Part shown: in pieces, positions 1 to 64,000 of the stretch
How the letters are laid out: each line of letters starts with the position of its first letter
How positions within the stretch are numbered: position 1 is the first letter of the stretch
Assembly (NCBI GenBank): GCA_045106455.1
Contig: JBGCEL010000037.1
Span: 649-64,648 of the forward strand
Direction: 5' to 3'
From: Gammaproteobacteria bacterium
GTDB taxonomy: Bacteria > Pseudomonadota > Gammaproteobacteria > Steroidobacterales > JBCCMA01
DNA length: 64,000 nucleotides
Made by a program: the position numbers and the translations under genes
Notes under the pieces: model-generated
Databases searched by the model: none
Seen by the model: the letters and a program-made list of their open reading frames with translations, nothing else
What the model was told of the DNA's origin: nothing

Positions 1-19
1 TTTGGCTGTCAGGTTGTAA

Positions 20-1282
20 TTAGTGGGTTTCGAGCAGCGAAATGATTAGGTTCGGAAGTTGCGAGTCATCCCATGTATACGAGGCTTTGCCAATCCGCAC
101 AATGACCAGGCGTTCGCTGGGTACAACATAGACGCGTTGGCCACCTGAGCCGTCAAAGTAAAAGATATCGTCGCGAGCGAAGGCATCTTTAGCCGGTACG
201 AAGACAGGGAGTTCCTTATAGTAGGTTCGTTTCGGCTGATGCGGGCTTCCCAACCAGATCTGGAACCCGTAGTTTGGGTTGACGGTGGAAGGCTGGGTCA
301 TTTTCTCGACCCAGTCGGAGGACACGATGGTCCGGCCACCGTGCGTTCCCGAGTTCAAAAGCAACACGCCGATGCGTAGCCAGTCTCGGGCGCTGGCCTG
401 CAAGCAGCACGAAGCGCGTGGCATACCGTTGGGCTGATCAAGCCACAGACGGGCCTCTGCATTGCCCAATGGTTGCCACAGTTTTTGTGCCAAAAAGTCG
501 GCATAGCGCATGCCGCTTACCTTCTCGATGACCCAGGCCAGATACTGAGTATTGGCATTGGCATAGATGAATTCTTCGTACGGCTTGAGCGGGTTCTTCC
601 AATGACCAATGGCTTGTTTGAGATCGTTGCCGAAGTACGTTTGCCAATAAACGCTGGCTGGGTCATTGCTTTGTTGTGGCGCAGCGATTCCGCTACTCAT
701 CTGTAAAAACGCACGAAGCGGCACTGCGCCGAGCGATGTGCCTGCGAGATGAGTCAGGTATGTGTCAAGGCGATCGTCTTCACTTCCTATCAGTCCTTCA
801 TCGATCGCGATCCCGATCAGAATAGCCACAACCGATTTGTGCATAGATGCGGTATCAAAGCGCGAATTCTGACTGTAATTTGCGCCGTACCGTTCATGGA
901 CCAGAGCACCTCGATGCCAGACCAGAAACGCATGGCTTTGGTGTGCATCGACTAATGCGTCGGCGGCGGCGAATTCGGTCGCAATCTTCGTTGCCAGTTT
1001 TATTTCTTTAGACTCTCCACCACGCACTATGGCTAATGGCTCGTACCAGTCTACGTCGGTGACCCACGATTCCACTGGAAATCCAGATTGTTTTCTCTTT
1101 ACCAGTTCGATTTGAGTTGCGTCCGGCCATTCATTCTCAGGGTGGGCCTTCGGCGGTTTTCCGTTGCCGCTGCTGACGTCTGGAGGGCGGGGGCCAGATT
1201 TGGCATCAAAAGCTGAGTGGCAAGCACACAATATCGAGGCGAGCATCACTGTTGCGGCGAAACGAGCGCGCGGTCCGAGCAT
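20..1282 (-). CDS. beta-lactamase-fold serine hydrolase, predicted lipoprotein
   Basis: Complete 420-aa ORF, ATG at 1280-1282. Hydrophobic signal ends in lipobox-like SILCAC. SxxK nucleophile motif S-M-H-K lies in DTASMHKSVVAILIG. Size and motif placement fit the Pfam Beta-lactamase (PF00144) esterase/amidase/PBP family. Substrate not inferable. Confidence 0.8.
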   Translation of the reverse strand: MLGPRARFAATVMLASILCACHSAFDAKSGPRPPDVSSGNGKPPKAHPENEWPDATQIELVKRKQSGFPVESWVTDVDWYEPLAIVRGGESKEIKLATKIATEFAAADALVDAHQSHAFLVWHRGALVHERYGANYSQNSRFDTASMHKSVVAILIGIAIDEGLIGSEDDRLDTYLTHLAGTSLGAVPLRAFLQMSSGIAAPQQSNDPASVYWQTYFGNDLKQAIGHWKNPLKPYEEFIYANANTQYLAWVIEKVSGMRYADFLAQKLWQPLGNAEARLWLDQPNGMPRASCCLQASARDWLRIGVLLLNSGTHGGRTIVSSDWVEKMTQPSTVNPNYGFQIWLGSPHQPKRTYYKELPVFVPAKDAFARDDIFYFDGSGGQRVYVVPSERLVIVRIGKASYTWDDSQLPNLIISLLETH

Positions 1283-1413
1283 GATCTATTACCTTTCGCA
1301 GTACTTTGCCCAGTGTTGCATGGATTGCCCAATTGGGTTTTGACAAAAGTCATTGTGCCGACTTTATGCTCTCTATAGTTTCTGAATAAGCGGTCATACA
1401 TTGTCGTCACACG

Positions 1414-2370
1414 ATGGAATATTGTTTCATGACAATTCAGATACCAGTCGTTCGAGCACTCCTGAGTTTGCGCATGCATCTGCTTTGCTGTGTGGTGGTG
1501 TTGGTTGGCGCATGCGCCCAGACGTTGCCGGTCGATGACGAGGTTACCAACGCTTCGATGGTACCGAATCAGCACAAACTGCGCCTTGCTGAACGCGAGG
1601 TCGAAGTGTGGGCTTGGGGCGAGAAAAACTCCGGCGGTGTTGTTTTATTTAGCCATGGAGCGCAGTCCGCTCCCTGGAAATATGAGCCCATGATTCAGCA
1701 ATGGATAGATCGCGGCCTTCGCGTTTACGCTCCGTTGCACGTTGACTCTACCGACCACCCGCAAACAGCCGACTATCCGGGTTTTGCTTCATGGACGGCG
1801 CGGCTCGAAGATATGGAGCTGATCGCGAATAAATTTGGTGGTGACGCCTATGTTGCAGCCGGACACAGTTATGGCGCGCTGTTGGCGCTGGTCAAAGGCG
1901 GAGTCTCGGCGACGAAGGCTGGCTTTGAGGGGGAAATGGATGACGCCCGCGTATCGTTGGTACTAGCGTTTTCGCCGCCTCCGGCAATCCCGGGTCTCGT
2001 TGATCCGGAGGCGTTCGCCGACCTGCGCGTTCCCGCACTTATCCAAACCGGGACGCGTGACATAGCAATGGCCGATACCACTCGGGGATGGCGAGTTCAC
2101 CTCGATGCGTTTGAACAGGGCCCGTCCGGCGGAGCAAGTTACGCGTTGATCATTGACGATGTGGATCACTATTTCGGCGGCGCTATTTGTCGGCCGGAGT
2201 TGCCCGGGCCGGCACAGGAGGCTGAGTTGGCGGTCGCACTTGATTTTTCGAGTTTGATGATTGATGCCTATCACTTTGATTTGGCAGATGCGGAGCTCAG
2301 CGTCAAGGCCGCGGTGAACCCATCGAATACGGTGGAAGTGCTTTCGAAAGTGACAGTGCTTGCGAAGTAG
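1414..2370 (+). CDS. alpha/beta hydrolase (dienelactone-hydrolase / PAF-acetylhydrolase-like), predicted lipoprotein
   Basis: 318-aa ORF with a hydrophobic N-terminus and lipobox-like LVGAC. GxSxG nucleophile elbow G-H-S-Y-G in AAGHSYGALLAL. Downstream acidic and His candidates (TGTRD, VDHYF). The true start may be an internal Met (M6 or M21). Confidence 0.65.
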   Translation: MEYCFMTIQIPVVRALLSLRMHLLCCVVVLVGACAQTLPVDDEVTNASMVPNQHKLRLAEREVEVWAWGEKNSGGVVLFSHGAQSAPWKYEPMIQQWIDRGLRVYAPLHVDSTDHPQTADYPGFASWTARLEDMELIANKFGGDAYVAAGHSYGALLALVKGGVSATKAGFEGEMDDARVSLVLAFSPPPAIPGLVDPEAFADLRVPALIQTGTRDIAMADTTRGWRVHLDAFEQGPSGGASYALIIDDVDHYFGGAICRPELPGPAQEAELAVALDFSSLMIDAYHFDLADAELSVKAAVNPSNTVEVLSKVTVLAK

Positions 2371-2390
2371 CACGTGAGGACGTTTGAGAC

Positions 2391-3338
2391 ATGACAAAAA
2401 AAACAGATGAATCTCGGCGAAGTGCGCTCCGCATGTTGGGCGCATTAGGGTGCGGCGGACTAGCGCTCGCCAACCAGCGATCTGCGAGTGCTGTTGTAAC
2501 GCCGAATGCAGCTGTTGCGGGAAGACAGAATGCGAGCCTCGACTTGTCAACGCCGGAAAAACGCTCTGAGACCATCGTGAAAATCATGGGTTCGACGGTC
2601 GCAGAGGCCACACATGCCTTCATGCGTTTTCATGTGTACGGTTTTACCGGCACGAACGCAGTCCCGTTTTTCTCGATGAATAATTACCTGATTCAGTATT
2701 GGGAACCGGTGAAGCACGGCACCTACGACATGCGCCACTATGAGGTTGGCTATTTCACCAAATTTGATAGCGACGAGCCCATTACACATTGGGACAATCC
2801 AATCACTGGTGAAACAGTGGAAATGGAACAGTTCGTGTTGGGGCCGGTGAGGCGCAGTTACACACCGTCTGGCATTGTGGCGCCTGGTATCGCGCCTGAA
2901 CCGCTGAGTATCAATGTCATCGGCGACCGTGTGTTCATACCGGCTCAGAGCATCGAGTCTTTTCCGTCGATGTTCCCGCCGTCGGAATGGCCTGAAATAT
3001 CCAATCAGGAAAAAGTGTACTGGGATTCGTTTTACACCTATTCGGCAAGTCTTGCTGAAGTTCTGGATGACGATACACCTGGACCCCGTGCCGAAATCCA
3101 CATGCAAAACCTGACCAGCTGGCAGCCCTTTTTAAGACTCGGCCGTACACCGGGTCGGCTGATGGTGCGAGCGTTCGGTACACACGTGCCAGGCTTCGAG
3201 GTGTTAAGCCCAGACGTCAGGAAAGGATTCGAGCAATATACCCCTCAGATTTTCGACACCGAATCGTGGACGACAACACTGTTCGACAACGTTGAGTACT
3301 TCAAAAAAATGACCATGCATCGCGATTCTGAAAAATGA
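2391..3338 (+). CDS. Tat-signal protein of unknown function
   Basis: 315-aa ORF, ATG at 2391 preceded by GAGGA. Twin-arginine signal SRRSALRMLGALGCGGLALA. No catalytic motif recognised. ATGA overlap (3335-3338) with the next gene. Weak resemblance to the 46716-47546 product; a DUF1838-type assignment is from memory and unverified. Confidence 0.6.
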   Translation: MTKKTDESRRSALRMLGALGCGGLALANQRSASAVVTPNAAVAGRQNASLDLSTPEKRSETIVKIMGSTVAEATHAFMRFHVYGFTGTNAVPFFSMNNYLIQYWEPVKHGTYDMRHYEVGYFTKFDSDEPITHWDNPITGETVEMEQFVLGPVRRSYTPSGIVAPGIAPEPLSINVIGDRVFIPAQSIESFPSMFPPSEWPEISNQEKVYWDSFYTYSASLAEVLDDDTPGPRAEIHMQNLTSWQPFLRLGRTPGRLMVRAFGTHVPGFEVLSPDVRKGFEQYTPQIFDTESWTTTLFDNVEYFKKMTMHRDSEK

Positions 3339-4567
3339 TGTCAGTCGCCCGCCACCATTGGATTGCACTGGGTCTACCACTCGTATGCTCGGTGGCCGGT
3401 TGCGTTAGCACCGCGTCTCACAATAATCAGCAAGCCGGGTTGAACGCCGAAGCAGCCTATCAAGCCCGCTTTGAGACGGTCATGGCCAGTGGCGGTTTCT
3501 TCGCGACCTACCAACCGCGCGAAGAGATTCCCGGCGCGTCGAACACAGATCCTCTTCCATCCGCGGGTCCGGATGAGCGCTCTATTTCCGACGAAGCGTT
3601 GCATGAAGCAGCGACCTACGCTGAACGCAACAATTCCGACGCATTTATGGTGTGGCACGACGGCAAGCTTCAGGCGGAGCACTATTTTGGTGATACCCGC
3701 GCATCGACTCCGCTAATATCAAAATCACTCTCCAAACCGCTTACAGCCATCGCGGTTGGTCGAGCCATAGAACTCGGTCACATTCAATCTTTGGACCAGC
3801 CGGTCGCAGACTTTATCCTCGAGTGGCGAGATGATGACCGCCGAACTGTGTTGGTGAGACATCTGTTGGACATGCGATCTGGGTTTTTGCGCCAGGGCTA
3901 TAGCCGAGACCCCGATCATCCATGGAATCGGGCCTATTTGGCGTTAGAACTGGAAGACTATTTGGTCAATAGCTACCCGTTAGAGAGTACGCCGGGTAAG
4001 GACTATCTGTATAACAACGCCACCGCAGACATGGTGGCGGTGTTGATCGAACGTTCCACGGGGCAACGTTACGGCGAATTCATCGGGCGTGAGATTTTAT
4101 CTCAAATCGCTGCTCCCGGCGGGGAAGGGTGGGTCAGCAAACCCGGAGGCTTGATGCACTCAGGCTGCTGCAAGTTCCTGCCAGCTGAAAGCTGGCTGCG
4201 CATGGCCAGACTGCTGTTGGATGATGGCGTGTTTCGAGGTAAGCGTTTGCTACCGCACGGGTATGTGCACGAAATGACGACGCCATCCGCAGCCAATCCG
4301 CACTACGGTTTGGGCGTGTGGGTTGGCGGCGAATACGTAAAGCGGCGTGGCTATACCGGCAGACTAAAGCTCGGGCCACAAGTGTTACACAGTGAGCCCT
4401 ACTCGGACTCAACACTCTATTTGTTCGACGGCAATTCGAATCAGGTCGTTTATGTTTTGCCGCAATATAATCTGATCATACTGCGCCTGGGCCGTAGCCC
4501 ACCGAAAGAGCCTGAGTGGGATAACGCGAAGCTCCCGAATATGATTGTGCGTGGACTGAAACAATGA
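3335..4567 (+). CDS. beta-lactamase-fold serine hydrolase, predicted lipoprotein
   Basis: 410-aa ORF with lipobox-like SVAGC. SxxK motif S-L-S-K in LISKSLSKPLTAIAVG. Translationally coupled to the upstream gene. Confidence 0.8.
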   Translation: MMSVARHHWIALGLPLVCSVAGCVSTASHNNQQAGLNAEAAYQARFETVMASGGFFATYQPREEIPGASNTDPLPSAGPDERSISDEALHEAATYAERNNSDAFMVWHDGKLQAEHYFGDTRASTPLISKSLSKPLTAIAVGRAIELGHIQSLDQPVADFILEWRDDDRRTVLVRHLLDMRSGFLRQGYSRDPDHPWNRAYLALELEDYLVNSYPLESTPGKDYLYNNATADMVAVLIERSTGQRYGEFIGREILSQIAAPGGEGWVSKPGGLMHSGCCKFLPAESWLRMARLLLDDGVFRGKRLLPHGYVHEMTTPSAANPHYGLGVWVGGEYVKRRGYTGRLKLGPQVLHSEPYSDSTLYLFDGNSNQVVYVLPQYNLIILRLGRSPPKEPEWDNAKLPNMIVRGLKQ

Positions 4568-4596
4568 ACGTCCCGGGCGAACGACAGCGCTACCGG

Positions 4597-5646
4597 CTAG
4601 GGCTTAAAAGAGACCCGGAGATGCCCGCAGCTATTGTTGTCGTAGGCGTTGGCAACTTCTTCAAAAAACAACTGACCGGCTGCCGCGGTCTCGCGCGGAA
4701 GCTCAACATTTATGTAATGCCCGCCCTTGGGAAATGTAACCAAACGGGTGAAGCACGCGTTGCTCAATGCGTTCTTGAATGCCAAAGCGGTGGTCGTATC
4801 CAGCGCTTTGTTACCGCCACCCCAGATCACCAGAGATGGGGCTCTTACGTGTGAAAGTACTTGCGTTGGATTGCCGCGTTCGTAGAGCCTCAGAGACTTC
4901 TGGGCTTGCATGTCGCGCCCGACTACATTCAGGAAATCCAGCTTACGCTGCACAAATTCCCGGTCTCGGCGCACGGGGTCATTGATGTATGCACGATAGA
5001 ACTCATTTACATCTTCCTCAAAAACATTGGCGTCAACGAAAATGTTCTTCGCTTTGGGCGTATTTACGGACGGTGTTTTTTTTGCTTTGGCGGGTCGCTT
5101 GCCTGTCTGGATGCCGGCCGAATTCATCAAAACGAGTGCTGACACTCGATCGACTCGGGTTGCGGCGTAGCGAAACGCCACAATGCCACCATAAGAAATA
5201 CCGACAATCGCAAACGAGGGCTCATCCAAATGATCCATCAGTGCGTCGATGGTTGCGAGTGTCCGATCAATCGAATAGTTGTCGTTCGGAATGCCACTCG
5301 AAAGACCAAAACCGGGCAGGTCAAGACGAACGACGCGATAGTGATCGTCGAGGATTGCCGCCCACTCGTCCCAGTCGCGTACATCACCGAGCGTACCGTG
5401 AATCAGGAGTAACGTCGGTCCGTTTCCGCTTGCCTGATAGTGTAATTCGGTGCCCTCCAGATCAACAAATTGAGACGCTGCGGAACTATATGCTTCGCGG
5501 ATCTCGGGCAGTGAAATGGTGCGTGTTGTGGTTAAAGAAGATGTCGGGGCAAGATTTGGCTGGGTCTCGGACGAGCTTCTACACGCTCCTACGGAACCAA
5601 CAATCAGTAAACAGAGTAAGTAACTTGGTAGGTGACTTTCTTTCAT
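4597..5646 (-). CDS. alpha/beta hydrolase, predicted lipoprotein
   Basis: The track ORF runs to 5778, but the internal ATG (cat at 5644-5646) gives MKESHLPSYLLCLLIVGSVGAC, a signal plus lipobox. HG oxyanion motif LLLIHGTLG. Nucleophile elbow G-I-S-Y-G-G. C-terminal KGGH. Confidence 0.75.
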   Translation of the reverse strand: MKESHLPSYLLCLLIVGSVGACRSSSETQPNLAPTSSLTTTRTISLPEIREAYSSAASQFVDLEGTELHYQASGNGPTLLLIHGTLGDVRDWDEWAAILDDHYRVVRLDLPGFGLSSGIPNDNYSIDRTLATIDALMDHLDEPSFAIVGISYGGIVAFRYAATRVDRVSALVLMNSAGIQTGKRPAKAKKTPSVNTPKAKNIFVDANVFEEDVNEFYRAYINDPVRRDREFVQRKLDFLNVVGRDMQAQKSLRLYERGNPTQVLSHVRAPSLVIWGGGNKALDTTTALAFKNALSNACFTRLVTFPKGGHYINVELPRETAAAGQLFFEEVANAYDNNSCGHLRVSFKP

Positions 5647-5871
5647 GTGAAGAGGTTTCCTGCTTTCATTTTCCGACGCAACAGATGTTCGATTGAATGT
5701 CGATAAATATATACGTTTTCTGCGCACAACGCGTGGTTGGGAACAAAGAAAAATGAAAACGGTTTTCCGGCACTGCATTGGGATTCAGAATTCGAAAGAA
5801 CGCCAGAGACTCGCCTGGATCAGAAGCGCAATCTGTTTGGAAAAAATGGTGGTAACTATGGGAAAGCTGCA

Positions 5872-8217
5872 ATGAAAAAAAATGAAATTATTATGAAACG
5901 ATATCCGCTGGTACTTTTCTGTTGTACCGCAATCAGCATTGGCTGGACTGCAGGCGTGCTGGCACAAGAGTCGGCGTCTGAAGAGACATCGATAGAGGAA
6001 GTGATCGTCACCGCGCGTTTGGTTGAGGAAAGCCTCCAGGACGTGCCAATGTCGATCGCTGCGTTTGATGAGACGATGATCGATGAGCGTGGTTTGGAAG
6101 ATCTTACTGAGATTGCGCGTTCAACACCGGGTTTTGCTTTTGAGAATTTCAACGGCGCGTTTGCCACGCCGGTAATTCGGGGCCAATCGCAGAATCGACT
6201 GACCAATCCAGTGCAGAACGTCGCTACGTTCTATAACGGCATCTACCTGCAGCGTGGCTATATGGTCGATTCGAGTCTATTGAACGTGGGCCAGATAGAG
6301 GTGCTGCGCGGTCCGCAGGCAGCGGCATTTGGGCGCAACGCCTATGCTGGCGCGATCAATTTTCGGACCAAGACGGTTGGTGATCAGTTTGGGGGTGATG
6401 CGATCGTCGAGTTTGGTGAGGACGATTATCAGCGTATCGATTTGACTACTCAGATTCCTTTTGGTGAGCGCGGCGGCATGTCGCTTGGTTACAGCACTTC
6501 CGAATACGATGGTGCTTGGGAAAATAACCACGCATTGGCGAATGTCTCGGATCCGTTGGCGCGGACGACCGGCAACCTGGGCGGTTTCGATTCGGACGCG
6601 TTTCAAATTGGCTTCGATTTGAACATTACGGACGATCTGGCCGTGAAACTGAACCTGCTGGATACAGAGCGAGACGTCGAGAACGTTGCGCAGTACACGA
6701 TAAGTGGGTCGGGCTTGTTTGATGCCAATCCTCTCAATTGTTCTGGTGTTGGCGTATTTGGTGCGAATACACTCTTTTGCGGTGAGTTGCCGGTTGATCC
6801 CATACTGGTCGACGGCAACCCGCGCAAGCCAGGTCTTGTGGTTGATCCTCGTACCGGCGTAACCCTCGAATCTCAAGTTCTTAGTTTCGACGTGAACTAT
6901 GATATTTCGGAGTCAATGGGAATCAACTTTCTCTACGGCAAGATTGAAGGCGCCTTCGAGGGAGCGGGTTCGTCAGTTTACGATCAGGAAGTTGGCTACA
7001 CGGGGCCGTTTGCCACTGCCCCGATTTTCCTCGACCGTTTGTTGATCGATACCTCCGGCAACGGCAATATCGAATCGGACTCATATGAAATGCGTTTCAC
7101 GTGGAAAGGGGAAAATACTACGGCGTATTTGGGTGGCTACTATTCTGACGGTGATGATGCGACAGATTTTTCATTGCTAAGCGTGCCCGCACAAACGACC
7201 GGTCCGTTGGATCCTGGTTTCGAATTGAACTTCCCGGGTTTTGCAGCGAACTCTCTGGATTCGAGAAATATTAAATCCTTGTTCGGTTTCTGGGATTACC
7301 GTACCGGTAAGTGGGCTTACTCGGTTGAAGGCCGTCTGACGCGCGAGAGCATTATCGAGACAAACTTCGTTTCGGCCACCAGTGCCAAAGAGGAGTTCGA
7401 CTATTTCACCCCCCGTCTGGCGGCTACTTACTTCGTGTCAGACAATCGCAGCTACTACGGCTCGATTGCCGGGGGCGTAAAAGCAGGCGGTTTCAACGTT
7501 GGCGGTTCTGATCCATCGAGTTTCGATGATCCGGATCAGGCGAACTTTGATGAAGAAACCAACACGACGTTTGAATTTGGGAGCCGAAATATCCTGATGG
7601 ACGGTGCGCTGACACTGAATGCCACTTTCTATTACATTCAGGCGAAAGATCTGCAAGTCAGCGTACCTCGGTTAGGGCAAAACGGGACTGTCGTGGCCAA
7701 CCGGGCCGAGGCAGATACCGCTGGCTTGGAGGTTGAGCTGTCTTACGATGTCTCTGATTCCCTGCAACTGTACGGTGGACTGAGCTTTAACAATGCAGAG
7801 TATGGCGACGTAATCGACGTGTCGAATGCCGCCCGCTGTGACGATATCGTCTGTTCGTCAAGCGGGGACGTGTCCGGCAATGACATCGAGCGCGCACCCA
7901 AATTCATGTTGAACGCTGGCTTGAGCTATAACGGTTCCATTAATCCGACTATGGATTATTATCTGCGCGGCAACATCGGCTACCAGTCCAGTCAATACGT
8001 ATCGGCCATTAATGTGACCGAAATTGAGGCGCGCGCCATTACTGACGTATCTGCGGGTCTGTTTTGGAACAACTTCGAAGCCCGTTTGGCGGTCGATAAT
8101 CTGTTCGATGAAGAATATGTTTCGAGTGCGTTCCAGATTGGTTTTCTGAACGCATATACGCCCAACCTCGGCAATCGCCGCCGCGCCACCATGCGCCTCA
8201 GCTACAGTTTCGAATAG
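5872..8217 (+). CDS. TonB-dependent outer-membrane receptor
   Basis: ATG at 5872 gives signal peptide MKKNEIIMKRYPLVLFCCTAISIGWTAGVLAQE. TonB-box-like EEVIVTA. Plug-domain motif IEVLRGPQAAAFGRNAYAGAINF. Long Gly/Tyr/Asp-rich barrel region ending RLSYSFE. The upstream TTG-start extension (5737) is judged spurious. Confidence 0.9.
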   Translation: MKKNEIIMKRYPLVLFCCTAISIGWTAGVLAQESASEETSIEEVIVTARLVEESLQDVPMSIAAFDETMIDERGLEDLTEIARSTPGFAFENFNGAFATPVIRGQSQNRLTNPVQNVATFYNGIYLQRGYMVDSSLLNVGQIEVLRGPQAAAFGRNAYAGAINFRTKTVGDQFGGDAIVEFGEDDYQRIDLTTQIPFGERGGMSLGYSTSEYDGAWENNHALANVSDPLARTTGNLGGFDSDAFQIGFDLNITDDLAVKLNLLDTERDVENVAQYTISGSGLFDANPLNCSGVGVFGANTLFCGELPVDPILVDGNPRKPGLVVDPRTGVTLESQVLSFDVNYDISESMGINFLYGKIEGAFEGAGSSVYDQEVGYTGPFATAPIFLDRLLIDTSGNGNIESDSYEMRFTWKGENTTAYLGGYYSDGDDATDFSLLSVPAQTTGPLDPGFELNFPGFAANSLDSRNIKSLFGFWDYRTGKWAYSVEGRLTRESIIETNFVSATSAKEEFDYFTPRLAATYFVSDNRSYYGSIAGGVKAGGFNVGGSDPSSFDDPDQANFDEETNTTFEFGSRNILMDGALTLNATFYYIQAKDLQVSVPRLGQNGTVVANRAEADTAGLEVELSYDVSDSLQLYGGLSFNNAEYGDVIDVSNAARCDDIVCSSSGDVSGNDIERAPKFMLNAGLSYNGSINPTMDYYLRGNIGYQSSQYVSAINVTEIEARAITDVSAGLFWNNFEARLAVDNLFDEEYVSSAFQIGFLNAYTPNLGNRRRATMRLSYSFE

Positions 8218-8281
8218 GAATTAGGCTATCTCTGGATAGAGATTTCTGTCACGCAGGAACGTCTATCGCGGCACACGTGAT

Positions 8282-9787
8282 ATGAAGCTATCCAGAAGAC
8301 AGTTTAATGGGGGCTTGGCCGCTGCATCCGCAGCGGCCTTCTCAAGCATTGCCGGCTGTGCGGCCGAACAGCGATCTGATGTTGTGGTTGTAGGGGGTGG
8401 CATTGCGGGGCTCAATGCGGCATTGCTGCTGCGCGATTTAGGATTGACCGTCGTCGTACTGGAAGCGGGTACCGAGGTCGGCGGCCGGATCAAGACCGTC
8501 CAAACGAGCGCCGGGGCGATCGACGTCGGTGCGAGTCAGATCGGATTGGGCTATGCACGAGTAAGACAAGCTTGCCGCAAAGAGCAGCTAAAGCTGGTGC
8601 CCGAGAATCGCGATTTACTTCCGTTTGGTATGCACTTTCAGTCGAATTGGATAGAGCCGTCATCGTGGGCCGACAATCCACTCAATGCATGCGTTGGCGA
8701 AGAGCGCACAATCCCTCCTATGATGATGGCCAGAGCGCTGGTCCGTAAATACAACCCGCTAAACGATTTGGATGATTGGTTGAGTCCGAGCATGGCCAAA
8801 TGGGACATTAGTCTCAGAGAGCTGTTAGTACGCGAGGGTCATAGTCCCCAGGCTATTGAGTTGGCCGAGTGGACTGTGCCAGGCATAAGCCTTGACGAGA
8901 CGTCGATTCTACGAATGTTTCAGGAACAGACGCGTGGCGACTACGAGAGGGGTTTCGCGCAAGTGTATGGTGCGCATTCCGAACCATCATCATCTGCCAA
9001 CCCTCTTGGCGAGGAAAACGTGCGTTCCAGCGACGGTAGTCTCGCGACGATCTACAATATCGAAGGCGGTTGCCAGCAGTTGCCCCTTGCGCTAGCCAGG
9101 CGGTTAGGTGGGGCCGTGATACTGAATAAACGCGTTGTCGGCATCGAGATGACAGCACGGTCGGCAACCACAACATGCGCTGACGGTACTCGCTATACCG
9201 GGCGCTATCTTGTCTCTGCACTGCCATTTAGCGTGCTTCGACAGGTGAACATTAACGCTTCCCGCGATAGCCGTATGCGTGCATCAATCCAGAACATGCC
9301 GTACGCCAATACGATGAGATTGTATGTCGAAGTGGAGCGACCATTTTGGGAACAAGACGGTCTCCCGGCGTCATTCGCGACGGACAAGCGAATGGGCATG
9401 TTTTGGGCGATTGACAATCACGGTCTTGAGCAACCACAGCGGGCGATGTTTGTGCTGGTTGGTAAGGCAGGACAGCAGATATCCGCCATGCGGGATCCGG
9501 CAGAGTTCCTGATTGCTGAGCTGGAGAAATTGCGCCCGGCGTCGAGAGGGTTGATCAAGCCGTTGTTCTACAAGGACTGGGCCAAAGACCCCCTGCAGAT
9601 GGGGTGTGGCTTTAGCGTCGCGCCCGGTCAAATGAGCGACTATGTTCAGGACTTGGCACAACCCTGGCAGGTGATGCATTTTGCGGGTGAGCATACGCGG
9701 CGGCTGGATTTTGGCATGGAGTCCGCATTGGAAAGCAGCGAACGAGTCGCTCTTGAGATTATGCGACGTGAGAGCGCGGCAGGCTGA
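8282..9787 (+). CDS. FAD-dependent amine oxidase (flavin monoamine / L-amino-acid oxidase family), Tat signal
   Basis: 501-aa ORF. Twin-arginine signal MKLSRRQFNGGLAAASAAAFSSIAGC, which also contains a lipobox-like motif. Dinucleotide-binding motif VVVVGGGIAGLNAALLLRDLGLTVVVLEAGTEVGGR. C-terminal FAGEHT typical of the amino_oxidase family. Confidence 0.85.
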   Translation: MKLSRRQFNGGLAAASAAAFSSIAGCAAEQRSDVVVVGGGIAGLNAALLLRDLGLTVVVLEAGTEVGGRIKTVQTSAGAIDVGASQIGLGYARVRQACRKEQLKLVPENRDLLPFGMHFQSNWIEPSSWADNPLNACVGEERTIPPMMMARALVRKYNPLNDLDDWLSPSMAKWDISLRELLVREGHSPQAIELAEWTVPGISLDETSILRMFQEQTRGDYERGFAQVYGAHSEPSSSANPLGEENVRSSDGSLATIYNIEGGCQQLPLALARRLGGAVILNKRVVGIEMTARSATTTCADGTRYTGRYLVSALPFSVLRQVNINASRDSRMRASIQNMPYANTMRLYVEVERPFWEQDGLPASFATDKRMGMFWAIDNHGLEQPQRAMFVLVGKAGQQISAMRDPAEFLIAELEKLRPASRGLIKPLFYKDWAKDPLQMGCGFSVAPGQMSDYVQDLAQPWQVMHFAGEHTRRLDFGMESALESSERVALEIMRRESAAG

Positions 9788-9840
9788 TTTGCAGTAGCAA
9801 GGTTTTGTTCTAACTAGTACAAAGAGAGCAGCCATGGTCA

Positions 9841-10250
9841 TTCCCGACTACCCAGGTCCAGAGATCTTCCTAAAAATGCGGTTTCATGATTTCGATCTCA
9901 AGATTGCCCACAGCGTTGGGCATGATGTGATAACAACAAGGGTATCCTCTGCGATCTGCACCCACTCGTAAGTGGGATCATCACAACGCTTGCGTATGGG
10001 AATTAGACACGAGAGACGTGGAAAGCATAGCGACCGCGCCATCAGCGTCGTCTATGACTTGGTCATTGAAAGCTCCCGAAAAAATCGATAACGGAAGTCT
10101 GGAGAACAGTATCTTAGTCGGGAAGAACGCCGTTTATGGGGCGCTTACCCAGTCGTCGCTCCCGTATTGAGCGTAATAACCGCTGGGCGCAAATTCAAGC
10201 AGCCGGCACATCATCCGACCGCTTTGTTCTCCCTGTTTCGATTTGCCCAT
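9841..10250 (-). mobile_element. degenerate IS3-family transposase (orfB) fragment
   Basis: Minus-strand translation from 10250 gives MGKSKQGEQSGRMMCRLLEFAPSGYYAQ, matching the IS3 OrfB N-terminal HTH pattern (CRxLxVSRSGYYxW), then a stop. In shifted frames: VVITSCPT (compare DITYIPT, 9914-9934) and LDLGSRE (compare LDLFSRK at the start of the rve core, 9841-9861). There are several stops and frameshifts, and the rest of the DDE core is absent. Confidence 0.45.
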
Positions 10251-10284
10251 AAAAAAGGCCGCGCCTCCCAAAGGAGACGCGGCC
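10250..10284 (-). terminator. rho-independent terminator of the giant adhesin gene
   Basis: GC-rich hairpin ggccgcgcctcc (10257-10268), loop caaa, ggagacgcggcc (10273-10284), with one mismatch. On the minus strand it is followed by TTTTTT (10251-10256). It lies 22 nt after the stop codon at 10306-10308. Confidence 0.75.
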
Positions 10285-10305
10285 TTACCTTAGATCAACG
10301 ACTGA

Positions 10306-13300
10306 TTAGTCGCAGTGCAACTGCACGTTGATGTCGCCGTTGCCGCTGTGGGCAATGCAATCACCGTAGTAGTGGCAATCGTGCGGCTGACCGGACGTCT
10401 GCCAGTCAAACCAACCCGAACCACCGTAGATGTGCTGTTCGCCATCATGCGCGTTGGCACCGGTTCCAATCTGGAATGAGGCACCGCGACGAGTGATAGA
10501 CACATGCGCACCGGTATTCCAGTCAGCACCGGTCAACGAGCCTTCCCAGTTCGGGTAGTACTGCCAATCCGCAGGATCGGCACCGTACGGATTGTACGGG
10601 CTACCCGGAGGAGGGTTGTCGGTGCGACCGGACATGGTCACGTTGATATCGAACGCGTAGCTCGGCTCATGCTGCTTGCGAATCCGACCCGACAGTACGG
10701 CGTTGCCGTTACCGTCTTGCACGAAGGTCGCGCCTGGGTCGAGGTCGTACAGGTCCAGTACACCGTCAGAGTTGAAGTTCGGCAGGTAGAACGCATGTTT
10801 GTGCGTTTCATCCGCTTCACAGCTCTGTGGTGCATGGGGATCGACAGGCTCGCATTTTTTCTCAATGCGTACGTTGTCCACCATGAACTTGTCCCAGACG
10901 GCACCGAAGTTGTGCGAGATCTGGAATGAGATCACCGTTTGATCCGAGATAAACGCCGAGATGTCATACATCTCAGAGCTGCCATTCTCCTGACCGTGCA
11001 CACCCGTGAAGGTGTCCAGCAGATGCCAGTTATGGCCACCATCGGACGAGATCCACAAAGACGCCGTATCGTGGCCGTTCGCTTCAAGCGAGATCGACCA
11101 ATCAAACGACAGCATGGCAGCATTGTGACCCGTCAGATTTACCTCACGGCGAATTTCAGGATGGGTGCCGCTGTTTGGATAGTCGGACATGACCAGCATG
11201 TCGTTCTCAATCCGCACCACGCCACCGTGCGCGCCGCCACCCGAAGGATCGTGCTCGTCCCAGTCGCCACTCCAGTTCATCGAACCGTCGTTGTTGCCGT
11301 AAGACACATGCGAGAAGTGGTCGGCCACGTCACCTGGGGTGCAGGCTTCACACTTCTTGTCGATACGCACGTTGTCCACCATGAACTTGTCCCAGCTGCC
11401 GCCAAACTTGTTGGCGATGCGGAATCGGATCTCGGTGTGTGCGTCGATGAATTGCGAGATGTCGAACATCGCCGCGCCACCGTTGCCGTTCTGGCTGTTG
11501 CCCTCGTAGCGTGCCAACTCCGTCCAGCCCGTCGTGCTGTTACGCACTTCAATGACGGCCTGATCGCTGTGATCCGCTTCATGGGAAATCGACCAGTCAA
11601 ACATGAGCATCGCAGCGTTGAAGCCGGTCAGATCCACTTTACGGCGGATCGACGGATCGGTGCCGCTGTTGGGGTAGTCCGCCATGACCAGCATGCCGTT
11701 CTCAATCCGGACCGAACCGCTCTGGGCGCCGCCGCCCTGCGAGTCATGTTCGTCCCAGTTTGAAGACCAGTTCATGTCGCCATCGTTGTTGCCGTAGGAC
11801 ACCTGATCAAAGTTGTCCGCAACAAACTTGTCGACGCAAGCGGCTGGCTCACCAAAGTAGTGACTTGGATCATCAGCATCGACCGGATCGCCCACAGGCT
11901 CTCCACCGTCAACCGGCTGACCCGTCACACTACCGAGGTTGGCGTACTGTCCGGCCGTGGCCGTACCGCTGCCCGTGCAGGTAAACGACGCGCCCGGAGC
12001 GAGCGAATCGGCAGGGCAGGAGACCGCCACACCCTGATCGTCGGTGACCACAACATCGTTAAGCGTCAGCTCGCCGGTGTTGGTGACAACGTACGTCCAG
12101 TTCACCGCATCGCCCACGATAATGGTCGGTCCGGTTGGCGTGTCGGCATCTTCGCCGTTGGTGGCTTTCTCGATGTCGATGGAGGCGTTCAACATGATCA
12201 CACCAGCGTCGATGGTCGGGTTGAATTCACCCGAAGCCAGCGTTACTGGAGCGGTGATGCCCGTATTCACATCGGGGTTCGAATCCACGGTCGTGTCGCC
12301 ACCAGCAGTCTGCGTGGTGAACGGCTTGCCCGGAATGGCTTCGAACTGAACGATGTAAATGGTCAACGCGTTCAGGTTGTTGAACATGTACATGCCGTTG
12401 GCATCGGTGGTGGTCGTCGCAATTTGGGTGTCGGGGGTACCGTCACCGTCGTTGTCCGTCCACAAATTCACCACAGCACCCGGCACACCCGGCTCGCCAG
12501 CATCCTGGATGCCGTCACGATCCTGGTCAATCCAGACGAAGTCGCCCAGTTTGGCCGGCAGGTTCACAAGACCCGCATCGATGGTGGGGTTGTTTTCACC
12601 CGAAGCGAGGTTGATCGGACCGGTGATACCACCGGCGCCTGCATCGCTGTCGCTGGCATCATCACCCACGTTCGGCGTCGTGAACGGCATGTTCATGGCC
12701 GGATCGTTGATGAACTGCACCACGTAGGTCAGGGCAGGGTCCAGGTTGGTGAAACCGTACATGCCGTTGGCATCGGTCATCGTGGAGTTGATCTGGGTGT
12801 CGGGCGAACCGTCACCGTTATCGTCCGTCCACAGATTCACCGTGATACCGCCAACACCTGGCTCACCAGCGTCTTGCTGACCGTCAGCGTCAAGGTCTTT
12901 AAAGACTTTGTCGCCAAGGCTCGCCAACTGATTCACAAGGCCCGCATCGATGGTCGAATTATTCTCACCAGAGGCAAGCGTAATCGGACCGGTGATGCCA
13001 CTGGCACCTGCGTCACTGTCGGTAGCATCGTCGCCAACGTTCGGCGTGGTGAACGGCATGTTCATCGCCGGATCGTTCACAAACTGCACAACGTAGGTCA
13101 GCGTCGGATCAAGATCCGAGAAGCCGTACATGCCGTTGCCGTCGGTGGTGGTCGTGGCGATCTGAGTGTCGGGGGTACCGTCACCGTCATCGTCCGTCCA
13201 CAGGTTCACGGTGATACCCGCAATGCCAGGCTCGTCCGCATCCTGCTGACCGTCAGCGTCGAGGTCTTTGAAGACCTTGTCGCCAAGCGAAGCAGGGAGA

Positions 13301-16300
13301 TTTACCAAACCAGCATCGATGGTCGGATTGTTCTCACCAGAGGCAAGCGTAATCGGACCGGTGATGCCACCGTCGCCGGCGTCGCTGTCGGTCGCGTCGT
13401 CGCCAACGTTCGGCGTGGTGAACGGCATGTTCATGGCCGGATCGTTCACAAACTGCACCACGTAGGTGAGGGTGGGATCCAGGTTCGAGAAGCCGTACAT
13501 ACCGTTGCCGTCGGTCGTGGTCGTGTTGATTTGAGTGTCGGGGGTACCGTCACCGTCATCGTCCGTCCACAGGTTCACGGTGATACCGGGAACACCTGGC
13601 TCATCGGCGTCTTGCTGACCGTCCGCGTCGAGATCTTTAAAGACCTTGTCGCCGAGGCTCGCCGTCTGATTGACGAGGCCTGCATCGATGGTCGGATTGT
13701 TCTCGCCAGAGGCAAGGTTAATCGGACCGGTGATGCCACTGGCACCTGCGTCACTGTCGGTCGCGTCGTCGCCAACGTTGGGCTGCGTGAACGGCATGTT
13801 CATCGCCGGATCGTTCACAAACTGCACAACGTAGGTCAGCGTCGGATCGAGATCCGAGAAGCCGTACATGCCGTTGCCGTCAGTGGTGGTCGTGGCGATT
13901 TGGGTGTCAGGCGTACCGTCACCGTCATCGTCCGTCCACAGGTTCACAACGATACCTGGCACGCCAGGCTCATCCGCATCCTGCTGGCCGTCAGCGTCGA
14001 GATCTTTAAAGACCTTGTCGCCAAGCGAAGCAGGGAGATTTACCAAACCAGCATCAATCGTTGGGTTGTTCTCGCCAGAGGCAAGCGTAATCGGACCCGT
14101 GATGCCACCGTCGCCCGCGTCGCTGTCCGTGGCGTCGTCGCCAACGTTCGGCGTGGTGAACGGCATGTTCATCGCCGGATCGTTCACAAACTGCACCACG
14201 TAGGTAAGCGTTGGATCAAGATCCGAAAACGCGTACATACCATTGCCGTCGGTGGTGGTCGTGGCGATTTGCGTGTCGGGGCTACCGTCACCATCGTCAT
14301 CGGTCCACAGGTTCACGGTGATACCGGGAACACCAGGCTCGTCGGCATCTTGCTGACCGTCTGCGTCGAGGTCTTTAAAGACCTTATCGCCGAGACTCGC
14401 ACCCACGTTCACAAGGCCCGCATCAATCGTCGGATTGTTCTCACCGGAGGCAAGGTTAATCGGACCGGTGATGCCACCGTCGCCGGCGTCGCTGTCGGTC
14501 GCGTCGTCGCCAACGTTTGGCGTGGTGAACGGCATGTTCATCGCCGGATCATTCACAAACTGCACAACGTAGGTCAGCGTCGGATCAAGATCCGTAAAGC
14601 CGTACATACCGTTGCCGTCAGTGATGGTCGTATCAATTTGGGTGTCGGGCGTGCCGTCACCGTCGTCGTCGGTCCACAGATTCACCGTGATACCGGGGAC
14701 ACCCGGCTCGTTGGCATCCTGTTGGCCATCGCCATTGAGGTCTTTAAAGACCTTGTCGCCAAGCGAGGCGGGCAGGTTCACGATACCGGCGTCAATGGTC
14801 GGATCGTTTTCACCTGGATCAAGATCGATCGGACCGGTGATGCCATCGTCGCCCGCGTCGCTGTCGCTGGCATCGTTGCCAACGTTCGGCGTCGTGAACG
14901 GCATGTTCATCGCAGGGTCGTTCACGAACTGCACGACGTAGGTCAGGGCAGGGTCCAGATCGGTGAAGGCATACATGCCGTCGCCGTCGGTCGTGGTGGT
15001 GCCGATTTGGGTGTCGGGGCTGCCGTCACCGTTGTCGTCGGTCCACAGGTTCACAACGATACCTGGCACGCCAGGCTCATCCGCATCCTGCTGGCCGTCA
15101 GCGTCGAGGTCTTTAAAGACCTTGTCGCCAAGGCTTGCACGCGCTTGAGGTTCGCCAATGTAGTGCGACGGATCGTCGTCACCAACAGGATCGCCAATAG
15201 GATCGCCCGCGGGATTTACGCCCTGGCCGGTGACGGTGCCGAGGTTGGCATACTGACCAACTTCTGCGCTGCCGCTGCCCGTGCAGGTGAACGTCGCGCC
15301 CGGTGCGAGTGTGTCGCTTGGGCAAGAGACCGTGACGCCCTGATCGTCGGTGACAACCAGATCGACCAGCGTGATGTTACCGGTGTTGGTCACCACGTAA
15401 GTCCAGTTGACGTCGTCGCCTTCGGTCAGCGTAGGACCGGTAGGCGTATCGGCATCTTCACCGTTGGTGGCTTTTTCGATGTCCACTGAAGGATCGGCGC
15501 CAAAGTAATGGCTTGGATCGGCATCGGTGACAGGATCGCCAACCGGATTGCCGTCGCCGTCTACACCTTGGCCAACGACGGAAGAATCATTGGCGTACTG
15601 ACCTGCTGTCGCCGTGCCCGTTGCCGTGCATGTAAACGAAGCACCAGGCGCAAGCGTCGTAGCTGGGCAAGACACCGTGATGCTGTCATCGCTGTCGGAC
15701 ACAACAATGTCGTTGAGCGTCGTTGAACCGGTGTTGGTGACCACGTAGGTCCACGTCACCGTGCCGCCGACAGGCACAAATGGCCCTGTTGGCAGATCCG
15801 CATCGGCGCCATTGGTGGCTTTTTCGATGTCGATGCCAGAAGACGTGCCGAAGTAATGGGAAGGATCGGTCGCCGTGACCGGATCGCCAACAGGTGGCGT
15901 GCCAGAGACCGAACCGAGGTTCGCGTATTGGCCAGCGATCGCCGTACCCGAGCCCGTGCAAGTCATCGAGACACCTGGATCCAGCGTCATGCTGGGGCAG
16001 GTGACCGTGACGCCCTGATCGTCTGTCACGAACACATCGGTCAACGTAACGTTACCCGTGTTCACGACAAAGTAGGTCCAGTTGACCGTGCTACCAGCGG
16101 GTACTTCAGGACCCGTAGGCGTATCGGCATCTTCGCCGTTGGTCGCTTTTTCCAAAGAAATTCCGGGGGCAGAACCGAAGTAGTGGCTCAAGTCTTTGTC
16201 GCAACGCAGACCACCGTCGGGAGAACCCGCGGCGCCACAGGCATACACTTCGTTCATGTACTGACCGGCCTGTGCATCGTTGCTGCTACCGGTACAGGTG

Positions 16301-17697
16301 ATGGTCTCGCCTTCGGCAAGATTTTCCTGCGGGCAGGTAATGCTCACGCCCTGATCGTCAACGACGCGCAGGTCAAACAAGTCGCCAGAGCCTGTGTTGG
16401 TGAGGATGTATTCCCACAACACGTCGCCGCCCACCTCAATGAACGGGCCCGGTGCGTTATCGGCATCAAAACCGTTGGTGAGTTTCTCAGCATCGATGCG
16501 CGGGATGCCGTCATTGCGTGCCGCGACATCGATGTCGACGCGTTGTCCGCCGGACACCACGTCAAACGCGGGCGTCACGCCCAGTCCGTTCGCATCGCTG
16601 TCGAGTTCTGAATCCGGGCTCACACCGGCCTGGCCAAAAAAGTAGCCATCGGGCAGTGCGAACTGCAGACGATAGCGACCGGGCGCCACGTCTTGAAATT
16701 CGTAGTAACCGTCGTTGTCACTGACTTCTGAGCGACCCGTTGGGGTAGAGGCGGCATCTAGCAACACCACCTGAACGCCGGGAAGGCCACGCTCACTGAC
16801 ACCCTGAATGTGATCGCCGTCGGCGTCCACCCAGATCCAGTCACCAATGCTGCCGTTGCGATAAACGCCGGCGTCGATGCCAAACAAACCCTGATCTGGG
16901 CCAATCATGCCGGCTTGCGCCATGCCCGTCAGAGGGTCAACGTCGCTGTCAAAGTCATCCACCGTGCGATCTGCAGCGCTGAAGGCGTAGCCGTTCGGCA
17001 GAATGACTTTTACGGCATAGCAAGCCGGAGCAATATCTTCGAAGACGAAGAAACCGCTGTCATTCGTGCGCGTGTTGCGCGCGCGACCGGCGTCGTCGAC
17101 GATCGCTTCACCACTGCATGAATGCAGCGAAACTTTTACTTTGTGAAGACCTGGTTCGCCGACATCCTGAATGCCGTTTGCGTTAACGTCTTCCCAAACA
17201 CGGTCGCCAATTTGCGACTCGTCGAGCGCCACGATGCCAGCATCGAGCTGGGAGGCGCCTTGATTGAGTCCAAGCTCGATAGCGCCCGTGAGCCCTGTCG
17301 AGGGATCAGCGTTACTGTCGCGCGTGACATCATTACCGAGGTTGGCGGGGCAGTAGCGAAAGCCGTCCATCGCTGCGTAACGCAGTCGATAGCAGCCGGC
17401 GGCCAGCCCATTAAATTTGAATTGCCCCTTGGCGTCCGTGGCTTGTGCCCGAACGAAATTCCCGGCGCAATCGAGCAGGCTGACGGTAACGCCAGGCATA
17501 CCCACTTCACTTTTGTCGCGAATCGCATCGCGATTCGTGTCCAGCCACACCATGCTTTCGATGTACCCACCGTTAGCTAGCGGGCTTTGCCCGGGACCAT
17601 TGGCAATTGCCACCGGCCCGGCGCTGAACGCCACAAAAGACAGACATAAGAAAACCGCTGCGGCCATCCGGCCCACAGCGCGACGTGTTGTGCTCAT
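10306..17697 (-). CDS. giant secreted adhesin-like protein with SdrD-B-like and DUF11-like Ig-fold repeats
   Basis: One uninterrupted ORF. The track starts at GTG 17706; ATG at 17695-17697 with GGAGG 8 nt upstream is preferred. Signal peptide [31 protein letters not shown]. Three SdrD-B-like domains (e.g. [21 protein letters not shown]). Four DUF11-like units ([37 protein letters not shown].CP). Eight tandem 123-aa SdrD-B-like units, then a fifth DUF11-like unit, two ~165-aa unassigned domains and a 181-aa unassigned C-terminus. Family names come from motif memory and are not HMM-verified. Confidence 0.9.
   Translation of the reverse strand: [2463 protein letters not shown]
12187..15138 (-). 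repeat. 8 x 369-bp in-frame tandem repeat array (123-aa SdrD-B-like units)
   Basis: Unit consensus: [118 protein letters not shown]... Seven near-identical copies span 12556-15138 and one diverged copy spans 12187-12555. Boundaries were fixed on codons A857 (15136-15138) and N1840 (12187-12189). Confidence 0.95.
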
Positions 17698-18092
17698 AAG
17701 CACCACCTCCGGTTTATGATGTCAGACTGTGCTCTTGGAAAAGCTTATTTCGTCCGACGTTTATCGTTATAGCTCGTGGTGCATTGTTTCTTGGCAATGC
17801 AGGGCACACGGTACGTTAAAACGGCGAGCAAGGCCATGTAAGGCATACACTGAGTTTGTAAAGCAATGTGAAATGAGATTACGAACTTTTTCGTTCTGGG
17901 CCTCACATAATTCACTAAGTGCCACAAAAAAACGGAAAATTTTCGTGTTGCATAGCGTCAGGCTGTGATTTTTTGCTTATAATCTGATCACCGCAGCGGG
18001 CTCCCAATTGCAGCACGCCTGTTGCGGTCGCAGGTTTTCAAGAAAGATCGGCGTACCAAAACAACTAGAACGAAAAAAAGCAGACAATCAAC

Positions 18093-19670
18093 ATGCTCGA
18101 CTGGAAAAGCATCGGACGCGCCATTCGCTTTGAAAAGCAGACGCTGGCCGCGGTCACACTCGCCATTTTATTGCTCGGGGCGTACGCCATCATGAGCCTG
18201 CCTAATATGTATGTGAGCAGCGCTCAAATACTAGTAGAGCGTCGTGGCTTGTTTTCTGAAACCGAAATGACCGCCACCGCGCAGGACAATCTGAGCCGTC
18301 GCATGCATGCGATCACAAGCACGGTGCTCAGCTCGGACAGCATTCGCACCATATTAATCGACAACGACCTGGTAACTGAATCCATCAGTGACGAGGATTT
18401 TGCGCTCGCGGTGGATTCCTTTCGCGAGGATGTCGTGCTTGAACTCGACAACGTTGCGGTGGTGAATCAGTTCACCGGCAAATCAGGCATGTACTCGCAG
18501 GGCATGATCATCGAATTCGCACACACCGATCCGGATGTCGCATTTGCGATTTCTCGTGCGCTCACTGATCGGGTGCTGGCAGCGAACAAAGGCAAGGGCG
18601 AGGCAGCCGTTGAATACCGACGTGAATTTTTGAGCGAGCAGCGCGAACGCGCCTTTGAGAAGCTCAGTGTCGCCAAGGGCGCGGTGGCGGAATTCAAAAA
18701 TGAAAATGCGCTGTTTGTGCCCGAAGTGCATCCACTGACCATTCGACGATACGAAGAGATTGAATCGCAAACCTCACGTATCGATGAAAATCTTGCTCGC
18801 CTGCGTCGCGACCTCAGTGACGTGCGTGGGGCGTTGGCCACCACCAGCGCCGACGCGTTCGTATTGGCCGCCGACGGTACGCGTATTCTGGGTACGGACG
18901 AACAGCTTAGACTCCTGGAAGCTGAGTACGCCCGCGCCAAAGCACGTTACACCGACAACCACCCGGAGCTCGTGAAGCTGCGCTCCGAGCTTGAGGGCCT
19001 GCGTCGCTATTCCAACGGTGGTGATCGCACGGGTATTCAGGCCGATTTGCAAACCGCACGTCGCGAGCTTGCCGGCGCCCGGCAACGCTATGGCGCCGAG
19101 CACCCAGATGTACGCTCGCTGACACGCAAAGTAGGCCAGCTTGAAAGCCTGCTCGCCAGCGCCAGCACGAGTTCACCACGACGCACGACCAGTGAATCTT
19201 CGAACCCGGCTTATAACCGACTGCTGATCCGCGAGCGCGGCATTGTCGACAACATTGCACGCGAAGGCCAAAAACAGCGATCACTCGGCGAAGAGCTGGC
19301 CACCATTAAAGATCAGCTTGCCAGAATGCCCGCCGTGGAACAGTCGCTGGCAACGTTGCTGCAGCGTCAGGATGCAGCGACCGCAACGTATGAAGAAATT
19401 GAATCAGAGCTAGAGCAAGTGAGTCTGAGCGTTGGCATGCGCCAGGCAGACCTGTTGGATCGATTTGTGCTGATTGAGCCACCGCGCAAGGCGTTTGCTC
19501 CGGCCAAACCGCCCAAGAAGCTGCTTCTTGCGCTGCTTGGCATGCTGTCTGTATGTGCTGGTCTTTTGGCCGCCATTTTGCTGCACACGTTCCGTGATCG
19601 AATTATCGACAGCGACGATGTTGAAGACATGCTCGATCTGCCCGTTTACATCATTCCTCGATTTGGATAG
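18093..19670 (+). CDS. polysaccharide co-polymerase (Wzz / chain-length determinant family)
   Basis: 525 aa. N-terminal TM plus Wzz-type motif (LAAVTLAILLLGAYAIMSLPNMYVSSAQILVE). Long coiled-coil-like Ala/Arg/Glu/Leu-rich periplasmic region. Second TM near the C-terminus (LLLALLGMLSVCAGLLAAILL). Confidence 0.85.
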   Translation: MLDWKSIGRAIRFEKQTLAAVTLAILLLGAYAIMSLPNMYVSSAQILVERRGLFSETEMTATAQDNLSRRMHAITSTVLSSDSIRTILIDNDLVTESISDEDFALAVDSFREDVVLELDNVAVVNQFTGKSGMYSQGMIIEFAHTDPDVAFAISRALTDRVLAANKGKGEAAVEYRREFLSEQRERAFEKLSVAKGAVAEFKNENALFVPEVHPLTIRRYEEIESQTSRIDENLARLRRDLSDVRGALATTSADAFVLAADGTRILGTDEQLRLLEAEYARAKARYTDNHPELVKLRSELEGLRRYSNGGDRTGIQADLQTARRELAGARQRYGAEHPDVRSLTRKVGQLESLLASASTSSPRRTTSESSNPAYNRLLIRERGIVDNIAREGQKQRSLGEELATIKDQLARMPAVEQSLATLLQRQDAATATYEEIESELEQVSLSVGMRQADLLDRFVLIEPPRKAFAPAKPPKKLLLALLGMLSVCAGLLAAILLHTFRDRIIDSDDVEDMLDLPVYIIPRFG

Positions 19671-19674
19671 TGCC

Positions 19675-20469
19675 GTGTCTAAAGAACCTATTGTGAATAT
19701 TAAACCGGCCGGCGTTCCCGGCGCCGCTACTCAACAACCGCTGGAGTCTGCTCCCACGCGCGCGGCGCCGCAGCGCTTTACGTTCGATGTGGATGACGAT
19801 CATCTGCGCCGCAACCACGTATTTATTGAAGGCACGGACGAAGAGTCCAAAATTGCGATTAGCGCCTACAAGAGTTTGCGCACACACATGCTGCGCGAAA
19901 TGGAGCAGCGCAACGTGCGCTCTATGGTGGTCACCGGCACAACGGCAGGCGTTGGCAAAAGCGTCACAGCCGCTAATCTGGCGATCAACATTGCACGTCA
20001 TCAACAAAAGCACGTGCTGTTGGTGGATCTTGATTTGCGTTCACCAACTGTTGCCAAGTTGTTTGGCTTTCAGCCAACCACGGGAATCGACAGCGTGGTA
20101 GAGCCGCGCTTTGTTTTCCCTAAAGCGATTGTTTATCCCGATATCCAACACCTGAGCATATTGCCGTGCGTGCGAGGACATCAGGACTCCGCTGAAATAT
20201 TACTGTCAAAACAAATGAGCGCGCTGCTACAAATTTTGCACAATTATAAAGACACGCACATTGTTATTTTTGACTCACCGCCCATTCTCGGCTGTGACGA
20301 CATTGCGGCCATTGCCCCGATCATCGACATGTGTCTGGTGGTGGTTAGCGAAGGTGAGTCCAGTCGTCGTGAGCTGAAAACCGCGATGCGTATTCTGGGT
20401 GATGCGCCGGTGGCCGGCGTGCTGTTGAACAAGTCCTCCCAGAACTTTTTCAAGCGCTACTATTATTGA
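19675..20469 (+). CDS. BY-kinase-type tyrosine autokinase ATPase (separate catalytic subunit)
   Basis: In-frame GTG at 19675, 4 nt after the Wzz stop; the track extension to 19474 overlaps the upstream gene. Walker A VVTGTTAGVGKSVTAANL, Walker A-prime VLLVDLDLRSP, Walker B IVIFDSPPILGCDD. The C-terminus ends in a Tyr cluster, KRYYY. Confidence 0.85.
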   Translation: MSKEPIVNIKPAGVPGAATQQPLESAPTRAAPQRFTFDVDDDHLRRNHVFIEGTDEESKIAISAYKSLRTHMLREMEQRNVRSMVVTGTTAGVGKSVTAANLAINIARHQQKHVLLVDLDLRSPTVAKLFGFQPTTGIDSVVEPRFVFPKAIVYPDIQHLSILPCVRGHQDSAEILLSKQMSALLQILHNYKDTHIVIFDSPPILGCDDIAAIAPIIDMCLVVVSEGESSRRELKTAMRILGDAPVAGVLLNKSSQNFFKRYYY

Positions 20470-21737
20470 ACGCCTCACCTTACATTCGTACCGCGCCAGA
20501 AAGGTCATCCCCGGCCATTGACTATCGCGGGGTGGGCGAGTGCGCGCTGGTGTTTCTGGTGGTCGTCACCGCGTCGGGCGCTTTGTACAAATTTGGTATC
20601 GCGACCCTGGCGTGGGCGCTGATCTATGCGGTGACGCTGGTGGTGGTGGTGCGCGATCACGCGCAAGTGCTCAAGTCCGCAGCGATTGCATGGCCGCTAC
20701 TGTGCTTTCCATTATTTTGTCTCATTTCGGTTTTCTGGAGTGTTGAGCCGCACGATTCGCTGCGCCACGCGGCGCAGTATTTATTTACGGCAGCACTCGC
20801 TACCTGGATCGGATCGATCGTGGCGCCTGAGCGTCTGTTGCGGGCGGTCGGTATCGGACTTTTTGCCTGCGCCGCGTTTTCGGTGTTGGCGACCTACCTG
20901 AACATCATCTCAGGTGTGCGTCAGGGCGACTATGCGGGCGCCGAACGGTATTTTGTCGGCTTGTTCACACAGAAAAATGTGTTTGGCAATGCGATCGTGC
21001 TCGCTACCATTGGCTTGCTTACGCTTGGCGCACATACCGGGCACAAGTGGCGCTATGCACTGGCCGCTCTGGCGCTGGCCCCGGTGCTTTACCTGACCAA
21101 ATCGACGACGGCTGCGATTTTGTACGTCGGCGTTTGGTCGTACTGGCCGGCGCTGCACTTTATCCGGCATCAGCGTCACAAAACGGCCGTTTTCCTGGGT
21201 GCTTTGACCGGCGGATTGCTCCTCTCCACCGTTTTTATTGCCGTGGATTTCAGTCCGGTTAGCGAAGTGCTCGGCGCCCTGGGCAAGGACACGACGCTCA
21301 CCGGCCGCACGCTGATCTGGGACATGGGGTTTGATCTTTACCTGCAACACCCGGTGACCGGCATTGGCTATCAAGCGTTCTGGGAGTCGCCGGCCTACAC
21401 CTCTGACGTGATGCTCATCCGTGCCGCGGTGCTTGAGTCGATTGGTGGCTTTCATAATGGCTATCTTGAGGCCATGGTCGCCACCGGACTACCTGGCGTC
21501 CTTCTGTACGCTTTGTTGGTCACCGCGCCGCTGATCGTGTGCTGGAACGCACTGATGCGCGAGCCGACGGCACTGCGGCTTGGCGCGCTCTACATTTGCC
21601 TGCTAATTGCCAGCCGCACCTTCACGGAATCTTCGGTGTTCTATCAGCACGATCTGGATTTCATTCTGTTGGTCGCGATCGGCGTGGCCAGCGCACGCTC
21701 GTTGCATCCAACCAAAGTCAAATCATCTTATGTTTGA
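20466..21737 (+). CDS. O-antigen ligase / Wzy-type polymerase family membrane protein
   Basis: 423 aa, polytopic. Wzy_C-like motifs LQHPVTGIGYQAFWES and GGFHNGYLEAMVATGLPGVLL. The start is uncertain (TTG at 20466 overlapping the upstream TGA, or a downstream GTG). Confidence 0.7.
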   Translation: MNASPYIRTAPERSSPAIDYRGVGECALVFLVVVTASGALYKFGIATLAWALIYAVTLVVVVRDHAQVLKSAAIAWPLLCFPLFCLISVFWSVEPHDSLRHAAQYLFTAALATWIGSIVAPERLLRAVGIGLFACAAFSVLATYLNIISGVRQGDYAGAERYFVGLFTQKNVFGNAIVLATIGLLTLGAHTGHKWRYALAALALAPVLYLTKSTTAAILYVGVWSYWPALHFIRHQRHKTAVFLGALTGGLLLSTVFIAVDFSPVSEVLGALGKDTTLTGRTLIWDMGFDLYLQHPVTGIGYQAFWESPAYTSDVMLIRAAVLESIGGFHNGYLEAMVATGLPGVLLYALLVTAPLIVCWNALMREPTALRLGALYICLLIASRTFTESSVFYQHDLDFILLVAIGVASARSLHPTKVKSSYV

Positions 21738-22887
21738 TGCGACGTTTTGGCTGGGAATGCTAACACTGCTGTGCGCTGTGGCTTTTCTGTATCCGTACGT
21801 TTTGTACCCACTGGTGCTACGTCGGTTGCCGCGACTCGACCAGGACACCACTGGCGCGCACGAGAAGTCGGCAGTGCCAAGCGCAGCGCTGTTGATGTGT
21901 GCCTACAACGAAGAGGCATCGTTGCCCGGCAAGATCGAAAATTTGCGGCGCATGAAAAAAGAATGTCCCGAGCTGCAAATTTTCGCCTATTCGGACTGCA
22001 GCAGTGACAACACCAACGCACTGCTCGAGGGCGCCAGTGACATTCTCACACCGGTGCTGGGTACGGAACGCGCGGGCAAAGTTCGCGGCATGTATCACTT
22101 AATTGGGCTAACGGATGCCGACGTCGCGGTCTTTACCGACGCCAACGTCATGGTGGACGAGGGCAGCATCACGAATTTACTTGAGCGCTTTCGCGATCCG
22201 AACATTGGTGCGGTGGCCGCTACACTGATCTACGAAGACAAGGATGATGGCGAGCAAAGCGCAACCTCTGATGTGGGCGGCGCGTATTGGAAGCTCGAAG
22301 AGCACATCAAGGAACTCGAATCCAGCAGCGGTTCAATGATGGGTGCCGACGGAGCCTTTTTTGCGCGGCGCCGCGCCGGTTACCCGCAAATTCCGGCGGA
22401 CCTCGTGGACGACATGGCGGTATCCATCGGCGTACTGTTTGACGGCCAACGCTGCGTTTCGGCTCACGATGTTATTGGCCGTGAGCACTCGGTCACCCAT
22501 CGTGGTGAGGAATTCAAACGCAAACGACGTATCGCGTGTGGCTCGTACAGCACCTATCGTTACCTCAAGCCTTCACTGAAAAAACTCAGTCGTCTTGATC
22601 GATTCAAATTTCTCTCGCACAAGTTAATGCGCTGGTGGGGCGGGGCATTCCTTACGCTCGGCATCATCGCCTTTTTGGGCGCAGCAGCCAGTGCCGGCTT
22701 TGGACTCGCCGGGGTCGGCATCGTGGCCGCAGGCGGCGGTCTTGTGATCGGTCTTGGTCATTTGAACGTGGCACCGTTTGGTGCGGTTTATGAGGTCTTA
22801 CTCGCCGTACTCGCAACGGGACTGGGTGTGATTGAATCGCTCAAGGGCGCCAGTTACGCCACCTGGGAACCGGCGAAAACTCGCTAA
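21730..22887 (+). CDS. family 2 glycosyltransferase with flanking TM segments
   Basis: ATG at 21730 overlaps the upstream stop by 8 nt; the track ORF start at 21607 is judged an extension. N-terminal TM, then ALLMCAYNEEASLP, a DxD-like FTDANVMVD and LMRWWGG (QxxRW-like). C-terminal TM helices. Confidence 0.8.
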   Translation: MFDATFWLGMLTLLCAVAFLYPYVLYPLVLRRLPRLDQDTTGAHEKSAVPSAALLMCAYNEEASLPGKIENLRRMKKECPELQIFAYSDCSSDNTNALLEGASDILTPVLGTERAGKVRGMYHLIGLTDADVAVFTDANVMVDEGSITNLLERFRDPNIGAVAATLIYEDKDDGEQSATSDVGGAYWKLEEHIKELESSSGSMMGADGAFFARRRAGYPQIPADLVDDMAVSIGVLFDGQRCVSAHDVIGREHSVTHRGEEFKRKRRIACGSYSTYRYLKPSLKKLSRLDRFKFLSHKLMRWWGGAFLTLGIIAFLGAAASAGFGLAGVGIVAAGGGLVIGLGHLNVAPFGAVYEVLLAVLATGLGVIESLKGASYATWEPAKTR

Positions 22888-22903
22888 CGGGAAACCACGC
22901 GTC

Positions 22904-24091
22904 ATGACATCCTCACGCACCAGCTTGCGCATGGCCTACTTTGGGCACAACCGCCGTGACACCGCGTTCGTGCGTCGTATCCGCGGATTTGTCGAGGCGG
23001 GCGTGGATGTCACGACGTACTCGTATCGACGGGATGGTGAACCGGCAGAGCCGGGGCCCAACTGGCCCAATGTGGACCTGGGCCATGCTGATCACGGCAA
23101 ATTCCTGCGCCGCATCGGGCTCTATTTCCTTGCCCTCAAAACCGTCATTGGCGCGCGCCGGCAACTGGCCGATGCTGATGTGGTGTACGCACGCAATCTC
23201 GATATTTTTCTGTTCGCCTGGTTCGCCATGGGCATCGCCAAACTGGGTCGGCGCGCGCCGATTTACGTCTACGAATGTTTGGACGTTCACGAAGCGCTTT
23301 TGGGCAATGGTTTGAAAGCGCGGCTGTTGCGCGCGGCGGAACGTCGGGTTCTCGCCAGGGCCGATCTCCTGGTGGTCAGTTCACCCGGTTTTATCGATCA
23401 CTTTTTTACGCCGACGCAGCGCTATTCGGGCCCAACGCACTGGATAGAAAACAAGCTTCACTTTCCAAATCACGTCGTCGCTCGACCAGCGCTTCAAGTG
23501 GACGAAGCCGCCAAAGCCGACCCGCTAACCATTGGCTGGGTGGGCATTATTCGCTGTCAGCGCACGCTGGAATTGCTTGTTAACGTGGCCACGGCACTGC
23601 CTCAGCATGTACACATACGCATCGCCGGACTGGTGTCCTATTTTCTGCTACCCGATTTCGATCAGAGCATCGAAGCGCTGCCGAATATTGAATTTCGCGG
23701 CCCCTACGACTGGCCCTCAGGGCTCGCAGATGCCTATCAGGGGACCGATTTGGTGTGGTCGCAAGAGCTATCTTGGAGCGGCGGTAACTCCGACTGGCTG
23801 ATCCCTAACCGCGTTTACGAGGCCAGCTACTTCGGCGTGCCGTCGCTGGCAATCGAATCTACCCAAACCGGCCGTATCGTGGCGCAACGCGAGCTGGGAT
23901 TTGTGCTGCCAGAAGCCAGCGCAAACGTGCTCATCGAGTTTTTGCGCAACCTTCCCGCGGACGAATTGTCCGCCGCCCGCAGCCGCTTGCTGAGTCGCCC
24001 TGAGCGCGATTTCGTACTGCAGCAGCAAGACACCGAAGACTTACTTCAGGCGATAGAAGACGCAGGCTCGGCGCGCAAACGCCAGGCATGA
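22904..24091 (+). CDS. GT-B fold glycosyltransferase (GT4-like)
   Basis: ATG at 22904 (MTSSRTSLRMAYFGHNRRDTAFVRRIRGFVEAGVDV). Size and two-lobed pattern are typical of GT4-type enzymes. The C-terminal lobe has NRVYEASYFGVPSL. Family assignment is moderate. Confidence 0.7.
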   Translation: MTSSRTSLRMAYFGHNRRDTAFVRRIRGFVEAGVDVTTYSYRRDGEPAEPGPNWPNVDLGHADHGKFLRRIGLYFLALKTVIGARRQLADADVVYARNLDIFLFAWFAMGIAKLGRRAPIYVYECLDVHEALLGNGLKARLLRAAERRVLARADLLVVSSPGFIDHFFTPTQRYSGPTHWIENKLHFPNHVVARPALQVDEAAKADPLTIGWVGIIRCQRTLELLVNVATALPQHVHIRIAGLVSYFLLPDFDQSIEALPNIEFRGPYDWPSGLADAYQGTDLVWSQELSWSGGNSDWLIPNRVYEASYFGVPSLAIESTQTGRIVAQRELGFVLPEASANVLIEFLRNLPADELSAARSRLLSRPERDFVLQQQDTEDLLQAIEDAGSARKRQA

Positions 24092-25404
24092 GTTCGGACA
24101 AGCAGCACAGCGTTGGCGCCATTGCGCGCGGCTCAATCGTGCTGGTTGCCGCGCGCGTACTTGGCATGCTTTGTGGCCTGATGTTGATGATCTTTCTGGC
24201 GCGAACGCTCACGCCGGATCAACTGGGTGTGGTGACGTTGTGCTTCTCGACGGCGCTTCTCGGCGGACTCGTATTCACCCTGAATGTGGGAGCCGGTGCC
24301 GTGCGCTTTATCAACACCTATCTGGGACTTGGCGAACGCGGCCGAGCGGGCAGCTATCTGGTGTACAGCGAAAAGCTGGTGCTGAAGGTCTCGCTGGCTG
24401 TTTTGCTGTTGCTCGGTGCGAGTGTGGCACTGGGCCGAGCGACGTTCGTGCCGACGCTCCCGGTCGCGATAGCGAGCGGCTTGCTGGTGGCGCCGATGTT
24501 TGCCTGGTTGCGCGTTGAGGCGGCAAACGTTGCGGCGGCCGGTGCCGTAGTGCGTGCATCGCTACCGGCAACACTTTTTCGTCCCGCGCTCATGCTTATC
24601 ACGGTGATGTCGGTCTATCTGGCCACCGATCGAATGACCAGTACGCGGGTACTGGTGCTCTACGGCGTGTCTCTGCTGATCGTGGTCGCCCTGCAACATT
24701 TTTTGTTTCGAAGCCTGGTAACACCTTTGCGCCATGAGGCCGCGGCCATTGCGGATGCAGACCGCCGGTCCTGGCGGCAGGTGGGCGTCGACTTACTCAT
24801 TCCAACGCTGTTTCTTGAGCTGTCTGTCGACATCATCGTGATTATCGCGGCGCTGGTACTGCCGACGTCCGATATCGCCGCATTGGGCATCGTATTGCGC
24901 ATACAGGGCATGATCTTGTTTGGCGTCACGTCCATCAACATGATCGTCTCACCGAAAATTGCGGCGGCGCACAGCGATGGCGACCGGCGTAGCGTGAATC
25001 ATCTGTTGTTTGTGGCCGCGCACTTGAAACTGTGGCCGGCTATCGGCGCGTTCATCATGATGGCCGTTCTGGGTCAGTGGGTGTTGGGGTTCTTCGGGCC
25101 GGAATACCGCGAGCATTTGCTGCCGCTACTTATTTTGTGCGGCACGCCAATACTGATGGCGCTGATTGGCCCGGTGGTGTTGTTTGTGACCGTGCTCGGC
25201 TTGGAGAAGCAGGCACGGCGCGTATTTCAAGTGTCGATCGGGCTTCTGCTGGTGCTCATCGTGGTGCTTGGCAAGCTGTTCGGCCTAAGCGGCGTGGCGA
25301 CGGGCGTGATGATTGTCTGGTGCGTGTGGCAGGGTGCGCTGCACGTCATTGTTCGGCGCAGCAGTGGTTACTCCACCATTCGACTGACGCCGGCGGCGGA
25401 CTAG
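24088..25404 (+). CDS. polysaccharide flippase (Wzx / MOP superfamily)
   Basis: 438 aa. ATGA overlap with the upstream gene (24088-24091). Highly hydrophobic polytopic protein with N-terminal GSIVLVAARVLGMLCGLMLMIFLARTLTPDQLG, typical of polysaccharide-biosynthesis flippases. Confidence 0.75.
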   Translation: MSSDKQHSVGAIARGSIVLVAARVLGMLCGLMLMIFLARTLTPDQLGVVTLCFSTALLGGLVFTLNVGAGAVRFINTYLGLGERGRAGSYLVYSEKLVLKVSLAVLLLLGASVALGRATFVPTLPVAIASGLLVAPMFAWLRVEAANVAAAGAVVRASLPATLFRPALMLITVMSVYLATDRMTSTRVLVLYGVSLLIVVALQHFLFRSLVTPLRHEAAAIADADRRSWRQVGVDLLIPTLFLELSVDIIVIIAALVLPTSDIAALGIVLRIQGMILFGVTSINMIVSPKIAAAHSDGDRRSVNHLLFVAAHLKLWPAIGAFIMMAVLGQWVLGFFGPEYREHLLPLLILCGTPILMALIGPVVLFVTVLGLEKQARRVFQVSIGLLLVLIVVLGKLFGLSGVATGVMIVWCVWQGALHVIVRRSSGYSTIRLTPAAD

Positions 25405-26330
25405 GTCTGACGCCAGACGTCAAGCTCTCGCCCAAGCAGTGACTCAACGTAGGCCACGTCGTCACGATACACCTCGTCAAAGCGTGCACGCGTTGTAGCG
25501 TCCATACCCACTCTCTTGCCCGTGTTCATCGCCTCAATCATGGCGCGCACTTTGCGCCGTGGCTTCTTCGGCACGACCATGCCAATAAGCTTCTTAAATA
25601 GCTTGCCGCCCTGTAGAAAACTCTGCAACGCCTCGCTGCGCGGCATGCCGCTCACGTTGACGCGTCGTTCAACGTCTACCGACACCTCATCACTGAGGCC
25701 GAGAAACTCGAACAGCCGTGAAAGTTGGCCACGTCGGTCTGCCTTAAACTCTTCGTAAATCATTAAGTGCACATTGGCCGGGTCAAACGTCGACAGCCAC
25801 ACTGGTAGATGTCGACCATACTTCGGCAACGACAGATGATCGCAAAATGGATAGAGGTCCTGTGCTGCGTAGCGACTCTCATCGAAAACGCGGTCGATCT
25901 GACCGAGCCGCAAAGACTCTGCGCGATCGCGCACCAAATGCACAAAATTTGCGAAGGCGACGTCCGCCGGGTCGCGCAGGATAATCACAATCTTTGTATT
26001 TGGCCGATGCGCCAGGATACGCGCGGGCACCTCACTGTTGATGAGATACCACGGCGAGGCCTCGCCACGAATCGCGCCCTGCGGTGCGTTGGTGAACAGA
26101 TTGGCGTATTTATCATGCGTATCGACAATATCGCTTTCATCCTGGCCCTCAAGAACGCGTTCGCCACGCAAGCCAATGAAGTGGCGTGTGGATTCATAGC
26201 CATGGATAAAGAAGTTGGTCTCTTTAATTGGGCTCATGAACACATCGGGGTGTTGGTCCAGCATGAAGTGCAGGGCCGTTGTGCCCGATTTGGCGGAACC
26301 GGCGATGATAAATTCGGGGGCAGGGGACAC
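25401..26330 (-). CDS. PAPS-dependent sulfotransferase
   Basis: 309 aa. GTG start at 26328-26330 with GAGGA 6 nt upstream. 5-prime PSB loop IIAGSAKSGTTAL and 3-prime PB motif VIILRDPADVAFANFVH. Convergent with the flippase; both stop codons share the palindrome CTAG at 25401-25404. Confidence 0.85.
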   Translation of the reverse strand: MSPAPEFIIAGSAKSGTTALHFMLDQHPDVFMSPIKETNFFIHGYESTRHFIGLRGERVLEGQDESDIVDTHDKYANLFTNAPQGAIRGEASPWYLINSEVPARILAHRPNTKIVIILRDPADVAFANFVHLVRDRAESLRLGQIDRVFDESRYAAQDLYPFCDHLSLPKYGRHLPVWLSTFDPANVHLMIYEEFKADRRGQLSRLFEFLGLSDEVSVDVERRVNVSGMPRSEALQSFLQGGKLFKKLIGMVVPKKPRRKVRAMIEAMNTGKRVGMDATTRARFDEVYRDDVAYVESLLGRELDVWRQT

Positions 26331-26344
26331 GTTTAATCCTCAAT

Positions 26345-26378
26345 AAAAAACGGCGCGCACCCGGTTGGGCGCGCGCCG
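26345..26378 (-). terminator. rho-independent terminator after the double-GH16 gene
   Basis: Hairpin cggcgcgcaccc (26351-26362), loop ggtt, gggcgcgcgccg (26367-26378), with one mismatch. On the minus strand it is followed by TTTTTT (26345-26350). Confidence 0.7.
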
Positions 26379-26394
26379 ACAGTCATGGCGCTAG

Positions 26395-29300
26395 TTAAGG
26401 CGCGACACGCACGGTGAGCGTGCGGCCGCCAATGCGGTTGGCCCTATTTCGGCGATTCTTGTAGAGGTCGATCACTGCCTCATAGTCACCGGCTTCAAGG
26501 GTCTGACGCGGGCGACCGGTCAGGCTAAGCAGCGCTTCGCCAGCCACATAACCGTGCCCGACACTACCGCGCAGTTTCCCTGCGGCAGCGTTGTCTGAAC
26601 TGCGACGCAGACGCACGTTGTAGAGCAGCTCATCCTGCGTCGCGACATCCTCGAGTACGATAGCGACATCCACAGCAAGCCGGCCATTGGCCTGATACAG
26701 CTGGGTGGTTGGCAGCGTAATTGGACCGTCGATCACCGGGCCCGGCACATGCGGCGTAGGCGGTGCAACGGTACCGACGCCCATGATCGGCACGAGGCGC
26801 TCGGTCAGCACGAAGGCACCACTGGTATCCGACACCCGAATCCGCATTGAATAATCCACCGCCGGGTTGAGCGTCACACTCAGTGCCGCCTCCAGACGCA
26901 TCTGGCCAACCATGTCGTGCTCAATTTCATCCGTGTTGCTGGCCACAACGTTCTCGCTTTGCGTCTCGATCACGTCGTATTGCACAACGATGGACGGCGC
27001 CAGCATTGCCTGCTGCATTTGCACGACCACGCCTGCATTCACTTGGCTATTGCGATAGACCGCGCCGGCGTCCCGGATGAAGCCTTCGAAAAACACCGTC
27101 GTGTCGGGTTGCGTGGCGTCCACGTACTGCACGAAACGATGAGAGCTCAAGCTGCGCTTGTTGTTGATCTGCGTATCGCGCACGACGACATCAACCGTGT
27201 AGGCTCCGGGCGTATCGATCAGCGGCGGGAACACATAGTCGAGTGTTTTCGAATCACCCGCGCTTGCCAATTGAACCGCGATGTTACGCGTTGCGATGGC
27301 GGAGCCTTTGGTGAAGCGCCCGTCAACGGGATTGAACTCGAGTATCGGCACCAGCATGACCGAAACCACACCGTCGTAATCATCGCGATGCGACGTTACT
27401 TCAATGCTGCCTTCGATCTGCGTTGGGCTGCGCAGGATATCTGATGCGCTGCCACGGAATACACGATCCACCGACAGCGCCGTGTGGTCATAGGCCGCAC
27501 CTGATACATCGGCCACCGCTTCGCCCGGGTCAGGAATGCCAATATGTTCACCATCGGGATCCGACGTAAACACACGCACGTAATCGATCGAAAACGGCTG
27601 CGAGAGATCCGTGTTGGCGTCGATGGTTGGGATCCATTCTGAGGCGTGTTGCGATGACAGCGCCAAATTCAAAATAAGGTACATATCTGAATTGGCGTTC
27701 GTCACGGCTTCGGCGTTGGTGACCGAGTGCACGATGGTGTTGTTAAACAGGTAGTCGATACGCTCCGGCGTCCAATACACCGCAAAGTTGTTGTACGAAT
27801 TGGACAGATCGCCACCAAGCTGTACGGTCTCACCATTCTCATTACGCAGACGGAAACCATAGTGGTAAGCGTGATGCACGGTTTCAGGCAGCTGGCCACG
27901 GAATTCAGCGATGTCAATTTCGCTGGTCCACTGCCCCGATTCCGGCATCAGCCAGAACGCTGGCCAGAAGCCGTTGCCACTCGGGATCTTGGCACGCATT
28001 TCGAAGTAGCCGTACTGCTGCTTGAACAAACCCTGTGTCGACACGGTGCCGCTGGTGTAAGGGCGATCTGACTCTGGTCGATTCAGAACGCGCAGCCCTA
28101 ACTTGCCGTCACCCATAGCCAGCGCGTCTTTATCGTAGTACTGCAAACGACGAGCAAGGTGATCGCGACTAGGAATCCACGAATCGGCATTCAGCGTCGA
28201 TCCTTCAAAGTTATCAACAAACGTCGCGCGCCAGCGTTGCAGCGGGATTTGGCCACCACCGACCGGTGGCGTTACCGGTTCGCTGTCCGGATTCCAGTTT
28301 GGCGGAGGCGGGGGCGTACCGGCGACATGCACGCCATAGCGCGGAATGGAAAACGCACCGCTGGCATCGTTCACCTCAGCAATGAGCCCCACTGACACTG
28401 ACGGGTCGGCAACTAGGGTGATATTGGGCGACAACTCAACCATACCGACTTGATCATGGGAAACTTGTTCGGTGGCCGTGACCAGCACGTCACCAGTAAA
28501 GGTGTCGACCAGTTCGTATTTCACATCCAGATAGGGCGTCAGCATGGCCTGTTGCAACTGCAGCTGTAGCGTTGCGTTCATCTGAGTATCCACGACACTC
28601 GCCGTGCCCGTGCGAAAGAAGCCTTCCAGGAACGCCGTGGTATCAGGCTGGTTGACGTCGACAAACTGGACAACACGGTGCGTGCCAAGACTCTTTTTAT
28701 TGTTGGTGTCAAAGTCTCTGACGATGACATCAACACTGTAGGCAGATGGCGAAGTGATCAGCGTGTCAAAGTCATAATTGATGACCTGCGAATCACCGAC
28801 GCTGTCGAGCGAGACGGTAACGTTGCGTTCTTCAATTGCCGCCGATTTGCTGTAGCGACCGTCGCCGTTATTAAAATTGAACATTTCGGTCAGGATGACG
28901 CTCACACGTCCAAAGTAATCATCCTTGTGCGTTGTCACTTCAAGCGCACCGGAAATGCGGCCACCGCCGCGGACGATGTCTGTACCGGGGCCTTCACCAA
29001 TTCGATTCACATCAAGCGCGGTGTTGTCATAGGCGGGCATGCGTACATCGCCAACGGTGGCGTCCGGCGCGGGAATATCGGCGTACGGGCCTGAGGGTAC
29101 TTCTTTGTAAACCCGCACGTAGTCAATTTCATACTTACCGTTGAGATCCGTTTCGGCATCGATGGTTGGGATCCAGCCGGAGTGCTGCGAGGCAAGTGCC
29201 ACGTTGAGCAGCATGAACATCTCGTCTTCGGCATTGCTCACCGTGTCTGCGCCAGCGACCGAATGCATGACCTCGCCGTTAAACAAATAGTCGATCCGGT

Positions 29301-29835
29301 CTGGTGTCCAGTGCACGGCGTAATTGTTGAAGCCGGCCGCGGCATCAACGGGAATCGCAGTGGTCAAACCATTTTCGTTTTGCAACGAGAAATCGTAGTG
29401 AAAACCGTAGTGCACGGTGTCGGTCAGGTGACCACGAAACTCACTGATATCGATTTCGCTGGTCCAGCGACCGGTCTCGGGCATCAACCAAAACGCCGGC
29501 CAATAACCTTTGCCAGCGGGAACGCGGGCACGCATTTCGAAATAGCCATATTGCTGTTTGAACACGCCCTGTGTGGTCACCGTGCCGGCGGTGTACGGCC
29601 GATCCGATTCAGAGCGGTTGAGCACTGACAGCACGAGATTGCCGTTCTCTACGGACACGGCATCCGAATCGTAGTACTGGATTCGGCGCGGCAAAATTTC
29701 ACGACCCTGCACCCATGCCGACGGATCGATTTGCGTCCCGTTGAAGTTGTCTACGAAGGTCGCCTCCCAGTCGGCCACGGCGGCCGGTGCTGAGACCAGA
29801 AGAGGAAAAATCAGCAATGCGTATCGCTTATTCAC
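26395..29835 (-). CDS. secreted protein with two glycoside hydrolase family 16 domains
   Basis: 1146 aa. Signal peptide MNKRYALLIFPLLVSAPAAVA. Two GH16 catalytic blocks: GYFEMRARVPAGKGYWPAFWLMPE..WTSEIDISEF (29440-29457) and GYFEMRAKIPSGNGFWPAFWLMPE..WTSEIDIAEF (27904-27921). Each is followed by a ~270-aa unassigned region. A ~100-aa unassigned tail closes the protein. The GTG start overlaps the upstream TGA (GTGA, 29832-29835). Confidence 0.9.
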   Translation of the reverse strand: MNKRYALLIFPLLVSAPAAVADWEATFVDNFNGTQIDPSAWVQGREILPRRIQYYDSDAVSVENGNLVLSVLNRSESDRPYTAGTVTTQGVFKQQYGYFEMRARVPAGKGYWPAFWLMPETGRWTSEIDISEFRGHLTDTVHYGFHYDFSLQNENGLTTAIPVDAAAGFNNYAVHWTPDRIDYLFNGEVMHSVAGADTVSNAEDEMFMLLNVALASQHSGWIPTIDAETDLNGKYEIDYVRVYKEVPSGPYADIPAPDATVGDVRMPAYDNTALDVNRIGEGPGTDIVRGGGRISGALEVTTHKDDYFGRVSVILTEMFNFNNGDGRYSKSAAIEERNVTVSLDSVGDSQVINYDFDTLITSPSAYSVDVIVRDFDTNNKKSLGTHRVVQFVDVNQPDTTAFLEGFFRTGTASVVDTQMNATLQLQLQQAMLTPYLDVKYELVDTFTGDVLVTATEQVSHDQVGMVELSPNITLVADPSVSVGLIAEVNDASGAFSIPRYGVHVAGTPPPPPNWNPDSEPVTPPVGGGQIPLQRWRATFVDNFEGSTLNADSWIPSRDHLARRLQYYDKDALAMGDGKLGLRVLNRPESDRPYTSGTVSTQGLFKQQYGYFEMRAKIPSGNGFWPAFWLMPESGQWTSEIDIAEFRGQLPETVHHAYHYGFRLRNENGETVQLGGDLSNSYNNFAVYWTPERIDYLFNNTIVHSVTNAEAVTNANSDMYLILNLALSSQHASEWIPTIDANTDLSQPFSIDYVRVFTSDPDGEHIGIPDPGEAVADVSGAAYDHTALSVDRVFRGSASDILRSPTQIEGSIEVTSHRDDYDGVVSVMLVPILEFNPVDGRFTKGSAIATRNIAVQLASAGDSKTLDYVFPPLIDTPGAYTVDVVVRDTQINNKRSLSSHRFVQYVDATQPDTTVFFEGFIRDAGAVYRNSQVNAGVVVQMQQAMLAPSIVVQYDVIETQSENVVASNTDEIEHDMVGQMRLEAALSVTLNPAVDYSMRIRVSDTSGAFVLTERLVPIMGVGTVAPPTPHVPGPVIDGPITLPTTQLYQANGRLAVDVAIVLEDVATQDELLYNVRLRRSSDNAAAGKLRGSVGHGYVAGEALLSLTGRPRQTLEAGDYEAVIDLYKNRRNRANRIGGRTLTVRVAP

Positions 29836-31187
29836 GATATAGATCCTGTGTCAGGTACGTATTCTTGTGTTCGTTCGGTCAGTTCCTGCCCGATGCAGGC
29901 AACCACTTCATCATTTGAAAGTCGCTGCTCCACGGCTCCCGCGGAACCCGCAGATAATTGTGAACGCAGAGCACTATTGTCAAGAAGCTTGATCAGACAC
30001 GTCGCAAATTCTTCTTCGGTGGTACCCACTTCTACCAGGTCCGTCAGCGCATCCCCAAATCCCTCTAACGCCAAAGGATAAACCACCGTCGGCATGCCAA
30101 GCATCAAATATTCTGCCACTTTGATACTCACGCCCGTCGCAAGGCGGGTAGGGGCCACGCCCAACGAGTCCGGGCCGCCCAGCGTGCCCAAATCCTCCAC
30201 TCGACCGAGCACACGTACGCGTTCATCACGCCGCGTTTCTTGCTCTACATCGCGCCCAATGGATCCGGCTATCCAGAATTCAACGTCTGCATTGCGTGCC
30301 GTGACACGCGGCCAGATGTCCTGCAGGAAGTGACGCAGGGCATCGAGATTGCCCGCGTGCTGTGTGCCCAAAAACACGATTCGCGGTGCACCCGACATTG
30401 GATTAACCGAGCACGGTCGCGGACTGGGCCGTAACCAAACGCCGCGACTGTTCGGCAGCTGCCGTCCCAGCGATGTCATTTCGTTTGCCGAAGCGTAGAA
30501 GCACAGGTCCGCGGCTGACATCCAGTCCACTTCCACGTCGCGGGAAATTTCCAGGAAATCAGGTTCCAGCCCGTTGCTGCGAAAACGTGCCGCGCGATCA
30601 GAAAACAAATCGTGCACGAGTACCCCTTTTGAGGTGTCGTGGTTTAGCAATTTCAGCACAGGGGCCAGCGAGCTGTATTCCGCCACGGTGAGTTTCCCAT
30701 TCCCGGTCGCACAAGCGCGCGCGACAATCCGCGCTTCAGCAGACTCAAGGGGGTCGCCGAGGAAGCTATAAATTTTGGGCGTCAGTCCGATTTTCTGCGC
30801 CAGCGCTTTGACCAGGCGCACCCCAAACCGGCCCCACACTTTGGGTGATAGCGACCAGTAATGCTCGCCAATGCGCACCGTCCCGGGCCACATCACGTCA
30901 TCACACAGTGCGGCGAACCTCGGGTGGAGCCTCGCCCACGGGCGGTTGCCAAACGATCGCCACGGTGCAAACACCAGACGCACGCGCGCATTTGCCCGGG
31001 CTGCGGCCTGAAGAAACATCTCCAGATACACCCCGTTGCCGCTGCTGATGTTATCCAGCTGTCGCTGGACCACTACGTCCATATTCATACGAGATTGTGC
31101 TGTGGCTATTCGCGTTTGTTTGTTATTCGCCAAAGTGACGGTGAGCCCGTTGAGGCAGGCCGAATGTGACTCCCGATAATAACGCAT
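29832..31187 (-). CDS. GT-B fold glycosyltransferase (GT1/GT4-like)
   Basis: 451 aa. The C-terminal lobe (FWIAGSIGRD..VRVLGRVEDL..GVSIKVAEYLMLGMPTVV) is typical of GT4-type enzymes. The start is uncertain (ATG 31187 or the internal MNMD at 31088). Confidence 0.65.
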   Translation of the reverse strand: MRYYRESHSACLNGLTVTLANNKQTRIATAQSRMNMDVVVQRQLDNISSGNGVYLEMFLQAAARANARVRLVFAPWRSFGNRPWARLHPRFAALCDDVMWPGTVRIGEHYWSLSPKVWGRFGVRLVKALAQKIGLTPKIYSFLGDPLESAEARIVARACATGNGKLTVAEYSSLAPVLKLLNHDTSKGVLVHDLFSDRAARFRSNGLEPDFLEISRDVEVDWMSAADLCFYASANEMTSLGRQLPNSRGVWLRPSPRPCSVNPMSGAPRIVFLGTQHAGNLDALRHFLQDIWPRVTARNADVEFWIAGSIGRDVEQETRRDERVRVLGRVEDLGTLGGPDSLGVAPTRLATGVSIKVAEYLMLGMPTVVYPLALEGFGDALTDLVEVGTTEEEFATCLIKLLDNSALRSQLSAGSAGAVEQRLSNDEVVACIGQELTERTQEYVPDTGSIS

Positions 31188-31309
31188 CAGGGGGGATCGA
31201 AGGCCGATCTGGACATATCGCAGTGCAAAGTTAACGATTGTTCGCGATGTGTCTGACCATTTGTATGGAAGTGGCGTATATTAGCGCCAGTTGCCAAGGT
31301 CGGCCGAAC

Positions 31310-32833
31310 ATGAACAGCCCAAACGACAATAACAACAGCAACATAAGAGCCTACAAATCCATCGATCCTATCCGGCAGCAACTGAGCGATGCCGATGGCT
31401 CGCGGATTTATGTGGACTTCGATTACACGCTGTTTCAGTCCAACTCGACTGAGGCGTTCTTAAACTCCGGGCGCCCGGCGTTTTTGAATGCCCTGTTTTT
31501 ACGCGTGCTCAGCGTGATCACGCCGTGGGCGATGATCGATCGTGCTCGTGGAGCATTTCTGTGGCGGGACGCTGTCCGCGTCTGGACCGTTTTGTTGTTG
31601 TTCCCGTGGACGCTGTGGTTGTTCAACCGCAAAGCGCCGGGGCTTTTCGCGCAGTTTCAAAATGCCGAGATTGTGGCGTTATTGCGCAAGGTCGATCCTG
31701 ATCGCATCGTGATCGTTACCAACGGCTACCGGCGATTTGTTCAGATGCTGTTACGTGGCAGCGAGCTCGAAAATGCCCATCTCGTGGGGAGCTCACTCTT
31801 ACAGCCGGTGCGTGTACGAGCTTTGGGCAAACTCGCCATTCTCAGGGAGGACGGCTTCGACCCGGTGTATGAACGCGACATCGTGGTCACCGATTCGATG
31901 GATGACGAAGATCTGCTGCGTGCGCTGGACCATGCCTACCTGATCGCGCCCGAGGGGATGAACAACCACAACGAGCTGGCTGGGGTCTATGTGCCGTTCT
32001 TTTATTCGGCGCGCGTCAAGCGATCACCGGAATTTGTGGTCAAGCAGATGTTCCTTGAGGAACTGGTCATCATCTTGCTCGCCACCGTGTTTTTTCTGCC
32101 GTTCAGCCTGTCCCTCTGGTTTGCCGCAATTCTGCTGTTTGTTGGCTTTCTAGCGGCCTACGAGATCGGCTACGCCGAAAATGATCGCATCGGCTACCTC
32201 AAAGAAGCGCGCCCCAAACTGTCGGATGACTACGAACAGTTCAAAGACGTGGCTCTGGAACCCGCGGCTTGGTTTTGGGTAGTGGGTCTAACCATAGCGG
32301 GTGTATGGATGCTCGGCGCCGACATGCAGGCCAGTATTTTGCAACGGCTGGGTTTTGCCACCAGCACATCGCCTTTGATCCAACTGGTCACGCTCGCGGC
32401 GGTGTGGGTGGCTATCGTGGTCGCCGGGCGAGGGCTGTTCTTTTGGTACAACCGCATGCCCATGATCTGGCGCGTGTTCGGCTACATACTGCTGCACTTC
32501 GGCAAGTACTTCAGTCTTGTCATATTGTTCTCGTCTCAACCGGTAGGCTATGCGCTGCTGTGTGCGCAAATTGTGCGGACCTGGTCGTTGTATGCCATTC
32601 GGCGTTCCGGCGGCAACATGGAGCTGGTGGCGAGCCAGTCCATTCGTCTGGCATTTTTTGCTCTGTTTTTGGTCGCTTTCGACCTGGCCACGCCCGAATT
32701 CAGTGCGTTCTCGCAATGGCATACTTGGGTCATCATCGGTTTCTGTGTGATTCGGGCAGCGCCGGAAGCTCGGCGTAAGTTGTTTGATCGCGATGTGTTG
32801 CGCAACGGTATGCGAGGCCGCAACGACCGCTAA
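31310..32833 (+). CDS. HAD-like domain fused to a polytopic membrane domain, function unknown
   Basis: ATG at 31310 (MNSPNDNNNSNIRAYKS). HAD motif-I-like DxDxT in IYVDFDYTLF, with a later VVTDSMDDEDLL. The C-terminal ~270 aa form multiple TM helices containing AAYEIGYAENDRIGY. No confident family. Confidence 0.6.
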   Translation: MNSPNDNNNSNIRAYKSIDPIRQQLSDADGSRIYVDFDYTLFQSNSTEAFLNSGRPAFLNALFLRVLSVITPWAMIDRARGAFLWRDAVRVWTVLLLFPWTLWLFNRKAPGLFAQFQNAEIVALLRKVDPDRIVIVTNGYRRFVQMLLRGSELENAHLVGSSLLQPVRVRALGKLAILREDGFDPVYERDIVVTDSMDDEDLLRALDHAYLIAPEGMNNHNELAGVYVPFFYSARVKRSPEFVVKQMFLEELVIILLATVFFLPFSLSLWFAAILLFVGFLAAYEIGYAENDRIGYLKEARPKLSDDYEQFKDVALEPAAWFWVVGLTIAGVWMLGADMQASILQRLGFATSTSPLIQLVTLAAVWVAIVVAGRGLFFWYNRMPMIWRVFGYILLHFGKYFSLVILFSSQPVGYALLCAQIVRTWSLYAIRRSGGNMELVASQSIRLAFFALFLVAFDLATPEFSAFSQWHTWVIIGFCVIRAAPEARRKLFDRDVLRNGMRGRNDR

Positions 32834-32891
32834 TTACCAATTCGTACGAGCGCCCACATACGGCTCATGGCATTGCAAACATCTGTCACAT

Positions 32892-32917
32892 CCATTGTTA
32901 CCGTTCGGCAACAATGG
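32892..32917 (+). other. imperfect inverted repeat / hairpin in the intergenic region
   Basis: ccattgttacc (32892-32902), loop gttc, ggcaacaatgg (32907-32917); 10 of 11 positions pair. No T-run follows, so a terminator role is uncertain. It could be an operator upstream of the sugar transferase gene. Confidence 0.4.
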
Positions 32918-33083
32918 GATAGTTTAGTGACAAAGACGCTGGCTAAAAAACAATCAAACGTCGGATACGGATTTCCGGCCAGAAATAAACGCTACGGATC
33001 GCCTTTCTCAACAATAACGATACGAAGAACAGCGCTTTGCCGCCTGCAGCAGCGACCAAGCGCGAGTAGAACAGGGCAACAAT

Positions 33084-34535
33084 ATGAATGCGACAGCGCA
33101 GGACGCGAGCCTCTCATGGGCCGCGCAACCGAACACTGTATCCGCCGAACTCATTAAAGTCGGGGCCGTCCTTATCGACGCCCTGATGCTCGGGATTCCC
33201 GGACTGTTAATTTATCTGGGTTATGTCGGCTTCTCGCCCGAGACGCTCGGGATCTATTTGCCGGTCACCGTCGGACTGACTGTCGTCACGGTTGTTGCCT
33301 TCTATTTTACCGATCTGTATAGACTGGGCGCACTGCTAGAGCCAGTCTCTTTTTTCCGGCGCATGCTGCCGGTCGCGCTGCTCGTGCTGCTGGCGTTTAT
33401 TGGCTTTTTGTTTGCACTCAAGGTGTCCACGCAGCTGTCACGCGTATGGGTGTTCACGTGGTTTTTGGCCAGTGCCTCGAGCTTGGTGGCGGGCCGTATT
33501 GCTCTGTCGTGGTACTTGGCCGGCGTCGCGAAAGCGGGGCACTTGGCCCGTCGTATTGTGATTGTAGGAGGCGGCGATCGCGGTCAGCAGCTTATCGAGC
33601 ACCTGCGTTCACGCAACGACCCTCTTAATCACATTGTGGGCGTCTTTGACGATCGTCTGGAACGTATCGGTCCAGATGTGAATGGCGTGCCGCTGATGGG
33701 CGATGTAAACGACCTGATCACCTATGCACGACAAAATCGTTGTGACGAGGTGCTCGTTGCACTTCCGGGCCATGCACACAAACGCATCGTTGAGGTGGTG
33801 AACACGCTGCGCGTGTTACCGGTACATGTTGGACTGGGTCCGGATTTCGCAGGACTGAACTTGCTGCCCACCGGTTACCGGGATTGTGGCGGAGTGCCCG
33901 TGCTGGCGATGTCACGTAAACCGTTCACACCAACGCAAGCGATGCTCAAGCGCGCCGAGGACGTTATTCTGGGCGGTCTGATCACGCTTATGATTCTGCC
34001 GCTAATGGCCATCATTGCTGTTTTGATTAAGCTCGACAGTCGCGGCCCGGTGCTGTTTCGTCAGCCGCGCTACGGTTTCAACAATCAACTGATCAACGTC
34101 TACAAATTTCGCAGTATGTACGCGGAGAAATCGGACCATGCCGGTAGCCAGTTGACGCAGAAAAATGATCCGCGAATCACTCGCATTGGTCGCTTCCTGC
34201 GACGCTCCAGCCTTGACGAGCTGCCGCAGTTTTTTAACGTGCTCAAAGGCGAGATGTCGATCGTCGGTCCACGTCCGCATGCCGTGCAGGCCAAAGCCGG
34301 CTCCAAACTTTACGAAGACGTTGTGTCGGAATACGCAGCGCGTCATCGTGTGAAGCCAGGCATCACCGGTTGGGCTCAGGTCAGCGGCTGGCGTGGTGAG
34401 ACCACCACCGATGAACAGATTCTCCAGCGCGTCGACCATGATCTGCATTACATCAACAACTGGTCGTTGCCGTTGGACGTGTGGATCATTCTTCTGACCA
34501 TCACGACGGTGCTCAAGGGCGACAAAGCCATGTAA
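33084..34535 (+). CDS. initiating polyprenyl-phosphate glycosyl-1-phosphate transferase (WbaP/WcaJ/EpsB type)
   Basis: 483 aa. N-terminal TM bundle, a central Rossmann-like segment (RRIVIVGGGDRGQQLIEHL) and a C-terminal bacterial sugar transferase domain (YKFRSM..DPRITRIGRFLRRSSLDELPQFFNVLKGEMSIVGPRP). Confidence 0.9.
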   Translation: MNATAQDASLSWAAQPNTVSAELIKVGAVLIDALMLGIPGLLIYLGYVGFSPETLGIYLPVTVGLTVVTVVAFYFTDLYRLGALLEPVSFFRRMLPVALLVLLAFIGFLFALKVSTQLSRVWVFTWFLASASSLVAGRIALSWYLAGVAKAGHLARRIVIVGGGDRGQQLIEHLRSRNDPLNHIVGVFDDRLERIGPDVNGVPLMGDVNDLITYARQNRCDEVLVALPGHAHKRIVEVVNTLRVLPVHVGLGPDFAGLNLLPTGYRDCGGVPVLAMSRKPFTPTQAMLKRAEDVILGGLITLMILPLMAIIAVLIKLDSRGPVLFRQPRYGFNNQLINVYKFRSMYAEKSDHAGSQLTQKNDPRITRIGRFLRRSSLDELPQFFNVLKGEMSIVGPRPHAVQAKAGSKLYEDVVSEYAARHRVKPGITGWAQVSGWRGETTTDEQILQRVDHDLHYINNWSLPLDVWIILLTITTVLKGDKAM

Positions 34536-34856
34536 ATAATGCATAGGCGCCGGCATCAATCAAGGAAGTCGGTGTCCTGTGTTAGTTATGTTTAGTGACC
34601 TGTGGCCAGCGGTCTACAATCGTTCATTCCCCATAAATAACAGGGTTTAACCGTTTGACCTCGAAGTGGCGCCGGACAGGTGACACCGCGAGACATATGT
34701 TTATAACGGTATTTGACTTTAAGTCTGCCGCCTTGCGATTATCCCGTCACCGTCACGCCCGCTGAGCGTCGGACAATAATAAAACGAATGCTTGTGCGGC
34801 GCTTCAAAACACTGGGCGTGACTTCTGTTGGTTTAATGATCCCCGGGGAGGGAAAT

Positions 34857-37727
34857 ATGAAAAGGTATCGACGTAACGTCGTCGCTGGCTTGTGTGTGAC
34901 GGCAACCGCCGCCATGAGCTACAGCGCAACAGCCGATGAGAAAGAGCCGAAAGAGGGTATGTCCGCGAAAGAGCTGAGTGCAGCCTGCGCCATGCTCGAC
35001 GATTCCAAGAAGCGTCCGTACATGGATGGTCTGCTGAACTACCTGTTGGTACAGTGCGGACGCACTAATGAGCTTGGCGGCGCAGAAACGGTTCGCCACA
35101 GTTCTGAAAAATCGACCAACCGCATTCCGGGTACGGATGTGGCGGTCAATGACGCCTCGACTGATACGGGCACGGCCCGCACGCAGAACGAAACCTCGCT
35201 TGCGCTTGATCCTGTGACCGGCACGATCTGCTCGGGTTTCAATGATTCAACCTCTGGCGTGACGACGGGGCAGGGCTTCACCGGCTTCGCACGTTCTACG
35301 GACGGCGGCGCCTCATTCACCGACAACGGTGCATTTGATTCGGCCAGCTCCGGTGATCCGAGCATGATCTGGCGTCAAGCCGACGGCAATTTCTACCTGG
35401 CCACGCTGCGCAACGGCGGTCTGGGCATTTATCGCTCATCGGACGATTGCCAAACGATGGACTTCATCGCGCAAGCCTCAGATGGCGGCGATGACAAAGA
35501 GCTCCTCGCGGTTGACAACAACCCCGGCAGTGCCAACTTCGGCCGCATCTACATGGTGTGGACGGACTTTGGTCTGGACGCGTCCATTTACTCGACGTTC
35601 TCCGACGACGGCATCAACTGGTCACCGCAGGTTCGCATCAGCGCACCAGGCGGCGGCGTTCAGGGTGCATGGCCGATCGTTGCCCCTGACGGCACGTTCT
35701 ACGTTTCATGGGTACGCTTTAACGGCGCGACCATCGATATGGAAGTAACGCGTTCGGTTGACGGCGGTAACACCTTCACGCAGACCACCAATCCTTTGAC
35801 CGGTGGTGTAAACCCTGCTGATGCCGCGGCCACGGGCGCTTGCGGTCGTTCTGCATTGAACGGCAACGTGCGTTACCTGGCTTCGCCACAAATCGGCGTC
35901 ACGCCAAACGGCGACCTGCACATTGTGTATAGCTACGATCCTGATAGTGCGAACACCGGCGATACGGTTGACGTGTTCTACCGTCGCTCAATGGATCAGG
36001 GCAACACCTGGATGCCGGAAATTCGTGTGAACGATGATGCTACGCAGACCGATCAGTTCTTCCCAACGCTGAGCACGGGCCCTACGGGTCGTGTGGTTAT
36101 TGCCTGGTACGATCGTCGTCTTGACGAAACCGACAACCTGTTTGTTGATTACTACGCTGCCATGTCGGAAGACGGTGGTGCATCGTTTGGTGTTAACGAG
36201 CGCATTTCGGACGAGTCTTCGCCGATTACGCTGGATCCAAACCTCGCCACTTGCTACCACGGTGATTACGATCAGAGCTTCCAGACGGCTTCTTCCGCTT
36301 TCATCCAGTGGGCCGATGACCGCGGTGTGAATGGTTCGAACGATCCAAACACCTACCTTGACGAAAACGTCTTTGAGCCGGACTTCTTCCTCACCGGCGC
36401 CGATCCGATTGCTTCGGTTTGCGCACCGGATGATGCGGTTTACGGTATCGATGTTGGTCAGGCACTGGGCTTCTCTGATCCTGTGACCATGTCGTCAATG
36501 GGTGTTCCTGCTGGTGCCACCGGCAACTTCAGCGTGAACCCTGTAGCACCTGGTAGCAGCACGGTCTTCACCGTCAGCAACACCGCTGGTGCCGCTGCGG
36601 GCAACTACGTCATCGATGTGACCGGTACGGCGGGCGCCAAAGAGCGTTCGGCACAGCTGGTGCTGGCTCTGTCCACCGACACGCCAGACGCAGCCATGCT
36701 GGCCGCGCCTATCGACGGTGCCACGGAACAGTCCAACTCGCCGTCATTCACGTGGGCCGCTGCGGCTCAGGCTGCGAACTACACGATCGAGATTGCGACG
36801 GATGCTGGCTTTGCCAACATCATTGAAACCGGTACGACAACCGAAACCTCGTACAACGCAACCACGACGCTGCAGCCGCTGACCGAGCACTTCTGGCGTG
36901 TCTCTGCGGACAACCAGTGTGGTGCTGGCGATGTCTCGGCAACGTTCTCGTTCACGACGGCAAACGTAATCTGCATCGTGTCCAACACGGCGATTCCCGA
37001 CAACAGCGCGGCTGGTCTGGACAGTGCCGGTTCGCTGGCAGCCGGCGGCACGTTGACGGATCTCGACGTATCATTGCTGGTCACGCATACGTGGGTAGGC
37101 GACCTCGCCGCGACCCTGACGCATGAAGACACCGGCACGAGCGTGACGTTCTATGATCGTCCTGGCGTACCTGCTACGGGCTTTGGCTGCAGCGGCAACG
37201 ACATCGACGCGACGTTTGATGACGATGCAGCAGTGCCGGTTGAAGACGAATGTCAGGACTCACCAGCCATTGGCGGTACGTTCAGCCCGAGCAACCCGCT
37301 GTCCGTCTTCAACGGTGAAGACCTGGCTGGCACCTGGACGCTGAACATCAGCGATAACGCTGGTGCTGACCTGGGTACGCTCAACGAGTGGTGCCTGTTG
37401 CCTGCAACGAGCGGCGGTTCACCTGATTCAGATGGCGACGGCGTCACTGATGACGTGGACAACTGCACGATGGTGGCCAATGCTGATCAACGCGACACCA
37501 ACGGCGACGGCTTCGGCAACGCTTGCGATGCCGACCTGAACAACGATTGCATTGTGAACGTCGTTGATCTGGGTCTGCTGCGCTCGGTGTTCTTCACCGC
37601 GGACGACGACGCCGATCTGAACGGTGACGGCATTGTCAACGTGGTGGATCTTGGTCTGCTGCGTCTTGGATTCTTCAACCCACCGGGACCGGCGGTTGAG
37701 CCAAACGCGTGCACGCCTGCTCAGTAA
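34857..37727 (+). CDS. secreted BNR/Asp-box beta-propeller protein with P-domain and C-terminal TSP3 + dockerin-like module
   Basis: ATG at 34857 with GGGGAGGG upstream. Signal MKRYRRNVVAGLCVTATAAMSYSATA. Five Asp-box-like motifs (STDGGASF, SDDGINWS, SVDGGNTF, SMDQGNTW, SEDGGASF). Ig/FN3-like segments. Proprotein-convertase P-domain-like VTHTWVGDLAATLTH..GTWTLNISDNAGADLGTLNEWCL. C-terminus DSDGDGVTDDVDNCTMVANADQRDTNGDGFGNACDADLNNDCIVNVVDLGLLRSVFF..DLNGDGIVNVVDLGLLRLGFF. Confidence 0.85.
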   Translation: MKRYRRNVVAGLCVTATAAMSYSATADEKEPKEGMSAKELSAACAMLDDSKKRPYMDGLLNYLLVQCGRTNELGGAETVRHSSEKSTNRIPGTDVAVNDASTDTGTARTQNETSLALDPVTGTICSGFNDSTSGVTTGQGFTGFARSTDGGASFTDNGAFDSASSGDPSMIWRQADGNFYLATLRNGGLGIYRSSDDCQTMDFIAQASDGGDDKELLAVDNNPGSANFGRIYMVWTDFGLDASIYSTFSDDGINWSPQVRISAPGGGVQGAWPIVAPDGTFYVSWVRFNGATIDMEVTRSVDGGNTFTQTTNPLTGGVNPADAAATGACGRSALNGNVRYLASPQIGVTPNGDLHIVYSYDPDSANTGDTVDVFYRRSMDQGNTWMPEIRVNDDATQTDQFFPTLSTGPTGRVVIAWYDRRLDETDNLFVDYYAAMSEDGGASFGVNERISDESSPITLDPNLATCYHGDYDQSFQTASSAFIQWADDRGVNGSNDPNTYLDENVFEPDFFLTGADPIASVCAPDDAVYGIDVGQALGFSDPVTMSSMGVPAGATGNFSVNPVAPGSSTVFTVSNTAGAAAGNYVIDVTGTAGAKERSAQLVLALSTDTPDAAMLAAPIDGATEQSNSPSFTWAAAAQAANYTIEIATDAGFANIIETGTTTETSYNATTTLQPLTEHFWRVSADNQCGAGDVSATFSFTTANVICIVSNTAIPDNSAAGLDSAGSLAAGGTLTDLDVSLLVTHTWVGDLAATLTHEDTGTSVTFYDRPGVPATGFGCSGNDIDATFDDDAAVPVEDECQDSPAIGGTFSPSNPLSVFNGEDLAGTWTLNISDNAGADLGTLNEWCLLPATSGGSPDSDGDGVTDDVDNCTMVANADQRDTNGDGFGNACDADLNNDCIVNVVDLGLLRSVFFTADDDADLNGDGIVNVVDLGLLRLGFFNPPGPAVEPNACTPAQ

Positions 37728-37754
37728 GCTTCACGCTTAATCTGTGATAGAGGA

Positions 37755-37786
37755 GGGGCCGGACTTTTGTCCGGCCTCTTTTTTTT
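37755..37786 (+). terminator. rho-independent terminator
   Basis: Stem ggggccggac (37755-37764), loop tttt, gtccggcctc (37769-37778), including one G-U pair. Followed by T8 (37779-37786). Lies 28 nt after the stop at 37725-37727. Confidence 0.85.
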
Positions 37787-37975
37787 GTCTTTTACGGGCA
37801 GGGCGTTTGTCGACATAACGCCAAACATGCGTTTTGCTCAGCGCCTCGCTAATATGGGGAGCATCAGAACGCAGAACGCGAGCATTGCTCATGCGCTAAC
37901 ATACTCTTCGGCGACGCGGGGTTCGCGTCAATATCCCGAACCACGCCACGCCATTTTTCGATAACGACAATTAAA

Positions 37976-38572
37976 ATGAAACAAAAAACTTATTTTTATC
38001 CAAAAGCAATGGCCCTTTTAGCCAGCATGCTGCTTGGCGCTCAAGCACAAGCCGCTCTGCTGACCTTCAACCTTGGCTGGAGCGGGAGTGCACTTGGCAA
38101 CTCGGCCTCCGCAACAGCGGTTCTGGTGGTGGATGACGAAATACTGCCGAATCCCGGCTCCACCGGGCTCAACGGCGAATCGGTGTTATTCGGCGATCTT
38201 GGCATAGTCAGTTTTGACATCGTTGTGACCGGGGCGTCCAGCGGCAACGGATCGTTTTCCACCTCAGACTTCATCGTCGCCGCGTGGGATACAGGCGGTA
38301 TGGCACTGGACCTGACCACCGAGCTCGTGGGCCAGACGACCACCGGTGCGGGATGGGGTACGAGCGACAGTTCCAGCGGCGATTTCAATGTATTCACCAA
38401 CATCGGCAGTGCACCCAGCGGCACGTTTTTCTTTACGCTTACCACCGATAGCGGGCTGGGCGATGACATGTTGCTGACGAATTTTACGCCTGTGCCGGTC
38501 GGTGCGGCCTTGCCGCTTTTGATTAGCGCCATGGGCACCCTGGGCTTTATGCGCCGCCGACGTAACGGCTGA
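37976..38572 (+). CDS. small secreted protein with PEP-CTERM / VPLPA-CTERM-like C-terminal sorting signal
   Basis: 198 aa. Signal peptide MKQKTYFYPKAMALLASMLLGAQAQA. Gly/Ser/Thr-rich ~145-aa beta-type body. C-terminus TPVPVGAALPLLISAMGTLGFMRRRRNG, i.e. a Pro-containing motif, a hydrophobic helix and an Arg cluster, the architecture of exosortase-type sorting signals. Confidence 0.75.
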   Translation: MKQKTYFYPKAMALLASMLLGAQAQAALLTFNLGWSGSALGNSASATAVLVVDDEILPNPGSTGLNGESVLFGDLGIVSFDIVVTGASSGNGSFSTSDFIVAAWDTGGMALDLTTELVGQTTTGAGWGTSDSSSGDFNVFTNIGSAPSGTFFFTLTTDSGLGDDMLLTNFTPVPVGAALPLLISAMGTLGFMRRRRNG

Positions 38573-38585
38573 GCACAGCCTGTCC

Positions 38586-40370
38586 TTATGGAGTAGATTC
38601 GCGAGCGAGATCAATTACCGCGGCATCAACCCAGTAGATGTCTTCGTTGCTGGTGTAAAATAGAAATCGACCGTCGCGGGTCACGAACGGACAGAGCTCA
38701 AGTCCGGGCGTGTTGATGCCGCCACCCAAAGCCACAGGCTTGGTCCAGCCGTGGTCCTGCGTGGCAAACGTCACGTAGAGATCGCGCATGCCCTGATTGG
38801 GGCGACGGTTTGATGCAAACACAATGTAGCTGCCGTCGGGCGCAATAAACGGGTCCGCTTCGTAATGTCTGGTGTTCACAGGCTTTGGAAGGCGCGTGGG
38901 CGACTGGAATCCGTCGCGGTCCGGCGCGGCGAGGTAGACATCAAGGTCGCCGCGCCGGGTCGCGTTGACGTTGGATGCGAAGGCCAAAACACCGGTGTCC
39001 GTGAGCGACGTGTAGTACTCACTCGAGGCGGTGTTTACGGGCGCACCCAGTCGTATCGGCGCGGACCAACCTTCACGCGTTCGTTTCACGTGCCAAAGAT
39101 CATGCGAGTCCTCGACCATGTCGCCTTGCTCGGGGCGATTGGACACGAAGTACAAACGCGTTTCGTCACGTGACAAATACGGATCCCCAAAGGTAAACGT
39201 CGGGTGCGACAGAATTGTCCGTATTGGCTGCCACTGTCCATCTTGAAAACGCGTGGTGCGAATCTCGCCGCGTCCATCAGTCGCGACACCAAAAAAAAAC
39301 TCACGACCGTCCGCTGAGAAAACCGAGCCGTATTCGTATTGATCCGGCATCGAGACAACACCCGGCGCAAATTTCTCCGGCGTCATGCCCGGGGCGGTTT
39401 GATTCACGTACGCGCCTTCGGCGAATGCCACCAGGCCGCGTCGGACCGCCATGGCACGCAGCGCCGATTCGCTTTGCACCGGATCGAATAACGTCCGTTT
39501 TGGAAAACCGTTTTGTTCCGCCAAGGCAACCACACGGCCCTGACCGAGCAACATTGACGTTGGTGTCGTCGTCGCCATGGGATCGTTGTAGGCGTCTACC
39601 GCGGAAATGATCTCCCAGCCCTCGGTGCGCAGAGCCACCGCGAGGTCGTCGATAAACAGTGCGGCCAGATCGTTTTCGTGCAGGAGCAGAACATGAGCTG
39701 GCGAGCGACCCAGCGCGCGCACGGCGATGTCTTCGTTAAAATTCACGGCCGTCAGCAGCACCTCCAAATAGAGATCACGCCAACCATCAAGATCGATCGG
39801 TTGTTTGGCTCTGACCGATTCGTCCAGCAGACTCTGCAGATACCAATCGTAGTTATCGACCGTGACGTAGCCCTGTTTTAAGCCCGCCTTGTGCAAACTG
39901 GCTCGGATGGCATCGCGCTTCGCGGGCGTATTGCCCTCATGCAAATACGGAAACCGGAAATAGGGCGCATAGCCGGGTAATGCACGCAGTTGTTCATCCG
40001 CACGCAAGACGTCCTGCATAAACGTCGCAGCGTCGTCGCGATTAGCGGAGCGATGTGCATAAGAGTGATTGGCGATACGGTGCCCGGCGGCGGCATACCG
40101 ACGTAATCGGTCTAGCCCTTCGTCGCCACGCGCCTCGAGGTTTTTGGTGGTTGCGAAGAACATCGCGCCGCTCACGTCAGCCTGCGCCAATGAGTCCAAC
40201 AGCCGCGTGGCCCGTGACGCACCAGCCATCATTGGGCTATCTGAGCGTGGCGCATCGTCAAAGGTCAGAGCAATACGTTTGCTCGTGGCGATTTGTGGCT
40301 CAGCCATTGCAGGATGACCAAACATAGCGCACAAGACCAACGTGAGGGGCAGAGGCCGTAAATTCATCAT
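38586..40370 (-). CDS. NodB-type polysaccharide deacetylase fused to a TolB-like (PD40) beta-propeller
   Basis: 594 aa. Signal MMNLRPLPLTLVLCAMFGHPAMA. NodB motifs IALTFDDAP and HRIANHSYAH. The C-terminal half has repeated PD40-like strands (FSADGREFFF, RLYFVSNRP, VLAFASN, YIVFASNRR, FLFYTSN). Confidence 0.85.
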   Translation of the reverse strand: MMNLRPLPLTLVLCAMFGHPAMAEPQIATSKRIALTFDDAPRSDSPMMAGASRATRLLDSLAQADVSGAMFFATTKNLEARGDEGLDRLRRYAAAGHRIANHSYAHRSANRDDAATFMQDVLRADEQLRALPGYAPYFRFPYLHEGNTPAKRDAIRASLHKAGLKQGYVTVDNYDWYLQSLLDESVRAKQPIDLDGWRDLYLEVLLTAVNFNEDIAVRALGRSPAHVLLLHENDLAALFIDDLAVALRTEGWEIISAVDAYNDPMATTTPTSMLLGQGRVVALAEQNGFPKRTLFDPVQSESALRAMAVRRGLVAFAEGAYVNQTAPGMTPEKFAPGVVSMPDQYEYGSVFSADGREFFFGVATDGRGEIRTTRFQDGQWQPIRTILSHPTFTFGDPYLSRDETRLYFVSNRPEQGDMVEDSHDLWHVKRTREGWSAPIRLGAPVNTASSEYYTSLTDTGVLAFASNVNATRRGDLDVYLAAPDRDGFQSPTRLPKPVNTRHYEADPFIAPDGSYIVFASNRRPNQGMRDLYVTFATQDHGWTKPVALGGGINTPGLELCPFVTRDGRFLFYTSNEDIYWVDAAVIDLARESTP

Positions 40371-40566
40371 AGAGCTGTCTCACAACAGAGTAATGCCTGA
40401 CGTTTTACCATCGTTTCGCCTGTAAAACCCGGCCACACTGATGTGGTGCGGCGCCGCATGAAAAATTTGCCCAAATTTGTCTCGAACCTTTTCCTTCAAG
40501 CCCGTCTCGTACTGGTTGAATTCACATTTTTAACCCGCGCAGCACCTGCGCCATCAGGAGTCAGAC

Positions 40567-43023
40567 ATGTTACGGACCAAACTATCCCTATGCGCTTGCA
40601 TCAGCGCAGCGCTGCTACCTACTGCGGTTGCCCAAACCGGCGGCGATCCGCTACTGAGCACCGAACGATTCAGTACCGTCCCGGGTAGCGGCGGCGCTCA
40701 AATCGACAGTGCTGATGTCAATAGCGACGGCAATATGGACTTGGTTGTCACGGAGAACGCCGCCGGCGGCTTCTCCGTGCATCTTGGTGACGGTGAGGGC
40801 GGTTACACGCTGTTTGGGTCCCACCGCCGCCTCACGTTCTCCCAGAACGCCGCTATCGGCGATATCAATAACGACGGCGATGTTGACGTTGTGATTCGTG
40901 AAGCGCTCAACAGCAACGAACTCACCCTCTTTCTTGGTAACGGCGACGGTACCTTCGGGGCCGGCATCGCTGAGAATTTCGGACTGACCAATATTCTGGA
41001 AATTCAAATCGGCGATCTGGACGGCGATGGCAATCCTGAACTGGTCGCGATGACCTTTCTTGATGCCGATTTCTCATCCCAGCTGAACATTCTGCCCGGT
41101 CTGGCCGGTCCCGGTTTTTTCGGTCCCGCCGAAACGACCGCGCTGGGCGTCAACACCGATACCTTTGTCCGTTTCGTTGACCTCAACGATGATGCTGCCC
41201 CGGAATTGGTGATCACCGCTGGCTTCCCGGTCAACGGACATCTGGTCTTAATGAACGACGGCGCGGGCGTCCTGACGCAATCGGAGCAAGGCTTCCTGGA
41301 CGCTCAGACCAACTTGCTGTTGCCGGTAACCGTGGCAGACGCCAACGGCGATGGCAACACTGATTTGATTTTTGGCGGACGGATTGGCGGAGCCGGTACG
41401 GTCGGCGTTATGGAAGGCAACGGTGCCGGTGAATTCGGCACGGTCATCACGTCCACCGTTGGTCGCAACGCGGTTGAATCAGTGGTCGCGGACGATTTTT
41501 GACGGCGACGGTGATATCGATGTTGCTGGTGTGGCTTTTCTTGACGATGCACTGCTCTGGCTGGCAGGCAGGCAGGCAACGACGATTCGACCTTTACGCC
41601 AACCGCACGTGCCGGCACAGGTGACTCCCCCTTTGCTGTCGTCAAAACCGATGCAAACGGTGATGGTATCGACGATCTGGCTTCGGTGAACATCGTGTCG
41701 GCAGACTTTGCCGTTCATATTGGCACCGGTGATAGCCGTTTTTTTGAAACGCCGCGTCGCAATGCGATCGGTGCTGGCGTCGCTGCCGTGGCCATTGGCG
41801 ATTTGACCAACAGCGGTGTCGCGGAAATTGTTACCGCCAATGCCGCTTCCGGAAGCCTCACGGTTCTCTCACGCCTTGATCAAGAATCGTTTATCAGTCG
41901 TGAAGATTTGACCGATGGCATCGTTGACCCGCTCGACGTCCAAATTGTTGCCGTCAATGGCGACGAATTTGCCGACGTAATTGTGGCGGATCGTTTTCTT
42001 GACAGCATGCTGATTCTGGCTGGCAACGGTGCGGCGAGTTTCGATGCACCGGTGATGCTGCCCGCGTGCGACGCGCCAACCCGTTTGGACTTTGGCGATG
42101 TGAACGGGGACGGTAGTGACGACATCGTTGTTGCTTGTTTCGCATCGGACGACATCGCCGTATTGCTGAGCGATAACGCCGGTGGCTTCACCGCCGCCAC
42201 TACGTTTGCCGGCGTGGGCGAGCCACAGGACCTGCTGTTGCGCGACATTGACGGCGACACCAACCTCGATGTCGTCCTCGCGGATTCCACCGACAATAAC
42301 CCGGCGATCCGCATCGCCTTCGGCGCCGGTGACGGGACGTTCAGCGCGCCGGTTTTGGCAGCGCCTGGCGCGGTCATTGCTGCGCTGGATGTCGGTGATA
42401 TCAATAACGACGGTGCGCTCGACCTGGCCATTGCGGATCTGGGGCAGGGCGTGCGCATTGCTCTGGGTCTTGGTAACGGTAGTTTTGGTGCACCTTTCGC
42501 AGCTCCAGGCTCAAACATCCCTGTAGCCGTGGGACTGGTCGACTTTGACGGTGACGGCTTTGACGATGTCGTGTCTCTACAGGCCGGTGGCGGCGAGCGT
42601 TCACGTGCGACCTCTGTCGCGATCAGCAACGGCAACGGATCCTTTGGACGTGAACGCCGCTTTGCGACAGCCACCGGTTCCAATGCAGGCTTTGCTGAGC
42701 CGGGTATCCCGCGCACGCTGAATGTAGCCGACGTCGATAATGACGGCCGTCAGGACGTGGTTGTCGGAGCCGCTGCGGCAGAATTCGACGGTAGCCTCTC
42801 GGTAAACTTTAACCGCGCAGAGGGCATCGCTCAGGTGGATACCGACGGTGACGGCGTGGTCGATGCGATCGACAACTGCCCAAACCTTATGAACGCTGAC
42901 CAGCGCGACACCAACGGTGACGGATTTGGCAACCGCTGTGACCCCGATCTGAACAACGACAACATCGTTAACGTGATCGATTTGGGCATTCTGCGCAGCT
43001 TCTTCTTCAACGAACCTGGCTAA
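40567..43023 (+). pseudogene. FG-GAP/VCBS-repeat protein with C-terminal TSP3 + dockerin-like module, interrupted by two frameshifts
   Basis: ORF 40567-41502 carries AGGAG, ATG and signal MLRTKLSLCACISAALLPTAVA, and ends ..VVADDF-stop inside a T5 run (41496-41500). The repeat continues in frame +1 as DGDGDIDVAGVAFLDDALLWLAG. It returns to the original frame after (GGCA)4 at 41563-41578 as NDDSTFTPTARAGTGDSPFAVVKTDANGDGIDDLASVN.., joining ORF 41686-43023. FG-GAP loops occur throughout (DVNSDGNMDLVV, GDINNDGDVDVVI, GDLDGDGNPELVA, and others). Confidence 0.8.
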
Positions 43024-43040
43024 TACCAGTAGCGATAGCG

Positions 43041-43078
43041 AATGGCCCAATGTGCACCCCACACATTGGGCCATTTTT
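43041..43078 (+). terminator. rho-independent terminator (hairpin shared by convergent genes)
   Basis: Perfect 14-bp stem aatggcccaatgtg (43041-43054) with cacattgggccatt (43062-43075) and a 7-nt loop, running into T5 (43074-43078) on the plus strand. It sits between the stop of the FG-GAP gene (43021-43023) and the stop of the minus-strand gene (43078-43080). Confidence 0.85.
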
Positions 43079-43479
43079 CATTGCGGCGGAGGCGTATCGT
43101 CGCGCGGTGCATTTCGACAGGAGCGGAACAGCGCGACGCCGAGCCAGACATACAGCGCAGACGTTGCGATGTAGACAGGGGAACTTATTTGCTGTGCGTG
43201 AATAGAATTCACCGGAATGAAAAGGGAGACCCCTGCTAACAGCATGCGTAAAGTGCCGTACGTACATACGATGACGGCCCACAAACGCACACCGAAGCGC
43301 CACAGCCGCGGGCCACCCAGCCGAAAAGTACTGAGCAGCAGCGCGACGCATAAAATGAAGATCGCCGGCGCCGCGCTCTCGATGGTGGCGTACTGCACGC
43401 CGCGCCACACAAATGGCAACAAACTTACGGTTAGAAGCGCGTCAGGTTTCAAAAGGCGTCGAGTAATGCTCGCGTTCAT
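43078..43479 (-). CDS. small integral membrane protein, unknown function
   Basis: 133 aa with about four hydrophobic helices. ATGA overlap (43476-43479) with the upstream M28 peptidase gene suggests translational coupling. Confidence 0.55.
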   Translation of the reverse strand: MNASITRRLLKPDALLTVSLLPFVWRGVQYATIESAAPAIFILCVALLLSTFRLGGPRLWRFGVRLWAVIVCTYGTLRMLLAGVSLFIPVNSIHAQQISSPVYIATSALYVWLGVALFRSCRNAPRDDTPPPQ

Positions 43480-44447
43480 GGTGCCGTCGCCAAGTGCATC
43501 AGAACTCGTGAAAGCAGTTTGCCGCTGCGCGTCAGGTAGTCGAAATCCACGGTCTGGTAGGTGTCGGAATTCCGGTGTCGATGGGGCGTATAGTCGCCGC
43601 TACTGAAAGATTCAGACAGGCATACCGAATCGATGCCGAGCCGCCGAAAAGCCAGGTGATCGGAAGACTGGTAGCGCACGCGCTGCAAGGGGATATTCAA
43701 TTCCTCGGCGTAGCGCTCATAGAGGACGGCAAGTTCAGCGGTTGGAATTTCAATATCCATGGCCCGATTGCCATCACTGTCCCAACCGGCCATATCGACG
43801 TTGTGCATTGAATGCACTCGCACACCTTCGCGGAGCAGTTTTTTCGCATAGTGTGAACTTCCAATGCCGTCATCTTCTTCCTGATCAAAGAGTACAAAGT
43901 CAAAGTGAAAACGACGTGCCGGCAGTTTCAGAATTGCTTGTGCAGCGGCCAAGACAATCGTGATGCCTGAGCCGTTGTCGTTGGCACCCGGGCTGTCATA
44001 GACCGTATCGTAATGTGCGCCCACGACGATGAGCTCATTGGTTTCTATGGTCGCCGGGATGCGCGCAATAATGTTCGCGCCTGTGTAGGGAGGTAGCAGA
44101 AAATCAAACACCGGGTGCGTGTTGGCGTGTCGATAGGCATCACGCTGCGCTGGCAGCCCGCGCGCCAAAAGTTCTTCGTACAAAAAAGTCGCGGCGTTGG
44201 CGCGTTGCGTTTTCGACGCCCGGGGAACGCCGTTTGGGCCATTATCTTCGAGTCTCAGAAGTCGTTGCAAAAAGGCTTCATGGTGTTCCTTTTGCAGATT
44301 GCTCGTAGCTTGGGCCGTTGCTGGCTGTGAGATAAGAATCGCGACCAACACAACGCCCAGGATGCGGCCAAACGACTTTATCCATAGTGTTTTAGGTAGT
44401 GGTTGGTGAGCTCGGCGTGAACAATAGACAGCGTTATCACTCAGCAT
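43476..44447 (-). CDS. M28-family zinc aminopeptidase
   Basis: The internal ATG (cat 44445-44447) gives MLSDNAV.. followed by a signal/anchor ILGVVLVAILISQPATAQA. M28 metal ligand blocks GAHYDTV, GANDNGSG, FDQEEDDGIGS, MHNVDM and SSDHLAF. The track extension to 44645 is antisense to a hydrolase fragment and judged spurious. Confidence 0.85.
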   Translation of the reverse strand: MLSDNAVYCSRRAHQPLPKTLWIKSFGRILGVVLVAILISQPATAQATSNLQKEHHEAFLQRLLRLEDNGPNGVPRASKTQRANAATFLYEELLARGLPAQRDAYRHANTHPVFDFLLPPYTGANIIARIPATIETNELIVVGAHYDTVYDSPGANDNGSGITIVLAAAQAILKLPARRFHFDFVLFDQEEDDGIGSSHYAKKLLREGVRVHSMHNVDMAGWDSDGNRAMDIEIPTAELAVLYERYAEELNIPLQRVRYQSSDHLAFRRLGIDSVCLSESFSSGDYTPHRHRNSDTYQTVDFDYLTRSGKLLSRVLMHLATAP

Positions 44448-44994
44448 GGCGGCGCGAGCCTCTCTTTGTTTTGTTGAGGATGCGACTGATGAGCGAATGG
44501 CGCCGAAAGAGCGCGAAGCTTTTGAAAAAATGGTAGAGACACCTCGCCTGTTTGCAGCTCTGGCTCGGACGGAAATTAATCCAAAAGCCGCGGTGAATTT
44601 TGCGAGCGAAGCGGAGCTTGGGTCACTTTTTGACAAAGTCGCCAACGATTTTTATCTTTCTCTGGCCGTATGCCCGAGATCCAGCGTCGATGTCGTTTCT
44701 TCTGGATATGGTTTTTGGTCGAATCGGATGACAGGTAAATCTTTAAAGAGTGCCAAAATTGATCCAAAACCAGCGCTTCGAAAAAATTCCACACCTGTTC
44801 TGGTGCTACGCGGTGCGTGCGATTACAAAAATGAAGCAGTGGCCAGAGATTACGCCGACGTTTTCCCCAACTCTGAATTCACCCTTTTTGAAAATGCTGG
44901 CCATATGTTGTTTTGGGAACAGCCAGACCAATACATCTTGACCGTACGGCAATTCTTGAACGACTTGAAACGTAAAGGTCCGCGAGCTCAGTAG
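44446..44994 (+). pseudogene. C-terminal fragment of an alpha/beta hydrolase (N-terminal nucleophile half missing)
   Basis: The 182-aa ORF ends with a typical alpha/beta-hydrolase C-terminus: PVLVLRGACDYKNEAVARDYADVFPNSEFTLFENAGHMLFWEQPDQYILTVRQFL. No HG or GxSxG region exists upstream in any plus-strand frame, because that space is occupied by the M28 gene on the other strand. Confidence 0.55.
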
Positions 44995-45084
44995 TTTCCA
45001 GCTGTCCACAACGCGCGATGGGAATGTCGTCAGAACTAGCGAGTTCGGGGGCTTTGGAGTATTCGCATGCCGGGTCTTACTGCG

Positions 45085-45100
45085 CATAATATATATTATG
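45085..45100. repeat. perfect 16-bp AT-rich palindrome
   Basis: cataatatatattatg reads identically on both strands. It lies in the 237-bp intergenic region between the hydrolase fragment and the convergent gene ending at 45232. Confidence 0.9.
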
Positions 45101-45231
45101 TTAAATAATGCTTACCGCCTCATTGCGGCGCGCCACCAGACTACTTTGGCCTGGTGTATTCCCCCCGGAAGTTAATCACCATTGCGACTAGAGGTTCCGG
45201 TGCCCAAAACGATGTGTGACTGAACTCTGTC

Positions 45232-45759
45232 CTATTTGATTGGCGCCTTAACACGAAACTGGTAATAGCTGGGGTCATCGTGGGCCTTCCAATCGCGCGA
45301 AACTCGCTGCTCGTTGATCAACGTTCGCTGAAAAAGCCGACCCTTTCTGTACCAATGCCAGGTTCGGTTTTTGGCATTGCCGTCTTCAGATACCGTGATC
45401 ATCTCGTAGTAGCGAAAATCGGGTTCGGCGGCCCGCGTCCAACCAACCATGATGGTTCGATTGGTGGCATCCAGTTCGATCGCCCCTGTCCATCCATTGA
45501 TCAGTTCATTATCAATCCAGATGCGATCCTTCTTATAGGTTCCCTCGAAAAACCGAATCTCCTGCTGTTGGTCTGGCCACGTGTAGATATTGGTTTGAGA
45601 GAGTTTCGCTTCGCCTTCGGGGCCGTCATGCAGGCGACAAACTAAACGTGACTTGTGCCTGTCGATTTCGTTGTGCTTCTCGTCCAGATGCACATACTCG
45701 CCCTCCCACACACCCTGCTGGTCGGCGACTATGGCTTGCGTTTCGGCGATAATATTCAT
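45232..45759 (-). CDS. hypothetical protein (possibly beta-barrel, cytoplasmic)
   Basis: The internal ATG (cat 45757-45759) has AGGAG 8 nt upstream and gives a 175-aa product, MNIIAETQAIVADQQGVWEGEYVHLDE... No signal peptide and no recognised motif. Confidence 0.6.
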   Translation of the reverse strand: MNIIAETQAIVADQQGVWEGEYVHLDEKHNEIDRHKSRLVCRLHDGPEGEAKLSQTNIYTWPDQQQEIRFFEGTYKKDRIWIDNELINGWTGAIELDATNRTIMVGWTRAAEPDFRYYEMITVSEDGNAKNRTWHWYRKGRLFQRTLINEQRVSRDWKAHDDPSYYQFRVKAPIK

Positions 45760-45803
45760 GTCTGCTGATCTCCTACCAATCAAATATTTGTGCTGGGCTT
45801 TTT

Positions 45804-46463
45804 CTAAGCAGGCTTTGCGACGCTCAGAAAGACGACGGCGCCAATGAAAATCCAAAGCAACACAAGAATCGATGTCGCTCTGACATAGGTGTGCTTGATA
45901 ACACTATTGTGAGTCGGCGACTCCTCCCCCGCCGCCATTTGCGCCCATGTTTGGAAATGTCTGATTAGAGCGAAGCGAATACCAACGCCGCACGCGATGA
46001 CACCCGCGAAGGCCGCCAGCTTCCAGCGCAACCAAGTCGGCATTGGCCACGTATCGCCCAGTAAACCAATTGCAACGCCGAGCAACACGGCCATCAGAAC
46101 ATACCGGGATGCCCGATCGATGCGGGCCAAGGTTTGGCCAAGCGAACGGTGACGCCATCGATGGACCGCCTCGACAAACAGCAGCCATGCAAGCCCGAAC
46201 ATTCCCGTTGCAAGAACCACAGATTGTCCGCCGGGAATAAAACCGTACGACGCCGCCAGCATCGTTCCAAGTGACGCCTGCAGCACCAGCGCATAGCGAA
46301 CATGCTGATCAACGTGCATGACGTGATTCATGAGTCGATCACGTTCGCAAAAAGGCATGCCGTCAGCGAAGCAAACGAGGCGGTACGTGGAATTTATGAC
46401 AAGCTCGGAGCCAAGCCAGTACCCAAGCACGACAACATGCGCTGTAAGCAACCAGGTAATCAT
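45804..46463 (-). CDS. integral membrane protein, unknown function
   Basis: 219 aa with about five or six hydrophobic helices (MITWLLTAHVVVLGYWLGSELV...). No recognised family. Confidence 0.6.
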   Translation of the reverse strand: MITWLLTAHVVVLGYWLGSELVINSTYRLVCFADGMPFCERDRLMNHVMHVDQHVRYALVLQASLGTMLAASYGFIPGGQSVVLATGMFGLAWLLFVEAVHRWRHRSLGQTLARIDRASRYVLMAVLLGVAIGLLGDTWPMPTWLRWKLAAFAGVIACGVGIRFALIRHFQTWAQMAAGEESPTHNSVIKHTYVRATSILVLLWIFIGAVVFLSVAKPA

Positions 46464-46715
46464 GCGTTGGCGTAACGAATGTGTTCTAGTTTGACTAACT
46501 CGTAACGCGTTTGCATGTAGCCTCCGACTTCGGCTTTCAGCAAAATGTGGTGGCCGTCACTTGCCGCCATCGGGATGCAGATCCACCCGGAAAAACTCTC
46601 GGCCACGTTCCTGACCCAGGCGCTCAGGCGCGTCACTGGTATAGAGCAACTCACCAACCAGACTCTCTATCACTGCACTCATGCGCTGTATCCCGAATTT
46701 ACCCAGAGGAACAAA

Positions 46716-47546
46716 TTACTTGGCCCAGCCTTGCGCCGCCTCGCCCTGCTGCAACGCTCGTACTTCATCCAGATTGGCGGGTGGCATTAACCACATTGGC
46801 TTGACGGCTTTTGCCCACGCAAGGAGTCCTGGTGGGAATTCAGCGTGGCTCTCAACCCGCCAGGAACGCAGATGATAGATCGCCTTACCTGACCCAGCCC
46901 AGTTTGGTAGCGCACCGTATCGTTGCCAACTCATTTGATGGGGCTCATCGATATCGCCACCGGTGTGTATAAAGAAATCGTAGTTTTCCCAAGCTTGATA
47001 TTGATTTCCGTTTGGCAACGGAAAATCCAAAAATACCGACGCTGTAACCGTCATTGTATCGGCACCCATTTTGCCGATACGCATTCCGTCTTCGGACACA
47101 ATTTTTTGAATGCGCTCTCCCACACCCTGCTCAACATCACCGTATATTTTTCCATCCACCATACGATAACTGATGAGTTGGTAAGGATAGGCGATAGGCT
47201 CCACTGGGTTGCCGTTGTGTTCTGAGAGAATGTCGCCGGTGATCGGGTCGGTATAGGCAAACGTCTTTCGAGTAAGTTGCACTACGTCTTCGCCTGAACG
47301 GTCCGGCCAAACTACGGTCGAGCTATCGAAGCCAATCATGCCGAACAGTTTTTCGCCCGATGGATAAGCGTACACGCCTCCCTCCGCTATCCAATGTACG
47401 GGCTCTCCGGTTCCTGCGCGGGCGTCTACCCACTGACGCAGTGGTTCGGGCGCGTTGAGTCTGACGTCCGGCGCGCTATCTACTGCGCTGCTCGAGGCGC
47501 ACGACGCAACCGTAATCATCAAAAGAAAGAACAAAGCAAATCGCAT
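46716..47546 (-). CDS. lipoprotein of unknown function
   Basis: ATG at 47544-47546 (the track starts at TTG 47558) gives MRFALFFLLMITVASCASS, a signal plus lipobox. Weak similarity to the Tat-signal protein at 2391-3338, e.g. the DPITGD/NPITGE region and a C-terminal H..SWQ..G segment. Confidence 0.65.
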   Translation of the reverse strand: MRFALFFLLMITVASCASSSAVDSAPDVRLNAPEPLRQWVDARAGTGEPVHWIAEGGVYAYPSGEKLFGMIGFDSSTVVWPDRSGEDVVQLTRKTFAYTDPITGDILSEHNGNPVEPIAYPYQLISYRMVDGKIYGDVEQGVGERIQKIVSEDGMRIGKMGADTMTVTASVFLDFPLPNGNQYQAWENYDFFIHTGGDIDEPHQMSWQRYGALPNWAGSGKAIYHLRSWRVESHAEFPPGLLAWAKAVKPMWLMPPANLDEVRALQQGEAAQGWAK

Positions 47547-47723
47547 GGCATGCCCCAATGTGCGTTTTTATTCAGTTACTGCCAGGTGGTGCATCAGAAA
47601 AAGACAATCGCTACGCTTATATCCACCACCATTAGTTGTGGATTTATACAACATCTTGTTGGCTTTTTCTGCCGCCTGTCATTAACTGAAAAATGCAACG
47701 AAAAGCCACTGCCACGGTACGAC

Positions 47724-49097
47724 TCACAACGGCAATTTGATATCGGCGATCAAACCTCGCGGCGTATTAGGCTCCAGACTCAGCGCACCATCGTGGCCAT
47801 CGACGATGGCTTTGGCAATCGACAGGCCAAGACCGAACCCGCCCTTTTCGCTCTCGCGTGCTACCGACAGACGCGTAAACGGATCAAACGCCTCCGATAT
47901 ACGGTGGTCCGAAATGCCCGGTCCCTCGTCAAGCACCCGGATATGGATGTGGCCGTCGCCATTGACCAACTCGACGGTCGCACCACCGCCATATTTAACC
48001 GCATTGTCTATGAGGTTTCGAATCGCGCGGCCCAGCGCCACCGGCCGACAGCGATAGTGGACTGGCTGGTCTCCCGAAAACGTGGCGGTCTCGCCGAGCT
48101 CTTCAAATTCGCTGCATTCGCTCTCGATCAGGGCTCTCAGGTCAACATTTTGCTTGGGCTCAGATCTGGACTCGCCGCGCACATAGTCCAAAGCGGACTC
48201 GGTAATGCGCTCCATCTTTTGAATGCTCTTAATGATGTCAGCACGAATGTCTGCATCCTCAATAAATTCGGCTTTGACCCGCAAACCGGTCAGCGGGGTG
48301 CGGATATCGTGCCCCACCGCGGCAAGCATGTGGGTGCGACGCTTTATCTCATCACGGACTTCCCGCTGCATTGTGTTGAAAGAACGAATTGCCTGGCGAA
48401 TGTCGATGGGACCGGTCTCATCGACCTCCTCCACTTTAAGATCACTACCAAAACTCGACGCGGCCTCAGTGAGTTTGGACAAAGGACGCGTTAAGCGTCG
48501 AATAAAAAAGAGCGCGGCGGCGCCCACGAGAAACAAGAACAAGATGATCCGTAAGGTTGGAATCAGTTGGTCGCCGATGAGTTCGAATTTGTGGGCGTGC
48601 ACTTCAACATTGAGCCATTTCCCGCTGTCCATGCGTGCACTAACCACAATGCCGGCCACCGGAAAATCAAACTCACCCGGCTCACATTGCCCGTAGGCGA
48701 AATCATCTTTCGAAAAATCAGCGTAGCTGACGACAATATCGTTCTGGGCTCGCCGCAGCTCTTGGGCGATGAACGTTCGAATGGCATCTGCGTTAGCGGT
48801 GTTCGAATGAGGCCCTAATGGCGCCTCGGAAACTGAAAACCCTTTGTGACAGATCGATGTTGTGGCAACGAACTCCTGCAGTTCCTCGGGCTTGATGCGC
48901 TCTATAATGGGCTCCCTAACCTTGATCGCACTGACTGTCTGATCGCTTTGTGCTTCTTGCTCGACGTTGCGGTGTTGGGAGAACTGGTAAATAATCGCGC
49001 CAATCACAAGCGCGACAAGCGCGAACGCCAAAATAGCAAAGATCTGTCTTTCCAATGTATCCAGAGCCCATCTGGATCGTATGTTCTTCAGGACCAC
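47724..49097 (-). CDS. sensor histidine kinase (EnvZ-like)
   Basis: 457 aa. Two TM helices flank a ~130-aa periplasmic domain. HAMP-like segment. H-box MLAAVGHDIRTPLT, N-box NLIDNAVKYG, G-boxes LDEGPGI and GGFGLGLSIAKAIV. Confidence 0.9.
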   Translation of the reverse strand: MVLKNIRSRWALDTLERQIFAILAFALVALVIGAIIYQFSQHRNVEQEAQSDQTVSAIKVREPIIERIKPEELQEFVATTSICHKGFSVSEAPLGPHSNTANADAIRTFIAQELRRAQNDIVVSYADFSKDDFAYGQCEPGEFDFPVAGIVVSARMDSGKWLNVEVHAHKFELIGDQLIPTLRIILFLFLVGAAALFFIRRLTRPLSKLTEAASSFGSDLKVEEVDETGPIDIRQAIRSFNTMQREVRDEIKRRTHMLAAVGHDIRTPLTGLRVKAEFIEDADIRADIIKSIQKMERITESALDYVRGESRSEPKQNVDLRALIESECSEFEELGETATFSGDQPVHYRCRPVALGRAIRNLIDNAVKYGGGATVELVNGDGHIHIRVLDEGPGISDHRISEAFDPFTRLSVARESEKGGFGLGLSIAKAIVDGHDGALSLEPNTPRGLIADIKLPL

Positions 49098-49810
49098 GCC
49101 AACTCAGCTGAGAATTTGTACCCGCCGCCCCACTCCGTTTGAATGATGGTCGGATGCTTGGGATCGCTCTCCAGTTTGCGGCGCAATCGACTAATCTGAT
49201 TGTCAATCCGGCGATCGTAAGCATGCCCGCTGACGCCACGCGTCAGATCCAATAATTGGTCGCGCGACAGTGTCGCCCCGGCGTGCTCAATAAGCACTAG
49301 CAGCAGTGCATGTTCACCCGAACTCAGCGGCACGACCAGATCGTCCGGGCCCACAATCTGTTTTTGCGACATATCGAACTGCCAGCGATCAAAGCGCACC
49401 GAACCGGTCAGGCGTTCACTGCGCGGCGGCAACATTTGTGTACGTCGCAAGACCGTCTTGATGCGTGCTTTGAGCTCTCTGGGATTGAACGGTTTGGAGA
49501 CGTAGTCATCGGCGCCAAGTTCCAGTCCGACAATTCGGTCCGTGTCATCTTTAAGCGCGGTGAGCAGGATGATGGGTATACGCGTCGACGCCTGCAGTCG
49601 CTTACAAATCGAAAAGCCATCCTCGCCGGGCATCATGACATCGAGGACAATAAGCTCGATATTGGCCTTGGGTAGAATCTTGTCCATTTCACGGCCGCTT
49701 TGTGCCACGCTCACCCGGTAGCCGTTTTCCGACAGATATCTCGCCAACGGACGATGGATATCGCTGTCGTCATCGATAATCAGAATATGTGGCGTCTGGG
49801 TTTCGTTCAT
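49088..49810 (-). CDS. OmpR-family response regulator
   Basis: ATG at 49808-49810 (MNETQTPHILIIDDDSDI). Receiver Asp in LIVLDVMMPGEDG. Winged-helix C-terminus (RIDNQISRLRRKLE..IQTEWGGGYKF). Overlaps the kinase start by 10 nt. Confidence 0.9.
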   Translation of the reverse strand: MNETQTPHILIIDDDSDIHRPLARYLSENGYRVSVAQSGREMDKILPKANIELIVLDVMMPGEDGFSICKRLQASTRIPIILLTALKDDTDRIVGLELGADDYVSKPFNPRELKARIKTVLRRTQMLPPRSERLTGSVRFDRWQFDMSQKQIVGPDDLVVPLSSGEHALLLVLIEHAGATLSRDQLLDLTRGVSGHAYDRRIDNQISRLRRKLESDPKHPTIIQTEWGGGYKFSAELAWS

Positions 49811-50047
49811 AACTCGATAATAAGGCCTGACTTGCACTGGCCCTAGGCGAGCGAAGCGCACGACTAGATTTTTTTGTATCAACTTGTCGCAACCGGGGTG
49901 GTTTCGAACATTGGATACATCATCGCCATTGGGTACATAGCGTACAGCACATATTCTAAAAAATATGACTCACCGCAAGACCAGACGCTATCGACGACAC
50001 ATTGTCACGGGTATCGCGGACCTCGCTTTGCACCCAAAGGAACCATC

Positions 50048-52051
50048 ATGATGCGCTTTTCAACGTTCGTTATTCTGCTATCGACTTTTTTGATGGCGGC
50101 TTGCACCAGCCATTCACAGGCACGCAGCAGTGCTGCGCCGGCGGCTTATGCAATGCCGAACTCACAGGTCGTACCGATCAAGAACAGTCACAATGGCGGG
50201 GAATATGAGCTCTATATCAAGCTGCCAGAAGACTATGCGGAGAATCAAGACACAGCCTATCCGGTCATCTACTACGCAGATGCGGTGTGGCATCTCGAAA
50301 TGCTCTCTGCCGCAACACAATACATGCTGGAAGACGTTATTCTGGTCGGCATTTCCTGGCGACAGGACATCGCCGATGATTTGAAGGAAAAATATGGGAA
50401 CCACGCTAGTCGATTCACCGACTACTCATTCTGGGAGAAAGCTAACCCTAATCATCCCAAACTAATATTTGGCCAAGCTAAAAATCACTTGGCGTTTATT
50501 CGCGATGATGTCATTCGGTACGTCGATGACACCTATCGCACGGAACCGGACAGTCGTACCTACTTCGGCTACTCATTAAGCGGCGCGTTCGGGGCTTATG
50601 CATTGCTGACGCAACCTGAGAGTTTTGACAACTACATTCTTGGCAGTCCATTGGACAGCGGCCTGATCTCCTACCTTGCTGACATTGATTCTGAGCTCGG
50701 CACTTTCGAGGCAAACAATAACGATTCCCTGAATGCGAACGTTTTTATCGCCTATGGCACGTTGGAGGAAGGCGCGCCTGAAGCGACCGACGACTTTATT
50801 AAGGACTTTATTAAGTTACTGGGCAATCAACGAAAACTCGGTCTATCCATACAAACCCAAGCACTTGAGGGCGATCATGAAACCGCTTTCCCAAGGGTTT
50901 CACTGGAAAGTGTCGCGTGGTTATCCAGCCTGATAAGCAAGATTTCAAGTGACGACCCCGAGCTCTCGTTTAGAGAAGTCCCAATTCTCAACAAAGCATT
51001 TATCAGCTCAGCCCCAGAAGATAGGAAAGATGGCATTGCCGTCGGCGCATTGGGTGTCGATGCCGGTGATAAGGAGCGGATTCTAGCTCTGGCACAAGAG
51101 ATTGCAGACCATAAACACGGACGGTTCGACAGTTTTTTGATTGCTCATAAAGACAAGCTGATTTTTGAATCCTATTACGCACGCGGTCGCATCGACCTGC
51201 CCCATTTTCAGGCGTCGGCAACGAAAGCCTATACCGGTTTACTACTTGGCCGCGCCATCCAGTTGGGGTATCTCACCATGGAGGATTTAGACAAACCCTT
51301 GGTTAGCTTCCTCAAAGACCTGGACTCTGCGAAGTTTGTTGATGGTGCAGAATCGATCACCCTGAACCACGCGTTGACCATGCGTTCCGGTATACGCATT
51401 AGTGACGAACAGAAACAAAAAATGGAGGAAAACCCAGACCGATTAAAGGGTCAGGGAGAGGTCCAGGCGCTACTGGAGCATAGCGCCCCGATCACTGAAG
51501 AATCCCAAGTGTTCAAATACGCTGGCGGCCCGGGATTGGTCATGCAAGTGATTGAAGCGGTCGTACCCGGATCAGCACAGGATTTCGCTAAAAGTGAGCT
51601 ACTCGACAAATTAGGCATCGAAAATTATCGCTGGCCCATTCATGAGCCAACCGGTCTGCCGGTATCTGGATCGCGCGCGCAATTGACATCGCGTGACATG
51701 CTTAAGTTTGGCACCTTGGCCAGCAACAACGGTAAATACAATGGCGAGCAGCTGATCCCACAGGCCTTTGTGGGTAAAGCAATCGCCAGAATTCTCACTA
51801 CCGACAGCGACTATGAAGTGCACTACGGCGGCAAAGACGTCTCCAATCAAGGCTACGGGTATTTTTGGTGGAGCGCAGACTTAAACAGCGACCATAGAAA
51901 CTATTTCACATCGTCTGCGCAAGGCGGCTACGGTCAATTCATCATTCTGATCGACGAATTGGATTTGATGGTTGTCTTCACAGCGCATGATAACGAGACC
52001 AATTACCTGCAACTTACTGCCGAGCGGATTCTTCCGGCTTTTATTGACTAA
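50048..52051 (+). CDS. lipoprotein fusing a putative-esterase alpha/beta-hydrolase domain to a beta-lactamase-fold serine hydrolase domain
   Basis: ATG at 50048 (MMRFSTFVILLSTFLMAACTS, signal plus lipobox). The N-terminal half resembles the enterochelin-esterase/esterase-D-type family (YPVIYYADAVWH, nucleophile elbow G-Y-S-L-S-G). The C-terminal half has SxxK S-A-T-K in FQASATKAYTGLLLGRAI. Confidence 0.85.
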   Translation: MMRFSTFVILLSTFLMAACTSHSQARSSAAPAAYAMPNSQVVPIKNSHNGGEYELYIKLPEDYAENQDTAYPVIYYADAVWHLEMLSAATQYMLEDVILVGISWRQDIADDLKEKYGNHASRFTDYSFWEKANPNHPKLIFGQAKNHLAFIRDDVIRYVDDTYRTEPDSRTYFGYSLSGAFGAYALLTQPESFDNYILGSPLDSGLISYLADIDSELGTFEANNNDSLNANVFIAYGTLEEGAPEATDDFIKDFIKLLGNQRKLGLSIQTQALEGDHETAFPRVSLESVAWLSSLISKISSDDPELSFREVPILNKAFISSAPEDRKDGIAVGALGVDAGDKERILALAQEIADHKHGRFDSFLIAHKDKLIFESYYARGRIDLPHFQASATKAYTGLLLGRAIQLGYLTMEDLDKPLVSFLKDLDSAKFVDGAESITLNHALTMRSGIRISDEQKQKMEENPDRLKGQGEVQALLEHSAPITEESQVFKYAGGPGLVMQVIEAVVPGSAQDFAKSELLDKLGIENYRWPIHEPTGLPVSGSRAQLTSRDMLKFGTLASNNGKYNGEQLIPQAFVGKAIARILTTDSDYEVHYGGKDVSNQGYGYFWWSADLNSDHRNYFTSSAQGGYGQFIILIDELDLMVVFTAHDNETNYLQLTAERILPAFID

Positions 52052-52068
52052 AAGCCCCAATCCCGCAA

Positions 52069-52090
52069 GCGTTAACCCGGCGTTAACCCG
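52069..52090 (+). repeat. perfect tandem duplication of an 11-mer
   Basis: gcgttaacccg occurs at 52069-52079 and again at 52080-52090. Each copy contains the palindrome GTTAAC. The pair lies 47 nt upstream of ATG 52138. Confidence 0.9.
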
Positions 52091-52137
52091 TGGTTGCGTA
52101 CCTTGGCATTTCACTCACTGACACATAGATAACCGCC

Positions 52138-53319
52138 ATGAAACGCCACCTTAGTTTTACCCGCTTGCTCACCCTGTCAATGTCGATCGCTTTCTTAAGC
52201 GCTTGTTCTTCAGGTTCCAACAACACGCCGCCAATCGACACCAGTGTGTCGTTGCGCACCCAACTTAAAACCGTGGTAGATAATGCGGTAGATAGCGGCC
52301 TGCCAGGTGTCTCTTTGCACCTGCAGGACGGTGACGAACACATCAGCATCGTCGCGGGTGTCGTCAATCAGGGCACAGCCGAACCCATGACATCGTCGAG
52401 CCTGTCTCACGCTGGCAGCATCGGGAAGGCCTTTACGGCCACGCTGGTACTGCGATTAGTCGATATGGGTTTTCTACGACTCGACGACCCGATCGATCTT
52501 TGGCTTGATCCTGCAATGAGCGCTTTGATCGCCGAATCAGACAAGATCACGATAAAAATGTTACTGGCGCACACCAACGGCATTCAGAACTATTTTGAAA
52601 TTCCTGAATTCCAAATTGCCTTCCTTGAAGCGCCCGGAAGAATCTGGGCGCCGATGGAATTACTCGGCTATCTTGAAAACACGGAAAATCACTTTGCGCC
52701 CGGTACAGAGTATCTATATACCGATACGAGCTTTTTGTTGGCCGGAATTATCGCGGAACGCGTTACGGGGGTATCCATCGGTATGGCACTGCGGCAATGG
52801 GTGTTCGAGCCCGCCGGTCTCGACAATACCTTTGGGCCGTATGAAACCCTGGGTCAACCCGAGACGATGCGTGCGTATCTCCCCATCAGCTTTTTCGAAG
52901 ACCGGAATCTGGATGTAGATTTGGATCTACCGACGGACGGGTCGGATGTGGATGCCACGGCATGGCTCAATTCGGAAGGAGACGGTCATGCATCGGTCCA
53001 ATCGATTCCTGCAGACTTAAATACGTTCATCCGTATTTTGATCGATACCGATACGTTGGTATCCGAGGAGCTAAAAGCTCAAATGATGACCGAGTCCTTC
53101 CCTGGGTCATCGCAATATGGGCTTGGATTGCAGATCATTGATGACGGCGACAGATTTGGGCATGACGGAAAAGGTCTCGGGCTCCACTCATCGATGACTT
53201 ACTCCCCGTCCGAGGATTTGAGTCTTGCCACAGTCGTAAACGCTTCGTTTGGCAACTATGACGAACTTTACGGCGAGTTTGTGAATCAACTGTATCAGGT
53301 TTTAGAACGCCGTCAGTGA
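52138..53319 (+). CDS. beta-lactamase-fold serine hydrolase (D-Ala-D-Ala carboxypeptidase/esterase-like), predicted lipoprotein
   Basis: 393 aa with lipobox-like AFLSACSS. SxxK S-I-G-K in HAGSIGKAFTATLVL. YxN-like YTDTSF region. Confidence 0.85.
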   Translation: MKRHLSFTRLLTLSMSIAFLSACSSGSNNTPPIDTSVSLRTQLKTVVDNAVDSGLPGVSLHLQDGDEHISIVAGVVNQGTAEPMTSSSLSHAGSIGKAFTATLVLRLVDMGFLRLDDPIDLWLDPAMSALIAESDKITIKMLLAHTNGIQNYFEIPEFQIAFLEAPGRIWAPMELLGYLENTENHFAPGTEYLYTDTSFLLAGIIAERVTGVSIGMALRQWVFEPAGLDNTFGPYETLGQPETMRAYLPISFFEDRNLDVDLDLPTDGSDVDATAWLNSEGDGHASVQSIPADLNTFIRILIDTDTLVSEELKAQMMTESFPGSSQYGLGLQIIDDGDRFGHDGKGLGLHSSMTYSPSEDLSLATVVNASFGNYDELYGEFVNQLYQVLERRQ

Positions 53320-53339
53320 TAATGATTACACGTCAGGAG

Positions 53340-53367
53340 TCACTCCGGGATCTCCGGAGTGATTTTT
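53340..53367 (+). terminator. rho-independent terminator
   Basis: Stem tcactccgg (53340-53348), 5-nt loop, ccggagtga (53354-53362), then T5 (53363-53367). Lies 21 nt after the stop at 53317-53319. Confidence 0.8.
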
Positions 53368-53449
53368 AGTTCGTAGTGCATCGTCGTTCCATACTAAATG
53401 AGTGCACTCTCGGCATGCGTTAGGATAGCGTCATTTCAGGAGCAAACTC

Positions 53450-53899
53450 ATGCGCTGTACTATTGCATCGATACTTAGCGTGATCGTCATCGCAACGCTG
53501 CCAACGTCGGCGCGAGCAGAACCGTCTGTGGAGTTTGTCAGCGCGTTTTTCTCGGCCTATGAAAACGCGCGACAGCCGGATGCCAAGATGGACGATATCG
53601 AAACCTTTCTGGCATTTCTGGCGGATGACCTAACCGATCACCATATTGCCTACTCACGCACTTTCCAGGGAAAAGACCATCTGCGAACTGGAATTCAACG
53701 CAAGTCTCAATCCATGGTCTCGCTGTCCCAAGACATCGAATCTGTTGTCGTCGGTACGAGCACGGTCGTTGCGGTTGTGAATGAAGCCTCGCAGTATCAC
53801 AAAGACGACAAGCTCAAGCAGTTTCAGGGACGCACAATATACGTACTGGTGTTTGACGATACGGGCTTGATCAAGGAGATCCGAAGATACCTTGACTAG
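53450..53899 (+). CDS. secreted NTF2/SnoaL-like fold protein
   Basis: 149 aa. Signal MRCTIASILSVIVIATLPTSARA. Pattern FVSAFFSAYE..IETFLAFLADDL..G...YVLVFDDTGLIKEIRRYLD resembles SnoaL-like/NTF2 cone folds. Assignment is moderate. Confidence 0.55.
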   Translation: MRCTIASILSVIVIATLPTSARAEPSVEFVSAFFSAYENARQPDAKMDDIETFLAFLADDLTDHHIAYSRTFQGKDHLRTGIQRKSQSMVSLSQDIESVVVGTSTVVAVVNEASQYHKDDKLKQFQGRTIYVLVFDDTGLIKEIRRYLD

Positions 53900-54111
53900 T
53901 TTTTTGGTTGGCCATACCGCCCTACCCCAAAGCGCCCTAGACCACAGCAGGTTCACGCAACGCTCCCAATGCAGCGCAGCATGCAGCGCACATGCGCCAC
54001 CTATCAACAAAACAAAGAAGCGGTTTGCCTCCGGAAGAGTTAAGTTGTCAGCCATGAATATACCCAATGAGCGGCGTCACAGACTGGCAATGCGGATGAC
54101 GGCCAAGACTG

Positions 54112-55050
54112 ATGACCATTAACGTCGCGTGCATCGGAGCGGGCAATGTGGGTCGCGCCTGGGCCGTTGTTTTCGCCCGTGCCGGCCATCGGGTGGCACT
54201 CTACGACCGCAACACGCAAATGGTTGAGACCCACGCCATCCCGATGATCAAGGCAAGTCTGGCGTTGCTCGCCGATGGTGACACCGACGCCCCGATCGAT
54301 GAGGTTCTCGCACGCGTGCGCATCGCGACAACGCTTGAAGATGCCCTGCAAGACGTGGGCTATGTGCAGGAGAGCGTGCTTGAAGATATCGACATCAAGC
54401 GGTCAATCTTCGAGGACTTGGGGCGATTAACGGCGGCTGACTGTGTGCTGGCCTCCTCCACCTCAGCCATCAAAGGCTCGGAGTTTCTCGAAGACAATCC
54501 CGCGCGTGAAAGAGCACTTGTCGCACACCCCGTCAATCCGCCGTCGTTAATTCCGTTGGTGGAGGTTTGCCCAACGCCCTGGACACAGGCGCAAACGACA
54601 ACAAAGGCCACTGAGTTGTTGACGTCCGTGGGTATGCAACCGATCGCCTTGCGCAAGGAAATTGACGGTTTCGTCCTTAACCGGTTGCAGTACACGTTGG
54701 TCGCCGAGGCACTGCATCTTGTGGGTGAAGGCTATTGCACGGCCGCAGACATCGATCGGGTGATGACCAGCGGACTGGCGCTTCGCTGGTCTTTTATCGG
54801 GCCCTTTGAAGTGGCTCATCTCAACTCTACCGGTGGCTTTCAAGGCTTTGTTGATCAGTTGGGCCCGATGATGCGGCATATGGGAAAAACGGCGAGAACC
54901 GATTATCCATGGGATGACGAAATGGTGGCCGAGATTCACGAACAGCTGAGCGAAAAAACACCGGTGAAAGACATTCCGCAACGACAACTCTGGCGCGACC
55001 AACAAATACTGGCGACGCGCAAACTGCATGATGACGAGGAGACCCAGTAA
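54112..55050 (+). CDS. 3-hydroxyacyl-CoA dehydrogenase family oxidoreductase
   Basis: 312 aa. N-terminal Rossmann motif VACIGAGNVGRAWAVVFARAGHRVALYD. Family motifs SSTSAI and HPVNPPSLIPLVEV. C-terminal helical dimerisation domain. Confidence 0.8.
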   Translation: MTINVACIGAGNVGRAWAVVFARAGHRVALYDRNTQMVETHAIPMIKASLALLADGDTDAPIDEVLARVRIATTLEDALQDVGYVQESVLEDIDIKRSIFEDLGRLTAADCVLASSTSAIKGSEFLEDNPARERALVAHPVNPPSLIPLVEVCPTPWTQAQTTTKATELLTSVGMQPIALRKEIDGFVLNRLQYTLVAEALHLVGEGYCTAADIDRVMTSGLALRWSFIGPFEVAHLNSTGGFQGFVDQLGPMMRHMGKTARTDYPWDDEMVAEIHEQLSEKTPVKDIPQRQLWRDQQILATRKLHDDEETQ

Positions 55051-56367
55051 GTGCTCGAGCAACTGAAAAATTGGTGGCGTTTTGATGCCACAGACGCGGG
55101 GGCCGCGGCCGACGATCCTCACTCGCCTTTACAGGCCAGCCAGCGAAGAGGCGCTCTGCCTTTGCTGACGCTTGCTTTTGGCTGGGGATTTTTGATTACC
55201 GGCCTGATTATCGGCGGCGCGCTGGGCAACGGCTTGCCGATGGGCGACATTCTCAAAGCCTCGTTCCTTGGCAATTTTGTTAATTTCGTGATCGGTGGCT
55301 TTGTGGGCTACATCGGTTACAAAACCGCGTGCAACAGCGGCATTCTTTATCGCTATGTCTACGGTAGTTTCGGCGCGGCAGGGCCGGTCCTGTTTATTTC
55401 CGCCCTGACCATCTGCTGGCAAGGCATTATTGTTGGCGCGTTCGGTTTTGCCTGGACGCAGAGTTTTGACAGCAACGCATTTTACGCGGTCGCGGTCTTC
55501 GCCGGATTGCTGTTCACCGTAACCACCTACTTTGGTGTCAAAGGGCTTGAGATAATCAGTATCCCGGCCACCATAGTTTTGGTAGCGGTGGGTCTGTATG
55601 CCGGCTACAGCAACGTCAGCCAGGCCGGTGGCTGGGAGGCGTTTCTGGCGCTTTCCGAACAAAGCGCAACCAAACAACCGCTCACCATGGTGCAAGCGGT
55701 CAATCTGGTTATCGGGTCGTGGATTGTTGGTGCGATTGTGATGCCAGAATATACGCGCTTTGCCAAAAAGGCCTGGGTGGCGATTGCCATCCCCTTCATC
55801 GTCTTAATGGTAGCGCAGTGGTTCCTGCAGATTGTGGGGGCCATGGGCGGCATCGTGTCAGGCACGCACGATTTCACCACCTATATGCTGGCTCAGGGCG
55901 CGGTGGTTGGCGGTATTGGCGTGATGGCCATGAGTCTGGCGCTGTGGACAACGGGCGATACCAATCTGTATTTGCCCGCCGTGCAGACCGCCAGTGTCTT
56001 TCGGCGTCCGCAAAAAGTCACCACCGTAATCTGCGGGCTGCTTGGCACGGTTCTGGGCCTTGGAATCTATCAGCAGTTTCTGTCGTTTATTGATGTAATG
56101 GGAGCAATCGTGCCGCCGTTGATCGGACCACTGTTGATTGATTACTATGTCGTCAATCGACGCAAGTATGATTCATTCGACGTCAACCACTTTCAAAAAT
56201 GGAATCCAATCGCGTTTATTGCCTACGCGATAGGAGCCGCCGCCACGTTTTTCTCGCCCGATTGGGCGGCCAAGGCTTTGGTAGGACTGTTGATCTCCAT
56301 GGCGGCGTACTGGCTCCTGTTTTTGGTGTCAAGCCGTGCAGGTTCCGGCGCAGAGCGCGTGCAGTAG
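55051..56367 (+). CDS. NCS1-family (purine-cytosine type) permease
   Basis: 438 aa. GTG start directly after the upstream TAA (zero gap). About 12 TM helices. N-terminal region LTLAFGWGFLITGLIIGGALG..FVGYIGYKTACNSGILYRYVYG resembles CodB-type transporters. Confidence 0.75.
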   Translation: MLEQLKNWWRFDATDAGAAADDPHSPLQASQRRGALPLLTLAFGWGFLITGLIIGGALGNGLPMGDILKASFLGNFVNFVIGGFVGYIGYKTACNSGILYRYVYGSFGAAGPVLFISALTICWQGIIVGAFGFAWTQSFDSNAFYAVAVFAGLLFTVTTYFGVKGLEIISIPATIVLVAVGLYAGYSNVSQAGGWEAFLALSEQSATKQPLTMVQAVNLVIGSWIVGAIVMPEYTRFAKKAWVAIAIPFIVLMVAQWFLQIVGAMGGIVSGTHDFTTYMLAQGAVVGGIGVMAMSLALWTTGDTNLYLPAVQTASVFRRPQKVTTVICGLLGTVLGLGIYQQFLSFIDVMGAIVPPLIGPLLIDYYVVNRRKYDSFDVNHFQKWNPIAFIAYAIGAAATFFSPDWAAKALVGLLISMAAYWLLFLVSSRAGSGAERVQ

Positions 56368-56378
56368 GTGCAAAATTT

Positions 56379-57035
56379 ATGTCACTAATTATCGTTTCCC
56401 GCTCCCATTGGTTGCCGGCACTGACTGTGTTGGCCATGTGTTTTTCTATCACAGGCTGTGCCACGCCGGTGACTCAGCCGTCGCTACCCGATCGGCCGCC
56501 CGCCGCTCTGGCGCCACCATCGGCGTCCTACCCTATCGCCGCCCTCGCCACCTGCGCGTCTGGTTTCGTGCGCGTAGAGTTCACGCTTGGCGCCGACGGC
56601 GCGGTGCAGGATGCCGTGGTCGTGGAATCGCAACCGAGCGACGTGTTTGATCAGGCGGCACTGCGCTCGGTGCGTGGCATGTCATGGCGACCCGCAGTAC
56701 GCGACGGGCAGACAGTCGCCACCGCGGTAAGTCAGGTTGTGGATTTTGGCGTGCCGCCAAGCTGCGTACCGTTTGATGCTGGCGATCCCGTTGATGAGGC
56801 CTTTAACGAAGACCAGGCCCGCAACGTGTGCTTCGAATCCGGTGGCAATCGCTGGGACTTTGCGCAGCTCCAGTTTGCCGTGGCCGATAGCGGCTATGCC
56901 ACACAGGTCATTGTCACCAAAAAGTCTACGCAGCGTATGGCGGATCTGGCCGTCAAGTCTCTGGCCAAACAGCAGTTTGATCCTGAGTTTGTGGGCCAAA
57001 CGCTAACGCAGGAGATGGAGCACTGCAGTCGCTGA
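56379..57035 (+). CDS. lipoprotein with TonB C-terminal-like domain(s)
   Basis: ATG at 56379 (MSLIIVSRSHWLPALTVLAMCFSITGC). Short Pro-rich linker. TonB_C-like GFVRVEFTLGADGAVQDAVVVESQPSDVFDQAALRSVRGMSWRPA. A second, degenerate copy is possible (LQFAVADSGYATQVIVTKKS..ADLAVKSLAKQQFDP). Confidence 0.65.
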   Translation: MSLIIVSRSHWLPALTVLAMCFSITGCATPVTQPSLPDRPPAALAPPSASYPIAALATCASGFVRVEFTLGADGAVQDAVVVESQPSDVFDQAALRSVRGMSWRPAVRDGQTVATAVSQVVDFGVPPSCVPFDAGDPVDEAFNEDQARNVCFESGGNRWDFAQLQFAVADSGYATQVIVTKKSTQRMADLAVKSLAKQQFDPEFVGQTLTQEMEHCSR

Positions 57036-57065
57036 GTGAAGGACGGCCCTTCTCAACCTGTGGAC

Positions 57066-60000
57066 CTAGTTAGCACACAAGTCCGTACCCGCACTAGGCC
57101 CCGGAGACTGAAAGAACATGGCGCGCAGGCGCCCCAAATCCACCACGTTTACAACACCATCCCCATTGAGATCGTAGAGCGCCTCGCTGCCAAAAAAGTT
57201 TGCCCGTAGCTGCCCCAGATCCACCACGTTTATCACGCAGTCGTTGTTGAAGTCAGCGTCGCAGGCATTGCCGTAGCCGTCACTGTCCGTGTCATTTTGC
57301 ATCGGGTTGACGAAGAAAAGACAGTTGTCGACGCCGTCCAGTGTCCCGTCAGCATCGGTGTCCGCCGTTTGTGGATCACTACCAAGCTCGAGCTCCAGAA
57401 GATCCGGCAAACCGTCGTTGTCCGAGTCGAGCACCGGCTGCAAGACAAGACCTTCCGCAAAGCCGAGCGCAGGCTCAGACGCACCCCCACTGACGCTGAG
57501 CGGATCCGCCACGCCAACGCTTGCGTGCAAAATCTCATCGGTATTCCAACTGGCAACAAACACGCCGCCGTCACTGAGCGTCACGGCATCGCGAATGCCG
57601 TTCGCCGGCATGGCAATCGATTCCACCAGTGCGCCATCCGCCTCGTGCAGTGTGACCACGTCTTCCTGTGCCACCCAAATGCGACCGCTGCGCTCCACGG
57701 CAATACCTCGCGCATCCACGTTTGCGATCAACGTGGTTTCCATACCGGTCGTCACATCGACGTGGCGTACGGCGCTATTAAATGTATCGCTTACCAGCAA
57801 GTTTCCGTCCGCATCCAGCGCAATGTGCAGCGGCGGCCCGGTCAGTTCGGTCACCAAAGTGCGTGCGCCGGTTGCAAGATCGATCCGTACGATCTGATCG
57901 ACGCCACCCTGATCGGCCAGATACGCCGTGCGACTGTCCGCCAAAACCAAACCAACCGGCAGGCCAAGCGCGGGGCCTGGTTGCCCGTTACCCGAGACCA
58001 CCTCAGCCGTACCGCTTTGCGGAAACACACGTAACACTTCGTCCCCGCCGAGATTGGCGACCAAGATGGAGCCACTGCGCTCTACAGCAAGGCCAATCGG
58101 ACGATCCAGTGTCGCCACGCTACCGATCGTTGCGTTGTTGGCCACCAACGTACGTTCACCGCTCAAAAGATTCACGCGGACGATCGCGTTATTGTCGCGC
58201 TCGGTCACCAGCAAATCCGCGAAACCCTGAGCGACCAGCGGCGAGGTGGCGGTGAGCATGACTTCATCTCCATCGCTCATGTAATCGCCGTCGCTATCGC
58301 GCTCACGTGGGTTGGTGTTCAGATTCTGCTCCTGGACATTCGTCAGTGCATCCTGGTCCGAATCGAGCTCGCCCTCCCCCGCCACCAGCGGATTAAAATC
58401 AAACTCAACTTCGAAGGCATCCAGCAAGCCGTCGTCGTCGGTGTCCGCCGCAAACGGGTTGGTGCCGGCGTCCTGCTCCTCAGAGTTCGTTAAGCCGTCG
58501 CTATCTGAATCAAGATCGCCGTCGCCACCCACCAGTGGATCAAACCCGTTGGCGATTTCAAAGCCGTCGAGCAGCCCGTCATTGTCACTGTCGCTGTCCA
58601 CCGGGTCGGTACCAAGCGCGGCTTCCTCGGAATCCGACAAGCCGTCGCCGTCGGTATCGGCTGCTGCCGGATTCGTGGTCGTGGTGGGTGTGATGTCGGC
58701 AATAAAAATGCCTAAATCGGTCCCCAGCAGCGGGCCGGCACCATCCGGGTCACCGATGCCCGCGGTCAATCCGCGCTCGACACCGTCGCCGATGCCGTCG
58801 CCGTCGCTGTCAAACAAACATGGATTGGTTTCACCGGCATCCACCTGACCGTTGCGATTGGAATCTTCAAGACCGTCGCTCAAACCATCGTCGTCGCTGT
58901 CGACATCCAGAGCACTGGTACAGCCGGCGTCTTCCAGATCATTGGCAATACCGTCGCGATCAAGATCCTGCGTCAAATCAACAATGCGCAAGGACGTGCC
59001 GCCGAAGTCTGTAACGTCGCCGGCGAGCGTAGCACTGCCACCAAATGGCGTCGCAAAGACCGGCTCGGGCGCCTCGAAGGTAAAGCGCAACGCCGCCGCT
59101 TCGTTTGGAATATTCGCCAACCCGAGCGTGGTGCCAACGTAGCCGCCAATGCCGACTTTCAAAAAGGCGAGTTGACCACCAATCTTGCCAACATTCAGCG
59201 TCTGATTTTCGAAACGATTGTCGCGGAAGCTGTAGGTCACGTTGACCTCAACGCCTCCCGAGGGCTGCACCACATCCAGGTAGTTGCCCAGGCCCGCGTC
59301 GATGGACTCAACATCAAGCGTCAGTGCCGTGACACCTGAGCCGATGCTGCCATCAGGAAAGGTCACATCGACCGGCCGGCTGAACGTTACATCTGCTTTG
59401 AGTTTTGGATCAAAGAACAGGGATTGATCCCAACCGTTCCAGAACACGGCGTCCAGATCGGCGATGTCCAGGCTCAGCGAGGCCACTTCACCCAGCGCGG
59501 TGTCGATGCCCGTCGTCAGCAGGGGATTGGCGAGTCCCAGCAAGCCATCCACATCGGCCTCTACGCGCAGCTTGTCCGAGCTAAGCGATGACGAATCGGT
59601 AATTAAAGCCGAGCCAAAACTCTGATCGGTAAAGTTTAGGACGGGACGGAAACCGTTCGGCGCCGTGTTGGTCAAAATACCGGCTTCGATGGCGTGGCGT
59701 TTAGGCACCAGCAACTCGCTGCCGAATTGATCCTCGGTGCCACCACGATAGTCCGCCGGCACCGGTGTATTGACCACAGGAATACTCAACTTCATCGCCG
59801 CAATCTCGCGCGAAATCGGTTGGCTGTTGGGAATATCGACGCCGGGACAATCCACCCCATCTTCAAACGGACACTGACCGGGCGTTGAAATACTCATACC
59901 CAATGAAAAACCCGGATCAAAGACGTTCACAAACGGCACGTCGTCCGCGGTCAGCGCAAACACAACGTCCTGAAATTCGGATGGCGCCTGATCGACACCG

Positions 60001-62699
60001 TCCATGAAGCGAAACTCGAGCGCGTCGCCGGAAAGAAAACTAACGGACGCCAGAGTGCCGCCCTCGCTGAAATTGGCATCCAGAATGGACTTGCTGCCGT
60101 GTAGCTGTGCACCCGTACGGGGGTTCATGTTCCAGTACTCCGCCGTAATCTCAACGCCAATGTTGAACTGGTAGTCAGCCACAATGCTCTCGGGTGGGAA
60201 TACCGAGTGCATGGTCGAGCCCGTGCCGTTGGTCGCGTTGTAGCGCTTGGGCGCGTGTTCAAAATAGAGGCGGAAACTGTCGCCCGGCATGACGGCCGAT
60301 GTATCGGTGCGCAAGCGGGCCTCGGTTTCGTAGTGCACATCCACCGTACCGGGATTGCCATCCGCGCCGGGGCCGGCTCGAAACTCGATACCACCGCTGG
60401 CAGTCGTGGTTTGGGTGACCAGTGCGCCGACCGTAAAGGTCTCAGCATTCGGCGCGACGGTGGGCCGTGGGCCAATGCCCGGCACCCCGGTGCTAAACGT
60501 AGACGGAACGTAGGGACCACCGGGTAAGCTGTTTACTTCACTCACCGTATAGGGCTCCAGCGTAAAACTAAATCCGCAGCCGCCAGCCGAATCGACCCCA
60601 GGTGCCAGGTTACCAAAGACGCTCGTGCAACAATCCATCTCATAGCTGTTGAGATTGATGTCCGTGCCGTCACGGCACTGATTGCGCGTCGGCGACACGC
60701 GAAAGTTCTGGCACGCCCGGAATAATGGTCGGGAAGGTGGCTCGTAAACCGTCACAGGGTAGCTGGTTGCGTCGCACTGGGCGATGGCTTGCTCCCACCC
60801 TTCTTGCACGGCGTGAAGCGGTGGCCGTTGATCTATGTCGACCACCCGACCGTTGACCTGCGTCTGATTGGCTTGCGGCGGCAGGAAGTCGGCGATATCC
60901 AGCCCAACGCCTTCGATCGGATCAGGAAACAGCGCTTGATTGCGCGCCTCAAAGGTCAGTGGCGCGGATACTAGCGCCGGTGTCTGTCCCGCGTTGTCGA
61001 CCAACGGGTCCGTACCCAGCACGCGTATTTCGATACCGTCGTCCAGACCGTCGCCATCTGAATCGATGCTGAAGGGATCTGTTCGGTTGGCCTGCTCCGC
61101 CAGGTTCGTCAAGCCATCGCCGTCGGGATCGTTCAAGGTGTCGCCGGCACTCAGCGGGTCGAAGCCAAATTCAACCTCGAACGCATCATCAAGCTGATCC
61201 GCGTCGCTGTCCGCGTTTAGTGGATCGGTTTGGTGCACAGCGATTTCTTCGACATCCGACAATCCGTCGGCATCGCCGTCGGCGCTTCGAGGATCACTGC
61301 CGGCCGTGTCTTCCTGAGCATTGCTCAGGCCATCGCCATCCGCATCGCCGGCGCCCTCGTTGTCTCCACCATTTGGAATAAAGTCGTAGCGAATCTCAAA
61401 GCCATCGCGCAGCCCGTCATCGTCGGTGTCAGCGACCAGTGGATTCGTGCTGTGCGTAAACAGCTCGGCACCGTCTACAAGGCCATCGCCGTCCGTATCG
61501 GCAAGCGTCGGGTTGGTGGTGTGGGTATTGACCTCGGCGCCGTCAAGCAAGCCGTCGCCGTCGGTATCTTTGACCAACGGATCGGTCGCGTGGTCGTTGA
61601 CTTCCGCGGCATCGTCGAGCTCGTCGCCGTCCGTATCAGCGAGCACGGGATTGGTGCCCAGATCATTGACCTCAATACCGTCCTCAATGCCGTCATCGTC
61701 GCTGTCGGGCGCTAGTGGATCGGCACCGTTGGCCTGTTCCTGCGCGTTGCTGAGCCCGTCGTTGTCGAGATCAAGCAGTTCGTCGCCGGTCGCCAGCGCG
61801 TTGAGGCCGTTGGCCAGCTCGAACCCGTCGCTCAAGCCATCACCATCGCTGTCCGCGACCAGCGGATTGCTGCCCGCTGCGATTTCAATACCATCGATCG
61901 CACCATCTGCGTCCGTGTCAGCGCGAAACGGATCAGTGCCGTGGAGGCCTCGTTCATCAACATCCGCGATGCCGTCCTGATCCGAATCCGGAGCAGTCAC
62001 AACACTGACGCTCCGCCAATGAGTGCTGGCACGCCCGTCTGAATCAAGGGAACCCCAGGTGAAAAATGTATCGTTGGTCGCCACCACACGACCGATCACG
62101 TCGGCGGCGCACAGCTCACCGTCGATCAAAACATCGACATTTTCCTGCACCGGGTTGTACACGATGGCTACATCGTAATAGCGCGTCTCGGGTCCAAGTA
62201 CGCCGCAGCTCGAGTCGCCCCCGCTATTGATGGCGCTCGCCAGCATCTTGCCGTTGTCGACGCCAAAGATGACGGAGTACTCCTGGGACGTGTTCCCGCC
62301 CATGGCCTGACGCAGGAGCATCGTGGCGGCAAAACTGGCCGCCTCGGTAGCGCCGGGTGTAAAAGCCTGACGCCGCACACGTGCACGCACCGCCCAGCCG
62401 CTCGGGTTATAGAAATCGACGTTGCTCGTTCTATAGGAGCCACGCGTGCCGCCGCCCCCGCTGGTGTCGCTGATGCGCCAGAAGGAACACGGATCAGCGT
62501 CACACCCGGCGGCACCAATATCATTGTCGCCCGGGGCCATGATCACGGCCGGGTTGCTGTCACCCAGAGACCAACCTTCCTGCAGTGGGTTGGCATCGCC
62601 GGTGTGGGTAATGATTACGGTCTCTGCCTGTGCGACGGCCGATGTGCAAAGCGCCAAAAGGAAGCAGGCGAAACGAAAAAATCTGGTTCTGTTAGCCAT
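57066..62699 (-). CDS. giant secreted thrombospondin-type-3-repeat protein with NHL-like beta-propeller and C-terminal dockerin-like module
   Basis: 1877 aa. Signal MANRTRFFRFACFLLALCTSAVAQA. Layout by residue: ~210-aa jelly-roll-like N-domain; TSP3-like block I (236-568, 14 DxDxDG-type loops); unassigned Cys-containing region (569-1243); TSP3-like block II (1244-1488); NHL/YWTD-like propeller repeats (1489-1745). C-terminus: DTDADGTLDGVDNCLFFVNPMQNDTDSDGYGNACDADFNNDCVINVVDLGQLRANFF..DLNGDGVVNVVDLGRLRAMFF. Confidence 0.9.
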   Translation of the reverse strand: MANRTRFFRFACFLLALCTSAVAQAETVIITHTGDANPLQEGWSLGDSNPAVIMAPGDNDIGAAGCDADPCSFWRISDTSGGGGTRGSYRTSNVDFYNPSGWAVRARVRRQAFTPGATEAASFAATMLLRQAMGGNTSQEYSVIFGVDNGKMLASAINSGGDSSCGVLGPETRYYDVAIVYNPVQENVDVLIDGELCAADVIGRVVATNDTFFTWGSLDSDGRASTHWRSVSVVTAPDSDQDGIADVDERGLHGTDPFRADTDADGAIDGIEIAAGSNPLVADSDGDGLSDGFELANGLNALATGDELLDLDNDGLSNAQEQANGADPLAPDSDDDGIEDGIEVNDLGTNPVLADTDGDELDDAAEVNDHATDPLVKDTDGDGLLDGAEVNTHTTNPTLADTDGDGLVDGAELFTHSTNPLVADTDDDGLRDGFEIRYDFIPNGGDNEGAGDADGDGLSNAQEDTAGSDPRSADGDADGLSDVEEIAVHQTDPLNADSDADQLDDAFEVEFGFDPLSAGDTLNDPDGDGLTNLAEQANRTDPFSIDSDGDGLDDGIEIRVLGTDPLVDNAGQTPALVSAPLTFEARNQALFPDPIEGVGLDIADFLPPQANQTQVNGRVVDIDQRPPLHAVQEGWEQAIAQCDATSYPVTVYEPPSRPLFRACQNFRVSPTRNQCRDGTDINLNSYEMDCCTSVFGNLAPGVDSAGGCGFSFTLEPYTVSEVNSLPGGPYVPSTFSTGVPGIGPRPTVAPNAETFTVGALVTQTTTASGGIEFRAGPGADGNPGTVDVHYETEARLRTDTSAVMPGDSFRLYFEHAPKRYNATNGTGSTMHSVFPPESIVADYQFNIGVEITAEYWNMNPRTGAQLHGSKSILDANFSEGGTLASVSFLSGDALEFRFMDGVDQAPSEFQDVVFALTADDVPFVNVFDPGFSLGMSISTPGQCPFEDGVDCPGVDIPNSQPISREIAAMKLSIPVVNTPVPADYRGGTEDQFGSELLVPKRHAIEAGILTNTAPNGFRPVLNFTDQSFGSALITDSSSLSSDKLRVEADVDGLLGLANPLLTTGIDTALGEVASLSLDIADLDAVFWNGWDQSLFFDPKLKADVTFSRPVDVTFPDGSIGSGVTALTLDVESIDAGLGNYLDVVQPSGGVEVNVTYSFRDNRFENQTLNVGKIGGQLAFLKVGIGGYVGTTLGLANIPNEAAALRFTFEAPEPVFATPFGGSATLAGDVTDFGGTSLRIVDLTQDLDRDGIANDLEDAGCTSALDVDSDDDGLSDGLEDSNRNGQVDAGETNPCLFDSDGDGIGDGVERGLTAGIGDPDGAGPLLGTDLGIFIADITPTTTTNPAAADTDGDGLSDSEEAALGTDPVDSDSDNDGLLDGFEIANGFDPLVGGDGDLDSDSDGLTNSEEQDAGTNPFAADTDDDGLLDAFEVEFDFNPLVAGEGELDSDQDALTNVQEQNLNTNPRERDSDGDYMSDGDEVMLTATSPLVAQGFADLLVTERDNNAIVRVNLLSGERTLVANNATIGSVATLDRPIGLAVERSGSILVANLGGDEVLRVFPQSGTAEVVSGNGQPGPALGLPVGLVLADSRTAYLADQGGVDQIVRIDLATGARTLVTELTGPPLHIALDADGNLLVSDTFNSAVRHVDVTTGMETTLIANVDARGIAVERSGRIWVAQEDVVTLHEADGALVESIAMPANGIRDAVTLSDGGVFVASWNTDEILHASVGVADPLSVSGGASEPALGFAEGLVLQPVLDSDNDGLPDLLELELGSDPQTADTDADGTLDGVDNCLFFVNPMQNDTDSDGYGNACDADFNNDCVINVVDLGQLRANFFGSEALYDLNGDGVVNVVDLGRLRAMFFQSPGPSAGTDLCAN

Positions 62700-63010
62700 G
62701 GTCGTTCCCTCTTGGTCAATAAACGGTTGCCAGGGAACTGGAAAATAAGCGGTCCCTTAATGTGTCTAGCACGAGAAATCACGAAAAAACCCCAATGGCT
62801 CTTAAGAAAACCTCTCACTAATTGAAAATATCGCCAAATGTGAGCGTCACCGAGACGCGAATGATCCGGCTAGTGCTACCCCGCGGTCGGCAATTCTGAT
62901 CAGAAACCGAATTTAGGCTTTACGCACGCCCTGCCCCAGATCCTACCTGCCAAGGCATATCAATCTGATAGCGCCTGCCTAAATAGCTAGCGGCGCAGCC
63001 GTAACTATCC

Positions 63011-63078
63011 GATAACACATAGATAACACGCCGATAACAACTTCTGCCGCGTTCAATGGCTTGATACAGGGGTATCAA
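63011..63078 (+). promoter_or_regulatory. phased direct repeats plus inverted repeat upstream of the last ORF (candidate regulator binding sites)
   Basis: GATAACAC at 63011, GATAACAC at 63022 and GATAACAA at 63033, an exact 11-bp phasing. Inverted repeat TTGATAC-aggg-GTATCAA at 63061-63078. AAGGA at 63093-63097 and ATG at 63104. Confidence 0.4.
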
Positions 63079-63103
63079 AAATAACTAAGCCTAAGGAAAC
63101 AAC

Positions 63104-64000
63104 ATGGAGTTACCAGACATCGCGCACCAGTTGCGCCGGCTGCTGTACGGCGCGCGGAACCTAAGAACAAATGCCGGAAAATGCATCGCAGCATTTGCCT
63201 TGATTGCCCTGAGCGCCACCTCTCACGCAACGGTGGTGCTTGAAGAGAGTGAGGGCTACCAACGAGTTCGAGTGACCGACGCGGAGTTTGTAGACCTGCT
63301 TGAGGACGAATTCAGTTCGGCTGAAGGTGTATTGCTAAAAGCAGGCAAAACCCGGGCGGCGCGCACCCCTAATCAGGAAATGCATGTCATTAAGACCCTG
63401 CGTGCAGCCTACCAAGCGAACCTACCCGACTGGGTGCAAGAAGACATTCTTGAGGACTACGGGTTCACGAGTTGGGGCGAAGTGTCGGACAGCCAGCTTG
63501 ACGAGACCATTGAGACGCTCGTGATCAGTCTCGATTTGGTGGATTACATTAACGATCTGGATGAGGACACCAACAAGAACTCTGCCCAGAAGTGGTTTTG
63601 CAGCAAGAAAAAGAGCGCGAGAACGAAGAACATTTCCAAAACGATCAATGCCGACAAGCAAAACCTGTTCTCGTATAACAATCATGGCGTAAGCGCCAAT
63701 CTTGAGGCCGATTACATTGGCAGCGGCTCATTCAAGGTGGACGTGCATTACTACAAGCACAAGCGCTGTGGCATTACCTACAAACTGTCGTTCAATTACG
63801 CAGATATTAAAGTCGATGCTGATCTCGGCGGTGAAATCGGTCTAACGGGTGAAGTGGCGTACAGCAGTTCTCGCAAAATTCTGCAGAACCGTCTTACCTT
63901 GTGGGAGCACGACACGGGTTTTTGGGCCTGGATTATCTACTTCGACGTTGACATGGAGGTGGGCATCGATGTGGGTGTTCAAATTGACGTGGAGGCCAGT
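63104..64000 (+). CDS. hypothetical secreted protein, 5-prime partial view (runs off the window)
   Basis: Not in the supplied ORF track. I translated it by hand from ATG 63104 and found 299 sense codons with no stop up to 64000: MELPDIAHQLRRLLYGARNLRTNAGKCIAAFALIALSATSHATVVLEE... It has a signal-like hydrophobic segment followed by a beta-rich region (..GSGSFKVDVHYYKHKRCGITYKLSFNYADIKVDADLGGEIGLTGEVAYSS..). No family recognised. Confidence 0.55.
   Translation, partial: MELPDIAHQLRRLLYGARNLRTNAGKCIAAFALIALSATSHATVVLEESEGYQRVRVTDAEFVDLLEDEFSSAEGVLLKAGKTRAARTPNQEMHVIKTLRAAYQANLPDWVQEDILEDYGFTSWGEVSDSQLDETIETLVISLDLVDYINDLDEDTNKNSAQKWFCSKKKSARTKNISKTINADKQNLFSYNNHGVSANLEADYIGSGSFKVDVHYYKHKRCGITYKLSFNYADIKVDADLGGEIGLTGEVAYSSSRKILQNRLTLWEHDTGFWAWIIYFDVDMEVGIDVGVQIDVEAS

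Follow-up and report, generated by a model that had tools for sequence, protein, structure and literature searches.

A giant adhesin-like protein without a recognisable anchor, encoded head-to-head with an exopolysaccharide operon in a gammaproteobacterium

The minus strand of the window (the whole 64-kb stretch of DNA that was analysed) carries a 7.4-kb gene. Its product, a rod-like and probably secreted protein, is of an ordinary kind, that of fibrillar adhesins or biofilm-matrix proteins, and is unusual only in an undescribed C-terminal domain (CT). We favour the reading, to which we give an even chance of being right, that it is an anchorless fibrillar adhesin or biofilm-matrix protein that would be exported by Sec and type II secretion, stand on a Ca2+-binding stalk and be held in the matrix by a glycan-binding head. 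Taken as a whole, the protein is one more giant anchorless adhesin of the SdrD_B/DUF11 type from an uncultured, marine-type gammaproteobacterium, useful for annotation and unsurprising. Its conserved head-to-head pairing with a GumC/XrtA-like operon for a sulfated exopolysaccharide (EPS) makes it a testable candidate for fastening polysaccharide to cells, a process of which little is understood except in Vibrio and in flocs of the Zoogloea type.

The gene and its repeat stalk

The reading frame (10306..17706, minus strand) is intact and open over 7.4 kb. An ATG at 17697 gives a gene (10306..17697, minus strand) of 2,463 codons plus stop, and the same start is used in the NCBI record MFK7886530.1 ("SdrD B-like domain-containing protein"). 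A Shine-Dalgarno sequence, GGAGG (17706..17710, minus strand), lies 8 nt upstream of the ATG and is conserved in an orthologue (L002) from an independent metagenome-assembled genome (MAG), and 20 nt after the stop codon there is a hairpin resembling an intrinsic terminator, with a 14-bp stem that contains 10 GC pairs and is followed by a T run (10255..10286, minus strand). Amino acids 1-32 (17602..17697, minus strand) read directly as a Sec (SPase I) signal peptide with a basic n-region, a 15-aa h-region and a GPVAIA↓NG cleavage site. This is the sole hydrophobic segment found in the protein by a motif and hydrophobicity scan, and L002 (ASA↓G) and a paralogue, L003 (LNA↓G), have AxA-type sites too. 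The initial annotation of a single gene of about 2460 codons with its own Shine-Dalgarno sequence, ATG, terminator and Sec signal thus holds. Tat export was considered and rejected because the TRRAVG motif is not kept in L003 and the many disulfides argue against it.

The gene is separated from the divergent EPS operon by 395 bp (17698..18092) with a GC content of 44.8%, compared with 55.8% for the whole window, in agreement with the low-GC control region common to both transcription units that had been proposed. Blocks of this region are conserved in L002, and a palindrome, GCATTG-N8-CAATGC, lies within them (17781-17800). Searches of the intergenic region for Rfam families (e.g., the c-di-GMP riboswitch) and for a sigma-70-like promoter gave no match. 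A sigma-54 promoter was rejected: a TGGCAC hexamer is present but lacks the -12 TTGC element, and the candidate is further weakened by a 33-bp deletion in L002 just downstream and by little conservation at the hexamer.

To map the domains we used a Pfam search together with HMMs built from the repeats of the protein itself. Pfam detected SdrD_B (PF17210) in 11 stretches (895.8 bits; gathering cutoff 29.7) and DUF7507 (PF24346) in 5 stretches (192.9 bits; gathering cutoff 27). From the N- to the C-terminus, the repeat-built HMMs gave 3 SdrD_B domains, 4 DUF7507 domains, 8 SdrD_B domains, 1 DUF7507 domain, 2 copies of a domain that we call X, and CT, which is exactly the order read initially from the sequence; the label "adhesin-like" likewise named the right class. 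The count of 4 + 1 "DUF11-like" units also stood, with the family now refined to DUF7507/CLIPPER_2. None of the other open reading frames in the window contains SdrD_B, DUF7507, X, or CT domains.

The stalk consists of 16 domains (11 SdrD_B and 5 DUF7507) in the form of tandem Ig-like repeats. It begins with three diverged SdrD_B (CnaB-type) domains (aa 50-392; 16522..17550, minus strand), which carry DxNxD-type loops and Cys pairs, and continues with the four DUF7507/CLIPPER_2 domains (aa 401-849; 15151..16497, minus strand), each of which contains two Cys spaced by 13 residues as well as a conserved Lys-Asp-Asn triad. The eight tandem SdrD_B units follow (aa 855-1837; 12187..15135, minus strand). 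Seven of them are 123 aa long and 82-97% identical at the protein level, while the eighth has diverged (51-57%). All 13 DxDxDG loops found in the adhesin by motif scan lie inside this array, and most units carry two. At the DNA level the array has a period of 369 bp, 7.4 copies and 82% matches, far above chance. Codon differences among the repeat units are more often synonymous than non-synonymous (780 versus 288), which suggests that selection acts on them. The stalk ends with the fifth DUF7507/CLIPPER_2 domain (aa 1840-1950; 11848..12180, minus strand). Across four proteins, the Lys of the triad is present in 28 of 32 DUF7507 units and the Asp and Asn in all 32, at a spacing of +42/+80 versus +40/+80 in the family reference. 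Lys-Asp-Asn is the predicted set of isopeptide-forming residues in DUF7507/CLIPPER_2 (PMC12617251), and the triad is positioned for an intramolecular isopeptide bond, the bond itself being a prediction. The whole protein is strongly acidic (383 Asp + Glu versus 83 Lys + Arg), and Cys pairs occur in every DUF7507 unit and bracket every X and CT domain.

This build is that of the fibrillar adhesins with CLIPPER/CLIPPER_2 and SdrD_B domains, which also have a signal peptide, a stalk of tandem CnaA-/CnaB-like domains, a terminal putative binding region and a conserved Lys-Asp-Asn triad (PMC12617251). Our protein differs from them in having no sorting or anchor domain, in bearing as its head a MAM-like pair plus the uncurated CT, and in being paired with an EPS operon. 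Of the repeat stalk, adhesive domain and surface anchor that define the fibrillar-adhesin class, it has the stalk but no recognisable anchor. With SdrC, SdrD and SdrE of Staphylococcus aureus it shares Ca2+-binding SdrD_B repeats used as a rigid spacer, and the NCBIfam models of SdrD (478.9 bits; cutoff 2500) and SdrC (440.3; cutoff 1700) match it partially, over the B-repeat region only. However, it comes from a Gram-negative host, has no A region, Ser-Asp repeats, or LPXTG motif, and it runs in the opposite polarity, its head being C-terminal.

The C-terminal head

The two domains of about 165 aa that had been described as unassigned do exist, and they can now be assigned by AF2 modelling and Foldseek. 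X1 (aa 1953-2117; 11347..11841, minus strand) is bracketed by Cys1954 and Cys2116, and X2 (aa 2118-2283; 10849..11346, minus strand; pLDDT 94.2) by Cys2119 and Cys2282. Searched against the PDB, the X2 model matched MAM, ephrin ligand-binding (LBD), CBM4, and gingipain (Kgp) adhesin domains with a best E of ~2e-6, and a porphyran-binding CBM was also among the matches to the fold. Over all these hits the probability was 1.00, with E values from 2e-6 to 3e-5, a TM score of ~0.5 and only 10-17% identity to the solved structures; for LAST-MAM (8a28), meprin MAM and the EphA2 LBD, E ranged from 2e-6 to 2e-5, again with a probability of 1.00. On this modelling X is a MAM/CBM-type jelly-roll, the fold of MAM, InhA-like MAM, gingipain "cleaved adhesin" and CBM4 domains. 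Its sequence matches the InhA-like MAM family (PF20773) weakly, below the Pfam cutoff though borderline for the whole protein (26.6 bits versus 26.9; single domains 18.5 and 20.1 bits). Its matches to carbohydrate-binding modules are no better than those to jelly-rolls that bind proteins (MAM, ephrin LBD).

CT (aa 2284-2463; 10309..10848, minus strand) is a polar, all-beta domain of 180 aa bracketed by Cys2293 and Cys2462 and modelled by AF2 with a pLDDT of 93.5. It had no match in Pfam, NCBIfam, or, by fold search, the PDB, and it is without a precedent in function. The initial annotation of an unassigned C-terminus of about 180 aa is therefore right as to its existence and can be refined, since CT belongs to a large uncurated domain family of about 2,000 clusters at 50% identity. 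In relatives CT is found together with F5/8-C, LamG and Golvesin_C lectin-type domains, and small PEP-CTERM and VPDSG-CTERM proteins have it as their only cargo. Because it stands in tandem or internally in other proteins, CT is, on these architectures, a repeatable extracellular functional module and not a sorting tag. Profile-profile comparison showed no relatedness between CT and X, which was rejected. We do not claim homology to floc PepA (NF033554) either: the CT of our protein does not match this model, and one CT relative (P0209) matches it partially and below threshold (49.8 bits versus 80). The genomic context of the small CT-PEP-CTERM proteins was uninformative. A domain that is large in family size, folds confidently, is uncurated and occurs both in giant stalks and in exosortase-sorted proteins merits a family model of its own and a screen for ligands.

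Pairing with the exopolysaccharide operon

The first gene of the divergent operon (18093..19670, plus strand) encodes a GumC-family chain-length protein, the best NCBIfam match of which is the XrtA-system chain-length determinant, below cutoff. The cluster also encodes a sulfotransferase, a 2xGH16 protein and a protein with a VPLPA-CTERM-like tail. L002 has the same adhesin architecture with 9 tandem units instead of 8, so that the orthologue and the variation in repeat number that had been looked for both exist, and it keeps the divergent pairing, with 83% identity for GumC, 82% for the kinase and 79% for Wzy. The divergent arrangement that had been noted is thus conserved beyond the window. 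A further locus, L001, matches the 3' part of the adhesin gene. When metagenomes were scanned for more orthologous loci with the first 400 aa of the protein, only distant SdrD_B proteins were retrieved (identity 39% or less), none with a GumC neighbour. The paralogues L003 and L004 are not located beside EPS genes, and EPS linkage is therefore not a property of the whole family.

In the reading we favour, the distal C-terminal head (the two MAM/CBM-like jelly-rolls and CT) would bind glycan, the most probable ligand being the sulfated exopolysaccharide that the divergent operon produces. Because its head would bind the EPS, the adhesin would be held non-covalently in the matrix, where it could cross-link polymer, cells and surfaces. 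The closest parallel in working mode, which is not one of homology, is with RbmA, RbmC and Bap1 of Vibrio cholerae, which likewise have a Sec signal and no anchor and are encoded beside EPS (vps) genes. These proteins are reportedly secreted by the T2SS. They are kept in the matrix by lectin-type binding to polysaccharide, as we propose here, although they are much smaller, have no long stalk and are made of unrelated domains (FnIII, beta-propeller, beta-prism). RbmA is reported to bind directly to VPS (PMC5605196). A second parallel is with the PEP-CTERM/exosortase matrix proteins (floc PepA, Aquincola/Zoogloea), which are also secreted and tied to Gram-negative EPS loci; one protein of the PEP-CTERM type holds EPS to the cells of Aquincola (PMC9850573). 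CT is the only domain of some small PEP-CTERM/VPDSG-CTERM proteins, whereas our adhesin has no PEP-CTERM tag and its CT reaches no PepA or PEP-CTERM family model.

This overlap raises a broader possibility, which we hold to be doubtful: that CT is an undescribed fold and family serving as a general EPS-tethering module of Gram-negative matrices, in place of a membrane anchor. CT would then reach its place in one of two ways: by covalent sorting, as part of small SP-CT-PEP-CTERM and SP-CT-VPDSG-CTERM proteins, or on top of giant stalks without an anchor, such as the present one. If this were true, binding of CT to EPS would offer a molecular way into the question of how proteins of the PEP-CTERM type hold EPS on cells.

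The protein might instead be a cell-surface fibrillar adhesin whose head points outward to a foreign substrate, e.g., glycans or proteins of algae or of a host. It would then be fixed by a non-covalent anchor that escapes recognition, a part that the three diverged SdrD_B domains at the N-terminus or a partner in the outer membrane could play. We give this alternative a substantial minority of the probability. An architecture of stalk plus distal head would suit it, as would the likeness of X both to CBMs and to protein-binding MAM/ephrin domains and the lack of EPS linkage in the paralogues, and stalks of the CLIPPER type are typical of host-binding fibrillar adhesins (PMC12617251). Against it, Pfam, NCBIfam and the motif scan detected no membrane, lipid, or cell-wall anchor after signal cleavage, the mature N-terminus runs directly into an SdrD_B domain, and the conserved pairing with the EPS operon would be left unexplained.

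Proposed export and retention

For the matrix-held adhesin that we favour, export would start with the Sec pathway and a signal peptidase I cut after AIA32. The protein would then fold in the periplasm, where the Cys pairs seen in the sequence would form disulfides that staple the domains. Because features of the T1SS, T5SS, T9SS and exosortase routes are absent, and no dedicated transporter lies beside the gene or its paralogues, we infer that the outer membrane is most likely crossed by the general type II secretion system. The protein has traits of a type II substrate, a class that has no linear signal to look for, namely a Sec signal with an AIA↓N site and paired Cys throughout; no T2SS (gsp) genes are present within the 64-kb window. 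Once outside, the 11 SdrD_B domains may bind Ca2+ through the DxDxDG loops and the five CLIPPER_2 domains may be locked by Lys-Asp-Asn isopeptide bonds, if they follow the chemistry of their families. Together the 16 stalk domains would make up a rod that is stiff, resists proteases and probably measures tens of nanometres in length.

It is unlikely that the adhesin stays in the periplasm, or leaves it only by vesicles or lysis, and serves there as a Ca2+-buffering or envelope protein. The Sec signal is indeed the only export signal, and no feature for outer-membrane translocation was detectable. However, a 16-domain rod with lectin-like heads is ill-suited to the periplasm, all of the domain families are extracellular, and relatives of CT carry exosortase sorting tags that mark surface or matrix proteins.

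Three other proteins in the window (34713-37727, 41686-43023, and 57066-62699) end in the motif DLNGDGxVNxVDLGxLRxxFF, with TSP_3 matches and sub-threshold Dockerin_1 matches. In L002, the gene just downstream of the orthologue encodes a protein whose C-terminal region resembles the tail from the window (61.5% identity over 78 aa) and gives only a weak TSP_3 match (E 0.046). These tails would fit a scaffold that recruits Ca2+-binding, TSP3/dockerin-like partners in the manner of cohesin and dockerin, with X or CT as the receptor. We regard such a scaffold as quite improbable: the Dockerin_1 scores of 19-20.6 bits fall under the cutoff of 22.9, Pfam finds no cohesin family in the adhesin, and the co-occurrence extends to two loci only.

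It is very improbable that the repeat number or the whole gene is an artefact of MAG assembly. A Logan contig of this sequence, built from short reads, does end at aa 865, about 10 residues into the first tandem unit; yet DNA identity between the units is no more than 77-91%, the longest exact stretch that they share is 68 bp, the frame is open throughout, and both the independently assembled L002 and the 3' match of L001 argue for a genuine gene.

That the adhesin is instead the substrate of a dedicated pathway (T1SS RTX, T5SS/TPS, T9SS, or exosortase) with a missed signal is barely credible and already largely refuted, despite a Ca2+-stiffened stalk and C-terminal ligand-binding modules resembling adhesins of the LapA and MpIBP type and the protein with a VPLPA-CTERM-like tail at the XrtA-like EPS locus. 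A Sec signal is missing from T1SS RTX adhesins (LapA, MpIBP, FrhA, SiiE), which possess RTX repeats, a C-terminal T1SS signal and an N-terminal retention module and are encoded next to ABC, MFP and TolC genes. Our adhesin has in common with them a giant acidic, Ca2+-rigidified stalk with ligand-binding modules near the C-terminus, and none of the RTX repeats, T1SS signal, retention module, or transporter genes; it has instead a cleavable Sec signal. The motif scan found no LPXTG (LP.TG), RTX nonapeptide (GGxGxD), or PEP motif in the protein, and Pfam and NCBIfam found no autotransporter barrel, TPS, T9SS C-terminal-domain, or sorting-domain family. There is no C-terminal hydrophobic segment and no match to the PEP-CTERM models TIGR02595 or PF07589, and the C-terminus (...GDINVQLHCD) lies inside the folded CT domain, with no TM helix or basic tail. 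The absence of LPXTG, PEP-CTERM, autotransporter, RTX and T1SS features noted initially was therefore confirmed, and the searches did not place the protein in any characterised family of adhesins for which the secretion route is defined. No ABC, MFP, or TolC genes are adjacent to the adhesin gene, the neighbours of which encode a TonB-dependent receptor, an amine oxidase and the EPS proteins, and no transporter lies beside L003 or L004, both of which are located among housekeeping genes. Synteny with L003 on the 3' side was rejected, as the neighbours of 501 and 823 aa that had suggested it agree by a coincidence of length, with a Usp protein and a P-type ATPase at these positions.

A single acidic protein with a Ca2+-loop-rich stalk

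The gene is a single unbroken minus-strand ORF at 10306..17706 of the window. A GGAGG sequence is directly abutted by an upstream GTG but is 8 nt 5' of the ATG at 17697, so we placed the start at the ATG, which gives a product of 2,463 aa (hereafter, the big protein). The NCBI entry MFK7886530.1, a singleton cluster at 90% identity carried on a 66,109-bp contig and annotated as an SdrD B-like domain-containing protein, has the identical start. Beyond the stop codon lies a hairpin with a 14-bp stem and a T run (10286-10255), and the spacer to the divergent gene is 395 bp long, with 44.8% GC versus 55.8% for the window. These data bear out the initial annotation, which described a single gene with its own SD, ATG and terminator that shares a low-GC region with an EPS operon. 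HMMs made from the protein's own repeats gave the domain order: signal peptide (aa 1-32), three SdrD_B units (PF17210, aa 50-392), four DUF7507 units (PF24346, aa 401-849), eight SdrD_B units (aa 855-1837), a single DUF7507 unit (aa 1840-1950), two X domains (aa 1953-2117 and 2118-2283) and a C-terminal domain, CT (aa 2284-2463). Every element of the earlier description, including this order, was thereby recovered, with one change of family: its five "DUF11-like" units exist but belong to DUF7507 (5 stretches, 192.9 bits), since DUF11 itself reaches just 35.7 bits. SdrD_B was matched by Pfam in 11 stretches (895.8 bits).

The predicted Sec signal has a basic n-region, an h-region of 15 residues and the site GPVAIA|NG, with equivalent AxA sites in the orthologue and one paralogue. 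It is the sole hydrophobic segment of the big protein, which is strongly acidic (383 Asp+Glu versus 83 Lys+Arg). Cysteines are paired: every DUF7507 unit has two at a distance of 13 residues, and X1, X2 and CT have one at either end, a pattern that fits a protein oxidised outside the cytoplasm. As had been claimed, a motif scan found no LPXTG, RTX or PEP motif. We therefore rejected an RTX adhesin and a PEP-CTERM protein, as well as an MSCRAMM Sdr protein (scores of 479 versus 2500 for SdrD and 440 versus 1700 for SdrC; LPXTG, SD repeats and the A region are all missing); an autotransporter was also rejected. The big protein fits in with the fibrillar adhesins that have CLIPPER/SdrD_B stalks, a broad and well-known class, but differs from them in its head and in having no recognisable anchor.

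A 2025 survey set up the family DUF7507, renamed it CLIPPER_2 and predicted an intramolecular Lys-Asp-Asn isopeptide bond in it (PMC12617251). We aligned 32 units, drawn from the big protein and three relatives: the triad Lys is present in 28 and the Asp and Asn in all 32, with a spacing of +42/+80 versus +40/+80 in the reference. In the tandem SdrD_B units, YVVQF is read where the Glu of the CnaB triad would be expected, so this residue is missing. All 13 DxDxDG loops of the protein are inside the tandem array. Because most units have two such loops, these units are likely stabilised by Ca2+ binding rather than by an isopeptide bond. The B repeats of staphylococcal SdrD are stabilised by Ca2+ binding.

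TRF detected the array with a period of 369 bp, 7.4 copies and 82% matches. The Logan short-read contig of this locus ends just inside unit 1 (aa 865), as might occur if the array were an assembly artefact. However, this is unlikely, because units 1-7 share only 77-91% DNA identity, their longest common exact stretch is 68 bp, and most codon differences between units are synonymous (780 versus 288 non-synonymous). With protein identity (82-97%) also higher than DNA identity, the array is old and under purifying selection. The proposed check for repeat-number variation was positive: the orthologue in another MAG (L002, 2,589 aa) has 9 units versus 8 in the window, so copy number varies. The Logan contig (SRR29999185, L005 1-2595) stops approximately 10 residues into the 369-bp array, and public short-read assemblies can be expected to cut this gene family short in most cases.

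A head of jelly-roll X domains and a modular CT domain

The two ~165-aa X domains had been left unassigned. Both copies are present and Pfam remains sub-threshold, with InhA-like_MAM scoring 18.5 and 20.1 bits on the domains taken singly and 26.6 bits on the whole protein versus a cutoff of 26.9, but a fold can now be given. An AF2 model from 23 homologous segments (pLDDT 94.2) produced 239 Foldseek matches in the PDB at E<=1e-3, the leading ones with E 2e-6 to 3e-5, probability 1.00 and TM ~0.5. The top matches were the EphA2 and EphA7 ligand-binding domains, LAST-MAM, meprin MAM, reelin subrepeat B, CBM4, a porphyran-binding CBM and the gingipain K1-K3 "cleaved adhesin" domains. X is thus a galactose-binding-like jelly-roll of MAM/CBM type. 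X also occurs right after the signal peptide in conserved hypothetical proteins of ~626 aa from marine Flavobacteriia (P0023, P0026 and P0030; Flagellimonas/Allomuricauda), whose remainder has no Pfam domain on record.

CT, also unassigned before, stayed so: neither Pfam nor NCBIfam gave a match, even with the E-value relaxed to 1-10. Its AF2 model (pLDDT 93.5) is all-beta with 12 strands and had no significant match in BFVD or, by Foldseek, in the PDB (best E 0.039, TM <0.4, scattered small beta-barrels), and the sequence profile matched no PDB sequence. By comparison, CT is unrelated to X. Relatives carry CT twice (L003, L004, P0004, P0005), four times (P0007, P0008) or at an internal position flanked by two X domains (P0003), and hence its sequence distribution marks it as a modular domain and not a terminal sorting signal. 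Searching 1.84 billion representative proteins with a 17-sequence profile gave 1,996 matches at E<=1e-3 (1,302 at E<=1e-10), mostly with 2-9 tandem copies straight after the signal peptide, sometimes together with SdrD_B. Some also contain F5/8-type-C, Laminin_G_3 or Golvesin_C domains, and in small members (~220-280 aa) a single CT is all that lies between the signal peptide and a PEP-CTERM or VPDSG-CTERM tag. In the members checked, no Pfam or NCBIfam model covered the CT region, and a protein with six copies had zero such families. Conservation is mainly at Gly and aromatic positions and also covers Q126 and a GDxN motif, which suggests that the module has a role in binding or structure and is not an enzyme. 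This large, confidently folded and uncurated family, structurally unmatched in the libraries used, is the part with real novelty potential.

Conserved linkage to an EPS operon and proposed retention of the big protein

Upstream of and divergent from the gene, a GumC-family chain-length protein (18093-19670, +) heads a long EPS cluster. It has zero Pfam matches, and its best NCBIfam match, TIGR03007 (XrtA/PEP-CTERM-system chain-length determinant), is below cutoff (160.9 versus 278.85 bits). The cluster also encodes a BY-kinase-like ATPase, Wzy, GT2, GT4, a Wzx-like protein, a sulfotransferase (25401-26330, -), a secreted protein of 1,146 aa that carries two GH16 domains (26395-29835, -), GT1, a priming undecaprenyl-phosphate glucose phosphotransferase, a P-domain protein and a deacetylase. 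Judging by the sulfotransferase and the GH16 protein, the polymer may be sulfated, resemble a galactan or glucan and have a glycanase of its own for trimming. Another gene of the cluster (37976-38572, +; hypothetical at NCBI) encodes a 198-aa protein that has a signal peptide and ends in a VPLPA-CTERM-like tail, ...VPVGAALPLLISAMGTLGFMRRRRNG, which scores 20.9 bits versus a cutoff of 25.35. This protein makes an exosortase-type system probable in the organism and suggests that such sorting serves this EPS locus; the big protein is not a substrate of it. The head-to-head pairing is kept in L002 (83% identity for GumC, 82% for the kinase and 79% for Wzy). On the 3' side, the adjoining amine oxidase and TonB-dependent receptor genes are not conserved. 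Several blocks of the spacer (17698-18092) are conserved with L002, including the palindrome GCATTG-N8-CAATGC (17781-17800), and are candidate operator sites for both the EPS operon and the divergent adhesin gene; neither an Rfam family nor a consensus promoter was found in this spacer.

The big protein is very probably secreted and serves as a fibrillar adhesin or a matrix protein stiffened by Ca2+. By exclusion of other routes, and as no dedicated transporter neighbours the gene, it would cross the outer membrane through the general T2SS, although no T2SS gene lies within the 64-kb window. Its C-terminal head would bind the locus's own, probably sulfated, polysaccharide non-covalently, thus retaining the protein and promoting cell-matrix cohesion. 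To this full chain, with T2SS passage and EPS binding, we give roughly even chances. There are two precedents. In V. cholerae, the RbmA, RbmC and Bap1 genes adjoin the vps genes and secretion of these proteins is T2SS-dependent, and they exemplify matrix proteins held by the polysaccharide of their own locus. RbmA is reported to bind VPS directly (PMC5605196). The PEP-CTERM protein PepA of Aquincola, the second precedent for protein-mediated EPS retention, raises the cell-bound share of the EPS at the expense of the soluble one (PMC9850573).

The strongest rival is an adhesin for a foreign substrate held by an unrecognised anchor. It would agree with the paralogue L003, which has no adjoining EPS genes, but leaves the conserved pairing of the window gene with the EPS operon unexplained. 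Much less probably, the big protein could be a scaffold recruiting proteins with dockerin tails. Three otherwise different secreted window proteins share the C-terminal tail DLNGDGxVNxVDLGxLRxxFF: a P-domain protein (34713-37727, +), an FG-GAP protein (41686-43023, +) and a 1,877-aa TSP3-repeat protein with CglD/MtsD-like matches (57066-62699, -). A similar C-terminal region occurs in the endonuclease/exonuclease/phosphatase-family protein encoded directly downstream of the orthologue (L002 13205-14596, -), with a weak TSP_3 match (E 0.046). The window tail matches TSP_3, but Dockerin_1 only below threshold; it could be a docking or a Ca2+-binding module. A periplasmic protein, also improbable, would agree with a Sec signal as the only export feature, but a long stalked rod with a lectin-like head sits poorly with the periplasm. 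Weakest is a substrate of a missed dedicated secretion pathway, as no T1SS, T5SS or exosortase genes lie within the window and no transporter genes near the paralogues L003 and L004, which are located amid housekeeping genes. The L003 paralogue (1091-12067, +; 3,658 aa; from the MAG of L002) comprises three SdrD_B and six DUF7507 units, a super-repeat of one SdrD_B plus two DUF7507 units in four full copies and two shorter units, and then two X and two CT domains.

Follow-up and report, generated by a model that had tools for sequence, protein, structure and literature searches.

We analysed a 64-kb window (the whole stretch of DNA under study, 64,000 nucleotides) from an uncultured marine-type gammaproteobacterium. 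On its minus strand, an open reading frame at 57066..62699 starts with ATG, is preceded ~7 nt upstream by a Shine-Dalgarno-like GAGGGA, and encodes a protein of 1877 aa with the accession MFK7886562.1. Another MAG encodes an ortholog of 1880 aa with identical architecture and 74% identity to the 1877-aa protein, and the ORF is therefore a conserved gene. The features of the protein, and two related modules encoded elsewhere in the window, are as follows.

62625..62699, minus strand: Sec type-I signal peptide, residues 1-25, read from the translation (Arg-rich n-region, hydrophobic core, AQA/E cleavage site)
61992..62624, minus strand: apparent ConA-like lectin-type beta-sandwich, residues 26-236, 4 Cys (weak Sial-lect-inser match and homologues)
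60996..61991, minus strand: first TSP3 array, 14 bacterial repeats, residues 237-568 (TSP3_bac and regular expression)
58971..60995, minus strand: core, residues 569-1243, 675 aa, beta-rich, 8 Cys (HMMER family, AlphaFold model)
58236..58970, minus strand: second TSP3 array, residues 1244-1488, nine loops and one DSNRNG variant (regular expression, homologue comparison)
57432..58235, minus strand: six-bladed NHL/SGL-type beta-propeller, residues 1489-1756 (Pfam SGL and NHL; PDB)
57255..57431, minus strand: three terminal TSP3 repeats, residues 1757-1815 (Pfam TSP_3; COMP and thrombospondin-2 structures)
57069..57254, minus strand: dockerin-like double F-hand, residues 1816-1877, ending ...FFQSPGPSAGTDLCAN (Dockerin_1, homologous modules, alignment)
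37431..37727, plus strand: C-terminal copy of the TSP3 + dockerin-like tag in the 1004-aa ORF 34713..37727, which has a BNR-like region and a proprotein-convertase P-domain
42838..43023, plus strand: short variant of the tag, TSP3 + single F-hand, ending ...FFFNEPG, at the C-terminus of the 445-aa FG-GAP ORF 41686..43023

The mature chain (~193 kDa) has a pI of 4.05, with 324 acidic versus 78 basic residues, and the cysteine count is even in every module (4, 8, 2, 4). The even cysteines and the low pI are compatible with an oxidising, calcium-rich extracellular setting. An Rfam search of the 5′ region of the gene returned no riboswitch or other RNA match, and scans for promoters and terminators at the gene were uninformative. 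The seemingly long leader is a gap of 407 bp that separates the gene from a divergent one.

The earlier note on this DNA had counted about 26 calcium loops, arranged as 14 + 9 + 3. A regular expression returned exactly these 26 DxDxD loops, 22 of them strict DxDxDG, starting at residues 238-546 (14), 1245-1468 (9) and 1758, 1780 and 1803 (3), with a spacing of 22-28 residues. The Pfam family TSP3_bac (PF18884) matched the whole protein at E 1.2e-56 (188.5 bits versus a cutoff of 25), so the loops are far above chance; ten stretches passed the cutoff singly, placing them among bacterial TSP3 repeats. The first array is 22.6% Asp and lacks Cys. No DNA-level tandem repeats were found in the gene; we therefore consider the first array to be old, and recent repeat amplification was rejected. 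The first ~90 aa of the second array hold a Cys pair and are kept after the core in all giant homologues, whose equivalent segment matches positions ~265-345 of the CglD profile. The last terminal repeat is of the eukaryote-like, Cys-containing type (DNC...NP.Q.D.D.DG.GN.CD). Pfam TSP_3 (PF02412), which scored only 21.1 bits in the whole-protein scan, recognized the isolated tail at E 2.7e-9 (37 bits versus a cutoff of 25), and the tail repeats match PDB structures of COMP and thrombospondin-2 (E 5e-14 to 1e-11). The 1877-aa protein is predicted to bind calcium.

The propeller had been described as NHL/YWTD-like from repeats that we located within residues 1489-1756. In a Pfam scan of residues 1480-1757 in isolation, both NHL (PF01436; E 1.3e-6, 28.6 bits versus a cutoff of 20) and SGL (PF08450; E 6e-8, 33 bits versus 26.3) were above cutoff; in the whole-protein scan SGL had reached 24.4 bits, slightly under it. 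Solved structures agree with a six-bladed NHL propeller, the matches including Pizza6 (6e-16), the PknD sensor propeller (2e-11) and the NHL domain of TRIM71 (2e-6). Domain searches therefore bear out both the TSP3 and the NHL assignment, whereas the YWTD part did not stand: no Ldl_recept_b/YWTD (LDL-receptor class B) family was among the Pfam matches of the segment at E≤1. The likeness to NHL propellers (M. tuberculosis PknD 1RWI; TRIM71/TRIM2; Pizza6) extends over ~180-200 residues with ~43-aa blades, at E 6e-16 to 1e-5. Unlike these, the propeller studied here is one module of a secreted giant and also scores with SGL (lactonase/SMP-30) of the same clan. The propeller is the most diverged part between the orthologs, at 54% identity versus ~80% for the core and TSP3 arrays, the core being the best-kept part (80%). 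The divergence fits the expectation for a fast-evolving binding surface, and the propeller may bind a ligand.

The jelly-roll-like N-terminal domain proposed earlier gained indirect support. Sial-lect-inser (PF09264), a ConA-like family, matched it at E 0.004 (17.2 bits, under the cutoff of 25.8). The domain is homologous to the N-domains of the family members P0004, P0006, P0008 and P0010 (E 1e-21 to 5e-38), those of P0004 and P0006 matching at E 1e-36 to 1e-38. The Sial-lect-inser cutoff is passed by P0002, P0003, P0004 and P0006, and in P0006 the scoring stretch (29.7 bits) falls inside the domain homologous to that of the 1877-aa protein. The N-domain therefore appears to be of the ConA-like lectin type, and may bind a ligand.

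The core, residues 569-1243, had been left unassigned from the sequence, and indeed it has no match in Pfam, NCBIfam or PDB sequences. A word-indexed search of 5.8 billion proteins with the core found nothing; its family was reached solely by an exhaustive HMMER search, which returned 49 core-homologous clusters among 1.84 billion (1.84e9) representatives. The core represents a rare, undescribed and presumably extracellular domain family of about 650-675 aa. When its profile was run against PDB sequences, only calmodulin was returned, via the tail. An alignment-based AlphaFold model reached pLDDT 80.6 and pTM 0.66, while the single-sequence model (pLDDT 34) was useless. Foldseek comparison of the core model with PDB and BFVD gave only noise (TM≤0.07), and we rejected an outer-membrane barrel, as the top matches to TonB-dependent receptors reflect just long beta-hairpins. 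No internal repeats were found in the core. Most of its invariant residues are Cys, Pro and Gly, joined by an acidic cluster (D474, D481, D483, D513 and D515 in core numbering) and an invariant Arg, R450. Like the N-domain and the propeller, the core may bind a ligand.

Core homologues are either stand-alone proteins with a signal peptide or parts of giants ordered lectin, TSP3, core. We found no conserved neighbourhood around core-family genes, so gene context lends no functional support; one case has an overlapping gene for an ECF sigma factor and a gene for a Ser/Thr kinase, an arrangement that is not general. The C-termini of the homologues vary, being the TSP3 + dockerin tag, dockerin alone, IPTL/VPLPA-like hydrophobic and Arg-rich CTERM tails, Gly-rich and CTERM tails, or three SLH domains. 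Since the tag alternates with CTERM and SLH ends, its place in the chain is that of established surface anchors. The remark in the earlier note that the protein has no obvious outer-membrane anchor overlooks this dockerin-like module, which sits where homologues have known surface anchors.

The N-terminus, MANRTRFFRFACFLLALCTSAVAQA/E (the slash marks the cleavage site), reads as a Sec type-I signal, in line with the Sec signal noted earlier, and the ortholog has an equivalent signal peptide that lacks Cys. A lipoprotein reading of the peptide (LALC) was rejected, since Leu at -1 is not typical of lipoboxes and the Cys is missing from the ortholog. The absence of T1SS and T5SS features was likewise borne out: the Pfam scan of the protein gave no HemolysinCabind or autotransporter match of the kind that an RTX adhesin or an autotransporter would give, and, unlike in a T1SS RTX adhesin, a Sec signal is present. 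The protein ends in ...SPGPSAGTDLCAN, with no hydrophobic helix of the PEP-CTERM, IPTL or VPLPA exosortase type. The 1877-aa protein would be extracellular, and would cross the outer membrane probably by type II secretion; no type II secretion genes lie within the 64-kb window.

The shared module at the end of the chain is 95 aa long, has four cysteines and consists of a TSP3 repeat and a dockerin-like double F-hand with a PGPS end. The two F-hand loops, D1816/N1818/D1820/N1824/D1827 and D1843/N1845/D1847/N1851/D1854, read from the sequence, both follow the D1 N3 D5 N9 D12 pattern of a type-I dockerin, with calcium ligands at positions 1, 3, 5, 9 and 12. Dockerin_1 (PF00404) matched the 1877-aa protein at E 0.002 (18.7 bits, under the cutoff of 22.9). 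Homologous tag modules reached E 2e-9, with E<1e-4 in 18 of 33; precomputed PF00404 matches are recorded for tag homologues, and NCBI labels fragments of the module 'dockerin type I domain-containing'. Within the window, the module (residues ~1780-1877) aligns with the ends of two other ORFs, at 59.5% identity across 84 aa for ORF 34713..37727 (+) and at 52% across 63 aa for ORF 41686..43023 (+). A C-terminal module shared with other proteins, as noted earlier, is therefore real for these two ORFs; it is absent from the 2466-aa SdrD-B adhesin (10306..17706), with which sharing was rejected for lack of any match between them.

Beyond the window, the tag occurs at no fewer than 474 metagenomic sites (≥474). 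Of 76 cases, 71 have the tag ≤25 residues from the stop codon and the other 5 have it internally or at the N-terminus; 24 of 30 complete tagged ORFs carry a signal peptide. The cargo includes hydrolases (peptidases C25, M14, S8 and M19; GH114 and GH16), a lactonase, BNR, FG-GAP and RCC1 propellers, DUF11 and cadherin-like domains, and across this unrelated cargo the alignment shows the tag to be strongly conserved. No cohesin or other partner of the tag was found among the scanned ORFs of the window.

We favour, with moderate confidence, a model in which the 1877-aa protein is exported by Sec, stiffened by calcium and tethered through its dockerin-like tag, and serves as an adhesin or matrix scaffold. 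A very acidic modular protein would act outside the cell in a calcium-dependent manner, its three globular modules (the lectin-type N-domain, the core and the NHL propeller) strung on the two TSP3 arrays of 14 and 9 loops. Loaded with Ca2+, the arrays would stiffen into spacers like those of thrombospondin/COMP and those proposed for Myxococcus CglD. The chain would end in the 95-aa four-Cys module, a eukaryote-type TSP3 repeat fused to the dockerin-like F-hand pair, and this cargo-independent C-terminal tag may hold the proteins that carry it, once exported, to one partner that they share, either on the cell surface or within the exopolysaccharide matrix.

In Myxococcus xanthus, calcium-dependent gliding over rigid substrata requires CglD, a lipoprotein of the cell surface that has COMP-like DxDxDG repeats (bioRxiv 10.1101/2023.10.19.562135). 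Its family (NF033765) was the best NCBIfam match of our protein, at 182.5 bits (E 1e-53) versus a family cutoff of 400; MtsC scored 39.8 bits versus 350 and MtsD 107 bits versus 800, these being full-length equivalog cutoffs. The matches to CglD and MtsC/MtsD are confined to TSP3 stretches and do not make the protein a member of these families; the core alone gives no CglD match. Like CglD, it carries long arrays of COMP/thrombospondin-type DxDxDG loops on a predicted surface adhesion protein, but it lacks a VWA domain and a lipobox, its core is unlike that of CglD, and a propeller and a dockerin-like tail come in addition. The tail repeats also match the type-3 'wire' of thrombospondin/COMP (PDB 3FBY, 1YO8, 1UX6; E 5e-14 to 4e-7), with the DxDxDGxxDxxD logic of the calcium loops and a Cys-containing variant in common. 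In contrast to thrombospondin/COMP, however, most of the arrays are of the Cys-free bacterial variant (PF18884), and there is no lectin-like C-terminal globe, coiled coil or EGF domain.

The tag resembles the cellulosomal type-I dockerin (PF00404) in its two ~22-residue segments, each a D1 N3 D5 N9 D12 loop followed by a helix, and in its C-terminal place on varied secreted cargo. Unlike that dockerin, it belongs to a Gram-negative host, is fused to a TSP3 repeat, has four conserved Cys and the PGPS end, has Val-Val at the putative recognition positions 10-11, and scores below the Pfam cutoff, with no cohesin among the scanned window ORFs. An alternative that we regard as unlikely is that the protein is an extracellular enzyme, with a catalytic core or SGL/NHL propeller (acting on, for example, a polysaccharide or a lactone), which the tag recruits into a cellulosome-like multi-enzyme assembly. 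The wealth of hydrolases among metagenomic tagged cargo would suit such an assembly, and the tagged neighbours in the window look enzyme-related (a BNR/sialidase-like region with a P-domain; a weak RGL11_C match). The SGL family includes lactonases, and the core has invariant Asp residues and R450. Yet the invariant residues resemble a metal site more closely than a nucleophile/acid pair, the core matches no catalytic family at any threshold in Pfam, NCBIfam or PDB sequence searches, the propeller is nearest to non-enzymatic NHL sensor or binding propellers (PknD, TRIM71), and the scanned window ORFs include no cohesin scaffold. A further point for an enzyme is that in Saccharophagus degradans, whose large Sec/type II-secreted proteins are exemplified by Lam16A, TSP3 repeats serve as calcium-binding linkers on secreted glucanases, and dockerin-like ORFs are present (PMC2386152). 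Such marine gammaproteobacterial proteins have identifiable GH/CBM modules and ~4 TSP3 repeats, whereas in the 1877-aa protein there are 26 loops and nothing recognisable as a catalytic or CBM module.

We consider it distinctly unlikely that the protein is freely released and untethered, its dockerin-like end being a calcium-dependent folding cap and the protein itself working away from the cell, for example as a calcium buffer or a coat for particles or prey. The below-cutoff Dockerin_1 score and the lack of a tag partner among the scanned window ORFs are what such a protein would show, and for many dockerin-like modules outside cellulosomes no cohesin is known. The replacement of the tag by SLH domains and CTERM sorting-like tails in core homologues, and its strong conservation across unrelated cargo, argue instead for a tether. 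Very unlikely, in our estimate, is a tag that is no anchor but is recognised by some machinery for outer-membrane export or for sorting, much as the T9SS C-terminal domain is, and is perhaps removed after export, since the extreme C-terminal position, the diverse cargo, the conserved PGPS end and the accompanying N-terminal Sec signal are offset by a tag that is a folded, predicted calcium-binding, disulfide-bonded domain of the protein-protein docking type, by its internal or N-terminal position in 5 of 76 cases, and by the lack of any linked candidate translocon or sortase-like gene in the window.

We put forward a wider reading as a tentative possibility: the tag would be the address tag of an undescribed Gram-negative surface-display or sorting system, playing in environmental Gram-negatives the part that the cellulosomal dockerin, PEP-CTERM or the T9SS C-terminal domain plays elsewhere. 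Separately, the core would be a new fold defining a 'choice-of-anchor' surface family. TSP3 repeats and the NHL propeller are known parts; the core falls in an undescribed domain family, and the tail is a dockerin-like tag borne by many unrelated secreted proteins. A predicted extracellular domain of ~650 residues, unrecognised by domain and structure databases, now has a confident AlphaFold model, and hundreds of secreted proteins in metagenomes, unrelated enzymes and binding proteins among them, carry a compact TSP3 + dockerin-like tag. If the tag is a tether or sorting signal, it would define a Gram-negative surface-display route and would supply a simple sequence rule predicting the surface-exposed proteome; if it is neither, the 1877-aa protein is another large adhesin-like hypothetical. 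Giant calcium-binding surface proteins shape particle adhesion and matrix building in uncultured marine and sediment bacteria. In keeping with the adhesin or scaffold model, the three tagged proteins of the 64-kb window have an exopolysaccharide cluster in their vicinity (Wzz, BY-kinase-like, GT1/GT2, sulfotransferase and deacetylase) and a VPLPA-CTERM-like protein next to them.

The minus-strand ORF at 57066..62699 is a real, conserved gene, because an 1880-aa ortholog of the same architecture, 74% identical, is encoded on a contig of the MAG 'Gammaproteobacteria bacterium SGMAG-18' and the product has a database entry of its own (MFK7886562.1, 'MAG: hypothetical protein [Gammaproteobacteria bacterium]'). 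A GAGGGA motif stands a few bases upstream of its ATG, and a 407-bp intergenic gap separates the gene from a divergent ORF, which was absent from the ORF listing because it runs off the window end. No Rfam family matched anywhere in the window. The two genes, and the parts of the 1877-aa product (all encoded on the minus strand), are as follows.

57066..62699, minus strand: target ORF, 1877 codons, ATG start
63107..64000, plus strand: divergent ORF, start near 63107 (MELPDIAHQLRRLL...), continuing past the window end
Residues 1-25: Sec type-I signal peptide, end AQA|E
Residues 26-236: probable ConA-like N-domain (weak Pfam match and homologues)
Residues 237-568: first TSP3 array, 14 loops
Residues 569-1243: core
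Residues 1244-1488: second TSP3 array, 9 loops
Residues 1489-1756: six-bladed NHL/SGL-type propeller (Pfam and PDB matches)
Residues 1757-1877: tail, three TSP3 repeats, then two 22-residue dockerin-like segments

The earlier note had proposed a Sec signal, about 26 calcium loops (14, 9 and 3) and no T1SS or T5SS features, and all of this held. The signal reads as type I, and a regular-expression count returned exactly 26 DxDxD loops (22 in the strict form DxDxDG), starting at residues 238-546 (14), at 1245-1468 (9) and at 1758, 1780 and 1803, with a spacing of 22-28 residues; T1SS, T5SS and CTERM features were all absent from the protein. A lipoprotein reading was disfavoured, as the signal of the ortholog lacks Cys. 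The TSP3 and NHL assignments were likewise supported by domain searches, with TSP3_bac at 188 bits (E 1.2e-56), TSP_3 at 37 bits on the last, Cys-containing eukaryote-type repeat of the tail, and NHL at 28.6 bits. The TSP3 arrays are old and diverged, since the gene carries no DNA-level tandem repeats. The opening ~90 residues of the second array, which contain a Cys pair, are kept after the core in all giant homologues. The mature chain is ~193 kDa, with a pI of 4.05 and 324 acidic against 78 basic residues, and the even number of cysteines in every module (4, 8, 2, 4) fits disulfide-bonded extracellular domains.

The N-domain alone weakly matches the Vibrio cholerae sialidase lectin insertion, a ConA-like fold (Pfam, E 0.004). 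Its homology to N-domains elsewhere in the family is clear (E 1e-21 to 5e-38), and four family members (P0002, P0003, P0004 and P0006) pass the cutoff of that model, so that the initial guess of a jelly-roll-like domain was reasonable. The isolated propeller segment exceeded the cutoffs of both SGL (33 bits) and NHL, and matched the designed Pizza6 (E 6e-16), the PknD sensor domain (E 2e-11) and the TRIM71 NHL domain (E 2e-6) in the PDB; Pizza6 propellers were themselves derived from the PknD sensor domain. Of the NHL/YWTD-like propeller first suggested, the NHL part thus stands, and YWTD gave no signal. In the ortholog pair identity is lowest in the propeller (54%) and highest in the core (80%).

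The core, left unassigned by the first reading, stayed so: it had no match in Pfam, NCBIfam or PDB sequences, even at permissive thresholds, or in a word-indexed search. When 1.84 billion cluster representatives were scanned exhaustively with HMMER, 49 clusters matched, 17 of them below 1e-30, with homologues aligning to all 675 residues as one unit. Several distant matches (among P0031, P0037 and P0040-P0047), one of them a Planctomycetes-style protein with cadherin-like repeats, cover only the last ~200 core residues (about 470-670), and therefore the C-terminal subdomain may be an independent evolutionary unit. Named members are all 'hypothetical protein' from Gammaproteobacteria/Pseudomonadota MAGs and metagenomes. 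The giants share the order of the target (lectin-like domain, TSP3 array, core, TSP3 triad), and stand-alone members of 700-800 aa consist of a signal peptide and the core. Their C-termini vary.

P0007, P0009, P0015: TSP3 + dockerin-like tag
P0011, P0018, P0023: dockerin alone
P0002: hydrophobic and Arg-rich, IPTL-CTERM-like (17.4 bits vs cutoff 20.5)
P0022, P0024, P0028, P0034: Gly-rich CTERM tail
P0005: three SLH domains

Invariant core columns comprise four Cys, several Pro and Gly, R450 and an acidic cluster (D474, D481, D483, D513, D515); no internal repeats were found. The AlphaFold model (24-sequence alignment; pLDDT 80.6, pTM 0.66) is predominantly beta, and its strands, at 22-25 residues, are unusually long. 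Foldseek found no match to it in the PDB or BFVD (best TM 0.07), and the family profile matched only calmodulin among PDB sequences, through the tail. We conclude that the core defines an extracellular domain family, so far undescribed and of the 'choice-of-anchor' type, to which these data do not allow a function to be assigned. No gene neighbourhood was shared among seven family members. At locus L002, 2664-8039 (and L003), the gene for P0007, a stand-alone core that carries the tag, shares a 4-nt overlap with the gene of a PF07638-type ECF sigma factor, after which comes a Ser/Thr kinase-TPR gene; this suggests an operon, and none of the other family members inspected showed such an arrangement.

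The last ~95 residues of the target, the shared C-terminal module of the earlier note, recur at the end of two other ORFs in the window.

34713..37727, plus strand: 1004-aa protein with BNR-like region and proprotein-convertase P-domain; tag 59.5% identical over 84 aa
41686..43023, plus strand: FG-GAP repeats; short tag of TSP3 and a single dockerin F-hand, ending ...FFFNEPG

As the terminal PG motif is kept, the short form looks like a natural single-hand variant, not a truncation. The tag is conserved as a unit with four conserved Cys (D.DGDG..D..DNC...N..Q.D.DGDG.GN.CDAD.NND..VN..DLG.LR..FF...D.NGDG.VN..DLG.LR..FF..PGPS). The target tail matches COMP and TSP-2 structures (E 5e-14 to 1e-11), and both its 22-residue segments show the F-hand pattern of dockerins, with Asp/Asn at positions 1, 3, 5, 9 and 12 and DLGxLRxxFF after them; the Dockerin_1 match (E 0.002) stayed below the cutoff. 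Source databases label tag fragments either 'thrombospondin type 3 repeat-containing' or 'dockerin type I domain-containing', and neither Pfam nor NCBIfam yielded a model for the fused unit.

Sediment, marine and soil metagenomes contain the tag in abundance: of 600 candidate sites, at least 474 were confirmed. Among the best 80 of these loci (L010-L089), 76 have a complete downstream end, and in 71 of those no more than 25 residues separate the tag from the stop codon. Signal-peptide-like N-termini precede the tag in 24 of 30 complete ORFs (by a crude heuristic), and the core occurs in 0 of 80. The 33 longest proteins of this set (TSP_3 detected in 27, Dockerin_1 in 18) carry unrelated domains: peptidases C25, M14, S8 and M19, GH114, GH16 and lactonase, as well as BNR/sortilin, FG-GAP and RCC1 propellers, DUF11 and cadherin-like domains. 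Terminal position, signal peptides, unrelated cargo and lack of the core are together the signature of what, from sequence, is a cargo-independent C-terminal tag.

Structures of thrombospondin and COMP are the established basis for viewing Ca2+-loaded TSP3 arrays as stiff spacers. CglD-dependent gliding has been reported to depend on calcium (bioRxiv 10.1101/2023.10.19.562135). On both grounds we propose that the arrays of the target would bind many Ca2+ ions and stiffen. After export by Sec, type II secretion would probably carry the protein to the matrix or cell surface; its lectin-like domain, core and propeller would act as binding modules, and the tag would tether it to a shared partner. 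Dockerin-like chemistry, terminal position on diverse cargo and replacement by surface anchors in core homologues are the reasons for inferring a tether. Overall, we lean slightly towards this calcium-stiffened, tag-tethered surface or matrix protein. That the target is instead an enzyme in a dockerin-based assembly is unlikely; enzymes do occur among tagged cargo, and a scan of ORFs in the window turned up no cohesin. Free release, with the tail only a folding cap, has against it the exchange of the tag for surface anchors in core homologues; we consider it somewhat less probable again. An export or sorting signal, which the terminal position and the accompanying Sec signal would also suit, is improbable.

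The target failed full-length tests of likeness to CglD, MtsC and MtsD. Its repeat types, propeller and dockerin-like chemistry are all of known kinds; the libraries searched describe neither the core family nor a fused unit of TSP3 and dockerin stapled by disulfides, and a full-text literature search for dockerins together with TSP3 repeats returned genome-survey mentions only. The target would thus join the known giant, modular, calcium-binding proteins of the cell surface, and its tag and core merit further study.

On the SGMAG-18 contig (L001, 13.9-18.7 kb) the ortholog lies ~5 kb from genes matching window 7604-9818 at 80-97% amino-acid identity, and therefore ~47 kb of the window is absent or replaced there. 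Window ~9.8-57 kb is thus a variable island or insertion relative to that genome. It holds the tagged proteins, beta-lactamase-family genes, an adhesin and an EPS cluster (Wzz, BY-kinase-like ATPase, GT2, GT1, sulfotransferase, sugar transferase, polysaccharide deacetylase, double-GH16 protein); between the cluster and the target gene lie a two-component system, beta-lactamase-family genes, a dehydrogenase, a permease and a TonB_C protein. Genes of note from the window as a whole are these.

10306..17706, minus strand: 2466-aa adhesin-like ORF, at least 11 SdrD B-like and 5 DUF7507 domains, CarboxypepD_reg/SpaA-type folds, DUF11
26395..29835, minus strand: 1146-aa protein, two GH16 domains (SKN1/KRE6 match too), among EPS glycosyltransferase and sulfotransferase genes
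37976..38572, plus strand: 198-aa protein, signal peptide, VPLPA-CTERM-like tail ...TPVPVGAALPLLISAMGTLGFMRRRRNG
20..1282, 3335..4567, 49874..52051, 52138..53319: four beta-lactamase-family (serine hydrolase) genes
2391..3338, 46716..47558: two DUF1838 genes

The adhesin has a weak InhA-like MAM region near its C-terminus, and the tag was not found in it. The 198-aa protein is encoded directly 3' of the tagged 1004-aa protein, beside the EPS cluster; its tail scored 20.9 bits (cutoff 25.35) for the VPLPA-CTERM exosortase-type sorting signal TIGR03370, and the window yielded no exosortase gene. The beta-lactamase-family and DUF1838 paralogues are partly paired, and their local concentration is unusual.
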